A DNA stretch of 57,828 nucleotides from Girardia tigrina (taxonomy: Eukaryota). Of this stretch, positions 1-57,828 are shown piece after piece (the stretch's first letter is position 1; each line of letters begins with the position of its first letter). The stretch covers positions 1 to 57,828 of the forward strand of contig MQRK01226513.1 of assembly GCA_001938485.1 (NCBI GenBank). Direction: 5' to 3'. A program made the position numbers and the translations under genes. The notes beneath the pieces are model-generated. The model worked only from the letters and a program-made list of their open reading frames with translations, did not search any database and had not been told where the DNA came from.

Positions 1-624
1 TCATGTAAAGAATGTATTTGTTTATTATAAGTAAGCCAGTATTGGTTTTCTAGTAAATCTAATAGTGATAAATATTTAAAATCAGTGTTGTGACAAAACT
101 GAAGAACCAAGTTCTTGAAATCTGTTTTGTCTGATATGTAATCGCAATAATTCAGAAATTTTTATTAACAAATCAACAAAATGGATGAAAGAAAATCATT
201 TTTCAATCAACATTAAATCGAATGACATATTTCACTGAAATCTATTGATCAATATTTTTAAATAGATATTATGATTTTGAGATATCAAACTATAAGATTT
301 ACAGAAAAATTTCATTAACTGTCAACTGGAAATAAATTCAAAATAGAACTCTTTCATAAAACTTTGATATTAGAAAATTAAAAAATAAACATTTCAATTC
401 AAGTAAAATATTGGTATAACAAATTACAAGTAGTAGTAGTAAGATATATTTCAAGAAACGTGCTTGTTATAAGATGAGATCGTTTATCGAAGCAAAATTT
501 TCTGCAAAATTATGGAAACTGAGATGCTTGATTGAAAACTCTAAAAATATTTATATAATTAACACAAATTACCATTTGATAGTTTTATTGTTTACATTTC
601 ATATCAAATAAGGTAATTCATTAA

Positions 625-1002
625 TTGTTTTCTTATTTCTCTTTTTAATCATGATTATTCGAATAATTTTTCGAAGTCATTTTTTTAAATATGTTAATTA
701 ATATTAATTAAAAATAATAAATTTTACTATTTGTCAATAAATCCACAATAATAAAAATGTCATCAAATTATAAAAATACATTTAATTTAAATTTTATTAA
801 AAAATGTTAAACTTAATTTTAATTGTTATATTAAAAATATGAACTTATAAAATGATTATTTTAATTATGTTCAAATAGTCAATCATTTTAAATTTAAATA
901 AAAAAATACTAATTTCCATCTGGGTAGGAGAATCACCATTCTAAATTCAACATACAGTATCACTACATTTACACAGTCAAACAATTTAAAAAATTCCTCA
1001 CA
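625..1002 (-). repeat. dispersed repeat copy (TTCTCCCACCCAGATGG family), closely similar to 32990-33384
   Basis: Long co-linear similarity with 32990-33384. Motif at 916-932. Confidence 0.8.
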
Positions 1003-1570
1003 ATTTGTATTACGAGACATTGCTCGTATAACTAGCTACAATTTAACAAACTTACTCGTTTTGCAAAACAGTCAAAGTTTGGCTGTTTTTATTTATTTAT
1101 TATTTGTGAAAATATACGTGAGAGTATTATTCAAACGTCATTAAATATTTCTTTTAATATTTATTAATATCGGCACCAAGTTTAGAAAGAATTTTAAAAT
1201 TGATTATTAAAAAGTAAATTAAGTATAAAAAGGTACAAGTGATTTTTCAAAGATCTAAACACTGAATATAAAATAATTTCGGTTGTATATTTTGGTGAAG
1301 AAAATGAAAGACAATGTTATGATGTGTCTTGATTATGTTTTGCATACCGTTTTTAAAATGCAAGCAATCAACTTTAATCGAAGCATAATACTGAAATTTT
1401 ATCTAACTTCGTTTAAACCTATTCTTCAAATTTAATATTGGGAAATTATATGGAGCATAGTTCCACAAAAAATACTGGACTATAAAAAATTCGGTATTGT
1501 TATCATTAAATATAGAAACTAAATATAAAAGAATATAAAAGACTTTATTTTATAAACACAAAAATCAGAT

Positions 1571-4500
1571 TCACTGATCTTGATTATTACGGTTATTGAT
1601 ATTCATATTATTTCTATTGATTTGGTTAACGTGAAGCATTCGAGGGATCGGATTGATATTTCCACGACTACTTGAAGAAACTGTAGCAATATTTGTGCGC
1701 ACATTATGTCCTCTAATTTGATTACCGATATTGAAATTCGTGTTTCGGTCGATTGTTCGATTGATTGTAGAGTTAGATGATTGTTCATGAGAATTGGGGA
1801 AGACAGTAATTATAGAATTACTCGTCGCAGTACTCTGTGTATTTGAGTTATTCACCTAAATGAAGTTGATAAACATTCAATGAAATGGGAAACAAAAACC
1901 GGAATAATAGGTCTGACAAAAGCGGTTGAACCTCTATTCATTATTGAATTTTGACGTATTGATGAGAAGTTTCCCGGATAAACAAGTCTTTGAATGACGG
2001 GCTAAAGTATTTGAAGTACATATATCGATATCAATCATTTGTTTATGAAACATAAAGTTCACCTGAGTCGAATTCCTGCGCGGTATTGTTGAAGAATTTC
2101 TGGTGTGTTGAATTTGAAATTGAACTGCTTGACTTCTTGAACCCAAATTTGTTGACTGATTTTGAGAAAGATTTGTGACATTTGATGAATTTGTGATATT
2201 GGATGACATGGCTGAAACAGAGGGTTGAATTTGATTTGTATTTTGATGAATTACAGTTGCTCCTGAGACTACCTATATAAGTTTCACGTTATTTATTGAC
2301 TTTCATGTTTTATTCAAGGTAAAAGTTTTTTATACTGTTAAAAACACATTATTATGTAAATATTAAAAGTTTTATTTCTCAAAAAATTTTTAGTACATTT
2401 TAATCCTGTGTATCTCAAAATCGTTTAACTCAAATTGTTACTACGACTAATCACTAAACGGAGTTCCTGTTAAGCAAAAATGTTAATTTAATATTAAATA
2501 TCATTAAGTAAATATTGTTCTGTTTAAGCAATATTAAATTACGATTTTAAGTAGTTTTTATTTCTAATACATCAGAATAATACAGTAGAATAAATATTTT
2601 ATTCACTCTATTAACCCTACAATGCGCCGTGATTCATATTTGAATCAACCATATTTTACCTCAATATCTTTTAATCACGTGATATTTTACATACGTGAGT
2701 GTTTACATACTGTGAACCAAAAACATTGTCTATGGAATGATAACTGCCCATAAAGTCATAGATGCAATATATTTTGTCAACAAAAATGACAGTTCAGTTT
2801 TTTTATGACATATTTTTTTATTATAATTACAAAAATTGCGCATTGTAGGGTTAATAGCAAACACATGCTTCTTATAAAACGAATACTGAGAAATTGAGAA
2901 TCACAGAGAAAATAGAAAATAATCCTCATCTAAAATTTTTTTATGGCTTACCATTTTTGACAGAAATAAATATCTCCTAGATTGAAAGTTTCAAACAACG
3001 ACATGAGATCGCAAAAATGATGAAACGGAGAAGCCGTAGCAGTGTATATGAAAGCTGAGACACAATGGAATAAATCAACTATTCCTTACATTATGAAGTA
3101 ATTTAAACACATTGATATAAGCAATATGGGATAAACTGGCTTATTTTGGAAGCTCTTATCTGATAAAATCTTTGGATTTCATTGACAGAAATATCCCGTT
3201 GGAAGGTAAGTAAAAGAACAGCTAGTAATCCTTGTTTGAGCTGATATGGATGGAAGTGACATGTTTCAATCATATGACAATTAGATCGAAAACATACATG
3301 CTGAAAAAGGTTTAAGGAAACTTCGTATTGACTATACTTTTATCAACTACAATGAACTCTATATAAAGTACAAAAAATATAAATTTATAAACATTGTACT
3401 AAAATTCTATATATAAAAATACTCTCTATATAAAGTACACCACCATAGCAAGTACAAATTATAAAATTAATAGAGTTTACTATATTTGCAAAAATTACAT
3501 ATATAGCTTGAAGCTTTGAAATAAAATCAAGTATAGAGATAATCGACAGAACCGAGACAAAAGTAGAGCCATTGAACTTCATTGAACAGGTATCGAAGCA
3601 AATGGGATTTTCATAGGGGAGGAAAATCTTACTAATCACATCATACATGATTCCGGATGCAAAAATAAAATACAAAGCAGTGCCATGTGAATCGTCTGAA
3701 GAGAAACTAAGCGTTTTCAAAGGAAATACCCATCCTGGATTTAGAAAAAGAACTCGTAGAAATGAGAATGAGGTCCATCGACTCAACAGACTCAAGGACA
3801 CACTTAGAAAAACAGATGAAATCATTGAAAAGTTAGTTTAGAAAAAAAGAACTATCGAATTTGGTCTACACTAATCTGATAAATGATGAGGATGTGCAGA
3901 TTGAAATAGCCATTATGTGTGTCACTAAATGTGATGAGATAGAATTTATACAAACTGGAATGTTTGAAGATGATTAAATGAAACGAGCATACATGTGACA
4001 GTGTATAACACAAAAAGAAAATAGCTGAAAGGAAAAGAACAACAAGCTTACGGAAAGGAGAATTAATAGAACAAAACAAAAAAAGAAATTTAAAGTCTGA
4101 AAAATTACCCGTTGGACATGCACGAAGGACATATTAAAAGAGTGTCAAAACGTGAAGATTATTAATTGCAATAAAAGTGCATACTTAGGAACACAGTGAT
4201 TTGAAAAACTATATAGGTATAAGGATGATGATAAATGAAAAATTAGTCAAATAAAAGGTATAGAGAACGAAAATCATACATGAATAAGAAATACCAAGTA
4301 GAAGAACTCGACGAATTATGATAATAAATTTTCTTATGATAAATTGTACATAAGAAAAGACTGCAAATTGGGACTATTATAAGAGGACGATCTTGGAGGG
4401 AAACGAGGATTCACGATTACAAGAAGAGGTGATTAGTATGTTCCAATAGAAAGCCGATGCAGATATTTGATTGCATATATGAATGAAATCGTTGTAAATT

Positions 4501-7500
4501 TTTAAATGGTTTGAATAACTTATTTTAAAAATTAAAATGAGTAAATCAATTTAATATTTTAAAAACAATTAAAACACATTTTAATGTTAATCAATAAAAT
4601 TTACTATATAGAGAAAAAGGAATAATAACAACATCAGATAATTTTAAAATAGGAATAATTGAATGATGTAAGTATACGAATGTTTAGGAAATCGTTGTCC
4701 TGAAGACAAATCAAATTGTAATAATAATAAGTACCAAAAATTGCATTGGCGTTCTTAATAGTAGGGAAGGTCGCGAAAAGAAGTGCTAGTTGATTATTAA
4801 CAAAACATTTGTCAGCAGATACAGAATCATCGGAGAGAGTACACGTAATTTTAACCTCACAAAACCATCATGATTTATCGCTAACGTTTGCTGTTACAAA
4901 TCAAACAATGTTGAATCATTTGGATGAAATTGGTAATGTGAAATAGTTCGATAAAAAGGATTCCACATGAGTTGAATGAAAATCAGAAACAAAGGCGTTT
5001 GGATGCTTACGTGATGTTTTATCGTTAGAAATATGATCACTTTTTGAATCGAATCATCACGTATGATGATGCCATAAAAATTGCCTTCCCGGAAATTATA
5101 GATTATTGGCAACCAAATTTTTCATCAAATGGTCTCAACAAGCTGCCGCACAAAAGATAATAGAGTGTCAATAATATGGGTACTTACTTTGATGAATGAC
5201 ATAAATATTTTTATTGGTAAATTGTCAAAAAACTATGATTTTAGTTCTACAAATTTCATACTGATGACTTGATATTAAATATACTGAATAAAAAATATCT
5301 TAAAAAAATTTTCAAAAGTCTGCAAAAATGTTAGGAAATTTACGGTCTTCTATTTTTTTTATCAAATTATGAAATATATATGATTTAATGCGGTGAATAA
5401 AACCACTGATTTAAACGTAATTAAAAAAGTGATTACGATACAAAAGACATAACAAAAGTATGCGTGATTATGATTTGAGATCTGCATTAAATGTACTGAA
5501 TCTTGGGAAGATGAACCTGGAATTAGAAAATTTCAATCTATAGGCACTTTGAGCGACTTGAATTTGTTCACAAGATTCACGAAGATCTACAAAAACTCCT
5601 TTGAGAACAGGTCAACATTGAACTGTAGTTGTTTAATAATTCGTTGAACTAACGCTTTTAAAAATGAATAGGGTCCAGCAAAAGCGATGAACATTGTGGT
5701 GCTAATTTGTAAGATCAGTTCTACGTCATGATCGATTCGATAGGGAAATAATGATAAGTGTTTGCAGTAATTTCGAAGCTGCGTTTTGAATCGCACCGCT
5801 GATGCCGAGCTTTACTGTCACCATATGGAACGAGTCTATGACAAACTTTGGGATTAGTATTCATGTTTTCTTTTAAGTGAGTAAGTTATGCGAAGCACGT
5901 TCCCTTCAGTTCGTCATTGTCTACCTGCGTTCCTGGGTGACCCAGAGACTTATTATTGAGGTTAAAATTACGTCTACTCTCTCCGATGATCTGCACAACC
6001 CCAAGCCGCACACAATTAAACAACGATATATGATGTCGAGATTCTTCGGCATGCATTCTTAAGTCAGATGCAAGACGTTTGGAATAGGTATCGTTTTAGA
6101 AAAATAATTTATTCATTTATACTTTTAAACATATCATAAAATAGTATTTTTTTGAAAAACTTTATATTAGTGTTGTAATTATTTTATTTATTAATTCAGT
6201 TTGAGCTGACATGAAAATATGTATTTCAATCATCTTTTATGGAACAGAATGCGTGTTATTAAGAACACCAACACGGGTTTTCGAACTTTTATTTTCAATA
6301 CAATTTGAATTGTCCTTTGAACAACTCTCAGCTAAGCTTTCGTAATTCGATATCGTTCTAAATTGATAAATTTTAGTTAATGTTTTTTTAATAAACAATT
6401 ATTCGAACATTTTTTTCATTATTTAATTTTGTAATTTTAGTAATAATTTTATCTACATATTAATTTTATTTTAAAAATGATTTTATTTAAAGAAAGAACA
6501 TTTATTTAATTTAAAACTTAGTTAAAAGTTATTTACTTTTTTAAGTTTTTAATATTAAAATTTGAAACGATTTGATATTTTTAAAGATTTTTAAATAACT
6601 TATGCTGTACTTTAAAATGCAAATTATACTCGAATAATTATTCATCGTGAACATCTAAAATATCAATTTTCCATCTGGGTGGGAGAAACACATTTCCAAA
6701 TACTAAACTCAACATACCATACCAGAAGAATTATTATGTGACTATTTAATGAACATTAGTTACAGGTGATCGCAATTCGAAAAATCTTTATATGTTTATT
6801 AATGACATTAATATTGTATCGTTTTCATTTAAAATTGAAAACTTTTTATCATAAAATAAAAAACTAATACTCACTTGTCTATTAATAGGAACATTATATC
6901 GAGCTCTGGAAACAATCTGACTGTTTGAAGCTGTTTGAAGTGAGTATAGATTTTGGGTGTTGCCAATATTAGCCGAAGTTGTTCTTCTTATATGATTCAG
7001 TGAATGGGATGAAGAATTAGTAGGATTTGTTTCCTAAGTTGATTTTGGATAAAAAAATGCTATGAAAAAGAAAAGAAGTAATTACAAAATATCCGAGATT
7101 TCGATAGGTTGATGAAGCTGACGTCATAATTTGTTGTCTGTTAGCATTGGAATTCAAGTGATTAGACTCTGACTCACGTTCTTTATCGATTTCTTCTCTT
7201 CTCTGGATTAACATGGCTGGAGTAAATATTTTATCCGGTTGGATATTATGTTCCTGAACTCAATTGATCTATTGATGAAAATTATAATAGTTACATTACT
7301 TCTAATGCACTTATGTGAGTAGCGTTCTTTTTGATCGTTTGACTATGATTTGGAAGTAATGATGGATGTTTACTTGTGTTAACAACTTCATCCAACATTT
7401 TAAAAGTTAAAGTTGTTTTACCATCGTACGAATTAAGACAACTATTGACAATTTGATTAGTTTGAGTTAGATTAACTTTCATATCATTCTGTAAAAATTA

Positions 7501-10500
7501 TAACAATTATAATCATCATTATTTATTCCTAATACAAAAAGTTATATGAAAGGAAAAAGTTACCAAGAAGCATTGAAACATTTTGATTTTATTAGTCATA
7601 GCTTGAGTACTACCGAATATCGAAGTACCCTAAGTACCTATGGAATTCTTCATTTTTATTTTTAATTTTCTTCCAGTAACTCCAGCAATCGCTATGAATG
7701 AAATTTAGAAATTCCATTGCTAAACAAATATCTAAATTACCTGGCCGAGTTTCATTAACAGTTCGAACTCTCAAAACACCATTTGGATTAGATAAATTAG
7801 AACCTCTATTGATTCGAGATAAATTATTATCACATTTATTTTGATTCAGAAATCCCATTTGAAGTTTAGTAAAATGAATTTTGCACATTTCGCAACTCCG
7901 ATGAGTATTTGTAATAGCATAATAATTGAGATAATGCTCACATATTTTAAAATTTGGTAATGAATTGGATTTTTCAGAATTACTTGTGGAAAACTGATGA
8001 TCTTGAAAATGACTGATGTTCTAAAACATTCACAATAATTAATCTATCAGATTGAAATTAAAAATTGAAAGATTATCTTTCCTGTACCTAAATCTTTTTG
8101 TGTTTGATTGTTGTCACTAATAAAAGTTATATATTGCTAAAATGTTTTATGAATATGATTATATTATTTATTACAAAAATACTAATTATTATTTCGATAT
8201 TGATTTTGTTATCATAAGTGTTTATTAAAGTAAGTGCAGCTTTACTATCACCATTTCCGAAAAATTGGAAATACATTCAACTAAACGATACGCTTCGTCT
8301 TAGAATGATGAAAATGTAGTACCGAAATCACGGGATTGGAATTCCTAGTTACGACAGAAAAGTTTAAAAACTATTGCTTTATTGACTTGTGTAGAAAAAA
8401 AAATTTACTTGTAGAAAATTGATGATCTTGAAAATGACTGATCTCTGCAGAAATTGATCCCCGGACTCCTTGACGAATTGCTCGAGGGTGAATTTTAATA
8501 GCAAAAAATAACTGTAGGTATAATATCGATGCATAAAGTAAAATACAGTTTTTATGATACAATCTCTTAAGGTTAGGTTGAGCCCTAACGTTTCATCCCG
8601 TAACCCTAATCCTTAACCTAAACGCTAACCTTAATCATAACCTAAACCCAGTATTTAATGGAGCATTTTTTGTACGGGGAGCAGTCTTTTAGGGAGCAAT
8701 TTTTGGTGAGCGCACGGGGAGCAATTTCTCGAGAGCAATTATATGGTTACCAAATTTACTGTACAACCTAATTAAAAAGAGGTTGTTTAAGATAAGGTAT
8801 AAAAGATAAATAAAGTCTACTGAACATTCCCAAGTTGAATCAAGTCTATCACTGCAGTAAATTGAGATTTCAGGGAAAATATAAAAAATGGCTCTTTATG
8901 AACTTACATAAAAGAATAATTTACTCTTACGATAAGTTTATTTAACTAGAATTATGCTAATTTATCGTTGGCACCCTTTTATTCTTCATGTTACATGGTA
9001 AATAAATACATGAAAATTTCAGTTTGACTAAATATAGGTGGTTCCAAAAATTTTCGTTTTACATATTTGTTTTCCAGAAGGTAAAAATCAATGTCATATG
9101 CATGTCAAGTTTTATTTTTAACAAAATCAATTACGTAACATTTAGCAAAACAAGAAAATGTGGAATCAAGTGGGATAATTATTTATAAATAGGTACCACC
9201 ACTTTCAATTACTCTGCTGACATGGGCCAAGCAGTCAGTAAACTGTTTGCTAAATTCCTCAAGAGTAAACGTTGCAATAAAATCTCGGATCTTTTCCTCT
9301 ACCAAATCTGTCGTGTTCAAAGTATCCAAGCCTCGGAATGTCTCAAAGTTTTTAAAGATGTAACGATCCATTATATTCAGATCAGGAGAATAATGGAGCT
9401 ATCGGAGTAGGTTGATTTTCTTTTCTTCCAGTCAATTTTGCACTGTCCTGACGATATGCGGATGAGCATTATCATGCATGAGGATGTGACGCGTAATAGT
9501 AAAATGTGTAAAGATTAACAATAGGAATTCCAAATACTTTTCTACATTAACGGTTTATCCATGATTAAAATCTGAAATTAAGCATCACCATGAAAATTTG
9601 CGACCATTAGCCATAGAAACTTTTTGTCACGCATCATTATACAGGCAACCGTTGGTCTGCCGCACTCAAAATCGACCCAGGTCCTGGTGGATGACAAATA
9701 TGATAAATATCGACATATATCCACTTCAAATCTGTAACAAACAATCTTTCTCTAATGTTACGAGACATCGAAAAACCTCAAATTTCTTTGCATCCTGACA
9801 CACGAGTTTGTTTTTGATTTTCGCTCAAGTCATATAGAACTCATTTGACGTGGATGCTGATCTTTTGAAGTTCTAGAGTGAGAATACGTTGAATAGTAGA
9901 CTTGGGGATATCAGTGATCATAAAGAGACTGATGAGACTCAATGACTTGTCAGCCTCAATAAGATCACGAATGTCTTCCACATTTTCTTGAGTTGCAGGA
10001 GTTCGCGGTCTTTCATATCCTTCTCGTCGCTTAAAGGAATAAAATTTACCATCATGAAATTCTTTCACAATTTGCTGCACCTATCAGTAATTATGTCTCC
10101 CAACGCTTTTTCGATAAGGCTGTGAATGTCGGATGCCCAAAAATCATTCTTTGTTAGAGTGAAGATGAAAAACTTCTTTTCTTCTAAAGTGATTTGCTCC
10201 TCTATGGACCGTGTTGTTACTAAAAATGAGAAGAGCACAACATGAAAATTTATTTGAATTTAATATAGGTATTTAATTTTGACATATTTTCGTTAAATCT
10301 CTATTGCTTCTAAGTCCAGACTATCATATATATCAAAAATCAATAAATTCGAAAATTTTTGGAGCCCGCTATATGTCCATGAAGAATTATTTTTAAATGC
10401 ATTTTTACAATAGATTACAACAAATAATGTTATCAAACAACTTTTAAATTAAATTATTATCGTTCATTATTATAAATTCTCATAAATTTAAATGACTTTA

Positions 10501-12503
10501 TTAGAATACCGATATTCGTTACTGCAGTAAAATAAATAACATGGGATATTACTTGGTATAAGACCGCTTCTTCGTGAATATTCCATTCCGGTAATTTTTC
10601 ATACTCGTTTTCCCCATTGGATTGAGATGTGACATCAGAATTACTTCCATACTTGTTCTACATTTATTTTATAAAATGTTACAAAAATTGAAAACCAATC
10701 AATACGTTAAGAAATAATGGTGTTCGATTATTTTGAACGGGCCTCTGTTGAGAGATATAATTTTGCATAATTGTTCCAGTTACTGGATTTGTTTTCGTTT
10801 GGATACTAGTCATGTGACCAGTTGTAATTTGTTGTCTTTTTATTTTCAAAGCTTTTAAACCTTCTTTTGAATAAAATGGTCGTTGAAGATTTATTTTCAT
10901 TTGACTATCTCCAGTGCATAAGACAATGGAATTCGATCTACCGATTTCACTTGTCTGTGCATTATTGTTCACATTTTGAGAAGATGGCTGATTGGTAACC
11001 GAATATATCTGGTTATTTTCAACTAAATGAGGTTCACAAACAACTGGAGGGGATTTTTTCACATCCAATATATCTTTCGTTTCCATAACTTGTAATTCAG
11101 ATTCGTTTACGTTTTCTAGAAGTTATATAACAATGATGAATTATTTTATTAAAAATAATACTTTTTTCAATTTTATATCGTGATTTAAAATTACCCTGAG
11201 CCGTAGAAATATTGGTTTCATTTTCAGTATAGTAACGCCGATTCGTAAAAATTTTTCTCTTTTTCTGATGATTTAATGAATACTGTGAATATTCACCAAC
11301 GGAATATTCATTCGGAAGTTTTCTCTTTTTGAGCCTTTCTACTTCATTATATTCAGTTGGTACAATTGAAGTCTCATCCCGAACGTTCAATGATGACGTC
11401 TTTTCATCCCATTTTTTGTGATTTGATTTAACAATATAGCTTTTAGTTGGTATTAAATTGAACGATAATTCAGTATCTCGAATTGGTTTGAGCTTGTACA
11501 TGTCAACTATTTCACTCGACATGACTTTAATTGATTCATCTAATTGAGGAGGCATCCAGATCTAAAATTAATCTATGAGATACTATTGAAATTTTACAAT
11601 GATATTTAATTAATCAAAAAAAAAAACAAAACTAAAAAACAGATTTCTATAAAACTTGAATTTCATAATTTTACTAATTGAAGTATGCATTTTTGGAGCT
11701 TTAATAACATGTGGAGTTTAATTATGGACTGAGAGAAACTCTAGTCATAGATCTTATGTTTTGTATTTGATTAATTTTCAGAACATTCAGATGATTTATT
11801 AATGTTACAAATTAATGATTACATCTGAATGGTAGTCAATTGTCATTTCTGATCTTTATAATCGATTCGATTTAGACATAAATTTATAAGATTCTAGTTT
11901 GAAAAAAATGTATTTATTTGATTTTTCAAATATTTTGATTTGATTGGAGTAGTTCAAAAAAACTGAACGATAATATAAATATAATAATTTTTACAAACAA
12001 TATAATTGATGTTCATATAACTGAAATAAATTACTTTTCACAATATCTAATATTATTAATAATATCGTAATTTATTGATTTATTTTCTATATTATATTTG
12101 AAAGTCCAAACTATAAAAACAGATTTTAGTACCTATCTTAATTTAATCATTTCAAAATAATTCAGCTATCCTGAATTAGGAATTTGCAAAATATTTTATG
12201 AAGATTAATAAACAACCTAAAATAAAAATAGAGAAATCCATAAAAAATAAAAGTTTTAAAATTAGGAAAAACTAAATTGTGAACAAAAAATATTTTGAGT
12301 AACCATTTATTATTTTTAAATTCATGACATGTTTCGTTCTTAGCAGAACATCATCAGATGGATCGTCCATTGATAGAACAAATTGATAACCGATCAAAAC
12401 TAAAACCAACTAATTCCAAACTTTTAAAGTTCAAATGTCACATTCAAGAAAACTAAATATTTATCACTAAAATATATAGGTAAAAGTATATATATATATA
12501 AAG

Positions 12504-12554
<51 letters not shown>

Positions 12555-15500
12555 NNNNNNNNNNNNNNNNNNNNNNNNNNNNNNNNNNNNNNNNNNNNNN
12601 NNNNNNNNNNNNNNNNNNNNNNNNNNNNNNNNNNNNAAATATTTTTACACGATATACTGTCCATTATTTTCAATCACTTTCTTCCACCTTTCCGGTAGCT
12701 TCATTATTCCTGATTCATAAAAACATTAGCCTTTGTCAGCAAAAAAGCCGTCTAGGAACGATTTGATGTCATCATCACTGGCGAATGTTTTTCTGTTTAA
12801 GGAATTCTGCAGGGATCTAAATAAGTGAAAATCCGATGATGCCAAGTCTGGAGAATACGGTGGGTGCGGCAAAACGTCCCAACCCAGTGATAACAGTTTC
12901 TGGCGAGTGGTCAAACTTGTATGCGGTCTTGCGTTATCATGCTGAATTACAACACATTTTCGATTTGCCAATTCAGGACGTTCCTGTTGAATTGAATGAG
13001 CCAATTTCTCCAGTTGACCACAAGATCTGTCTGAATTGATGGTTTCATTCCTCCGAAGGAGTTCAAAAAACACAATTCCTTTAAAATCCCACCAGACGGA
13101 AAGCATACCTTCTTTTGGTGAATTTCTGCTTTTGGGATCCTTTTGGCAGACTCACAACGTTTTGTCCATGATCGTCAGCGTTCCACATTGTTGTATTCAA
13201 TCCATTGTTCGTCGTAATCAAGCGCTTCAAAAATGGATCACTTTGTTCTCGCTTCAAAAGGGAACTGCAAATGTCTATACGTTTGACCAAATGAATTTCT
13301 TTCAGTTCATGTGATAACCACATATCGAGTTTACTGTCGAATCCAAGTTTCTTTAAATTACTTCCAACAATTGATTTTGATATTTCTAGAGTCTCTGCAA
13401 CTTCTCTTGTTGTAATATGTGGATTAGATTTGATCAATGCTGTTATTTTGTCACCATCAACTTCAACTGGTCGACCGGAGCGTGGTGCATTTTTCAGATG
13501 AAATTTTTCAGAACGAAATTTAGAAAACCAGTATTGACACTGTCGAAGTTTTAAGGAGTCACTACCATATACNNNNNNNNNNNNNNNNNNNNNNNNNNNN
13601 NNNNNNNNNNNNNNNNNNNNNNNNNNNNNNNNNNNNNNNNNNNNNNNNNNNNNNNNNNNNNNNNNNNNNNNNNNNNNNNNNNNNNNNNNNNNNNNNNNNN
13701 NNNNNNNNNNNNNNTAAACATAGTCTGAAAATTAAGGTTTCAGAATATATAATTGAATTTAAATTTTATCACATCGTTTTATATTTTCAAGCTTTTTATT
13801 AGGACGTACTCAAAAACGCAATGACTTTTTGACAAACCCAATATATAGGCTTTAATCTAGTACCAAAAGTAACTTTTTTTAATTAAACCTGAAATTTAAT
13901 ACCAAAACATACCATTGAGTTGTCCAACTGAAATTGTTTTTGATCGTAAAACAAGATTTGATTTTGATCTTCAGTAATATCCATTAAATATTTTAATTTA
14001 TTTTGTCGTCGGATTCTATAAATTTCCCAGTTTCGATAAGATTCTTTACAATTAATAGATGAATTGATGAAATGTTCATTGTAAACCAATTGATTCTTTT
14101 TATCCGTCATTTGATCAACCTCGATGCCGTCTTTGAAGTTGCCTCTTTCAAATTCAAAAGTTTGCATTTTTTTGAATGATTGATAGTTACACATTTGTAA
14201 AAGATCATATGGACTTTCAAAACTTGTAAAAAGATCAATAATTAATTCAGCGGGTACTTTTCTTAAATTGCTTTTCTTTTGTAAAGACGTTTGAAAATCA
14301 TCAATACAAAATCCTGAAATGACTTTTTCTTTCAAAGGAGAAAGTAATTTATCAACAAAATATTTTAAAATCGATTGTTGACAAACTACGGCAGATGTGG
14401 TTAAAATTAAATCATTTGAATCCGAATATGTGTTTTCGTAAAGAAAAGAAAGATCATTTGTTAAGAAATATTGTTCAAGAGTTTCGAAGGTGCAAAGTTT
14501 ATAAATAGAAGAGATACCATTTTTCTGAGATAATATGCAATTCATTCCCCATCGATTGATCCTAAATGTAATTTATTAGAAATCGAGAAAATAAATACAT
14601 AATACAATTTAAGAATTATCTGATCGGAGTCTGTTTGCCAATGTGAATCGACTATGATTACGGAACAGGATTCTGCATTAATATGATTGAGAATTTGTTC
14701 ATTAGTTCTTGAATGCAGTAAAAGAATAGTTTTCTTATTTCGACTTTGGAATTTGTTGAACTTATCAATCAGATTCAACAGATACTCCTCATCTTCTCCG
14801 GTACATGAATTTAAACGAATCTTCAAAAATATCCCGTAATTGTTATTGATGAAAATTAACGTCTCAATCATATCTAAAAGTTCCAAACTGTGAGAAATGA
14901 TGATGCATGACTTTACTAATGAATCATTTGCAAGACTTTTCAACATTGAATTGAGAGTTTTTAACTTTCCTAATGGATTTAAATAATTTAGGAAAATTAG
15001 ATAAATTTATAATACCCGATAACTTTATGTCTTTCATAGAAGTTGTAGAAAGTTTCGCATTAATCCTGGGTAGTTGAGCGAAATAAGTCTTAAAAAAATC
15101 ACTTATTGATTTAATTAGATAATTTTCATTGGTTTTTATTAAATTTTTGGGTTTCGAAGTCGTTACTAATTTAGGTGACCGGGCCATCACTTTGTTTTCT
15201 ATGATTTTATATCTGTTAAAAATATTTATTACATCGCATATATTTATATATATATATATGAAAAAATACCTTAAACAATTCGAATCAATAAAATTTTTGG
15301 AAATCAAACATAGTTTTGTTAAACAGTCTGATTTATTTGGACACAAATTCAGATCCATCAAAAGAATATTACTAGGAGTAAAATAATAACAATCACTACT
15401 GTCCAAGAAAATCATATATTTTTCATTCTCTTTGGAGATATTAGTTAAACGAGTCTATAATTGGTTAATAATAAACAACAATAGCAAATAATTATAACTT

Positions 15501-18500
15501 TAAATTTGGTTTTCGATCGACGAGCTGCCAATGTTGCAGACATTTGTAAATCTTTTTCACAATTTTCAGATTGATATTCACATTCTGACACTGAAAATCT
15601 AAGAAAACCTTAAATAGAGCAAACAAGAAAAAAATACTACTCATTTAAAAATTGTTGAAATCCTTTTCCTGGTAAATTCTTCAATTCAAATTTTAAATTT
15701 TCTAAATCGGTTTGAGAAAGAAATTCATTTGATGGTTCTAGATGATTGCCGTTTGGGATTTCGTTAATATTTACACAAGAATTTGAATCATCATCAATAT
15801 CACTAAGACAAGTGGATATTTTGTTTAATGAATAATCCGCGTTATTTGTAGAAATTAATAAGGTTTTTAATTGTTGTCTTTCATACTTGGAAAATCCAAG
15901 TACTGTCAAATCGCAAAGATTATACGGCAATATATGAGATGAAAACTTTTCCCATTTATTATCTATAACATAAGATAGACTGGTGGATATTTTTCGGGGT
16001 AAATAAAACGATAATCTATCATTATTCGGTAGATAATATATTGGCATCAAATGATCGCCACTACACTTTTGATGAAAAGAATGTAACAACTCTGTCATTT
16101 GGTTGTCGAAATTACAATCAAAGAAAAATGGATGCTGACTCAACTGAATATCTGCACAAATTGCTTCAACAATATCTAGAAGATTATTGGATTCTAAAGA
16201 TCTATAAAAAATTTTATTCACAATACAGAAAAAAAGTAATTATTTATTATACTTTTTCAGTTTATCAACAACGGATTGATGTAAAATGTTTTGAAATGGT
16301 GTCAATTCACACATCACCACTTGAAACATTTTTTCTGATTCCCACAATTTTTTCAATGGAAAGCAGTGATTAAAAAAAACCTATTAAAAAATTAAACGGT
16401 GAACATGAAATATTTTATTAATATTTTATAAAATAATAAATTTAATAAATATACTATTTAATAAATAATATTTAATATAAATACTGATTCTTAAACTGAA
16501 ACAGCTTTAGGAAAACAGAACACTAAAGTTACTGAAGAAGCGTCTCATTGTAATTTTACATGTATTATGATGCATATATATCTCAAATAAAAATAACAGA
16601 TTTGATTATGTGTATTAGAACGTATGGATAAGCTATTTTCGTAGGGATGAAATATATTAAATTAAGGATTTATCGGTTTTCAGCTTCCTATAATGATATC
16701 TATGGCACCTTACAAGTGTTCCACCTGAAATAGTCCTTAGTACAGCTGGGGACATTAACATTAATCATCGATCTCGACTTTTTCCAGAAAATGCAGAAAA
16801 AATCCCTTTTTTCAAATTTAATTTACATGACTCAAACTTTAACCATTGAGAAAATGGTTACTTTTTCGCTTATTGGTTATGAAGGATCCCCTCTTCAATA
16901 GATATATTTAGACTAATATTTTATTTCTACTAAAAAATTGATTTTTGCAAAGTTCTGTCATTTTATTCAAAAAATGAGTCAATACTAACAGTAATACGTA
17001 TGTTATCATCGTTATATTTCGTATGTCTTATTGTATTTAATTACCGTTTGGTGTAAATGTTTAAGTTTTAAATTTTTACAAAACAGTCATCGGCTCAAAC
17101 TCTTTCTGAGAAGAGAATACTGAGTCGGTTGACATTCGAAATTAAAAAAAATAAGTAAAAATCTATAATGTTTAAAAAAATAATAAATGTTAACACGAAA
17201 TGTGACACCTGAATTAAAGTAAAATTAATCTAACTAATCAATTTTACAAATTTCATGTAATTATATTCTGCTTTATTTTTTTTATTTTTTGCTGTTCAAT
17301 ATAACAAAAGAAACTGCGACATGTGAGCAACTTACTTGTCCTTTACTTATTTATGTGATAAACATTCAAGCATCTTGACCCGTAAAAATATTAATCTTAA
17401 CCCTACAATGCGCAATTTTTATATGCATACGCAAAATATATGCAACACACGCGGCCAGTATTACAAACTGAACTGTCATTTTTGTTGACAAAATATATTG
17501 CATCTATGACTTTATGGGCAGTTATCATTCCATAGACAATGTTTTTGGTTCACAGTATGTAAACACTCAAAGAATATCACTTGATTAAAAGATATTGAGG
17601 TAAAATATGGTTGATTCAAATATGAATCACGGTGCATTGTAGGGTTAAAAATTTGACCATGCAATAAAAAAGAATTGCGTACCACTTTTTAAGATGAATG
17701 AGTAACCTTTGAAAAATAACATAGACTAAGTTGTTTAACATAAATTCAATATTAGTAAAAAAACAGGTTCAAAGAAAGTGATTGGAGAATTTTTACCTTC
17801 ACCACCCCAATATGATTTTAGTAATTTTATTAAAAATAGAACAGAAATGTTATGTTATTTAACACAGTAATGTTATTTTAACTGAATGTTTAGTAATATT
17901 ACTTTTTTTTCAAAAAAAATTTATTTCATTTGTGAATATTAAATTAAAAATTTTTGATCATCGCCAATACCCCCGAAATTTTACTTTTACCCAATTTAGA
18001 GAAATTTAACCCTTTTCCCCAACTACAGCGTTAAAACTATGAGTTTTATATTCAGAAATGACAAGTCCTATTGTGACTTGAAAGTAATTTAATAAAATTT
18101 AAGGAGTTAAAAAAATTCTTTTAGTGAATAAACTTATCTTTTAAGTATTGTTAATTAACATTTTAAAAAATTTGAAAACAAAATTTTAATTTAATTATTT
18201 TTCAAAGGTCTTAAATATAACAATGAAATAAAAAAAGTAATTTTTGGTAATATAATAAAATGTAATATTAAAAAAATCACTTTTATTTTTTTTACATTGA
18301 CCCCCACATCAAAATTTTTTTAGAGTAGAAGAGTATAAAAATCGGCTGTCAATCTGCAAATCATAAGATACTTTTTTCATGCTTTTTACTCGTAAGTATT
18401 GCAAAAAATATACGAATATTAGATTTTAATTTTACCGTTGTAAAAATTCAAATTGAAAAAATTAGGTTTTTAATGTCCATTATGGCTTACACGAAACCGA

Positions 18501-21500
18501 AACAATCTTCGAAGAATGAAGAGAAAATTCCATCATGACAAATTTAATGTATTTTCCCAGCTATACCATTAATTTATAATAATTATTATTATTAAACTCA
18601 ATTATTAAATATTAATGTGTTATCCAAATTGAAAATTAATAAATATTAAAATTGTTTTAAGATAATTTTAACTTTATTATCTGATTTATCAAAAATATTA
18701 TTTTCAAAAAATTACTATACCTAAATTATTAAAAAATCAATAATTTTTTTAATTTCGAATAAGCTCCAAAACCTAAATTATTGATTTTTAAATAATATAA
18801 TTGTAATTATATTTTATTATAATTATATTTTTTTATTATTTTATTTTTTTATTGTAATTATATTTTAATTATAATATTGTAATTATATTTTAGAACAATT
18901 TAGCAACATTTCTTTTTAATATAAACAAATAAACGACATTTAAAAATATATTTCGTGATAATATATTTCGACGGTTTTACCGTCATCATCAGATCACTGA
19001 TTATGTTCTTTTTTATTGCTTTTATATAAGAAATGATGATTAGTGAATGAGAATGCTGTTGAACATTGATTTTCGGATCACATGATATTATCAACAATGC
19101 TTCACATGACACTCTCTCCCAATAATTTTTAAAATGCTTGCACAAAATATTAAAATCATTTATGCTCATATTACATTTACACGATTTTTTATGCTCAGCA
19201 ATATTACTCTTTCTACCGGTCTTCCTAAAATACATAAAGATGGAGTTCCAATGCGACCGGTTCTATCTATGATCCGTAAATTTCAGTACAATATTCTAAA
19301 TATCTAGATAAGAAGATAAAATCTTTCATTCCTAATGATTTTATTTGTAAGGAAAGTTTTGAGTTTGTGAATTCCATTACTAATTTTGAAATACGAACTG
19401 AAAATGATTTTATGGTTTCCTTTGATGTATCGAGTCTATTTACTAATGTTCGTTACAGGAAACCATCGCATTATGTTGTGAACTTTGGCGTAATAATAAT
19501 CTGGTTTAATAATATTCTGATTTAGATGAAGTTGTCTTTCGAAAACTTAACATTTGCTACTTCAAATGTCCATTATCTATTTAATGGTGAATGGTACAAA
19601 CAAATAGATGGGGTTGCAATGGGTTCACCATTGGCTCCAACGTTAGTCTCTATATTTCTTTCCTCCGTGGAAGAAAAATAGAATTGTTTTTGGGGGAAAA
19701 CCCCCTACTTTATAAGAGATATGTGAATGATATCTTTCTAGTCTTTGAATCTCCAGAACATGTTTTTCCTTTTCTAGATTACATGAATTCGATTCATCTA
19801 AATATAATCTTTACAGTGGAACAGGAAATAAACGGAGAATTACGATTCCTTGATTTGTTAATTGAAAGGAAAAATGATCATTATGAAACTATGTCGAAAG
19901 AAAACTGATATTGGTTTGTACATCTACATAAACAGTTTTTGTGAGTTTAAATATAAAAGGAAAATGATCAAAGGTTTGTTGTACCGCTCTTGGTCTCTTT
20001 CTTCACGTTTTCAAAATCTATTAAAAGTACTGATACATTGAGCAAATTATTGAATAATAACAGTTACTCTAAATCCATCATAGACAGACTCACTCGTGAG
20101 ACTAGATAAAATAATTGAAAAAGAAAAAATCAATAATGAACAAATCAATAGTTTAAACATTGAAAACTGCTTTACAACTGGGTATACTCTAAGCTTACCT
20201 TACTCCGAGGGTTTTAAACACCTCAAGAATTCGATCTTGAAATCAACAAATAACATTTTAAATTTAAAAATTATTTCTCAATCATTTAAAGTTGAGAATA
20301 TGTTTTGCAATAAATCACATACTCCTTTAGGATTGTGTTCGGACATTGTTTATCAATACATAAGTAATGGGTGCAATGCTACATACATCAGAGAGACTGT
20401 CCATCATCTCTGCACAGTAATATTGCTGAGCATAAAAAAACGTGTAAATGTAATATGAGCATAAATGATTTTAATATTTTGTGCAAGCATTTTAAAAATT
20501 AATGGGAGAGAGTGTAATGTGAAGCATTGTTGATAAGATCATGTGATCCGAAAATCAATGTTCAAACAGCATTCTCAACTAATTTGTTAAGAGTTTTCGA
20601 TTAGACTTGCGTAAAAATAAATAATTTCTTCTTATATAAAAGCAATAAAAAAGAACATAAATCAAAAAGAATATAAAAAAATCAAAAAGAACATTAATCA
20701 GTGATCTGATGATGACGGTTAAACCGTCGAAATATATTATCACGAAATATATTTTTAAATGGCGCTTATTTGTTTATAATAAAAAATTGCCATCTTTTTT
20801 CAAGTTTATTTCTTTTTAACTTGAATTTTAATATTTTATTAATAATTCCAATATTTTATAGATCTTTTTATTATTACAAATCAGCCCTACAATAAATTTT
20901 CAAAACTATTTAGAAGAAAAAATCGATTTTAAAGGAACTGGTAAGAACACTGATTCTGTGCTTTAGTATACCCCCGTACAGTCTTACATATTGCATTAAA
21001 TTAACATGTCCTTCAAATCAAACGACACACATGGGTAATGACATGCTTATCTAAATACTGTGTGTAAAAATTTTAAATTAAAAATTAGGTAATTTATTAA
21101 AATGTAATGTATGTTATGCCGTGTGAGGAATGTTTTGAATTGTGTGTTGATATTGTGCATGTTGTATGTTGATTCGGATTGTGCCTCTCCTACACAGATG
21201 GATGATTGGTATTTTCTTCGATTCTTACTAATTAAAAATAATTTAATTTAATTTTAAAGTAAAAAGATTTAAAATAATTTTTGAATGTATTATATATTTT
21301 TAATGTAATTTAAAACTTTCTTTTTAAAAAAATGTTTAGATTTAATTTTAACCAATTACATTCTTTATAATTAATAATTTTTATTAACAGACTTTCATTT
21401 ATTGAAAATAATTAGTATGAAATCAGAAATATATTGATCAAGAGATGCCAAATAGTGAATGCGCTTGTGATATTAATAAATGTTGTTAATATGCCGAATT

Positions 21501-24357
21501 TATGTAATTTTAAAATTCACGAACTCGGAAATTTTTTAAAAAAAATTTTTAAATTCAATTATGAAATTGATATTAGTATTTAACATGAAAAATTATGTAT
21601 TTAATACGAAAAAATATCAATTTAATATGAAAAATACCAATTTAATATGAAAAAATGCTTTAAAAATACAAAAGTTTGCAATTCAGCTTGCCACTAAGAA
21701 AAAAGTTTAAATAACTATGAATAAAAAATTTACATTTGGAAAATATTTTGCATAATAAATTAAGATTTTTTCATATTTAATTTATTTTTTCATATTAAAT
21801 TGATAATTTTTAATGACAAATTGATATTTTTGTCATATTAAATTGATATTTTCTCATATTAAATTGATAAGTTTTAATATTAAATAAATAATTTTTCATA
21901 TTAAATTAAGAATTTTAGGTTAATTTGATTTTTTTCACATTAAATTGATTTTTTTAAATTAAATTGATATTTTTCATATTAAAAACATTTTTTTTCATTT
22001 TAAGTTGAGAAATTTTCATTTTAAAATAAAATTTTTCTTATAGTTAGGTGAATTTGGCAAAAAAATTTCAATTCGACAATTACACTATTTCATCAAACTG
22101 TTGTCAATTTCAAGAATTCGGCAATTACACAAATTCGACATAACATATATATAGGGAAGTAAACATTTTTAATAATACAACAAAAATTTAGGAAACCAAA
22201 TAAATTAAAATTACCGAATTCAATAAATCAGATTTTTTAGAGATTCGTTTGGAAGCATGACACTGGATCTCGTTTAATAACTCATCGACTTCAAAATTAG
22301 AATAAAAAAGAAGAAAAACCGATTGGGCAAAATGACTATCGATTAAAGTGTTGCTGTCGTTTGAAATAAGACCGATTCGAATTCCAAGCAAATCGACATC
22401 TGAAAAAATGATGTGATCTGGAATGCCCGACAAACTTTCAGAAAATTTTTCAATCTGTTTTTGTTTAAACTCAGAAATTAATGGTTTAATTTTCAAAAAT
22501 TACTTGATCATAGATAATATTGTTCCATTTAACGGATGTCAAACAAAACTGATAGAAAATTGCTGAATAACTGATTATACAAATTGTCATAAAGGAACTT
22601 TCAATTTGCTCTAATATCTCATGAGCACTTTTGTAAGACAAATACAAATCCAGCACAACTATTTTACAGTTTGGACATATTGCTTTCAAAAACGTATACC
22701 ATTCACTTATTTGTGAACTAGATGTGATAATCAATTCTGGAGTATGTGAATTAAACTTATTTGACAAATATCCCAAGAGAACTAAAAACAATCTTTTTAA
22801 ATAATCAATATTTACAGTTATATTAAACCTGAGATCATTAATCGATCATCTCCACATTGCAATGAACTGACAATTGCGAAAGACAACTTTTGTCTAACTA
22901 ATTCAAATAAACAATGTATATTTCGATTTATACATTCATTCTTTAATAATGCGTCTAATATTTCATTATTCGAAATGGAAAGTGGTTCTGAAAATGAGGT
23001 CGCTAGAATGGATTGTATTTTTTCACTTTGTGTTACAATGAAACTAGTTTTAGATGTTGTTTTCAAATACAAATCATTATTATCTTGTGACAAAGCTTCT
23101 GATACTAAAGAGTCACTATCGACGACATCAGAACTATTACCGGACCTCAAATCTATATTATCGCTGTTTAAAAAATAATTTTCATCAATTATCTTTTCCA
23201 ATGGCATTTGAGAAAGGATTTTCAATTCTGTAATTTCGTTTTCAAATGAATAGTTCCCCTACGAAATTCAATAAAATTTTCAATAATTAAAATAGAAATT
23301 CATTTACAATGACGTACTTCGATTTCATTAAATTCTATATTGTTTTCCAGCCAACTTAATTCCCCTATCAGATTTTCCGACGAAGAACAAGAATCACTGA
23401 GATCATATGAAATCTCATTAATGACCAAATTGTCCTCGTCTGTCAGCATAATAGAGCAATAACTGTGTGATGAATCAAAGGAACACACACTATCACTATC
23501 AGATCTATCAAACAGCGGATCGGAATTCTCATTATCGATTTCAGCATTGATAAGACTTTTGGTAAGCCACAGCTGTGACAAATCCATTGTCGAATTACTA
23601 AAATTCGATCTTTGTTTGGAAATTTCCGATTTAATTGTATTACAATCTGTCTTTAAACAATCATCAATGATATTTAAATTATCGATTAAAACCTTTTTTC
23701 GCCACCATTCTTTAACCATATTGGCAATTCGTGAACAAACCAATCTCGCTTCTTCTTGCACTTGAATATATTCCAACATTTTTATTTCGTCTTTAATAAA
23801 AACATAAGATTTAGCACTTTCAGCTATCTATAAATCTTTAAATTAAGAAAAAACAACGACACGTAAAAAATTATTACTATTTTTGCAGCTAAAATCTTCC
23901 AAGAAAATCGATTTTTCATATCTGTCGATAACCATTCGGCCTCTTCGATTAAATAATCCCAATGGACTTTAGTTCTAGCAGGTTCCATGACTTTCGGCAA
24001 GGCTTCCCGAGACCATATGCCTTTCTTCTTTAATAAACCGATTTTTTCCAATACTGTCGCTTCTTGCAACGCATCGTTCACGTTCTGTTCATCTTGAATT
24101 TTTTTCACGTTTTTCAAATCACAATCTGTGGGTTTCGAATTATTCCTATTTTTCATGATTTTATTACTCTTTAATTTCACGATTTTCTTGAAATGTTTGC
24201 AACTTTTCGGCGAAAACGAATGTAATTTGTCTTTTGATACTAACAAATCGTTCAACATTTCCGGACCGAATTTATATTTATACTCATTTTGAGTGTAAAA
24301 TAAATTTAATAATTCAATTGATTTCGATTTTAAACGCTGATATTTGGAATCATCCAT
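1571..24357 (-). CDS. p400/Domino-like (SWR1 family) chromatin-remodeller homolog, multi-exon, SNF2 ATPase motifs degenerate
   Basis: HSA-like segment LPKVMEPARTKVHWDYLIEEAEWL (23824-24357 ORF). SNF2-N remnants PELIITSSSQISEW..ICPNCK..ICIISY..KWNNIIYDQ (22486-22791) and FQVVMCELTPFQ (~16300). Helicase-C remnants LELLDMIETLI..VIIVDSHW and SIYKLCTFETLE (13913-14946). p400-type IWMPP exon starts at 11561. SANT-like LPEWNIHEEAVLYQ (exon 10553-10657) splices in phase to ..LPNFKICEHYLN..HRSCEMCKIHF (exon from 8020). HISALEEHNIQPDKIFTP (~7220-7330). Assigning the N/S-rich 3' exons (~1934-2272, 1571-1856) to this gene is less certain. Confidence 0.8.
2615..2850. mobile_element. piggyBac-type MITE
   Basis: TTAA flanks both ends. 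TIR CCCTACAATGCGC/GCGCATTGTAGGG. A second copy lies at 17401. Confidence 0.9.
2990..4430 (+). mobile_element. degenerate gag-like remnant of an LTR retrotransposon
   Basis: Purine-rich broken reading frames. Decayed tandem CCHC-knuckle-like sequence around 4110-4200. Confidence 0.4.
4895..5352 (+). mobile_element. internally deleted mariner remnant
   Basis: Translates to NHLDEIG..IPHELNENQKQRRLD (WVPHEL-like motif), followed by a C-terminal fragment and a TIR-like end. Confidence 0.6.
8560..8752. repeat. non-autonomous DNA transposon end with telomere-like (TAACCC-variant) tract and GGAGCAATT sub-repeats
   Basis: Degenerate CCTAAC/TAACC runs at 8583-8649 and about five GGAGCA(A/T)T-like units ending at GGTTACC. 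Confidence 0.5.
9033..10373 (-). mobile_element. full-length but decayed mariner-family transposon
   Basis: TIRs tataggtggttccaaaaattttcg (9033-9056) and cgaaaatttttggagcccgctata (10350-10373). Broken transposase with HTH (9841-10080), MHDNAHPH and YSDSSI (YSPDL-like) remnants, and C-terminal VIESGGTYL. Confidence 0.85.
12321..12363 (-). ncRNA. minimal hammerhead ribozyme (orphan, PLE-type)
   Basis: Minus strand reads UCCAU-CUGAUGA-U-GUUCU(GCUA)AGAAC-GAAA-CAUG-UC/AUGAA: complete core, 5-bp stem II, palindromic ACAUGU stem III, GUC cleavage triplet. Confidence 0.8.
12488..12554. repeat. (TA)n microsatellite running into an N gap
   Basis: Direct observation. Confidence 0.95.
12637..13844 (-). 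mobile_element. mariner (DD34D) transposon, frameshifted, crossing gaps
   Basis: ORFs 13081-13437 (WLSHEL) and 12726-13106 (VWWD, HDNARPH, HPPYSPDLASSDFHLF). Mariner-type TIR ttgggtttgtcaaaaagtcattgcgttttt at ~13812-13843. Confidence 0.92.
17401..17644. mobile_element. piggyBac-type MITE, same family as 2615-2850, opposite orientation
   Basis: TTAA TSD, CCCTACAATG..CATTGTAGGG ends, internal sequence near-identical to the reverse complement of 2615-2850. Confidence 0.9.
18955..18997 (-). ncRNA. minimal hammerhead ribozyme in the inverted Penelope pLTR
   Basis: GUGAU-CUGAUGA-U-GACGGU(AAA)ACCGUC-GAAA-UAUA-UU/AUCAC. Confidence 0.85.
20701..20743 (+). ncRNA. minimal hammerhead ribozyme in the 3' Penelope pLTR
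   Basis: GTGAT-CTGATGA-T-GACGGT(TAA)ACCGTC-GAAA-TATA-TT/ATCAC. Stem I is GUGAU/AUCAC and stem III is the palindrome AAUAUAUU. Confidence 0.85.
21490..22143. mobile_element. foldback/MITE-like palindromic element with ~21-bp internal sub-repeats
   Basis: Ends atgccgaatttatgtaatt / aattacacaaattcgacat are inverted. Left-arm aatatgaaaaaatatcaattt-type units are mirrored by tcatattaaattgatatttt-type units. Confidence 0.7.
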
Positions 24358-24924
24358 AAAAATTATTGAAATTTAAAATTCTATCAAAATTTGCATTTAT
24401 TAAAACAAAAGAGTAAATAACAAATTCGTAATTTATTACCTATCAAAAATAATCAAATTTCTGATAAACACTAAGTACAAATTTACATAATTAGATACAT
24501 AAAATAATCATAAAAGTCTACATTTAAACCATCTTTACAATCGATAAATTAGAATTCATTAAAATAGAATTTAAAGTAATCCCAAGAAAATAATTCATAA
24601 TACATTCACAAATTAATCATGCCATACTTTAAATCTAAATTAAACAATTATCAGGACTAGAAATACACAGATCCGAAATTAGAAATGTATTGGAACTTTA
24701 CAGAAAAGTAAAAATTATTAAGGAAGCTCTTTGATATGAAAATAACTGTACAAATTATACACAAATCTCACAGTAAAATATCAATCACAAAGTAATTCAA
24801 AAAAATTATTTAAAGCACTTTCAACAAATTCATCCTGCATAAATCACTAATAATGAAATTTCAATTTATTAATTTAAGTTGAAATTTGAAAACTTTAAAA
24901 TTAAAAAGGAATGAAAGAATTTTT

Positions 24925-27900
24925 TTAATTAAAATAATTTGGATTTGAGCGATATAACTGAGAATCATTGGGATTCGTAGATTGAAAATTAACTGAATTT
25001 TGTTGTGGCAATCCTTTTTGAGGCGCCATCATTTTTGAAAAAACTTGCTGAGAACCTTGATAATTAATGTTGGTTCCGTTAGACATTTGTGGATAATTTC
25101 CAGTTGGTCTAATCGAACCAGGTGGAGATTGATGATTTTGAATATAATTCAAATTATTCATCATGAAAGGTGGTCCCGAAGACGGAGAATAATTATTCAT
25201 CGGATGATTTGGTATTGGTATACGATTCATTGGAAGAGGCATGGGATTGGAAATCATTCCCGGTATGGATTTATTATTTGAAACGATATGATTACCCATT
25301 TCTTGAATATAGTTCGAGTTCAGTTGTTGTGATATGGCGGGATTATTGACATAATATGGTATTTGAGATTGATTTGATTGTGTAGATGTTATATTATGCA
25401 TTCGTTGGTGTTGAATCATTGAATTTTGAGGTACAGTTGTCGAGGAATAAACAGGGTGCTGGGCCATCATTGCCGGCTTATTCATCTGCCTTGACATTAC
25501 ATGACGATACGCTGGCATGTAAGAAGGATTGTTTCTTATCCATTCATTGAGCTGAAATCAAAAAAATATTTTAATTATTCTTTTGAAAAATAATTTTTAC
25601 TTTTAAATGTCCATCGGGCTGATTCAAAAGGTTCCCGTACATACTTTCTACCATTACAATCTCTTTATGTGACGGATACCCTTTATTTATGGCTTGATAA
25701 TTGCCATTTGGATACATTCCGCACTGGGAATTATTAATGTCACTCATATGAGAATTCATTGGAATAGGAACATTTTGATTCGTAGGATGGATATAATTTG
25801 ATTTTAAATTGAATGATTGATTGGTTGTCGGAGTATTGATTTTAACTGGAGTAAATTCTAAAGTGGTATTGTTGGAATTATTTGATAAAGGACCAGAATT
25901 TTGAACATATTGATATTGGGATTGGGCAATGGAATTATTTCCCGAGTTTACAATTTCTTGAGCTGAAGCGGAGGATGGATTATTCGAGACATTACTGTTA
26001 CAACGCATAAGTGCCGTTCGTCGTCGGAGAATTTGTTTTTGGAATAATCGCTGCTTAGTTTCTTGTTTTTTCAGTTTTTGTTTTATTTGTTGACAATAAA
26101 TGATCATACACTTTACATCCGTACAGAACTTGGCGTGATATGCTGACAATCTCACTACTGGTTTACAATAATTACATTTTAATCCAACAATACAGTTTTT
26201 GTTATGAGAAACGAACGATTTGAACTTTTTACAATTTGACATTCTACAACACGCATCTCTGCAAGTAGCGGCATGTTCGAAAATTTTGACTAATCGATCA
26301 AGTCTGCGCCGATTTGTTTCTTCGCAATTTTCATCGGATTTGAAACTGGAGGAATCATTTTCATCTTCCACGCCGGATCTGATCTTTTCGAGAGGATGGA
26401 TGTGTTTTTCTGTCAAATAGCATCTAGGGCAAAGATCATATTCTTCACAAGTTGGACAATGATATCTGGTTTCTATCTGAGCACTACAGGCATTACAAGT
26501 ATAACAGAAACTTTGTTTTGCTTCGTTATGTAATTCATAACACATCACTAATGTCGAGTATAAAGTTCTACGCAAATTGGAAAATTCCAAATGTTTCGCA
26601 CGAGCCATTTGGAGAAAATTTTCACGACCATCCATCAATTCCGATTCAATAGATTGATCAGGATCAACAATATCTTTGAGATTAGCTACATTTTTCTGTG
26701 GATGTAATCTTATAATGAAGAAGTTGTCTTTATGTTTCTCCATTATATCCAGTACCTTTTTAAAAAGCTCATTACCGGCATCACTAGAATCATAGAATTT
26801 TTTTCTCTTCGATGTTGCGATATTTGTTGTTTTTTTCTGTTTTCGTTTTTTGGGTTTTTTATTTCCAATATTATCTTTACTTATTTCATAAACATCAAGT
26901 GAATCGTTATCATCATCATCTGGAGCGATTTCTTTGGCTTTCAAATTATTTTGTTCAAATTCCTTTAAAATATCTTCAAATGCATTTGGCCAAAAATCTC
27001 CTTCAAAATACGGTATTTGATTAACTGAACTTATTGCTGATAAATGAGCGTCTTTAAAGACATCTTTGTAATCATCAATAACTAATTCTTGAATTCCTTT
27101 ATCCAACATTTTTGTATACCACTCCTGTAATCTCTTTGGCTTCGGAATACGTTGATCAGGGGGATGAATATGGAAAATATAATCATCTCCTTCACTTGGT
27201 GGACAGGCCCAAATATGAGCCATTACATAGCCCAACTTTTTCACATAATCTAAATATCCAACCAAAATCTCATAGTACACTTTAGTTCGGTGTTTGGATG
27301 GTTCAAAGAATTTAACAGAATCCAGATATGCCACATAAACTCGTCTTCTATTTGGTTCCGGACAATCAGATCCATATTCTTGAACATGTAAACCAAAAAA
27401 ACAAACTTCCCGACCTTGACACTCTTGAAAAGCAAAGATTGCTTTTGAACGATAGGGAAATGAAGTTTCTGCATCACCAAAATACGATTTCACTCCTGGT
27501 TTTACTTCTGTGACTTTTTTAACATTTGAAAGAACTCGAATGATAACATTGTCTGTTGTTATCTCATTTTTCTTGAAATAATCACTAACTCTTTTTTCCA
27601 AAAAATTACTCAATGTGCAAGACGACAAACGTTTAGCCGTATATTTATTTTCCCTTTTCTGTATATTATTTACACAATTTTTGCAATAAAATGTCGACCA
27701 TATTTCATCAATATGACAGGCGCATACTTTATGCCATTTTCGATTACATCTAGCACAAAACACAAATTCTTCATGAATTTCTACATTATTCTTTTTTTTT
27801 ACTAACAATTCTTTATTAACATTTCTAAAATATTAAAAAAAGTATTAAATTAGTTTTACTTAAATCAAGGAAACACTTACAAAAATTCATTAGATTCACA

Positions 27901-30900
27901 AAGAAATCTAACTTCAGTCGAACTATCCGAATAGCATTTTTCACAACACAAATAAGAATCAACCAACATTCCAGGAACCTTATCACTAATTGAAACTAGT
28001 AAAAACGTTTACATATCACGAAAATCTTACTTTGTACTTTCATTTTGATAAGCATAATAATGTGAATCCTTACTAATCGAACAACATTTTTCCGTACAGC
28101 ATACTAAAGTCAATGTTTGATAGACTTCAGCTCGACCACAACAAAATCCCAACTTTACCATCAACTCATCTATTTGAACTTGAAGATCATTCATACTCTA
28201 ACGATAAACTAAATTGATTGACAGATTAAATTTTATTGCATTACCTGTACAAAATCTTTTTTCGATTTTCCTTTTTTTTTAGTAGAATTACAAGAATTTA
28301 TCAAAATATTAAAATCATCAACAATCAGCCAGGGATTCTCATATTCGCCATCATCTAATTTTTGATTGATAATTGATAATGATACTGGCTTATAGTTTAT
28401 TTTAGAAGTATCAAAAGTATTTGAATTTTTCGAATCATTTAAACTCAAAAACGCTTGAACGTTTTTGTTATTCTTAATGAAATCAAAAAGTACTTTAAAT
28501 TCCGTATTTAATTCTTCTTTAGTCCATGATTTTAACGGAGAGTCTTGCTTATTGACTATTTCTACCGCTGTTGTTGTCATTGTGGTATTTGTTGCCGGAG
28601 CCGTTGTTGTAACAACTGTCATTTCTTGTTTAATATCTTTGACTTTAATCTCATTTTTCGATTCATCTTTAACATTATCGAAATCCATCAAAAGTTTTTT
28701 CTGTCGCTGATATTCATTTTGAAGAATTTTCTCAAAATGATTCAAATGATCCGTATCCGAACAATCTTTATTTAAATTGGAAAACAAATCGGAATCATTG
28801 TTATTATTTACAGAATTTTCCATCGATATTGTCGGTGATTTGGAAATAATTTCCGGATAAGTAACACAATTTTTCTGACTAATATTAAGTTTTTTGTGAA
28901 TAATAAAACAATTTTCTGCTAACAATCTATAATATTCATCTATTGTACTTGATTTCATGTAGCTATCGTTTTCGATCTTTTTCGCGTGATCGATTATATT
29001 TTTCATTCTTTCATCTTGATAGGCTTTACCGATTTCTTTTACCGGTAAAATTGTGCTAACTCTATTAATATTAAACATTAGTTAATAATAAAAATCGATT
29101 TTTTTTTATTTTGTAAATACACCTGTATACATTTAAATAGGGTATATATATCATAAAGTTACAATTACAAACAGATATTTAAAATTTGCTAATCAAAATT
29201 GAATGATTTTCCATTACAATAGAATATTTAAATTTAAATAGGCAATTGGACACAAGTAAAATCATTAATTGTTTAATAATATGTCTAATATAATTTATCA
29301 TTATTTTTCATGAAAAAAGGTTTTGAAAAAAAATATTTTTTCAAAAATTTTTCTTTAAATATTTTTATCTTGTTATAGGGATTTACGGGAAAATTATTTC
29401 TTTACTTATTTAACGAGAAATAAACTGAAACTATTAAAAAAACAAAAAAATGTAATACTGTGAAGTCCATCTGTTAATAGTAAATATTCATTTGTTAATA
29501 AATGTTTAATAAAAATAATTATTCGATATAAAAATCCAAAATAAATATAAATTATGGAAGAAAACCAAGAACGATTCGTGTGAATCTATCACAATCCAAA
29601 CTGTTATATTCGGTAAATTCGATTCCCAAAGAATACCCCAAACGAATCTAAGCCAAAAAACAAGACAGTACTCGACTGGTTTCAATGTTGCATGCCCAAA
29701 CAGAGAAATTATCATGATTACTGGGACTATTCTATTGGCTACTTGCAGAACCGCTTTTTCTGTTGTAATGTTGATCGGAGTCGTTGTCCGCCTCTGGTGG
29801 CCGGAATAAAGTATCATGAACTGAAAGAAATTAGACCGGTTAGAGAATCCGGGCTGGAAATGTCGTTTGATTATTACCAAATTGGTATATTATCCGATCC
29901 GGAAAAAATAACTCGAGTGATTTCTAGAATGGTCCATTGGATTAGAGATGACATCCTAGAGATGGAGATTCGATAACAGAGACCATCAATTGGACTATAA
30001 TTGCTTTTGACACTTGTGTTTCAATGAAAATAAATATATTTATATTTACTATTTTTTCTAAACTTTTTGTTAAATAAAAAGATATTGTGGAAAACCTAAA
30101 ATTTTCGGGTTTTTTTTCACATTTTCTGGGCTGATATGAACCGCTGGTCGGTCCTTGAGCTGGGAGCTGAGGATGAATTTGATATATACCCATACATATT
30201 TAAAAGTTAAATATAAGGATGATTTTTAGATTTCGATTTATTCTCTAATGGATACATTATAGTAATGATGGAACATAACAGTATTAATTATTTAAAAGAT
30301 TTATTAAACATAATATTCCACTTAATAATCTTAAATTTCTGTTTTTTAAACCATTTTCATAAACAGTAAAAATATCACCTTTAATTAATAATTGTAAAAA
30401 GAAATAATATTCAAATGAATAAAATCCGAATAATTAAACGGCATTTTACTTTTTGTTCGTAACAAATACCCTATTTAAATTATCAAAGTTTACAGGTGTA
30501 AGAAAATCCAAAATAATAAAAACAAAAATCAATAAAACTTACATTCTATTGATTAATCGACTTCGAATGTTCTTATCCACAGTGATTCGATCTTTCATTT
30601 TATTATCACAAATATCTGGCTTGAAATCGACACATTTTTTGTCCGAATTGTTGAGAGCATCGATTTCCGGATTGACAATCGATTCCTTCGATTCGTGATC
30701 GATATTATCGATTTTGTTTTTCGTACACTGTTGTCGCGATTTAATCGGTGCACATATGAGACAGGTGATTTTTCCACATTTTTTCCAATGTGATAAAATT
30801 CGTTTCGAAGTCGAACAATGAGAATAGGGACATTGTTTGTCTTTATTACACGCTGACATGTGGGACAAGACTTCCCTCATCATGGCACAATGGGGACTCG

Positions 30901-31054
30901 AGCACGGATTCATTCCGTTGATTTCGATGTGTTTTTGACAACGACAAGCATGGAAAATTAAAATCAATTGTTGTTGTATTTGTTTTCGTTTCTGGGCATC
31001 GTCTGATGCAATGGCATTACCATTAACACTAATTGACATTTCACGATATATCAT
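24925..31054 (-). CDS. CBP/p300 histone acetyltransferase, compact (~1,500 aa), about 6 exons
   Basis: TAZ1 (QQQLILIFHACRC..C..MREVLSHM..C, 30539-31054). KIX (DERMKNIIDHAKKIE..DEYYRLLAE) and bromodomain in the 28233-29078 ORF. Small RING/PHD exons ~27880-28200. PHD-HAT-ZZ-TAZ2 in 25571-27808 (YLDSV, HIWACPPSEGDDYIF, KRLQEWY, PYFEGDFWP). Q/P/N-rich last exon ends at 24925. Confidence 0.95.
29554..29976 (+). CDS. possible small nested antisense gene in CBP intron 1 (~122 aa, two CC pairs)
   Basis: GC-richer island in an AT-rich intron. ATG 29554 (MEENQERF) plus a 54-nt GT..AG intron (29578-29631) joins in frame to NTPNESKPK..DWFQCCMPKQ..FFCCNVDRSRCPP..EIR*. The donor GTGTGA is weak. Confidence 0.3.
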
Positions 31055-32599
31055 CAAATTTTACACTTCTAAAGCCAGGAAAAAAATGTTATACGAGTAA
31101 AAAAATGAAGAAAATTAGTTTTTTTTATAAATATCGATAAAAAATATTTATTGAAATTTAATTTAAAAACCGGTAGCCATTTATAAATATTATGTATAAA
31201 TATAAAACATATTTTAAACAAATAATAACCATATGAAATTTTCGAAAAGTATTTTTTTTGTTGTAGTAAAGTTTATTCGACAATTTTTATTACCTAATTT
31301 GTCAGAAAACGTAAAACAATTTTTTTGTAAAACAAACTTTTTTTTGAAAATTGAAATGAAATTGACAATTTAATAATTTACTTTCTTGATTTTTAATTCT
31401 TGAGAAATTGAGAAAATATTAAAAATTTACAAACAATTTAAAAAAAAATATTTAATGGATTTTTAAAAAAAAATTTATTTGAACCATAACCATATCTTGA
31501 AATACATATTTTTTAAACTTGGTAAAAAAATTAATTTATCATGTTCAAGAATTACAAAACATTGTAAATTAAATGTAATAAATTAATAATTAAGAAAAAT
31601 AGATAAGTTCTTGGATTTTCCTTATTATTTAAATAAATTAAGAAAAATTAATATCAGTTTTTTCGATTCTGAGCGATAAAAAATAATAGAATTGTATATA
31701 TATACAAAATCAAACTGATATCTCTAAGACTAATTTACAAAATAATGACAATTTAGTAAACGTTACATTAAAAATACCGTTCTTAGAGAGAGCAAATGAT
31801 TTCTAAAAATCATTAATGATAAGAACTTCCTCGTATTTTAAATTGAGAGTAATATTTACTGCAAGTAAAAAAATTAAGTTTCTTTTTAAATAAAACTAAA
31901 ACTTATGTTAGTGTGCAAGCAAACATATTTTACCAATATCAATGAATTGTATATTAGTGAGACGAACAGTCATCTTATAATTAGATTTACTGAACACACT
32001 CAATAGAGTAGAATTAACTCCATTCTTAATAATATATTACATAGCAAAGATTGAAATAAAGTCAATTGTAATAGCGAGTTTTAAATTTTGATAATTATGA
32101 GATGATAATCCCTGAAGCATTGTTAATTATGTATTCAAACCATGCTTAAATGTTTAAAGTGATTTATCTAATCATATATTGTTTAGTTTTTAAATATTTT
32201 TTAAATTTAAATAAATGAAAATTTTAAATAAGCCTAAAAATTGAGTGATGTTGAGTAAAAGCCTGTAGTTATATAAACGGCTTGAATTTTAAATTTTCAA
32301 TTAATCAACTGATGATACCAAAACTGGAGAAATATGTTTTAAATGTATATACAATTTAATTCTTTTTTTAACACCCAGAACCGTAAAATAAACACATATA
32401 TTTGTTTACCATCGCAATAAAAAAGTACGGAAATTAATTACAATAAATTTATGATTACGAAATAATTTAATGTCTTGGTGTTGATTATTATAAAAATCCT
32501 ATTTAGAAATCTCTGTTCATACAACGCCTCAGATTTCCAATACAGATGTGGAAGCCTGAAATTCAATTCTCACGATTCACTCCACGAGAAAATTTGGCA

Positions 32600-33384
32600 T
32601 TGAAAAGCCAACTTATACTAGTTCGAATAGATTGACTGGTAAAATCATGAATTCTAGTACTGCTTCTCTAAGATTCCGTTGCATCACTTAATATTGATGT
32701 GACTGAATTTCAAACCAATTAAGTGTGGCAACAGAGCGTGATTGCTGGTAGCTACATCAACATGTAGGATACAACAACATCTGGATCCGCCAGAATTGGA
32801 GTCGAACATATCTTCAGAGGTTAAAATTGCATTTCTTTTAACGAATATAACTAAATTTAACAATGGAGGGTTGAGTAACATGATTATTAAGAACATTTAA
32901 ACAAGTCTCGTTTAAATGTTTATTACAATCACATTTAGAGTCATTATGACTCTCAGAAAGTCTTTCATCGTTTGTCATCCTTCTAATTGGTTTTCTTATT
33001 TTTGTTTTTAATCATGATTATTCGAACAATTTTTCTAAATTCTTTTTAAAATATTCAACCTCTAAAAATATTAATTAAAAATAATAAGTTTTACCATTTC
33101 TCAATAAATCTTAAAATAATAAAAATGTCATCAAATTTTAAAAATGTATTTAATTTAAATTTTACTAAAAATTATTAAACTTAATTTTAATTGTGAAATT
33201 ACAAATATGAACTTATCAAATAATTATTTTAATTATGTTCGAATAGTCAATCACTTTAAATTTAAATAAAAAAATACCTATTTCCATCTGGGTGGGAGAA
33301 TCACCATTCTAAATTCAACATACTTAAATCAACATACCGGATCCATACATTTACACATTAAAACAATTTAAAATATTCCTCACA
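32600..33384 (-). repeat. dispersed repeat copy (TTCTCCCACCCAGATGG family) with downstream short ORF
   Basis: Motif at 33284-33300. ATG 32978 gives MTNDERLSESHNDSKCDCNKHLNETCLNVLNN. Related copies at ~4550-4800, 6250-6750, 21120-21480 and 53250-53675. Confidence 0.7.
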
Positions 33385-33899
33385 AGGATGAAGGAGAAAT
33401 TGACCAGAATCTTATTGGAAAGGTCCAAACGATGGTTAAACAGATATATTTAGGCATAACGCGTACATGTACATCCTTTAGTTTCATATAAGTTAGTTTT
33501 GAGCGGAATCGAAGATATCTATGTGAGATTCCTGAACGGGAAAGTAACGATAATATGCCTATTCTTACCAGTCACAATGGCGCACACCGGTAGGTATATC
33601 ATCGCTGTGTTATAAGTTCGCATATGGTGTGTATGCATACCCATCGACCAACCCGACAAACACGGATCTGACATATAATCAAAATTGTACTGAATGAAGT
33701 AATCATTTCATTAATGAAGTCCATTTATTAATATTATTATTTGGTAAGTAATTTCTTTTTACATTATTTAATTTAATTATTTTTATGTAAATATATTTTT
33801 TTACATTTTAAAATATAATAAATACTAAATTTATTAAATAAAATTTTATCAAAAAAAACAAAAATAAAATAAGATTTTATTTGATATAACATGTATTAT

Positions 33900-34690
33900 T
33901 ATATTCGTTCTCCAAAAATGTCAAGTTTGGCAATGCATCGACAAAGAAAGGTCTTACAATGCCTATAATATGGCCTAAGGTCCGAATAATCCTCCTTCTG
34001 CAATTCTTGTGGAATTGCTGTCTGGAGAAGATCAATTCGGTTTCTTTGGGTCATTAGCAGCAGATTTCCTTCTGAAATCTGCTTCCTGACTCCCCTTTTC
34101 AGTTTGAAAACACCGCTTCAATGGGGTTTAGAAACGGTGAATAAGGGGGTAAGTTATGGACACGATGAATCGAAATAGTGTCCAGATGGATCGAGGCATT
34201 ATCATGAATTAGACGATACGATTGATCGTCTAATTTTGAAGATAACTCCTCGATTAAGGCCTGATATATGTCATGGTTCACCGTGGAAGACATATTTGGT
34301 GATGTATGAGGCCATTTTTCTTTATTGCCATTATGAGGGACACATTCCTTCCACGGTTGGTTGGAATGGTAACAGTGGCCGGCATTCCTCTCCTGGACCT
34401 CGCATTTTGTCGCGTAGTTCAAATATTGAAACCAATCTCATCAATAAAGATGAGATTTTTGCTGCGCCATCCTTTTGACAGGAAACTTATCGCGTAGTCG
34501 AACCGTTTCTCCTTGGCGGTTACCGAGTTGCGGTTTTGAACACAAGAGTGAAATTTCTTGAAGGTGATCAATTTCCCCTCCAAGTACCTCGAAATTGTGT
34601 TCCTGCTACACTGCATTCCTTCAGTTTCAAATAAAAATTGCTTAATTTCCCTCAGGAATGCAGTGGATTTTCATCTAGGAATTGAATAAT
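33900..34690 (-). mobile_element. Tc1/IS630-like (DD-E) transposase pseudogene
   Basis: LIFIDEIGFNI, IHDNASIH and LPPYSPFLNPIEAVFS across broken frames. Confidence 0.85.
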
Positions 34691-34828
34691 CTTCATGCAT
34701 AGATGATCTGTTTTGATGGCTCTTTTGTGGCCGCCACGGTGGCCAACATTGATGCAGCCATTCTTCTGGTATCGGTAAATGAATACCCTTGCGGCAGATT
34801 CACATATCTCAAACTGCCGGGACAAATA

Positions 34829-35262
34829 CAGGGGTGGCCATAAGTTGCTTTACCCAGTTTTAATAATAATAAACACAAAATTCCAAATGATTTATAAACA
34901 AAAACCAGATAAAACTTTTTGTTTTAATAATTATTTATTTAAAAAATTTTTTAAATTATTTCATTTTGTTTATTGTTGTTGGTAATATTGGCATGAAAGG
35001 ACAATTAACACTCCAGTAACGAATTTTTAGAGTAAAGCAGTGGATAAAGCATGATAGAAACTCAAGAGCTGTAGCTGCAGCATTTGCAAAAGAGTATCCT
35101 AATGACGCTCCTCCATCACGACAATCAATGCATGTTTTGGCTAAAAAGTTTCACGAGACCGGCTCTGTAACCGACAAGAAAAGAAGTGGGCGCCCTAACA
35201 ATATGAATACCGATGAAAATAAAGAAAATGTTATGACCAAAATATTACAAAGTCAACAAAGG
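34829..35262 (+). mobile_element. Tc1/mariner-superfamily 5' fragment
   Basis: TA|CAGGGGTGGCCATAAG TIR-like start. N-terminal HTH peptide AFAKEYPNDAPPSRQSM..KFHETGSVTDKKRSGRP. Confidence 0.75.
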
Positions 35263-35629
35263 TAAATTTCCTCAGTTGCATAATATTGGTCCAATAGTTG
35301 GTGTTCATGTGCGTAGAACTTATAAAATAGGAACAGGAGCACAATTTCATTCGTTATCAGAGTATATGTATCCTGTGGAAGAGTATTTTATAAAAGAAGA
35401 AATAAACAAAATTAACTTATATATATAATATATATATTTTACAGACATTATTTATCAATAGTCGATTATTTGAAGCATTTCTGAACATGTTCTCGTACAT
35501 CATCAATCAGCAAATATAATTATTTTAAACCAATTATAATAATAGATGCAAATGGTATTAAAATAATAATCCCGGGTTTTTCATTCAGTTTTGACAATTT
35601 ATCATGCAGTTCTGACTTTTTTTCAATCG

Positions 35630-36030
35630 TCCCTTACAAGACGAGTCCCTGAGTGGAACTCGTGAGACGACTACACATTCCCGAAGGAAGTTATCAGCCC
35701 TGAAAGAGTAATAATTAATTAAAAATCAGACAGAAAACAACAAAGTTGCTCACCGGGGTAACCAACAGAGTTAGGAGGTCAACCGACCCTCCCATGAAAG
35801 AGCATCGCGAGTACGATTCCTGAGCGAAAATCGCAGAGCCTCGGCACCTTCCTGAGAGAAGATATAACCCCTAGAAAGATTCAAAAGTTAATTAACAAAT
35901 ATAAAATAATTAATTAAACTTATCATGACTCAACAGCAAAACACGAGATCACCAGACGACCATGAATCATCAGTGAATAATCTACGCGTGTGTCCTGAAA
36001 ATATTAACGTATGTGTCGACACACAATTAC
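35630..36030 (-). mobile_element. fragment of the distal (intron-bearing) part of the long LTR family, inverted
   Basis: The reverse complement matches 38030-38290 and 49030-49300 (..taag..ttaattaa..ag|gggttatatct). Confidence 0.6.
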
Positions 36031-36037
36031 AGTAAAT

Positions 36038-38330
36038 TGTCACGACCCCTTTGAGTAGAAACATTTCTGATGACTCAAGATCCCCCAGTGATTGTTAAGG
36101 GTCAACCACAACCCATTCAGATTTTATTTCACTTTTAGACGTTATTGTGTAACAGAGTCGGACGCCTCCTGTCTTGCCTGACATCTGTCCAGCAGTGCCA
36201 AGCTCAAGGGACCTTCGGGTTCGATTCAAGACAGGACGGGCTGTGGGCTCCCCGCCCAGCTCAATATCGTTCGGGGATGACTTTGTATTATTTGCTCTTT
36301 CGATGAAGGTATCGCTCAGGTTTGTGTAGAATGTGTTGATGATTGCAACTCGAAATACTGGTATGTGATATGTATGGTCAACTTGCGGCAATGTTGTGTC
36401 TGTATGCGGACTTATGGCACTGTTGTATAATGCGGGTAACTAACGGCCCGATTATGTATCTTGTAGTGTTGACGTCTCCACTTGTCTAAAATCATTAATT
36501 ATATATCATCATATATTCATATAATATTGTGTGTCATTAAGTATATTCGCTTAATATTATTAAATATCGCCAACAACAATTAGATATTTTATTATGTATA
36601 TCAAGTATTACTATGTATCGTTAACACTGTATATTGTTCTGTATAATTAGCAGTTTATCTTTACTCTATATCAACCAATTTCGTATCCACTTATTTATAG
36701 TGCAGCATTATATATGTAACAGCATATATATCAATAATTATCTATTTTTATCGATTTATTTTACAGCAGTTTTGCTCATCAACAGCAGTTCTTTATTCAC
36801 ATCTAAATTTCTTCTGATTCGACGAGGCTTCTTTTACTACTCAATTTTCTCTGCCAGTCGTACTTGAATGAATAACTAGTCGGCGTGTCATTCCTATAGA
36901 GCATATATCTCTTTAATTTTCTAAGCGAATCTCTTATTGGTTTATCAGCCTCATTTATCAATGACAGATTATTACTATTCGTGTCTCTAAAAGTGAAATC
37001 TAAAAATAGAATCATTATTAGTTTATTTACATTTATATCAATAAGCAAGCGTCTATACAATCCTTTCGCGTCCATCGACTGGGTTAAAACGTGATAGATT
37101 AATTCATTATTGTCCCGTATCGACGGACATAGCATCACTCAAATAGTTATCTACGCATAACGTGATTCTCTTTTGCGTATAGTTCAATAGAATCGATCTC
37201 ACGCCTGTGATAAGTATAATTCTCATTTCCTGTTCTCTTACGGAGTTCTCATTGTCGGCGTAAGTTCTCGCATTATGCACAAACTCAAGGTTTCTGTTAT
37301 CAGAACCATTCTGCGCGTGGTTATCTCGGAACATCTCTTGTGAGGATGGCGGCTACGATGACGACTGGGAAACTTACTCTCTCTCTATCTAACTTATCAG
37401 AATGAAATAAAATTTAAGGTTAGTTTGTATTAATTATAAAAGTAAAACCCATATCTATAATACATATATTCAGAATCATCAAAGAAATGAACAAATGTAA
37501 ATAAAATTACAATATGTTTGGTATCCGGAAGTCCGTTCTCGAAACGTCTGTAAGTCTTTCCTCAAATGGTCCGTTCGTTCTCAAGATCTTTCGTTTGGTG
37601 TCGGTCGTTTGTAAATCTCGTGCATTCGAGTGGTTCTCTGTTTTGGATTATTCTCAATAATTTCTTATGGTTCTTTCATGTTAATAATTCTCTATGAGCT
37701 CAAATTATTTAAAATCGTTCAGAATTGTTCAATTATGGTTTTTAATTTTCGTTCTAAATTGTTTTAAACAGTGTCTAAAAGTTGTCTAAAAATGGTCGTC
37801 CTTTATACCACGGTTCTGGCATGCTATCACTCTATGAATTCCAATCGCAATCTGCCAACGAAGAATCAAACACATCTCTCAATCGTGGTTGGCCAGTTGT
37901 TGGTGATTTCGGAGTGTACGTGTCAGTGTGCCTCTAAAATTTTTTCGGTAATTTTGATTTTATATAGGAATTGATGATTGTGTGCTTGTAGGTCGCTGGT
38001 GTCATGCGGTTCGTGAATCATGGGTTAATCATCGTGAATAATCACACGGTGATTTCTCGTGGATTTTTTGCTGACTCACGTAAGTCTTAATTAATTTCTT
38101 ATATTTGTTAATTAATTCTTCCAATTATACAGGGGTATATCTCCGTCGGGGAAAGTTTTATCAATTTACGGATTTCAACTAGGGATGCGGCTCAATGAGA
38201 GCTTACTGTGAAGGTTCGGCTGGTCTCGCAAGTCTTTTGGGGAGTTCGGCAAACAAGGTTGTTAATTTTTCAGGTTCGTATTTAATTAATCTGGGAATTT
38301 CTTAGACTAATGGCTTTATTAAACTTCTGG
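36038..38330 (+). mobile_element. long LTR-like unit, copy A (TGTCACGACCC family)
   Basis: TG start and first ~350 bp shared with 45873 and 56163. Distal intron-like block shared with 49030-49300. 3' end not defined. Confidence 0.65.
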
Positions 38331-38335
38331 AATCC

Positions 38336-39105
38336 TGTAGCGAGCTGCCATGAAGAATCTACGAGGGGAGGAGCCGCTCTATCTTGTTGCAACTGCAATA
38401 CTTATTCAAATACATGTATTTTACGTTATTGCTTCTCTTTTTTCTTTTCGACGTTTTGTAATGCATTACATGAGTTGGTGAAATTCGGACCGCAACAAAA
38501 TCAAGTTATCAAAAATTTTTGGAGACACACGGGCAAGTACACACCAAAAGCCAAAGTGCCCGACCAACCAGCATCGTAGAATTTTGCAGACTTCTTATTG
38601 GCGGAAGACCATTGGCCGCGATGAGATAGCGGGGTGTTGCATCTACAATATAAAATAACAGTCATTTTTTCAGTTGACGAACACATTTTTGAAACCAAAA
38701 TAATAGCTACACTTACGTGTTACATTGAATCATAACTTTGCTGAAGAAAATCCAAGCGAAGATTAGAACAGTTGATCTACGAGCATCACCGCAGACGAAA
38801 GGAACGACAACTTATTAGTAAAGACCGGCGGCATCACTGAGCAGGAAATCGACTGACGAATTTACGACACCGAGAGGACGACCGCGAAAGACATTTCGTG
38901 TAATCGACGTGTCGACGAGCGAAAGGACGAATAAATCGACAGATACCGCCTATTGAGACATTCTCTAAGTCCCATTGAACTTCTTTTACTTGTAATTATT
39001 ATTGTATAAAACTAAAAGAGAATTGCTTTTTTTATAGGTTAATTCAAATGTTAATTTATAATAAATCAAATCTCTCTCCGTTTTATAACTTTATATGTGA
39101 TTACA
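38336..39105 (+). mobile_element. possible solo LTR of another family
   Basis: TGTAG...TTACA ends, GC-rich body, AATAAA near the 3' end. No matching TSD seen. Confidence 0.35.
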
Positions 39106-39270
39106 AAATAAGCAAAAGATAAAATGACTTTTTTTAAAGTGTAATTCAACTGTAAAAAAATAAACACCAAATATATTACACACAGATAATCACTAAAAAC
39201 TTACGATAAATCAGTTTCAGAAATCATATATATCATATATATTTTCTTTATAGCAGGATCTTGGGTTTGA

Positions 39271-39490
39271 TTGTTGAAACAATCGTGATGTTAAATAAAT
39301 ATTCTGCGATACAAAAATAAATTCGTTGTTGAAACAATCGCGATGATAAATAAATGTTCTGCGATACAAAAATAAATTCGTTGTTGAAACAATCGCGATG
39401 ATAAATAAATGTTCTGCGATACAAGAAATAGATTCGTTGCTAAAACAATCATGATGATAAATTAATGTTCTGCAATAAAAGTATTCGTTG
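39271..39490. repeat. 55-bp minisatellite, ~4 copies
   Basis: Units ttgttgaaacaatcg(c/t)gatg..ttctgcgatacaaaaataaattcg start at 39271, 39326, 39381 and 39437. Confidence 0.95.
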
Positions 39491-40899
39491 AAAAAAAAAC
39501 TGTATCTCTCCAGTAACGTTCAAAATCAACAAAATATAAATTTAAATTATTTATGGCTACTAGACAATTCAATCAATATATTGGATTGCATTATATTCGA
39601 ATTATTTTTGAATTTTTATTATAATACAAAATTATAATTTGTGGCCTTTTAAATAAAAAATAAAAAAAACCAAAAAAAATATTATTTTGCCAACTACGTA
39701 TAGAAAAATAAAAATTACTTAATTTTTAATTACATTTCTAAAAAAGCTGATTCTTCTTCACACAGAATTCTTTAACTTTCTCGAATAAGGAACTAAACTA
39801 TCATTCTCAAAAAATATCCAACATACTCCACATACATGTATATAAAAACTGAATCGCAAACCCGATATACGTCATGCTCAAGAAAGCCTATGTACAAACT
39901 CGAAAGAAGGGTAACATCAATTTTTACTCAAGACACGCGGAAGTAGTGTATCACAATTATTATTGCGCATATTAATCTATTATAGTTTAATTTATTAATC
40001 TGAATAAATGTATTCTATAATGCTAATTTTCCTTTTTAAATATCAATAACCATTAAATTCGAGTCCCGACCGCTTAGCGCCCGATTTAGGCGGATCCCCT
40101 CCCAGTCATCGCTGTTGTCCCGTGTTAATTCGCGAAGTTCCACATGGATTTCGGCGATCAGTCGAAAACGTCCTTCAGTTCAAATCTGGATATCACGTTG
40201 GGGGTCCAGAATAGAGAATTAAAACAAATAGGAATTTCTGATGATTAACTACATTGGATCGGCTCTGATTTTATTTCAACCTACTAACATAAATAGTGTA
40301 ATTCCCCACCTCTATCTCTAGTACTTAGTATCATTAAATATCTCTTAAAGTTATTAGCACGGTTTCAGGCGACTTTTGTTCGGTGGACAACGGCGCATTT
40401 ATAGACCATTAAATTAAAATTGCAAATAATTAAAATTCTTCATAATCTGATAATGAGAAATAGAAAGCCCTGATGGAGGTGTTGCAGGCCGCACCGTGAG
40501 CTTGCTCTGAGCGGTCATCAACTACCACCACCAGTGATCCTTTCTTTTCAAGAAATAATAATAATTAATAAATAGAATAACTCCTTATTAACGATAACAG
40601 CATAAGACATCAATTTCTGAAGAATGATAATAGTACTAACAAATTAATGAAACATTCTAATAAAATAATAGAGAAGTAATGATTAATAGTGTAGTACTAA
40701 TTGTAATAAAATATAATGGTAATAGTAAAGTACTTGTGTCAATGGCGATGTGTGACGTGCCAGCGCTGCATGAAATTCATTTGTCTTGAGTGTGAATTTA
40801 AGAAGATAGCCAGAGTAAATGAAGTGCATATAAAACCATACCCCTTAGACCCTGTTTCCTCCGAACGGAGACTACTCGTTGTCGGATTGAACCCAAGGG

Positions 40900-41460
40900 C
40901 AACTTAAAGTTCGCCACTGTTTACAGATGACGGATTGAGAGTTGTGGTTCACCAAAGACCGAAAAGGTGAATCTGTTGAGTGTCGAAATTAATAAGTAGT
41001 TACCAAGGGCTCACAGCATTGCAAAATGTTCTGAGGCACCAAGATGTCAACCTAAAACTAGAGAGGTTGAGGAAATTATATCACAAAATGAATAATTACA
41101 GTAGGAAGATCATTATAATTGTGGACAACTGTCCTACTTATACACGTATTCAAGACCTTTAAAATGTCGAACTGATGTTTGGCCTCCAAACACTACATAA
41201 AAATTACAACCTATTGCTAAGGGTATAATCTACATTTTCAAGCTTCGTAACAGAAAGAAAATACTATTAAAAAGGTTACCATCGCCTGAGGCGAATCAAA
41301 ACTTTTTATTCTCTCTACTTGATACCCTCTATAAAATACGATTGTTATGGGGAATCATTCCATACCTAATAATTGTAAACTGGTTTCATCATTGTCACTT
41401 TCATGTTCCAAACAACGCTGAATCTTTGAAAAAAGATGCACTCTTCAGTGGTAGCTACTC
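40900..41460 (+). mobile_element. pogo/Tigger-like DDE transposase remnant
   Basis: RKIIIIVDNCPTY..NVELMF..PNTT*KLQPIAKGII..FK. Confidence 0.8.
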
Positions 41461-43028
41461 AGATGAACGCAACTAAAAACAGTTTTAAGACTATAAGAAG
41501 TTGGTTTTGGTTATACAGACAATATTCTATATCCATTCACTTACCAGATCCTTAGCTCACTCTTCATCATTCTAACCTGTGTCCAGAAATTGGAAGGAGT
41601 TACGCGGTGAGAACTTAAGGTACTGACAGCCTGAAAATTTGGCATAAAATAAAACAAAAAGACTAAACGAACAGTCATTACTGAGTTTTTTCTGAATCAT
41701 GATGGAAATCGATTCGAATTTTACTGTGTTGAATTTGATATTTATTTTCATTCTTAATTAATATAAAAGTTGTATGAACTATTCTGAGGCCTAGGGTTTC
41801 ACTAACATGCCTATTTCCTATCTTGAATTCGAGATAAACGAGGACGATTATTATTTTCTAAAAATATTTATTCGAGATTGACGATTATTTTAAGACGACC
41901 GAACCAAAATATTAAGGAAAAATATGAAACTTTCCATTGACATAATTACATTCGAGTTAGCTGAATACTTGAGATAACTAAGTTTAACTGTAATTACTGG
42001 GAAAGGGTGATGTGTGAGGCATTGATGATCAAATCCTTTGATCATAAAGTCAATGAGAAAAACTATCTTCAACTTTATTGAAAGTATTTTTATGATTTAG
42101 AAATTACAAAATGATTGCCTTGGTAAATAAACTCAAATATATCATTCTTAATTTAGTATAATGATGGCGATTGATCGGTCGAAATTAATAAAAATAAATA
42201 ATGATGAGCGTTTCTATATATATTTAATTGCCCCAAAGTAAAATTACTCCGAGAACTCTATCATAGAAAATTTTTTTTGCAAAAACCTTTATAGAAATTT
42301 CAACAACAAATTTACTAAGTTTTGGACTCTATTCTTGAGATACACAATAGTAAAAATTTTAAATAGAGATATTATTTTTCCCGGACAATACTGTGTTATC
42401 TAGTTTATATGAATATAATTTTCTTGTAGGAGTAGCTTAGTAAATTAACCAGAATTTTGATGATAGATACTATTTGTGAGCCATTGATGATCAAGATATC
42501 TTAATATTTTTTTCTCTAATTAAGACTAATGACAGAAAAATGTCTAAATTATAGCTAATTAAATATATGTACATAAAACAGTTGACATATATAGTACACA
42601 TTCAAATGAAAGTGGTTATAAATCTTAAATAGTCACAAGAACGACAAATAAATCTAAATATTTTGTAGAAATCAAGAACTGATGTTTAATATCTTGAAAA
42701 TTAGAAATAATTAAATCCTTTATTAAAATTAATTTGCAAACATGACAGTTATTCAAAGATTAAAAAATACAAAATAAAGACATCATTTTTAGATTTTGCT
42801 TTTTTATATTTGAACGGATATTTTTCATTTAAATTAGTAGCGTCAACTAGTTTTTTATTTAAAATAGTTGATAAATATAAAAAAATTTTGATTTGAAAAT
42901 AAAGGACAAAAATATTTTGAGTTTCTCGTCTTTTAAATCAATTTAAATGTGATTTTACATTTGTTTGTATATAATTCCTAACATTCTGTTAGTATTGTTG
43001 TTTTTTATATATTTGTAACAAATGTTGT

Positions 43029-44463
43029 CTAATATTCTTCATCGATGGTCGTGTCTTGAAACTGCTGATATTCACTTATCAAATCATTTAAATTTGATTC
43101 AGCTTCAGTAAATTCCATTTCATCCATACCCTCTCCAGTGTACCAATGCAAGAAAGCTTTTCTTCGATACATAGCTGCATATTGTTCGGCTATTCTTTTG
43201 AAAATCTCTTGAATTGCAGTATTATTTCCAATGAATGTTACAGCCATTTTCATTCCTCTCGGAGGAATATCACACACAGCTGTTTTAACATTACTGGGAA
43301 TCCATTCTACAAAATAAGCACTGTTCTTGTTTTGCACATTTAACATTTCTTCATCAACTTCTTTAACCGATAATCTTCCTCTAAACATAGCCGCCACTGT
43401 TAGATACTTCCCATGACGCGGGTCACAAGCAGCCATTAAGTTTTTGCAGTCAAACATTTGTTGGGTCAGATCATGAACTGAATATGTTCTATATGGTTGT
43501 GAATGACGGCTGGTTAAAGGTGCAAACCCGGGCACAAAGAAGTGTAAACGAGGAAAGGGAATTAGATTAGTTCCTAATTTTCTTAGATCTGCATTTAATT
43601 GACCTGGGAATCTCAAACATGTTGTTACTCCTGACATTGTTGCACTAACTAAATGATTTAAATCCCCATATGTTGGATTACTAAGTTTCAATGTTCTAAA
43701 GCATATATCATAAAGAGCCTCATTGTCTATTGTAAATGTTTCATCTGCCATTTCAACTAATTGATGTATTGCAAGAGTAGCATTGTACGGTTCAACAACC
43801 ACATCTGATACCTATAAAACAATATATTAGATAAGTGTTTAAATATTATTACCTTTGGAGAAGGGTAAGTTGAAAAAGTGCACACTATACGATCTGGAAA
43901 TTCTTCTCGAATTTTGCTCAGCAAAAGTGTTCCCATTCCAGAACCAGTTCCTCCACCAAGAGAATGAACAACTTGAAATCCCTGTAAACACTCACAAGCT
44001 TCAGATTCTTTTCTGACTAATTCTAGAACAGAATCGATAAGTTCTGCTCCATCAGTATAGTGTCCTTTAGCCCAATTGTTTCCCGCTCCTGTATGTCCAT
44101 ATGCAAAATTGTCAGGACGGAACAAACTTCCATATGGACCACACTTGACAGAATCCATAGTACTAGGTTCCAAATCAGTTAATATAGTTCTCGGTACCAG
44201 TCGACCACCTGAGATCATAAACAATTTCGTTTACAAACGTTCTATCAAGTATACCTGTAGCTTCATTATAATAAACATTAATTCTTTCTAATTGTAAATC
44301 ACTATCTCCTTTGTAAAATCCATCAACGCTTAATCCATGTTCATCTGATATAACTTCCCAAAACTGAAATTTTATTTTATAGATAAATGAACATTTCAGG
44401 TCTAACTTTAGCTCCCATTTGATTACCACACTGGCCGACCTGAATGTAGACTATTTCACGCAT
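43029..44463 (-). CDS. beta-tubulin, divergent, 434 aa, 4 exons (44463-44407, 44363-44255, 44208-43853, 43811-43029)
   Basis: [15 protein letters not shown] start, [43 protein letters not shown]. Three GT-AG introns of 43, 46 and 41 nt restore the frame. Confidence 0.97.
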
Positions 44464-45872
44464 TTTAGATGTAATTGAGGCTCTTCTTTCTACGTGTTGC
44501 TAAGCTTTATCTAATTCTAATCGATGATTTTAAAATTTTAAAATGGATTGATTTTCAAAAATTTCTAATTTAAATAATGTTTATAAGAAAATTGCTTTTA
44601 TTACTCAAAAGTTTTGTATCTTATTTCAGCATAATGACTTTGAATCTAAAACAAAAATAAAATGAAGCATACTTAATCTTTTATAAATTCGGTCTTGATT
44701 TTTCATTTGTGTTTAATAATTTTAATTTTATTTTGTACATTTTCTAACAGAATACTCATTTTTCAATTAAGAAATTTGAGTTTTATTTTCAAGTTTTTTA
44801 TTATTAAGAAAAAAGTGGAAGTTACAGTATGAATCAATTGTACAATAATCATCTCTATTATATTTTTTTGTGTTTTCATCATCAAAATGAGCCGTAATTT
44901 TTTTTCATTACAATAAACATTGTATTTTTCTATTTCTTTATTTTACAGCTAATTTAATTATTTTCCGTCTTTCGATCACAATATTTATTGGATTCATATC
45001 CCCAAAATTGCTCTAAACCACTAGAATTATCGATTTCGCTCGTTCTAAGTAATCACTGCATCTATCACTTCCATAATAGCTATCAGTGGCTAAACGATAT
45101 ACGAAAAGATTTATTTTTCTTAGCGGGAAAATATTACTACCGTCTGAATGTTCAAAGTTTGAAAAATTATCTTTGATCGACTAATCAGAATCGCAATCTG
45201 CGTTTACTTAGTCAATGTATCCATCAGATTTGTTTTAGCCTGAATCCATTAGTCTCAAAAAATCTGGAACTGTAGATATTTCAATGGATGTATATTGTAA
45301 AATTGTAATGGTAAAGTATCGGGAAACGACAGTGAGGAAGAGGAACTGTATCCAACCTCTCCATAATGACTGACATAAGTGCAAAAGGAACAGTTGAATT
45401 GTGCAAATACTGATAATAGTTACAACTATAAGAGACACAATGCACAAGGACACTTATGCCAATTAGGTGGCAGTGAATCGCCTTAAAAATTCTCAATGGC
45501 CATTAATTTACTCATTTTCATTAATATCTCAGAATTTTTTGATCCAACAAGCTTTAATCGAAAGGGAGTTTCGACTCCTAAGATAATAAAATTGGAACGA
45601 TCAGATTGAGTATTGAAAGAAGAACTGTAGTATACACTGCACGACATAAGACAAGGATGAAGAGATGTCACATAGAGAATCGGCAGTGGTAAGTTCTTCC
45701 TTGGGACATGTTTGAAGGCGAAGGCAGTACAAGAGATCTCTCAATACATCTGTCGTTCTTAGCAATTATTGTATGAGGAAGTTGAAGTGGCCTCCAACAG
45801 GATGGTGCAACAACAGGATGGTGACCTGTTGGTTCACATTGTCTCCTTTCGATCAACCTAGATGGAAGGAAG

Positions 45873-48800
45873 TGTCACGACCCATTCGTTTGTAGCAGTT
45901 TTGAACGCTCAGAGTCCCCAGTGACTATTAAGGGTCAGTCAAAACCCGATTTCAGCTTATACTATTTCATAGACTGTTTTAATACTCATTTAAATGCTAG
46001 ATTTATTTATGGGTCGGACACCTCTTCTCGCTCGACATCTGCCTGACAGTGCCGAGTCTGAAGGGCCTGCGGGTTCGGATAAAGACGGGACGGGCTATGG
46101 GCCCCCCACCTAACTTAGAATCGATCGGGATATGTTTCGTACAAATATTCATCAGTAGATTTGGATCACGTCTATGCTTAATAAGTATGCTGAAACTTGT
46201 TGTACGGTTATGTCGATCTATAACTTGTGGCCTTGTGTTAAGCGATGTTGAGCTTAGGGCAATGTTGTGTAATGTGGCTTGCAGTACTGTTAGGTTTCTA
46301 GGAGTATTACCAATAACAGTATATGTCGTTATCGTTGTGCAGCTCATTTATCTCGCAGCATATCGACAATCAGTCCCTTTGTACCTCGCACGGATTCATT
46401 GTTTCCCTACTATATAACATATAACAGTTGCATTTATATTCATATAACTTGTATTGATATAATTTATACTTATGCCAGATATATTTATATCAATCAAAGT
46501 AATTATTAATATCATGATTACGTCGCATATACTTATATTCATTTACACAATCATTAGTATCAGAGCTAAGTAAACTGATTAAATCACGAAATTTGTTCGA
46601 TCACTATCGCGTCAAATTCTTTAAAATATCCTATTATTTCGATTTGGTAACCTTACACCAGAATCAATTCAGAGTTTTTAATAAGATTGAAAAACTAACT
46701 AAATCAGCGTTTTCAATTTTCCGTGGTTAAATAACAATTTATTACATTAATAATTTCGCGATGAATTAATTATCTCAGTGAATTCTCACTTATGAGCTGC
46801 AATAAAAAATATTAATTCATAACATTTCTTTACTAGGGATTCATTAGCTTGTAATTTTATTAAAAGAAATCTCAATTTAACTTTCAATTTAACTCTCAAT
46901 TTAATTCCAGATAAAACAAAATTCTACTAAGTTGATTGTTGGATATTAGATATTTTAATTATTTGAAATATTTAATATTTACTTTTTTGATAAATATTTT
47001 GTTTAAATATTATCAATTAAACATTGTTTTGAAAATAAACTTTTCGCATGTTACAAGCTATCCGGTAGAGAAAGACGAAGACCGCCTTATCTAAATGATT
47101 ACATTGTGGATTCAGATTCTTCTGTGGACGAATCTGGTGGGAGTGTTGGATATTAGATATTTTAATTATTTGAAATATTTAATATTTACTTTTTTGATAA
47201 ATATTTTGTTTAAATATTATCAATTAAACATTGTTTTGAAAATAAACTTTTCGCGTGTTACATTGATATTCATAAATTGATAAAATAATTACGTTAATAC
47301 AGATCGGCGGTTGTAGAAATTCCAGTTAAGAATTTTAATTTACAATTCCAGTTAATAATTTTAGTTAACGATTCGAGTTAATAGTTTGCAGGATTTCCTA
47401 GAAACAATTCACGTAATTAGCTAACTCATAGAAATAATAATTCATAATCTAATTCAAAAATCCTAAAATTAAAGTAAATGGTGAAAATTAATTAAATTAC
47501 TCCTAAAATTCAATTGCAATCCTAATTTCTTAAAACTCGTGATAATGATAAGACTTCATCAAAAAAATTGTTTTATCGATACAAATTGCATCGCAACCTG
47601 TAGACACATTTTCAATTTTTAGAAACATTTTAATGGAAAAAGAATTTTAACCTAATTTCTTATGAAACAACCGCATAGAAGAGGTAATTCTTTACATTTT
47701 TATAATCCTCACTTTCTGATCTCAATTTTCATTCCTTGCAGTTCGTACAAGTCAACTTAGTTATGTTTATCCGACTAACTCCGAAACTACGGTAAATGAA
47801 ATTTCTAGATCAAAATTCTAAATTCTAAATTAATTCTCTATTTACAAACTGTAATCGAAAAACCGCATCCCTATTTACTATATATATCATCTAAAACCTC
47901 TAAACCGTATTATTGATAACTAATATTCAATTATTATTAACGAAATTCCACTTTAAAAATCAGAAATAAAAAAAACAAATTAACAAAATGACTAAAATTA
48001 TGGGAAAAAGCTATATTTGAAATTCAAATGTTCCCCGAATACTCGGTCGTCTGACACGGGTAAACTCGTGCTCCCGCATCCTCGGTAATTAACTCAGCGC
48101 GGCTCTCCCGAGGGAACGATTCTAGGGGCACCGAAACTACTTCGACGATAATCGGGTCGGTGTGATTACCGACGCTCCTCCAGCGCGCGTTTGAGCGCAA
48201 ATTCTCTCGGGGCATAATTGAAGGCGACGACGGCGGGGCGACGACTGTGGTTAAAAGATTAAATAAACGATGGGAACACGATCGTCCGTGCTTATGATGC
48301 CCCTATTTGACCTATTAAACGATATTAGACTGAACGATTAATAACAACGCTGTTTGTTCACGCTTTCCGGGCAATCACTTAAACTACGACATTGACACAA
48401 TAAAATCAAAACGTATATAAAAAAAATAATAATAAAAAATTGTAAGGATTTTGCCCAAATACTTTTATTGTGTAAAACTAAAGAGTAAAAAAAATAAAAT
48501 TACATCAAAATCACGCGGTGCGTGTAAGTGCCCGGAGGTCCGCTCGGTGAATTGCTCGTCGTTAACTCGTGTAGGCTCCTCTGTTCGTCGACGCGTCTCC
48601 GGATAGAAGTGTCCCTTTGGGTATCGTGGATCGATTTCGGTAATAACGAGAGATTCGTAGATGTTACGGTCCTCATCTAAACTCGGTCCAATGTTTTCTT
48701 TTCGAAGTCCTTCTCGGTAAATTGCGTTCGCGGTTGCGTTGAAAATCGACGTCAAAATCGTGCGTGAAAATTATAAGAAAATTTTTAAGATAAAATTGTG

Positions 48801-49596
48801 GAAAAATTGTGCGAAAAATTGTGATTGAATGTTTTATTTATAACACTCACCATTTCGTTTGTCGGGGTGTGTTCTAATCGTGGCCGCTTCTGGTTGGCTG
48901 TTACCAGTAATTTCGGGTTTCTATTTGTAAGGGCTGGTTGTTTTCATGCAGCATGTCCAAACTGCTTTGTCACAAGGCTCCTTTGTCACCGATGACTATT
49001 CATCGCGTGACGCTGCTCTTTCTTTGTGGGCCTGACTCACCGTAAGTTTTATTTACTGTACTTTGTTTCACTTAATTGGCCTTTGTTCTTCTTTAATTAA
49101 TTTATGTATCTTTTCAGGGGTATAACTTTTCAGAGGAACGTGTCAGGACTTTGCGGGTGACCTTCAAGGATTCCTCGTCTTCGGGGCTACAAGTGGATGG
49201 TCCGTTGGTCTTATAACGTTAATGGCTCGCCCTGGAGGTATTCTTTGTCATTTCCTGTCTGGTTTTTAATTGATTATTTTCTTTTTAGGGTTGATAACTT
49301 TTCAGGAGAGTACCTCACGACCTGGTGAGTTTTCTTCGAGGGTTTGTCTTACAACAGGCTATACGTGGAGGGTCGGCTGGCCTTCTACGCATAATGGGTC
49401 GTCCAAGAGGTGATTTAATTATTTTTTTTCTTTTTAATTAATTGTCTTCTTTTTAAAGCAATTAACTCCTTTCTCAGCGTTTTCGAGGTTCGGCAGTTCC
49501 ATTCCAGAGATACATTATATTATTTGGTTCTTCTCATCGGGTATGCTTTCATTTCACTTGTTTGATTTTCCTTATCTCTCGTTTTTAGTTGTGATA
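45873..49596 (+). mobile_element. long LTR-like unit, copy B (~3.7 kb including nested TRIM)
   Basis: Starts TGTCACGACCC directly after the purine tract GATGGAAGGAAG (PPT-like). Candidate end TGTGATA (49590-49596) is an imperfect inverse of the start. Confidence 0.65.
46937..47262 (+). mobile_element. TRIM / miniature Copia-derived LTR element
   Basis: 119-bp LTRs 46937-47055 and 47144-47262 (TG..CA, 1 visible mismatch), 5-bp TSD TTGAT, 88-bp interior ending in the purine-rich GGTGGGAG. Confidence 0.92.
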
Positions 49597-51080
49597 TAAT
49601 GCTGCCTCTCCGACATGGATGATCAAAGACGATCCAGGGACCCACCTTTTGTGTCAATAGTGATTCAAATAAATGTATTGATCTCATGGGTCTTTCTTCT
49701 TTATATTCTTTTTCTTAATGTTTATAACCATATGTATTTTATATTATGTATTTGATTTCTCGACCGCAACAGAAGCAAGACTAGAGTACTTCCTAATTGC
49801 CGGAAGTGAGGGATAATGTAGTGCGCAAAGAGATATGTAAAAAGAGATTCGTTTCGTCCTACCAAATTGTTCGGTAGATTACTGTATCTCTGGTCTCAGG
49901 AAGTGACCTTCATAGATTCTATACATGGAAATGGGGTAAAAAAAAGCCATAAAAACTGGTCTATGTGATTCTATACATGGAAATTGTGTCGAATCATGTA
50001 ATGACAGGAATATGGTACAACTGGTCCCAGGGAGTGACCTCTATAGGCTTATATACACCGAAGTGGGTAGAAGAATATATAAATGGGAGTGCAGTGAAAT
50101 GGCCATATTAACATATCGATAACGGATCAGTGGAGTTGTAGAGTCCCCAGGGAGCAGATGGTATCAGTTTTCTGGGTGTGTAGAATGTATGTTTGGTGTG
50201 TGTAGTACCTGTGTGGCGTTTGTAGTGCTTATGTGGTGCCTGTGTGGCGTGCGGACACGATCACTCAATTGAAGGGTGCGTGGAGAGGTCGCTAATGAAA
50301 GAACTACTGTGGAAACCAGGGCACGTGTAAAGGTCGGCTTAGGCTCGATACATTGTGCGAATTAATGTATGTAAGAACGGGGAACTTTTCCTCACAGACA
50401 AAAAAAATAAAGATTAGGATCGACAGTGGTAACTGTGTCACCTTTATCATAAAAAGCTGAATGAGGTCACGAATCAACAGGGTACGCACCATAAGTCTGG
50501 TAACGTTTGACAATGGATATCCTGGGTAAAGTGCAACTTTGTGCGATACAGCTTGATGATTTTAACGTGGGTACTGCAGAAGAGATTTATGTTGAAAGAA
50601 TAGCTGCAGATGTCGACATGATCGTGGGATAATAAATTATTCTGAGACATGGATTAAACATATAGGTAGTAGGTGAGAAAATATGAATAACTTTTGGCCC
50701 TAACTGAACAAGATTATGATTCTCACTGCAGTTTCTTGACTTGAAATGGAGAGTGTTTAGAGAAGAAGAAATATACTTTATAGAACATTTATTCTTCATG
50801 TAAAAGTCGGTGATTTTATTTTGTATTTGTTTGTGATTTTCATAAATTTTAAAATATCTGTCAAACCAACGCGGTAAAAAACCTAAGTAATTAATTTATC
50901 TACAATTTAAATTAACATTTTAATTAAATAAAATCTTATCAATGTAGTCAAATTCCTTTGAATTCATTCAGTTTTAATTAATTATAGTTTGACCATTATT
51001 TTTTGGAGAGACAACATTCATTACAACATACTATACCTCATATAATACATGAAATTGACAAACGATCACACAAAGAGAGA

Positions 51081-51735
51081 GGGTACGCCGACTTTACCGC
51101 GGCGACTTTACCTCGGACAACTTTACCGCGGATGACTTTACCACGGATGACTTTACAGCGGGTGACTTTATCACGGGCGACTTTACCGCGGAAAATTTAC
51201 TACAAAATTGTCAATAAGTGAAACAATGTCATCTAAAATATAAATAAAAATTTTTAATTATGTAATGATAAAACAATGAATACAAAGGTTTTAATTTTAA
51301 AACATAAATGGATAGAACATTTCAGATCGTCATGACATTTAATTATTCTTTTTATTATAAAAAATAAACAAACATAAGAAAAATTAGTAAATTTCAAATT
51401 TAAAAAATTCAAATAACATTCTAGAACAAATGAATAACACACGAAAAATATGTAATGTGTAAATAGAAGAAAGATACAAAAAACATTAAGCTGGAATAGT
51501 AAATATATACTTTAATCCAAAAGTTTAAATTATTAGCAACGCCTCTAAGATAATCCACTATTGGTAAATTATTGTATTGTTCAATCCTCTCACTTACTTT
51601 GGCGTAAATTTTCGATGAGAATTCTAGGAATTCTTCACCTGCTCTAATGCGCTGAAACATTAATTCAACAAAATGTTGCTCAGTACGAAATTGATTTATC
51701 AAACTATAAAAAGTTGGGTGATTGCAAGCAATAGA
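51081..51735 (-). mobile_element. Mutator-like (MULE) element 3' fragment with 15-bp tandem terminal repeats
   Basis: About 7 x GACTTTACCGCGGNN (51090-51191). HPTFYSLINQFRTEQ..IVDYLRGVA resembles a MULE transposase C-terminus. Confidence 0.65.
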
Positions 51736-52090
51736 ATTTTAAAATTAGTAAATCAAAAAATTAAAATTTTTATATTCATTCTTTATGCAGATAGAACTCT
51801 ACTTTGCCAACAAAGTTTTTAAAATTTAAAAATTTAAGATTTCAAAAATTTTAAATTAAAACATTAAAAATTAATATAAACTACTTGTAATTTATAAATA
51901 GATATCTTGCAATTAATATTGTTCGGGAACTCCAAATTTTCCGTTTTTCCACATTTTTGGATCATAAAAAGTTTTTTTTCGATCAAATTTTTACATAATC
52001 ATTTATTGTCATCGAGAATGAGTAAGTGTGCAAAGTTTGAAGAAAATTGATTGAATAGAAGGCTTTCAAAAATAGGTTTCTAAATTCCAT

Positions 52091-52127
<37 letters not shown>

Positions 52128-52132
<5 letters not shown>

Positions 52133-53171
52133 CTTTTTGTCTAGTAAAAAAGGTTTGAGAACTCATTTTATATCTGTTTTACCTTATGTCAGAAAGTACT
52201 ATAATTGAATTTTCCCACTGAACACAAATTTATTTTACAGGAAATTTAAAGACATAAACGTTTTTATAAGAAAATGAGAGACTCAAAGAGTTTATTTATA
52301 ATAAAAACCGACCTGACTAAAGTTTATGTGGAAAAATCAAAAATATATTCTACTGTATTATGATACTGTACCGTATTATGCTTTAAAACAACTTCCAGAG
52401 TTTTCTCATGTTTTCATCAGACAAATCATCCCGATTTCTTTTCTTGCTTTGTGAGTTTAGAGCTGGATGTTTGCCTCGAAGCAGCAAAGAGTCTACGTAC
52501 TTTGTAGGATCCAAATATGTTAGTGGAGGGCAGACCATTCTGATGAATAAAAGTACCGAGACTGTTTTTGTCATAAGCGAAGCTCTCGTTGGGGTGATTA
52601 TCAAATTCATTTGTGAGAATCCCCTTTCGCACTCGCTGGAAGAAATGGAAATTGTATTAAGACCATGTATTAGAGGAAGAATTCTTTCAGAATATTTTCT
52701 TTCCGTAAGATAATCACGGAATCCACGAATGATTTCTCTTGCGTTAAGTTGCAGCCTGCTACAAAATTTCTCAATTTCTGCTTCTCCAAATGTCAACTGG
52801 TTGTTCATGTTATCTGTCCAATGGCTCTGATCTAGTATGCTAATCCATTGAACAAGTTCAACATCTTCATTAGACAGTAATCTTTTCGTAATTGATTCGC
52901 TAAGTTTCTCGTAAAAGACATTTTCATCAATAGGAGGATAATTTTTGCAGTTTCTGTTGTGTAGTACAATTTCATTAAATATTAGATGCTTGGCATTTAT
53001 ATACCTTGTTGTTTATTTGTAAACCGTAATTTATGTCGTTCCCGTGAGTTCCCACTGTAAAAATGACTGACAGTAAGTAAAACGCCGATTATTTTATATA
53101 AATATAAACGAATCTGGCAAAAAAGATATGGGAACTGAGTTCCCATGAGTTCCTACTGAAAAAAAGCACTA
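52128..53171 (-). mobile_element. internally deleted hAT transposon inserted in a (TA)n tract
   Basis: TIR TAGTGCTTTTT/AAAAAGCACTA. ORF 52383-52808 carries the hAT dimerisation motif ISSSECERGFSQMNLIITPTRASL. TA repeats lie on both sides. Confidence 0.88.
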
Positions 53172-53676
53172 TATATATATATAGAAAGTGAGCTAATAAA
53201 AATAATGGAAAAGGTGTTGCTCATAATTTAAACTTATTGGATTAAAGTATATGTGAGAAATAGTTTTGAATGGTGTTTATTGTGTGTTGTTTGGTATGTT
53301 GTTTTAGGATTGTGTTTCTCCCACCCAGATGGAAGATTGATGTCTTATATATTTTAAAACGTCGAGTTGTTTAATCAATTATTAAAAGTTAAATAATCAC
53401 TTTAAAATTAAACTAATATTTCATAAATAATCTTTTAATAATAATTTTAATAATATTTTGTAATAATTAAATTATAATTTAAAGTATATATTATTTTTGT
53501 AATGATTAAATTGTATTTTAAATTTGTTTGAATAATAAGACATTAAAGAATATTATTAAAGATTATCAATCAAGAACGATGACGAGCTACGCAAGTTTTA
53601 CGGAGAATTGTTGTAGTGACAATTGAAATTGTGATAATAATAAATGTAAAGGAAACTCAATTAATGTTCTTAATTG

Positions 53677-54010
53677 TATATATTTACTATTCCAGTTTAA
53701 TGTTTTTGTATATTTCTTCTATTTACACATTACATATTTTTCGTGTGTTATTCATTTGTTCTAGAATGTTATTTGAATTTTTTAAATTTGGAACTTACTA
53801 ATTTTTCTTATGTTTGTTTATTTTTTTATAATAAAAAGAATAATTAAATGTCATGTCGATCTGAAATGTTCTATCCATTTATGTTTTAAAATTAAAACCT
53901 TTGTATTCATTGTTTTATCATTACATAATTAAAAAAATTTATTCATATTTTAGATGACATTGTTTCACTTATTGACAATTTTGTAGTAAATTTTCCGCGG
54001 TAAAGTCACC
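53677..54010 (+). repeat. ~330-bp inverted copy of 51178-51510
   Basis: Near-identical reverse complement ending ttttccgcggtaaagtcacc. Confidence 0.9.
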
Positions 54011-54599
54011 TCACCATTTGAATTGAATCAAATTAATTTGAAGGCTGCGTTGCTCGTTCGTAGCTCGAACCCAGCTCAATAATTGTTAAAGTTAAATCTA
54101 TGGCAGTTAAAATCAACAACGAATATTATGGGAATTTATATTTGTTAATCACAAGTGCATTTTCTCCAAATATATTGTACAAGACCGTTTATACAACAAT
54201 TGAGACTGAATAATTATAATTGAACTACTGTTAACTTAAAAGTTAATATTTTTGTATTTTCTATTCTGAAATTTTTAAATTTTTGAAAAGTATTTTTACC
54301 AATTCTGTTTTTATAATATAAAAAATTATTCAATTAAATAATTATTTATTTATTATTAATTTTACATTTTTTTAAATTTAATTATTTTTATTTTGTTTTC
54401 ATTTATTTGATGAATTATGCCATCATGTAGCAATAATTATTTGTAATTTTGAATAAACTATTTGAATTTGTTCCAACAACTGACAATTCCTTTGGCCGAT
54501 GAAATGACACGCCGATTGGTCAAACCGATCAACATTCATCGCACAAGAGGAAAATTTTCATTTTTGGAAAAACCTCTTTATTTAAATTTATGTGATAAT

Positions 54600-55120
54600 T
54601 TTAATAATAATAATTAATAATAATCGAATAATAATAATTACAGTAATAATAATAATTATAGGCATAGTAAAATACTAATATTTATAGTTATAATTATAAA
54701 AAAATAAGATTAATAATAACAGTGATAGTACTAATATTATTATTAATACTACCATTTATAANNNNNNNNNNNNNNNNNNNNNNNNNNNNNNNNNNNNNNN
54801 NNNNNNNNNNNNNNNNNNNNNNNNNNNNNNNNNNNNNNNNNNNNNNNNNNNNNNNNNNNNNNNNNNNNNNNNNNNNNNNNNNNNNNNNNNTTAATAATTA
54901 TCAATAATAATTATAATAACAATAACACAACTAATAATAATAATAATAATAATAATTAAATTGAAACTAATGATGATTATGATAAAAATAATATTATTAA
55001 TAGTTATACAGATACTAATTATAATAATATTAATGATATTAATAATATGATAATAATAGTAATATTAATAATAATTATGGTTAGCATGATTTTTATAATA
55101 ATAATTTTAAATAATCTATA
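54600..55120. repeat. degenerate (AAT)n low-complexity tract spanning a gap
   Basis: Direct observation. Confidence 0.85.
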
Positions 55121-55629
55121 ATAGTGATATCATACTTATACTCCATGTAATAATATATAATCTAGACTCGCCGACATTCGCGCATCTATCCTGAGACTTC
55201 AGAAATTATATGCTTTAATTTGAAATATAATGACAATCATTAGCCTAGAAACCTGAGCTCCAAAAATATCTCTAGCAATTAAACAATACTTATAATATTC
55301 ATTAATATTTACGGTAATAGTTTATTCTAAAAAAACCCTTTAGAATTAATATCTTTTCATAGCTTCATACTAATCTACCGGATTTAATCAACTCTAGATA
55401 CTTTATGATCATTTTTTTCTAAAACCGGATTGACGAGTATACTAGTAGAAAATTTTACATAACTCAGATTTATAAAAAGAGTTATACTTTCGGTTGCTCA
55501 TCAATTATACTACTTAATGATTTTACTCCTATTATTTCTGACTTAGTCAAATCATAAAAAATCATAAAAAAATTCATGATCCTTCGACATGTAGTTATAA
55601 TAGTAATAGAAATAATAATAATATAATAA

Positions 55630-56162
55630 ACAAACTTGAAAAAAGATGGCAATTTTTTATTATAAACAAATAAACGTCATTTAAAAATATATTTTAGGAT
55701 AATATATTTCGACGGTTTAACCTTCATCATCAGATCACTGATTATGTTCTTTTTTATTGCTTTTATATAAGAAATAAATGATTATATAATCACTTACGCA
55801 AGTCTAATAGAAAACTCTTCCATTTCAAAAAATCAAGAAAAAATCAAAAAATGAACAAATTAATAGTTTAAACATTGAAAACTGCTTTACACCTGGGTAT
55901 ACTCTAAGCTTACCTTACTCCGAGGGTTATAAACACCTCAAGAATTCGACCTTGAAATCAAAAAATAATATTTAAAATTTAAAAATCATTTAAAGTTGAG
56001 AATATGTTTTGCAATAAATAACATACTCCTTTAGAATTATGTTTGGACATGGTTTATCAATACACATGTAATGGGTGCAATGCCACACACATCGGAGAGA
56101 CTGTCCGTCACCTCTGCAAACGAGTCCCAGAACACAGTCAAAAATGGGGAAAGAGTAGTATT
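55630..56162 (+). mobile_element. second, 5'-truncated Penelope copy (inverted pLTR + GIY-YIG part), interrupted by an LTR
   Basis: 55630-55820 is an inverse of ~20590-20810. 55840-56160 matches 20125-20415 (MVYQYTCNGCNATHIGETVRHLCKRVPEH). Confidence 0.88.
55696..55738 (-). ncRNA. decayed hammerhead ribozyme in Penelope pLTR
   Basis: Core CUGAUGA/GAAA intact; mismatches in stems I and II relative to the 20701 copy. Confidence 0.65.
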
Positions 56163-57828
56163 TGTCACGACCCATTTGTTTGTAACAATTTTGCGCGCTC
56201 AGAGCCCCCAGTGGCTATTAAGGGTCAGCCACAACCCGGTTGGAATTTATTACTCAACTACGATCACTTTGTCACGACCCATTTGTTTGTAACAATTTTG
56301 TGCGCTCAGAGCCCCCAGTGGCTATTGAGGGTCAGCCACAACCCGATTTCAGTCCGTACTATTTTACTAACTGTTTTAACACTCATTTNNNNNNNNNNNN
56401 NNNNNNNNNNNNNNNNNNNNNNNNNNNNNNNNNNNNNNNNNNNNNNNNNNNNNNNAAGGGCCTGCGGGTTCGAATAAAGATGGGATGGGCTATGGGCCCC
56501 CCACCTAGCGGAGTGTCGCTCGGGGATGATTTTCCTTTTTGAACTAAAATTTGATGCCTTAACCTCTACGATGAACAACTCGCATTTAGCTGTATTGGAA
56601 TTATATAACTAGGGCCGTCACAACAGCCTTATAAAATCATATTTCTTAAAACAATAGCGCGCTATAGGGCTGAACAATCAAACCCGCTCTTGTTCGTACA
56701 GGAACCTAACTTATAAAACGTAGGTTAAAACTCCTACAACTAATATGGTCAACTTCTGAATCCCTCTTCGTCTTAACTCGTAGAGTATGACAAACCCTCA
56801 TTACGATCATTAACCGTTTTTATTATTACTGACGCCTAGGAGTAAACAATCAACAACAGCACTAATAGAATTTATCTCAACTATTAGGTGAGCGCGTTTG
56901 CAATTCTCTATAACTCGATTTACCTATTTTATTCTCTTTTTTATTTCATCGAGTTAATTGACTAATTTCGCAATTCAATTCCGATAGCAGTGAAGTTTAT
57001 CTAAAATCGTTCTTGAGGGGATAAATTATTTCACTTTGCTTTAAATCCTGATAAAAAAAATACTAAATTATAGAATGGTAACTCCCTAGAATTTGATTAA
57101 ATTATCGCTTATAAATATCACTACTATCCTAGGAATTTGACAAAATTAAATTTACCCAAAACACGAATGTTTTCCCCTAACCAAAATGCGGTAAAAAATT
57201 AATTATAAAATTAATTCAATGATAAATCAATTGTAAAACCTGTCTATAATAAGACGATCACGCGAATAGAACGGGGACTCTTTTATCGAACGTAATTTTA
57301 ATCGTAGTCTTTATGAATTCCTTATTTCTCTTTATAAACTTATTTGGGAGAATAATATTCGCTGAATTTAATCAACAAAATTAATCGAAATAAATAAAAC
57401 GAATTGAAGATAATAATTACGTAAAACTAATGTCAAAACTTTACTTATGTAGAACTAATCATTTTACTCCCATTTAAAACAGAACAGCTATCGTTCGGGT
57501 AGTTTAGTCTTACACTATGATACGTCAAAACCCGATAAAAATCAGTAAATAAAATACGGTCTAGTAATAAAAATTCACACTACTCTGTCCTTATAATTTT
57601 GACTTAAAAAAAAAGAAACGTAAAACCGTAAATAGTGGAAGATTACTATAAAACACAATTATAATCATCAATAAAATATTCTGAATTCCCCAAACATTGA
57701 AGCCTTTGTAATCATTCCTAATCAAACATTTTCATTACGCTTTTCAATGAATATCCTCTTATTTTTATTTTAACCCTGTATTTCGCTAAACTCTGTACGT
57801 TAACTACTTACAAGTCACTCAAAAAAAA
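56163..57828 (+). mobile_element. long LTR-like unit, copy C (first ~76 bp repeated at 56270), probably extending beyond the window
   Basis: TGTCACGACCC start and conserved GC-rich block matching 45873-46110. Confidence 0.65.

Follow-up and report, generated by a model that had tools for sequence, protein, structure and literature searches.

A covarying U5 RNA domain in Burro-like Gypsy LTRs of Girardia tigrina with a probable role in tRNA-Pro-primed reverse transcription

Analysis of a 57,828-nt stretch of Girardia tigrina DNA (hereafter the window) revealed that a conserved block at 45873-46133 on the minus strand is the 3′ end (U5, probably R-U5) of an LTR, and that this block is a strongly covarying RNA domain whose compensatory changes fall on the sense strand of the element. 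Comparison of its copies suggests that the domain probably serves, as in retroviruses, to initiate reverse transcription from a host tRNA-Pro primer. Its orientation, the primer-binding site (PBS), the host tRNA match, the link to a polyprotein and the covarying stems are all directly supported by the data below. As far as we could find, the domain is new, with no prior description in the literature searched and no match in Rfam.

LTR copies, orientation and extent of the block

Three LTR copies begin at 36038, 45873 and 56163 of the window, as a first-pass annotation of this DNA had claimed, and all three lie on the minus strand. Copy B (45873-49771) is a 3899-bp solo LTR of a Burro-like Gypsy element, with TG...CA ends and a 4-bp target-site duplication (TSD; 45869-45872 and 49772-49775); its homology with the 5′ LTR at locus L129 stops at the same terminus. 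Copy A (36038-38497; 2460 bp) likewise carries a 4-bp TSD, and the matching left termini together with the 4-bp duplications identify both A and B as solo LTRs. Within copy A, the block spans 36038-36280, the core motif 36216-36222, stem P-b 36164-36212 and stems S1/S2 36089-36114, all on the minus strand. Copy C (56163-57828) runs off the contig end; it holds a run of N, its terminal 107 nt are duplicated in tandem (second start at 56270), and its core motif and hairpin P-a lie at 56465-56471 and 56478-56506 (minus strand). Copy A also adjoins an inverted similar piece (35860-35953 versus 38048-38142; 77% over 98 nt), which may be a related LTR of greater age that faces the other way.

The annotation had read the block as the 5′ end of the LTR. 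The junctions of LTR ends with the PBS, the tRNA-Pro match and the TSD-bounded termini of copies A and B instead place it at the 3′ end, on the minus strand. In 5′-LTR copies elsewhere in the genome, the LTR terminus is followed by a tRNA-Pro PBS. The terminus of copy B (45873-45883, minus strand) also supplies the 3′ strand of stem P-c, and the terminal ~11 nt of an LTR form its integrase attachment end. The true termini and TSDs also ruled out two other readings: a "TG...CA plus Met-PBS" arrangement on the plus strand near 46560, and a supposed LTR end near 56620.

Searches of the AT-rich, 1.43-Gb genome with the copies at 36038, 45873 and 56163 returned 2549, 3226 and 2157 first-look candidates, of which 40 were scored per query copy, confirming that the LTR family is large. 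Flanks outside the conserved end were unique among 77 copies, except in duplicate contigs and at three loci that have a PBS-like stretch in common on the minus strand. The annotated contrast between a shared end and a diverging remainder held among these copies: about 250 nt are common to the copies, and the sequence beyond falls into many small groups. Among 102 copies of families I and II (described below), 1650 family I pairwise alignments break 60-70 nt past the core motif, far above anywhere else. From this sharp break we infer that the 5′ border of the block, near 46127-46133 on the minus strand, may mark the transcript start, that is, the border of R. Upstream of this one sharp border (46127-46133 and its equivalents), many unrelated types of LTR sequence adjoin blocks that are nearly identical, which suggests that U3 is either exchanged during first-strand transfer or turns over rapidly.

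The solo LTRs of the window lie among coding sequences that include a CBP/p300-like gene (KIX, bromodomain, HAT, ZZ and TAZ), an HSA-domain frame and a tubulin gene (22818-31060 and 43029-44230, minus strand). Mariner fragments are also present, as is an element at 51176-54010 with ~230-nt terminal inverted repeats around a 209-aa frame that has no Pfam match.

The element, its relatives and its primer

Matches to Gag lie 7.1-7.9 kb downstream of the block and PBS in four contigs. In one contig, a single long frame, which contains assembly gaps, encodes capsid, zinc knuckle, ubiquitin-like region, fusion glycoprotein, protease, dUTPase, reverse transcriptase (RT), RNase H and integrase, in that order. 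Profile E-values were 9e-84 for the fusion glycoprotein, 9e-37 for RT and 6e-12 for integrase; the capsid, knuckle, ubiquitin, dUTPase and protease matches fell below curated cut-offs, yet they stand in the published order. Judged by this domain order, which is the same as that of Burro, the element is a Burro-like, envelope-carrying Gypsy retrotransposon. Giant Burro-like elements exceed 30 kb from LTR to LTR; the present assembly is fragmented, and none of the contigs examined holds both LTRs of one element. At locus L130 (3400-9600), short coiled-coil-like accessory frames occupy the interval between PBS and Gag.

Burro and GYPSM1 are described as giant Gypsy-like LTR retrotransposons of dugesiid planarians (PMC6431247), and Burro expression as being under PIWI control (PMC8532177). 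Burro/GYPSM1 and the present element share a single polyprotein with Gag, CCHC knuckles, a ubiquitin-like region and an in-frame Env before the protease; a dUTPase-like domain between protease and RT, followed by RNase H and integrase; and multi-kb LTRs, thousands of copies and a long pre-Gag region (PMC6431247). The BIR, BCL2, ankyrin and MATH domains of Burro, in contrast, had no Pfam match at E ≤ 0.01 in the four frames scanned on one gapped contig. The Burro section of that account is silent on PBS, primer tRNA and U5 structure (PMC6431247). In the literature searched, neither the primer and U5 structure of Burro nor a PAS for it is described; the PBS may already be named in the original Burro publication, its supplements or the Repbase entries, which lie outside that scope.

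A homologous core occurs in three further LTR families (II-IV), which brings the total to four. The PBS loci of families II and IV lead to Gag-like sequence (~30-48% identity), and 20 kb of one contig of family III showed no linked coding region. The core pattern had 4,241 exact genomic matches and none in the control. Further divergent LTR families (L431, L432, L450 and L337) keep the core motif and the bulged-A stem and differ in their downstream parts. Matches of the core pattern in public collections (76 in metagenomes and 8 in viral contigs) were dismissed as chance: none has the downstream PBS-like motif, and only two have both apical stems.

The pattern of LTR end plus PBS gave 148 exact junctions genome-wide, against none in the control. 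Among 38 junction rows, some of them from duplicate contigs, the PBS was the exact 18-nt complement of host tRNA-Pro in 18, and it matched the CGG isoacceptor in five more. A PBS search gave 174 matches, with several different LTR termini. At the junction loci L091-L139, the PBS has two end forms that match different tRNA-Pro isoacceptors and are followed by 1-4 variable letters, which is consistent with the PBS being re-copied from the primer in each cycle. At L144 (minus strand, near 609-643), the PBS runs on into further antisense tRNA-Pro sequence, which looks like a past read-through by reverse transcriptase of tRNA position 58, where it normally halts.

A second, 9-nt PBS-like motif lies at 45912-45920 (minus strand), with one mismatch in copy B; it is kept in families I-III and was not seen in family IV. 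A third PBS-like G-run sits inside the family I hairpin P-a (46099-46108).

Covarying stems on the sense strand

The best-supported covarying helix is P-b (46020-46066, minus strand), with 17 pairs and internal loops. In 31 sequences hand-picked from 55 representatives, 95.4% of its positions were paired and 12 of the 17 pairs had changes on both sides. A separate set gave 93.7% paired and again 12 of 17 pairs double-changed; it comprised 43 of 49 pattern-found copies (six short, length-variant or redundant rows were excluded), and the search pattern fixes part of the P-b apical hairpin. None of 500 shuffles reached the percentage paired or the covariation score in either set, and slid registers were only 28-54% paired. 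A weaker measure, the pair count, was reached by 5 and 40 of the 500 shuffles. Mapping onto a tree, itself made from the columns being tested, gave 15 pairing-preserving double changes, compared with a mean of 2.0 and a maximum of 7 in 500 partner permutations. Sense-strand G-U cells exceeded A-C cells by 60 to 8 and 55 to 12. P-b is capped by a bulged-A hairpin (46036-46051, minus strand), in which the C-G, A-U and C-G pairs around the bulge are nearly invariant.

Other stems complete the domain. The alignment fold places hairpin P-a at 46083-46111 (minus strand), with a 7-pair outer and a 4-pair inner helix; across 72 copies it shows 112 G-U cells and one A-C cell, under a search pattern that restricts letters. 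The 5′ strand of P-c (46011-46019, minus strand) pairs with the LTR terminus in a manner resembling a retroviral U5-IR stem. The P-c partners change together across families I-III and within family II, and a separate terminal hairpin takes the place of this pairing in family IV. Between these parts lies an AT-rich loop (45948-46010, minus strand) that is free in both length and sequence.

Two interleaved stems, S1 and S2, are predicted at 45922-45947 (minus strand). S2 corresponds to the first hairpin of the earlier annotation, which proved real and covarying: it was 100% paired in 28 variants selected from 73, and four of its five pairs had changes on both sides. S1 was 78% paired, with two of six pairs double-changed, its register having been fitted to family II and its sequence constrained by the selection pattern. 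The two stems probably form an H-type pseudoknot by this model and could instead be alternative hairpins.

In each of the four families, the alignment fold had a lower energy on the sense than on the antisense strand (-86/-76, -80/-67, -96/-87 and -83/-52). Single-sequence folding z-scores ranged from -1.5 to +0.1 in families I-II and from +1.0 to +2.0 in family III, reaching -5 to -6 only in family IV, and single-sequence folds of the leader differ between copies. By eye, U5 and the leader could plausibly form a stem across the PBS in families I-III; this stem is absent from family IV and inconsistent in single-sequence folds, and we do not claim it.

A near-invariant motif complementary to the tRNA T arm

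Next to P-b stands a near-invariant GAACCCG (46070-46076, minus strand), the complement of nt 50-56 of host tRNA-Pro, which is the T-arm strand freed when the 3′ 18 nt anneal to the PBS. We infer from this complementarity that GAACCCG may be a PAS-like element. In 138 copies anchored on features other than the motif, 954 of 966 cells pair with tRNA nt 50-56 (911 Watson-Crick, 43 wobble), and 12 are broken. Conservation is 0.90-1.0 inside the motif versus 0.39-0.70 in the preceding 5 nt (111 main-register copies), and the predicted duplex of motif and tRNA has an energy of -16 to -22 kcal/mol in each of eight copies tried. By family (I-IV), the best perfect helix with the freed tRNA segment coincides with the motif in only 55 of 88, 9 of 36, 0 of 26 and 25 of 26 copies, or 89 of 176 overall.

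Several features bear on how this match is to be read. The chance that a given 7-mer matches the freed tRNA segment is ~8e-4, for a match that was noticed post hoc, and nearly all tRNAs carry GGUUC. One primer tRNA serves all four families, so the partner of the motif never varies and trans-covariation does not arise; wobble-compatible changes in the motif are transitions, which are common anyway. Invariance equal to that of the motif is also seen in the A that follows it and in the bulged-A hairpin, neither of which tRNA pairing explains. GAACCCG is separated from the PBS by ~190 nt, a greater distance than for known PAS elements; given the predicted transcript start, its position in the LTR fits a PAS upstream of the PBS in genomic RNA.

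Proposed initiation mechanism

In the proposed mechanism, P-b and P-c would act as closed side-arms that fold away ~190 nt of U5 and set GAACCCG near the PBS. In free RNA, the CCCG of the motif would pair with the CGGG of the PBS and mask both, a pairing that is possible because both mirror the tRNA T-stem. With nucleocapsid as chaperone, the 3′ 18 nt of tRNA-Pro would anneal to the PBS and the T-stem would open; the freed tRNA nt 50-56 could then capture GAACCCG in a PAS-type contact that licenses minus-strand synthesis. P-c would keep the attachment end of the LTR base-paired, in the manner of a U5-IR stem, immediately before the primer, and the pseudoknot, the 9-nt PBS-like motif and the bulged-A hairpin would be accessory parts of the same leader.

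A more elaborate version, which we advance tentatively, would turn the Burro U5 into an RNA switch that senses its primer by docking tRNA-Pro at three places: the 18-nt PBS, a remote PAS that the two covarying arms bring close, and the 9-nt acceptor-end site behind the pseudoknot. The PAS would mask the PBS through T-stem mimicry until reciprocal strand exchange with the primer opened both.

RNA runs gave small shares (0.07-0.14) in three of the six runs listed, as contigs only, with one run guessed to be RNA. The block was covered in all three runs at a depth at least 10-fold above that of the leader. This ratio approximates the DNA copy ratio produced by the excess of solo LTRs, and the contig depth is therefore uninformative on expression level, strand and start.

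Alternative explanations

The alternative that survives best, which we nevertheless regard as unlikely, is that the fold is a protein-binding leader signal (packaging, dimerization, export or TAR-like). Gag/NC or a host factor would then recognize the bulged-A hairpin and the GAACCCG..AGG junction, the motif would pair only within the RNA, with the 3′ part of the PBS, and the tRNA match would be a by-product. Such recognition could account for the invariant bulged-A hairpin and the invariant A, which priming leaves unexplained, and free-RNA folds do pair the CCC(G) of the motif with the PBS in several of 12 copies folded. The Ty1 5′ region, as described, similarly unites a pseudoknot with packaging and dimer signals (PMC3592414). 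Pairing with the PBS, however, leaves the conservation of GAA unexplained, since GAA pairs only with tRNA nt 54-56, and protein binding and priming are not mutually exclusive roles.

It is very unlikely that the structure acts on the antisense strand, as minus-strand strong-stop DNA or as an antisense or Pol III transcript. The annotation had read the block on this strand, with a cUNCGg hairpin and a possible Pol III B-box, both of which are the antisense image of the near-invariant GAACCCG, which is what these letters spell on the sense strand. In support, the hairpin has G-U rather than A-C on the antisense strand at two positions, in 15 and 22 of 31 sequences, and 40 of 88 family I copies carry GTTCRA. 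However, none of the five hairpin pairs changes on both sides, in 15 of 31 sequences one pair cannot form whichever strand is read, and P-b G-U polarity and alignment energies favor the sense strand. Counted by family (I-IV), the full B-box GTTCRANNC occurs in 10 of 88, 2 of 36, 0 of 26 and 0 of 26 copies (12 of 176 in total), so that it is lost in families II-IV; with the box not conserved, a type 2 Pol III unit or tRNA-derived SINE is unsupported.

Other structures named in the annotation fared similarly. Its third hairpin (GCUG/CAGC versus GCUA/UAGC) keeps all four pairs in 41 of 72 family I copies, with the GCUG/CAGC form in one of 72; the 10-bp stem of copy A occurs in one of 72 copies; and the supposedly invariant loop varies across families, its pseudoknot with the terminus having better-supported rivals. 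With the LTR end and the strand misread, most of the named hairpins were antisense images or one-copy coincidences. The broader suggestion of an undescribed cis-acting RNA stands in part: the LTR terminus does covary, it has no Rfam match, and a priming signal was among the options listed, whereas the end and strand assigned to it were wrong.

A new self-cleaving or catalytic RNA, with the invariant GAACC..GAAGG junction and the bulged-A stem as its core, is highly improbable. Invariant, apparently unpaired nucleotides are clustered there and are kept between families whose Gag sequences are ~30-48% identical, and Rfam offers no matching family. On the other side, primer complementarity already explains the main invariant run, and cleavage inside U5 would be expected to destroy the strong-stop template. 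Rfam gave no match in the window at the gathering score and, for eight loci at E ≤ 5, one weak unrelated match outside the block; the hammerhead, HDV-like, twister, twister-sister, pistol, hatchet and hairpin ribozyme families were not matched. By eye, the hammerhead did not fit, its CUGAUGA occurring in one subfamily only and antisense, nor did the hairpin, twister, twister-sister and HDV cores. The ribozyme option in the annotation is thus unsupported.

Finally, the idea that the stems are incidental and that nothing but DNA motifs (attachment site, downstream promoter or poly(A) elements) underlies the conservation fits the terminal ~11-nt attachment end and the weak single-sequence z-scores but is largely refuted, and has almost no probability left, given compensatory changes far above controls in two sets and on the tree and strand-specific use of G-U.

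Comparison with known priming systems

In the retroviral U5-IR stem, exemplified by RSV, the terminal inverted repeat of U5 is paired immediately before the primer, and Tf1 reportedly has an analogue. P-c would likewise keep the U5 terminus paired at this position; the U5-IR is a short hairpin, whereas P-c closes a domain of 110-160 nt with a variable loop and a pseudoknot.

The candidate PAS resembles that of HIV-1, where the anti-PAS comprises tRNA nt 48-55 and becomes accessible once the PBS is annealed (PMC3675109). In both systems the 5′ strand of the primer T arm (nt 48-55 in HIV-1, nt 50-56 here) has its complement in a U5 motif; this strand would be freed only after PBS annealing, and the motif may be masked in free RNA (PMC3675109, PMC1865047). 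The HIV-1 contact has itself been described as hard to show by probing, with conservation a main argument for the PAS (PMC3675109). The two differ in the primer (tRNA-Lys3 versus tRNA-Pro), in the kind of element (a retrovirus versus a Gypsy-type element) and in spacing, with ~190 nt and two long arms separating the candidate motif from the PBS here. For HTLV-1, which is also primed by tRNA-Pro, a PAS has been predicted and is described as untested (PMC11251516).

Among yeast elements, Ty1 and Ty3 make tRNA T-arm contacts beyond the core PBS, a likeness to the extra T-arm contact proposed here (PMC5371799), and the Ty1 5′ region, which combines a pseudoknot with packaging and dimer signals, has that pseudoknot near the PBS and tied to reverse transcription, as is predicted for the present leader (PMC3592414). 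Ty1 and Ty3 differ in their short or split PBS, where the present element has a full 18-nt retrovirus-like PBS together with a candidate T-arm site and a 9-nt PBS-like motif inside U5 (PMC5371799, PMC3592414).

Implications

Structured U5/PBS initiation domains are known from a few retroviruses and from the yeast Ty elements. The tRNA-Pro primer and U5 annotation presented here are the first that we found for Burro-like elements, and the core provides a short marker with which their solo LTRs can be counted and oriented. With thousands of natural copies in four divergent families, the domain combines strong scaffold covariation with a wobble-tolerant T-arm signature, and thereby offers a natural test set for the reach of PAS-type priming control among LTR elements. 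If the switch reading is true, PAS-type control would exist in an invertebrate, env-carrying Gypsy lineage, where it would be either older than the vertebrate retroviruses or convergent with them.

Follow-up and report, generated by a model that had tools for sequence, protein, structure and literature searches.

Every LTR of a giant retrotransposon of Girardia tigrina very probably bears its own gene for a spliced RNA that is read antisense to gag-pol. We examined a 57,828-nt stretch of the G. tigrina genome (hereafter, the window) together with related copies elsewhere in the genome. The introns are real, and the spliced RNA is antisense to gag-pol. Judged by its sequence, the element is a Burro-like giant Ty3/Gypsy LTR retrotransposon, and the antisense unit lies in the predicted U3 and is likely confined to it.

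The part of the window that contains these units is a genomic repeat, with 1,275 first-look candidates in the 1.43-Gb genome, of which 40 were scored. Three LTRs are found there (Table 1). LTR A, read in the element sense (the minus strand of the window), starts with TGTTGCGG at 49771 and finishes with GTGACA at 45873. It is flanked by the target duplication GAAG (45869-45872 and 49772-49775), and its sister copies stop sharply at 49771. We regard A and B as solo LTRs because they have TG..CA ends and their own 4-bp target duplications. LTR C, on the homology of its pieces, is a third LTR, inverted and broken, which is interrupted by solo LTR B; its 3' end was not located. The RNA contigs of runs X1 and X5 connect 39000 with 39980, skipping the insert in LTR C. 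Nine sister LTRs with both ends in view measured 2.9-3.9 kb; seven of them had 4-bp duplications, and the other two adjoin an internal region. Thus the multi-kb LTRs proposed in an initial annotation of this DNA are real, and the inverted relative that it had noted near 35630-35960 is LTR C, although the first donor of this copy is mutated to AT.

The units of the three LTRs are related to each other, since their homology scores were 76-148 against shuffle maxima of 64-89 (six pairwise comparisons, 200 local shuffles each), and every comparison scored above the whole of its own set of shuffles. The exon-intron units recur every 170-173 nt in A, B and C. A known RNA family was ruled out for the units by an Rfam search, which gave 0 matches at E<=1 over 34000-57828, and the sense frames of the LTR itself gave no significant Pfam match. 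An origin from Penelope or hammerhead sequences was considered in view of Penelope-like fragments nearby, and it was ruled out by the LTR ends, the primer site and the Gypsy pol.

Table 1. Positions of the LTRs and of the parts of their antisense units in the window
Feature	Position	Strand	Basis
Solo LTR A, Burro-like Ty3/Gypsy	45873..49771	-	TG..CA ends, 4-bp target duplication; orientation from sister-copy primer site and polypurine tract
Solo LTR B, 2460 bp, within LTR C	36038..38497	-	4-bp target duplication AAAT
LTR C, first piece, 5' end missing	35631..36037	+ (element sense, by homology)	inverted relative to A and B
LTR C, continuation	38498..40255	+	BLAST to C-type loci; insert of ~979 nt at 39001-39979
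Predicted TATA box, element sense promoter	48837..48842	-	TATAAA at the equivalent place in 10/10 A-like LTRs
Candidate upstream antisense intron 0, 45 nt, GTAATT..CAG	48907..48951	+	sequence; intron of the same rank absent from processed copy L159 (sister lineage)
Antisense exon 1	48952..49041	+	5' limit set by candidate intron 0; donor GT in 28/28 aligned copies; RNA join
AP-1-like palindrome TGANTCA (TGACTCA here)	49033..49039	.	predicted site, sequence motif
Antisense intron 1, 76 nt, GTAAGT..CAG	49042..49117	+	GT 28/28, AG 28/28; X1 join 49039>49118
Antisense exon 2, 120 nt, tandem unit 1	49118..49237	+	unit alignment
Antisense intron 2, 51 nt	49238..49288	+	X1 GT..AG join
Antisense exon 3, 121 nt, tandem unit 2	49289..49409	+	59% identity to exon 2
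Antisense intron 3, 49 nt	49410..49458	+	X1 GT..AG join
Antisense exon 4, 82 nt	49459..49540	+	bounded by RNA joins of introns 3 and 4
Antisense intron 4, 48 nt	49541..49588	+	X1 GT..AG join, 2 contigs, depth 107; absent from the initial annotation
Predicted poly(A) signal of antisense RNA, AATAAA	49668..49673	+	motif
LTR B antisense intron 1, 53 nt	38080..38132	+	GT 14/14, AG 12/14
LTR B AP-1-like TGACTCA	38072-38078	.	sequence motif
LTR B antisense intron 2, 57 nt	38249..38305	+	GC donor in window copy; GT in 12/14
LTR C antisense introns	35871-35923 (donor mutated to AT), 35700-35753	-	homology
LTR C AP-1-like TGAGTCA	35926-35932	.	sequence motif

The direction of the element was determined from sister copies. 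In copy L051, a primer site complementary to tRNA-Pro directly follows the GTGACA end, on the strand equivalent to the minus strand of the window. Such primer sites occur 176 times in the genome and 0 times in the reversed control, and matching tRNA-Pro(TGG) genes are present in the host genome. The TGTTGCGG end is preceded by a polypurine tract, which lies on the coding strand of reverse transcriptase (RT), RNase H and integrase. The LTR that adjoins this tract is of the A type in copy L101, a B-type LTR adjoins the same tract in copy L071, and of 20 regions retrieved next to internal-region matches, 19 had a short purine run bordering the LTR. For A and B, all three markers (primer site, polypurine tract, pol) place the element sense on the minus strand of the window, and the exon array is therefore antisense to gag-pol. 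It occupies the first 900 nt of the LTR. We infer a U3/R border in this region from two observations, the sense TATAAA that recurs in 10 of 10 A-like LTRs and the break of 25 of 29 sister alignments at 48751-48826.

These results change one part of the initial annotation, which had described a sense transcript and had suggested that its exons might be spliced leader exons for gag-pol. When the strand is ignored, exons that lie close to one end of an LTR together with a poly(A) signal do resemble R-U5. However, the exons are on the opposite strand at the 5' end of the LTR, a poly(A)-signal-like motif comes after them within the LTR, and the orientation of the primer site and the polypurine tract, with which pol agrees, rules out a sense (R-U5) placement. 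We therefore give leader exons for gag-pol almost no probability.

The coding order of the element on one strand is capsid/zinc knuckle, ubiquitin-like domain, fusion glycoprotein, protease, dUTPase-like domain, RT, RNase H and integrase. Protease, RT, RNase H and integrase follow each other in a single open frame in copy L108. The fusion glycoprotein is of the Monjiviricetes type (PF24664) and lies in frame upstream of the protease, with E values of 1.4e-58 in L106 and 2e-25 in L108. The capsid and zinc knuckle, further upstream of it in copy L110, had weak scores, as did the ubiquitin-like domain, and the dUTPase-like domain was under the Pfam cut-off (E 0.002-0.006) at its expected place between protease and RT. 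The internal region is about 24-25 kb when summed over two copies, neither of which is complete: 7.3 kb from the primer site to the gag frame (L181) and 17.3 kb from the gag frame to the polypurine tract (C218898).

In comparing the element with published systems, we refer to the parts of the cited papers that were available. Burro/GYPSM1 elements of planarians are described as having an internal region of up to ~25 kb, a total length above 30 kb, and BCL2-like, MATH, BIR and ankyrin cargo (PMC6431247). The present element shares with them the multi-kb LTRs and the domain order (PMC6431247), and its internal region, at ~24-25 kb by the sum over two copies, would be of similar length. It differs in that its frame continues for more than 1,100 codons past the integrase, including a membrane-spanning stretch. 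In the 11 element-derived frames scanned, outside the 7-kb leader, Pfam gave no MATH, BIR, ankyrin or other cargo domain. Bcl-xL matches just before the fusion protein were weak (best E 0.28), and a BCL2-like match was not obtained with Pfam. The available part of the description of Burro/GYPSM1 does not mention LTR introns or antisense RNA (PMC6431247).

Splicing is seen in RNA data. In RNA run X1, all four introns of unit A were joined; three of the joins were called as GT..AG, and the first had two variant letters. Since the intron-1 join differs by these two letters, it derives from another copy. Run X1 also splices three host tubulin introns, and one tubulin contig of 1,113 nt has a one-base difference. 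Because the tubulin introns are skipped and this contig is nearly identical, X1 is RNA of this species or of a very close one. The X1 joins are those of assembled, unstranded contigs of one run, placed at 80% likeness, and they are therefore not assignable to this locus. The strand of the RNA was read from the GT..AG polarity of the joins, set against the orientation of the element. Thus the multiply spliced RNA of the initial annotation is present, and the coordinates that it gave for introns 1 and 2 of LTR A, for intron 1 of LTR B and for the duplicated unit of exon 3 and intron 3 are correct.

Genomic intron loss is ruled out as the source of the joins at junctions 2 and 4, both of whose motifs have 0 genomic sites; the border of exon 2 and intron 2 has 55, a positive-control search that was done for junction 2 only. 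At intron 1, the depth of the intron-retaining contigs was ~560 and that of the join was 23.5. The joins listed include none for the introns of LTRs B and C, and the X1 joins examined include none for candidate intron 0. Runs X2, X3 and X4 gave no junctions, X2 and X3 being small shares of runs. Two further joins were rejected as splicing: L002 and L009 carry a deletion in genomic DNA that corresponds to 49511>49632, and 46931>47263 represents the unoccupied insertion site of a nested element.

The splice sites are kept among copies and among lineages. In unit A, all 28 aligned copies have donor 1 and acceptor 1, 26 have donor 2 (one more has GC there) and 25 have acceptor 2, and the retention in units B and C is similar. 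The GT donor of intron 4 is present in 9 of the 28 aligned A copies, which form one sub-lineage. The aligned copies (28 of A and 14 of B) were the top BLAST matches, and within a lineage the intron bodies are as conserved as the exons (0.91-0.98 and 0.90-0.93, respectively). The comparison across lineages is thus the stronger test. Between lineages, the exon units have 42-59% identity in an almost gapless alignment. The earlier statement that splice signals are better kept than exon sequence therefore holds between lineages, but it has no clear support within a lineage.

We then consider the 19 LTRs that were selected solely by their attachment to an internal region. Antisense introns are present in nt 1-900 of 18 of them, and sense introns in 0. 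The attached LTRs contain 30 antisense acceptors and 0 sense acceptors; block shuffles gave 2-3 (maximum 9), and nt 901-2600 of the LTRs gave 0. The thresholds of the intron finder were set with knowledge of these introns, and it missed some known introns. This excess of antisense acceptors indicates selection on splicing across the LTR lineages. In addition, a hexamer resembling a poly(A) signal lies at nt 42-170 in 18 of the 19 attached LTRs, in the form AATACA or AATATA in other lineages. The AP-1-like motif beside the first donor, pointed out in the initial annotation, is present in both A and B of the window, and 14 of the 19 attached LTRs have TGANTCA 1-4 nt ahead of that donor. Its centre base is C, G, A or T, as would be expected of a palindromic DNA site.

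A processed copy of the RNA was found in the genome. A loose junction-1 motif had 7 genomic matches and 2 in the reversed control; the 6 matches inspected were 5 in unrelated DNA and the locus L159. L159 is a 463-nt insert in a MITE-like repeat, the empty sites of which are found elsewhere. It lacks two introns of its sister lineage, one of which lies upstream of the equivalent of intron 1 and corresponds to candidate intron 0 of the window. The start of L159 lies on the transcribed side of the predicted TATA box, at a distance of 44 nt from its first T; the 79-nt tail of L159 had no match among the sequences compared. It is thus DNA evidence for a spliced antisense RNA that covers the predicted core promoter in that lineage, as a single copy that may be truncated. 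Contigs cannot show where an RNA starts, but the 5' end of L159 lies near the predicted U3/R border. Because L159 is not an LTR, the rule that the introns are kept in LTRs stands.

The antisense RNA is likely non-coding. In the spliced window copy, ATG frames reach 47 aa at most, in agreement with the earlier remark that no long ORF is present. The mismatch by codon position was 0.47/0.51/0.51 (p=0.33), no codon-position bias was found either between or within lineages, and A, B and C do not share the reading frame from exon 1 into exon 2 over junction 1. The transcript thus still appears non-coding, as first annotated. A shared RNA fold across lineages was not found when 22 single exons were folded; among these, the folding z was below -2 only in three copies of A exon 3.

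How, then, might this unit serve the element? The spliceosome cannot excise introns on the opposite strand from the genomic RNA. The introns of the antisense unit are therefore safe from removal there, and each new LTR inherits them through reverse transcription. The antisense RNA would start at or just beyond the sense start site, then cross the TATA box and the AP-1-like site, pass two to four tandem exon-intron units of 170-173 nt, and finish at the predicted poly(A) signal ~100 nt from the 5' edge of the LTR. The splice and poly(A) signals are kept, the module is duplicated, and the exon sequence has drifted; this combination points to the act of transcription and splicing. We therefore lean, with confidence somewhat short of even, to the reading that the spliced antisense RNA may act in cis and keep the LTR promoter active. 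Repeated splicing beside the promoter, rather than the RNA sequence, may be what selection acts on, and splicing may keep U3 open or protect it from silencing, as has been suggested for spliced enhancer lncRNAs. A benefit in cis is favored because the gain passes to the copy that has it. In the literature, the splicing of enhancer lncRNAs accompanies enhancer activity despite poor conservation of the exons (PMC7035876), and HUSH and piRNA silencing can be evaded through splicing or introns (PMC11599104). A more specific form, in which the element has a self-contained, host-like, intron-rich antisense gene in U3 with a tandemly amplified exon-intron module, and each LTR, including a solo one, recruits the spliceosome so that its promoter is licensed or hidden from PIWI silencing, seems to us doubtful. 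Two points go against activation in cis. If the RNA does cross the TATA box, interference would be as natural as activation, and selection on the act of splicing, taken purely, does not explain the near-gapless identity of ~50% of the exons between lineages.

Interference is the core of a repressive reading, in which transcription over the TATA box and the AP-1-like site hinders sense initiation. The effect would be a switch for latency or cell type, with the RNA halted before host DNA by the poly(A) signal inside the LTR. The predicted TATA box falls within the span of processed copy L159, and the retroviral antisense RNAs HIV-1 Ast and HTLV-1 hbz favor latency (PMC10186651). However, L159 is one processed copy, sense and antisense transcription of HTLV-1 are reported to proceed without mutual interference (PMC10186651), and several duplicated exons would not obviously be needed; we consider this reading unlikely. 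The RNA might instead act in trans, as a self-limiting antisense RNA or a piRNA precursor directed at the U3 portion that the genomic RNA carries at its 3' end. The antisense RNA has a sequence complementary to that of U3, the processed copy implies a spliced RNA stable enough for capture, and in planarians transposon piRNAs are mostly antisense and BURRO1 goes up on smedwi-2 RNAi (PMC8532177). But piRNAs are reported to arise preferentially from unspliced transcripts (PMC11599104), and selection on an element for silencing itself would be weak, which makes an action in trans rather improbable. If the tandem units were instead enhancer or nucleosome-phasing repeats (~120 nt GC-rich and 50 nt AT-rich), splicing would be a by-product. 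The common period in A, B and C, the near-gapless alignment of units, the DNA-site-like variation of TGANTCA and the apparently small spliced share at intron 1 all agree with this, but GT, AG, a pyrimidine tract and a branch-like motif occur on one strand only, at about 10 times the level of composition-matched shuffles, together with a poly(A)-like motif, and we judge such DNA-level repeats improbable. The least probable of the functions considered here is that of a micro-gene for an accessory peptide of 30-70 residues, perhaps with alternative last exons, and we hold it to be very improbable. An ATG at 48992 is retained in 24 of 28 A copies and opens 68-69 codons in 11 of the 28, and one frame is stop-free over 30 codons in 4 of 6 unit types. 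Nevertheless, the frame ends at 30 codons in 12 of the 28, a stop lies within the open-looking frame in 8 of 9 exon-3 sequences, the codon-position mismatch is flat, and the frame at the junction varies by lineage. A frame that seemed conserved by eye did not pass the codon-position test.

The antisense unit resembles several known systems in part. Spliced enhancer lncRNAs, whose splicing is efficient, have poorly conserved exons and lie next to a regulatory element, as the antisense unit does (PMC7035876). They belong to mammalian host enhancers, whereas the antisense unit sits in a mobile element and multiplies together with it. At most, then, the antisense unit may work like a spliced enhancer lncRNA, and it is not a member of that class. 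Deltaretroviruses also produce spliced antisense RNA from an LTR (HTLV-1 hbz, BLV AS1/AS2), and BLV AS1/AS2 are likewise short, spliced and probably non-coding (PMC10186651). Their antisense RNAs begin within the 3' LTR, in R/U5, and hbz is protein-coding (PMC10186651). The G. tigrina element, in contrast, has four or five introns and a predicted poly(A) site inside one LTR, with exons that are tandem duplicates; for this reason solo LTRs carry the whole unit. The Steamer-like element MchSLE-1 is also an invertebrate LTR retrotransposon whose 3' LTR drives an antisense RNA, but that RNA has a 67-codon ORF and an IRES, and an intron array is not described in the available part of the report (PMC10974842). 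Ogre is a giant Gypsy element with long LTRs and splicing (PMC6431247, PMC3735527), but it is a plant element and splices its sense RNA between ORFs (PMC3735527). The likeness to Ogre/Burro-type elements in the initial annotation thus holds for the Burro type and is loose for Ogre. Solo LTRs of flatworms give sense lncRNAs (PMC4558846). Burro elements, spliced antisense RNAs from retroviral LTRs and antisense RNA from an invertebrate LTR are therefore already known. We found no account of a multi-exon or tandem-exon antisense unit enclosed in one LTR or U3 in the literature covered, which lay outside the primary Burro paper with its supplements, Repbase and most subscription papers.

The antisense placement is a simple way for an LTR element to retain introns through reverse transcription. 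It also calls for caution, because spliced, polyadenylated 'lncRNAs' in planarian-type transcriptomes can be antisense units internal to LTRs. If the effect in cis is true, the hundreds of dispersed LTR copies, which belong to many lineages and vary in exon number and in natural donor mutations, would be a natural test of splicing near a promoter, either for its activity or as a shield against silencing. If the reading of licensing or masking is true, the unit would be a protein-free counter-silencing device that is copied intact because it lies on the opposite strand.

One end of the internal region of this Burro-like family is attached to differing LTR lineages at the loci L130-L149, and these lineages are only about 68-92% alike where they can be aligned at all. 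Because 25 of the 29 sister matches break off at 48751-48826 in LTR A, a solo LTR, the sequence comparison suggests that modules have been swapped at the predicted U3/R border (48750-48830). In the copy at L108:1763-9466 and its sister copies, the polyprotein frame runs more than 1,100 codons beyond integrase and is closed by a membrane-spanning stretch, and no confident match to this end was found in Pfam.

The features located in the window and at the locus L159 are listed in the table below.

Features in and around the LTRs (window positions unless a locus is named)
Feature	Position	Strand	Remarks
TRIM-like element	46937-47262		nested in LTR A; paired LTRs, target duplication
Divergent beta-tubulin gene	43029-44440	minus	three short introns
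CBP/p300 gene	24925-31060	minus	very long exons
Processed copy of the antisense RNA	L159:1245-1707 (G000:C217653)		inserted into a MITE-like repeat
Micro-ORF, starting MPRENL	48024-48215	minus (element sense)	about 60 codons; in A-like LTRs
Fourth LTR fragment (3' end)	56163-56532		partial tandem duplication
Insert, about 979 nt	39001-39979		inside LTR C, the inverted, broken LTR

The two 119-bp LTRs of the TRIM-like element differ at one base and are flanked by the 5-bp target duplication TTGAT; the 88 nt between them finish with a purine run. At the element's primer-site position lies AGCTATCCGG, which appears to resemble the complement of a tRNA-Lys 5' end. The RNA cover over this element is among the deepest of the window in runs X1-X4. 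The processed copy carries a 79-nt tail to which the searches gave no match, and neither poly(A) nor a clear target duplication was found; elsewhere, the MITE-like repeat occurs with an empty site.

A Penelope-like GIY-YIG fragment, labeled Penelope by eye, adjoins the fourth LTR fragment, and the insert in LTR C contains short tandem repeats near 39270-39490. Downstream of LTR A, at a distance of about 1.4 kb, lies the beta-tubulin gene, which is oriented like this LTR; its three short introns are spliced in X1 RNA.

The micro-ORF is present in 7 of the 10 A-like LTRs and is preceded by an acceptor-like sequence. It is possibly an accessory gene borne by the LTR.
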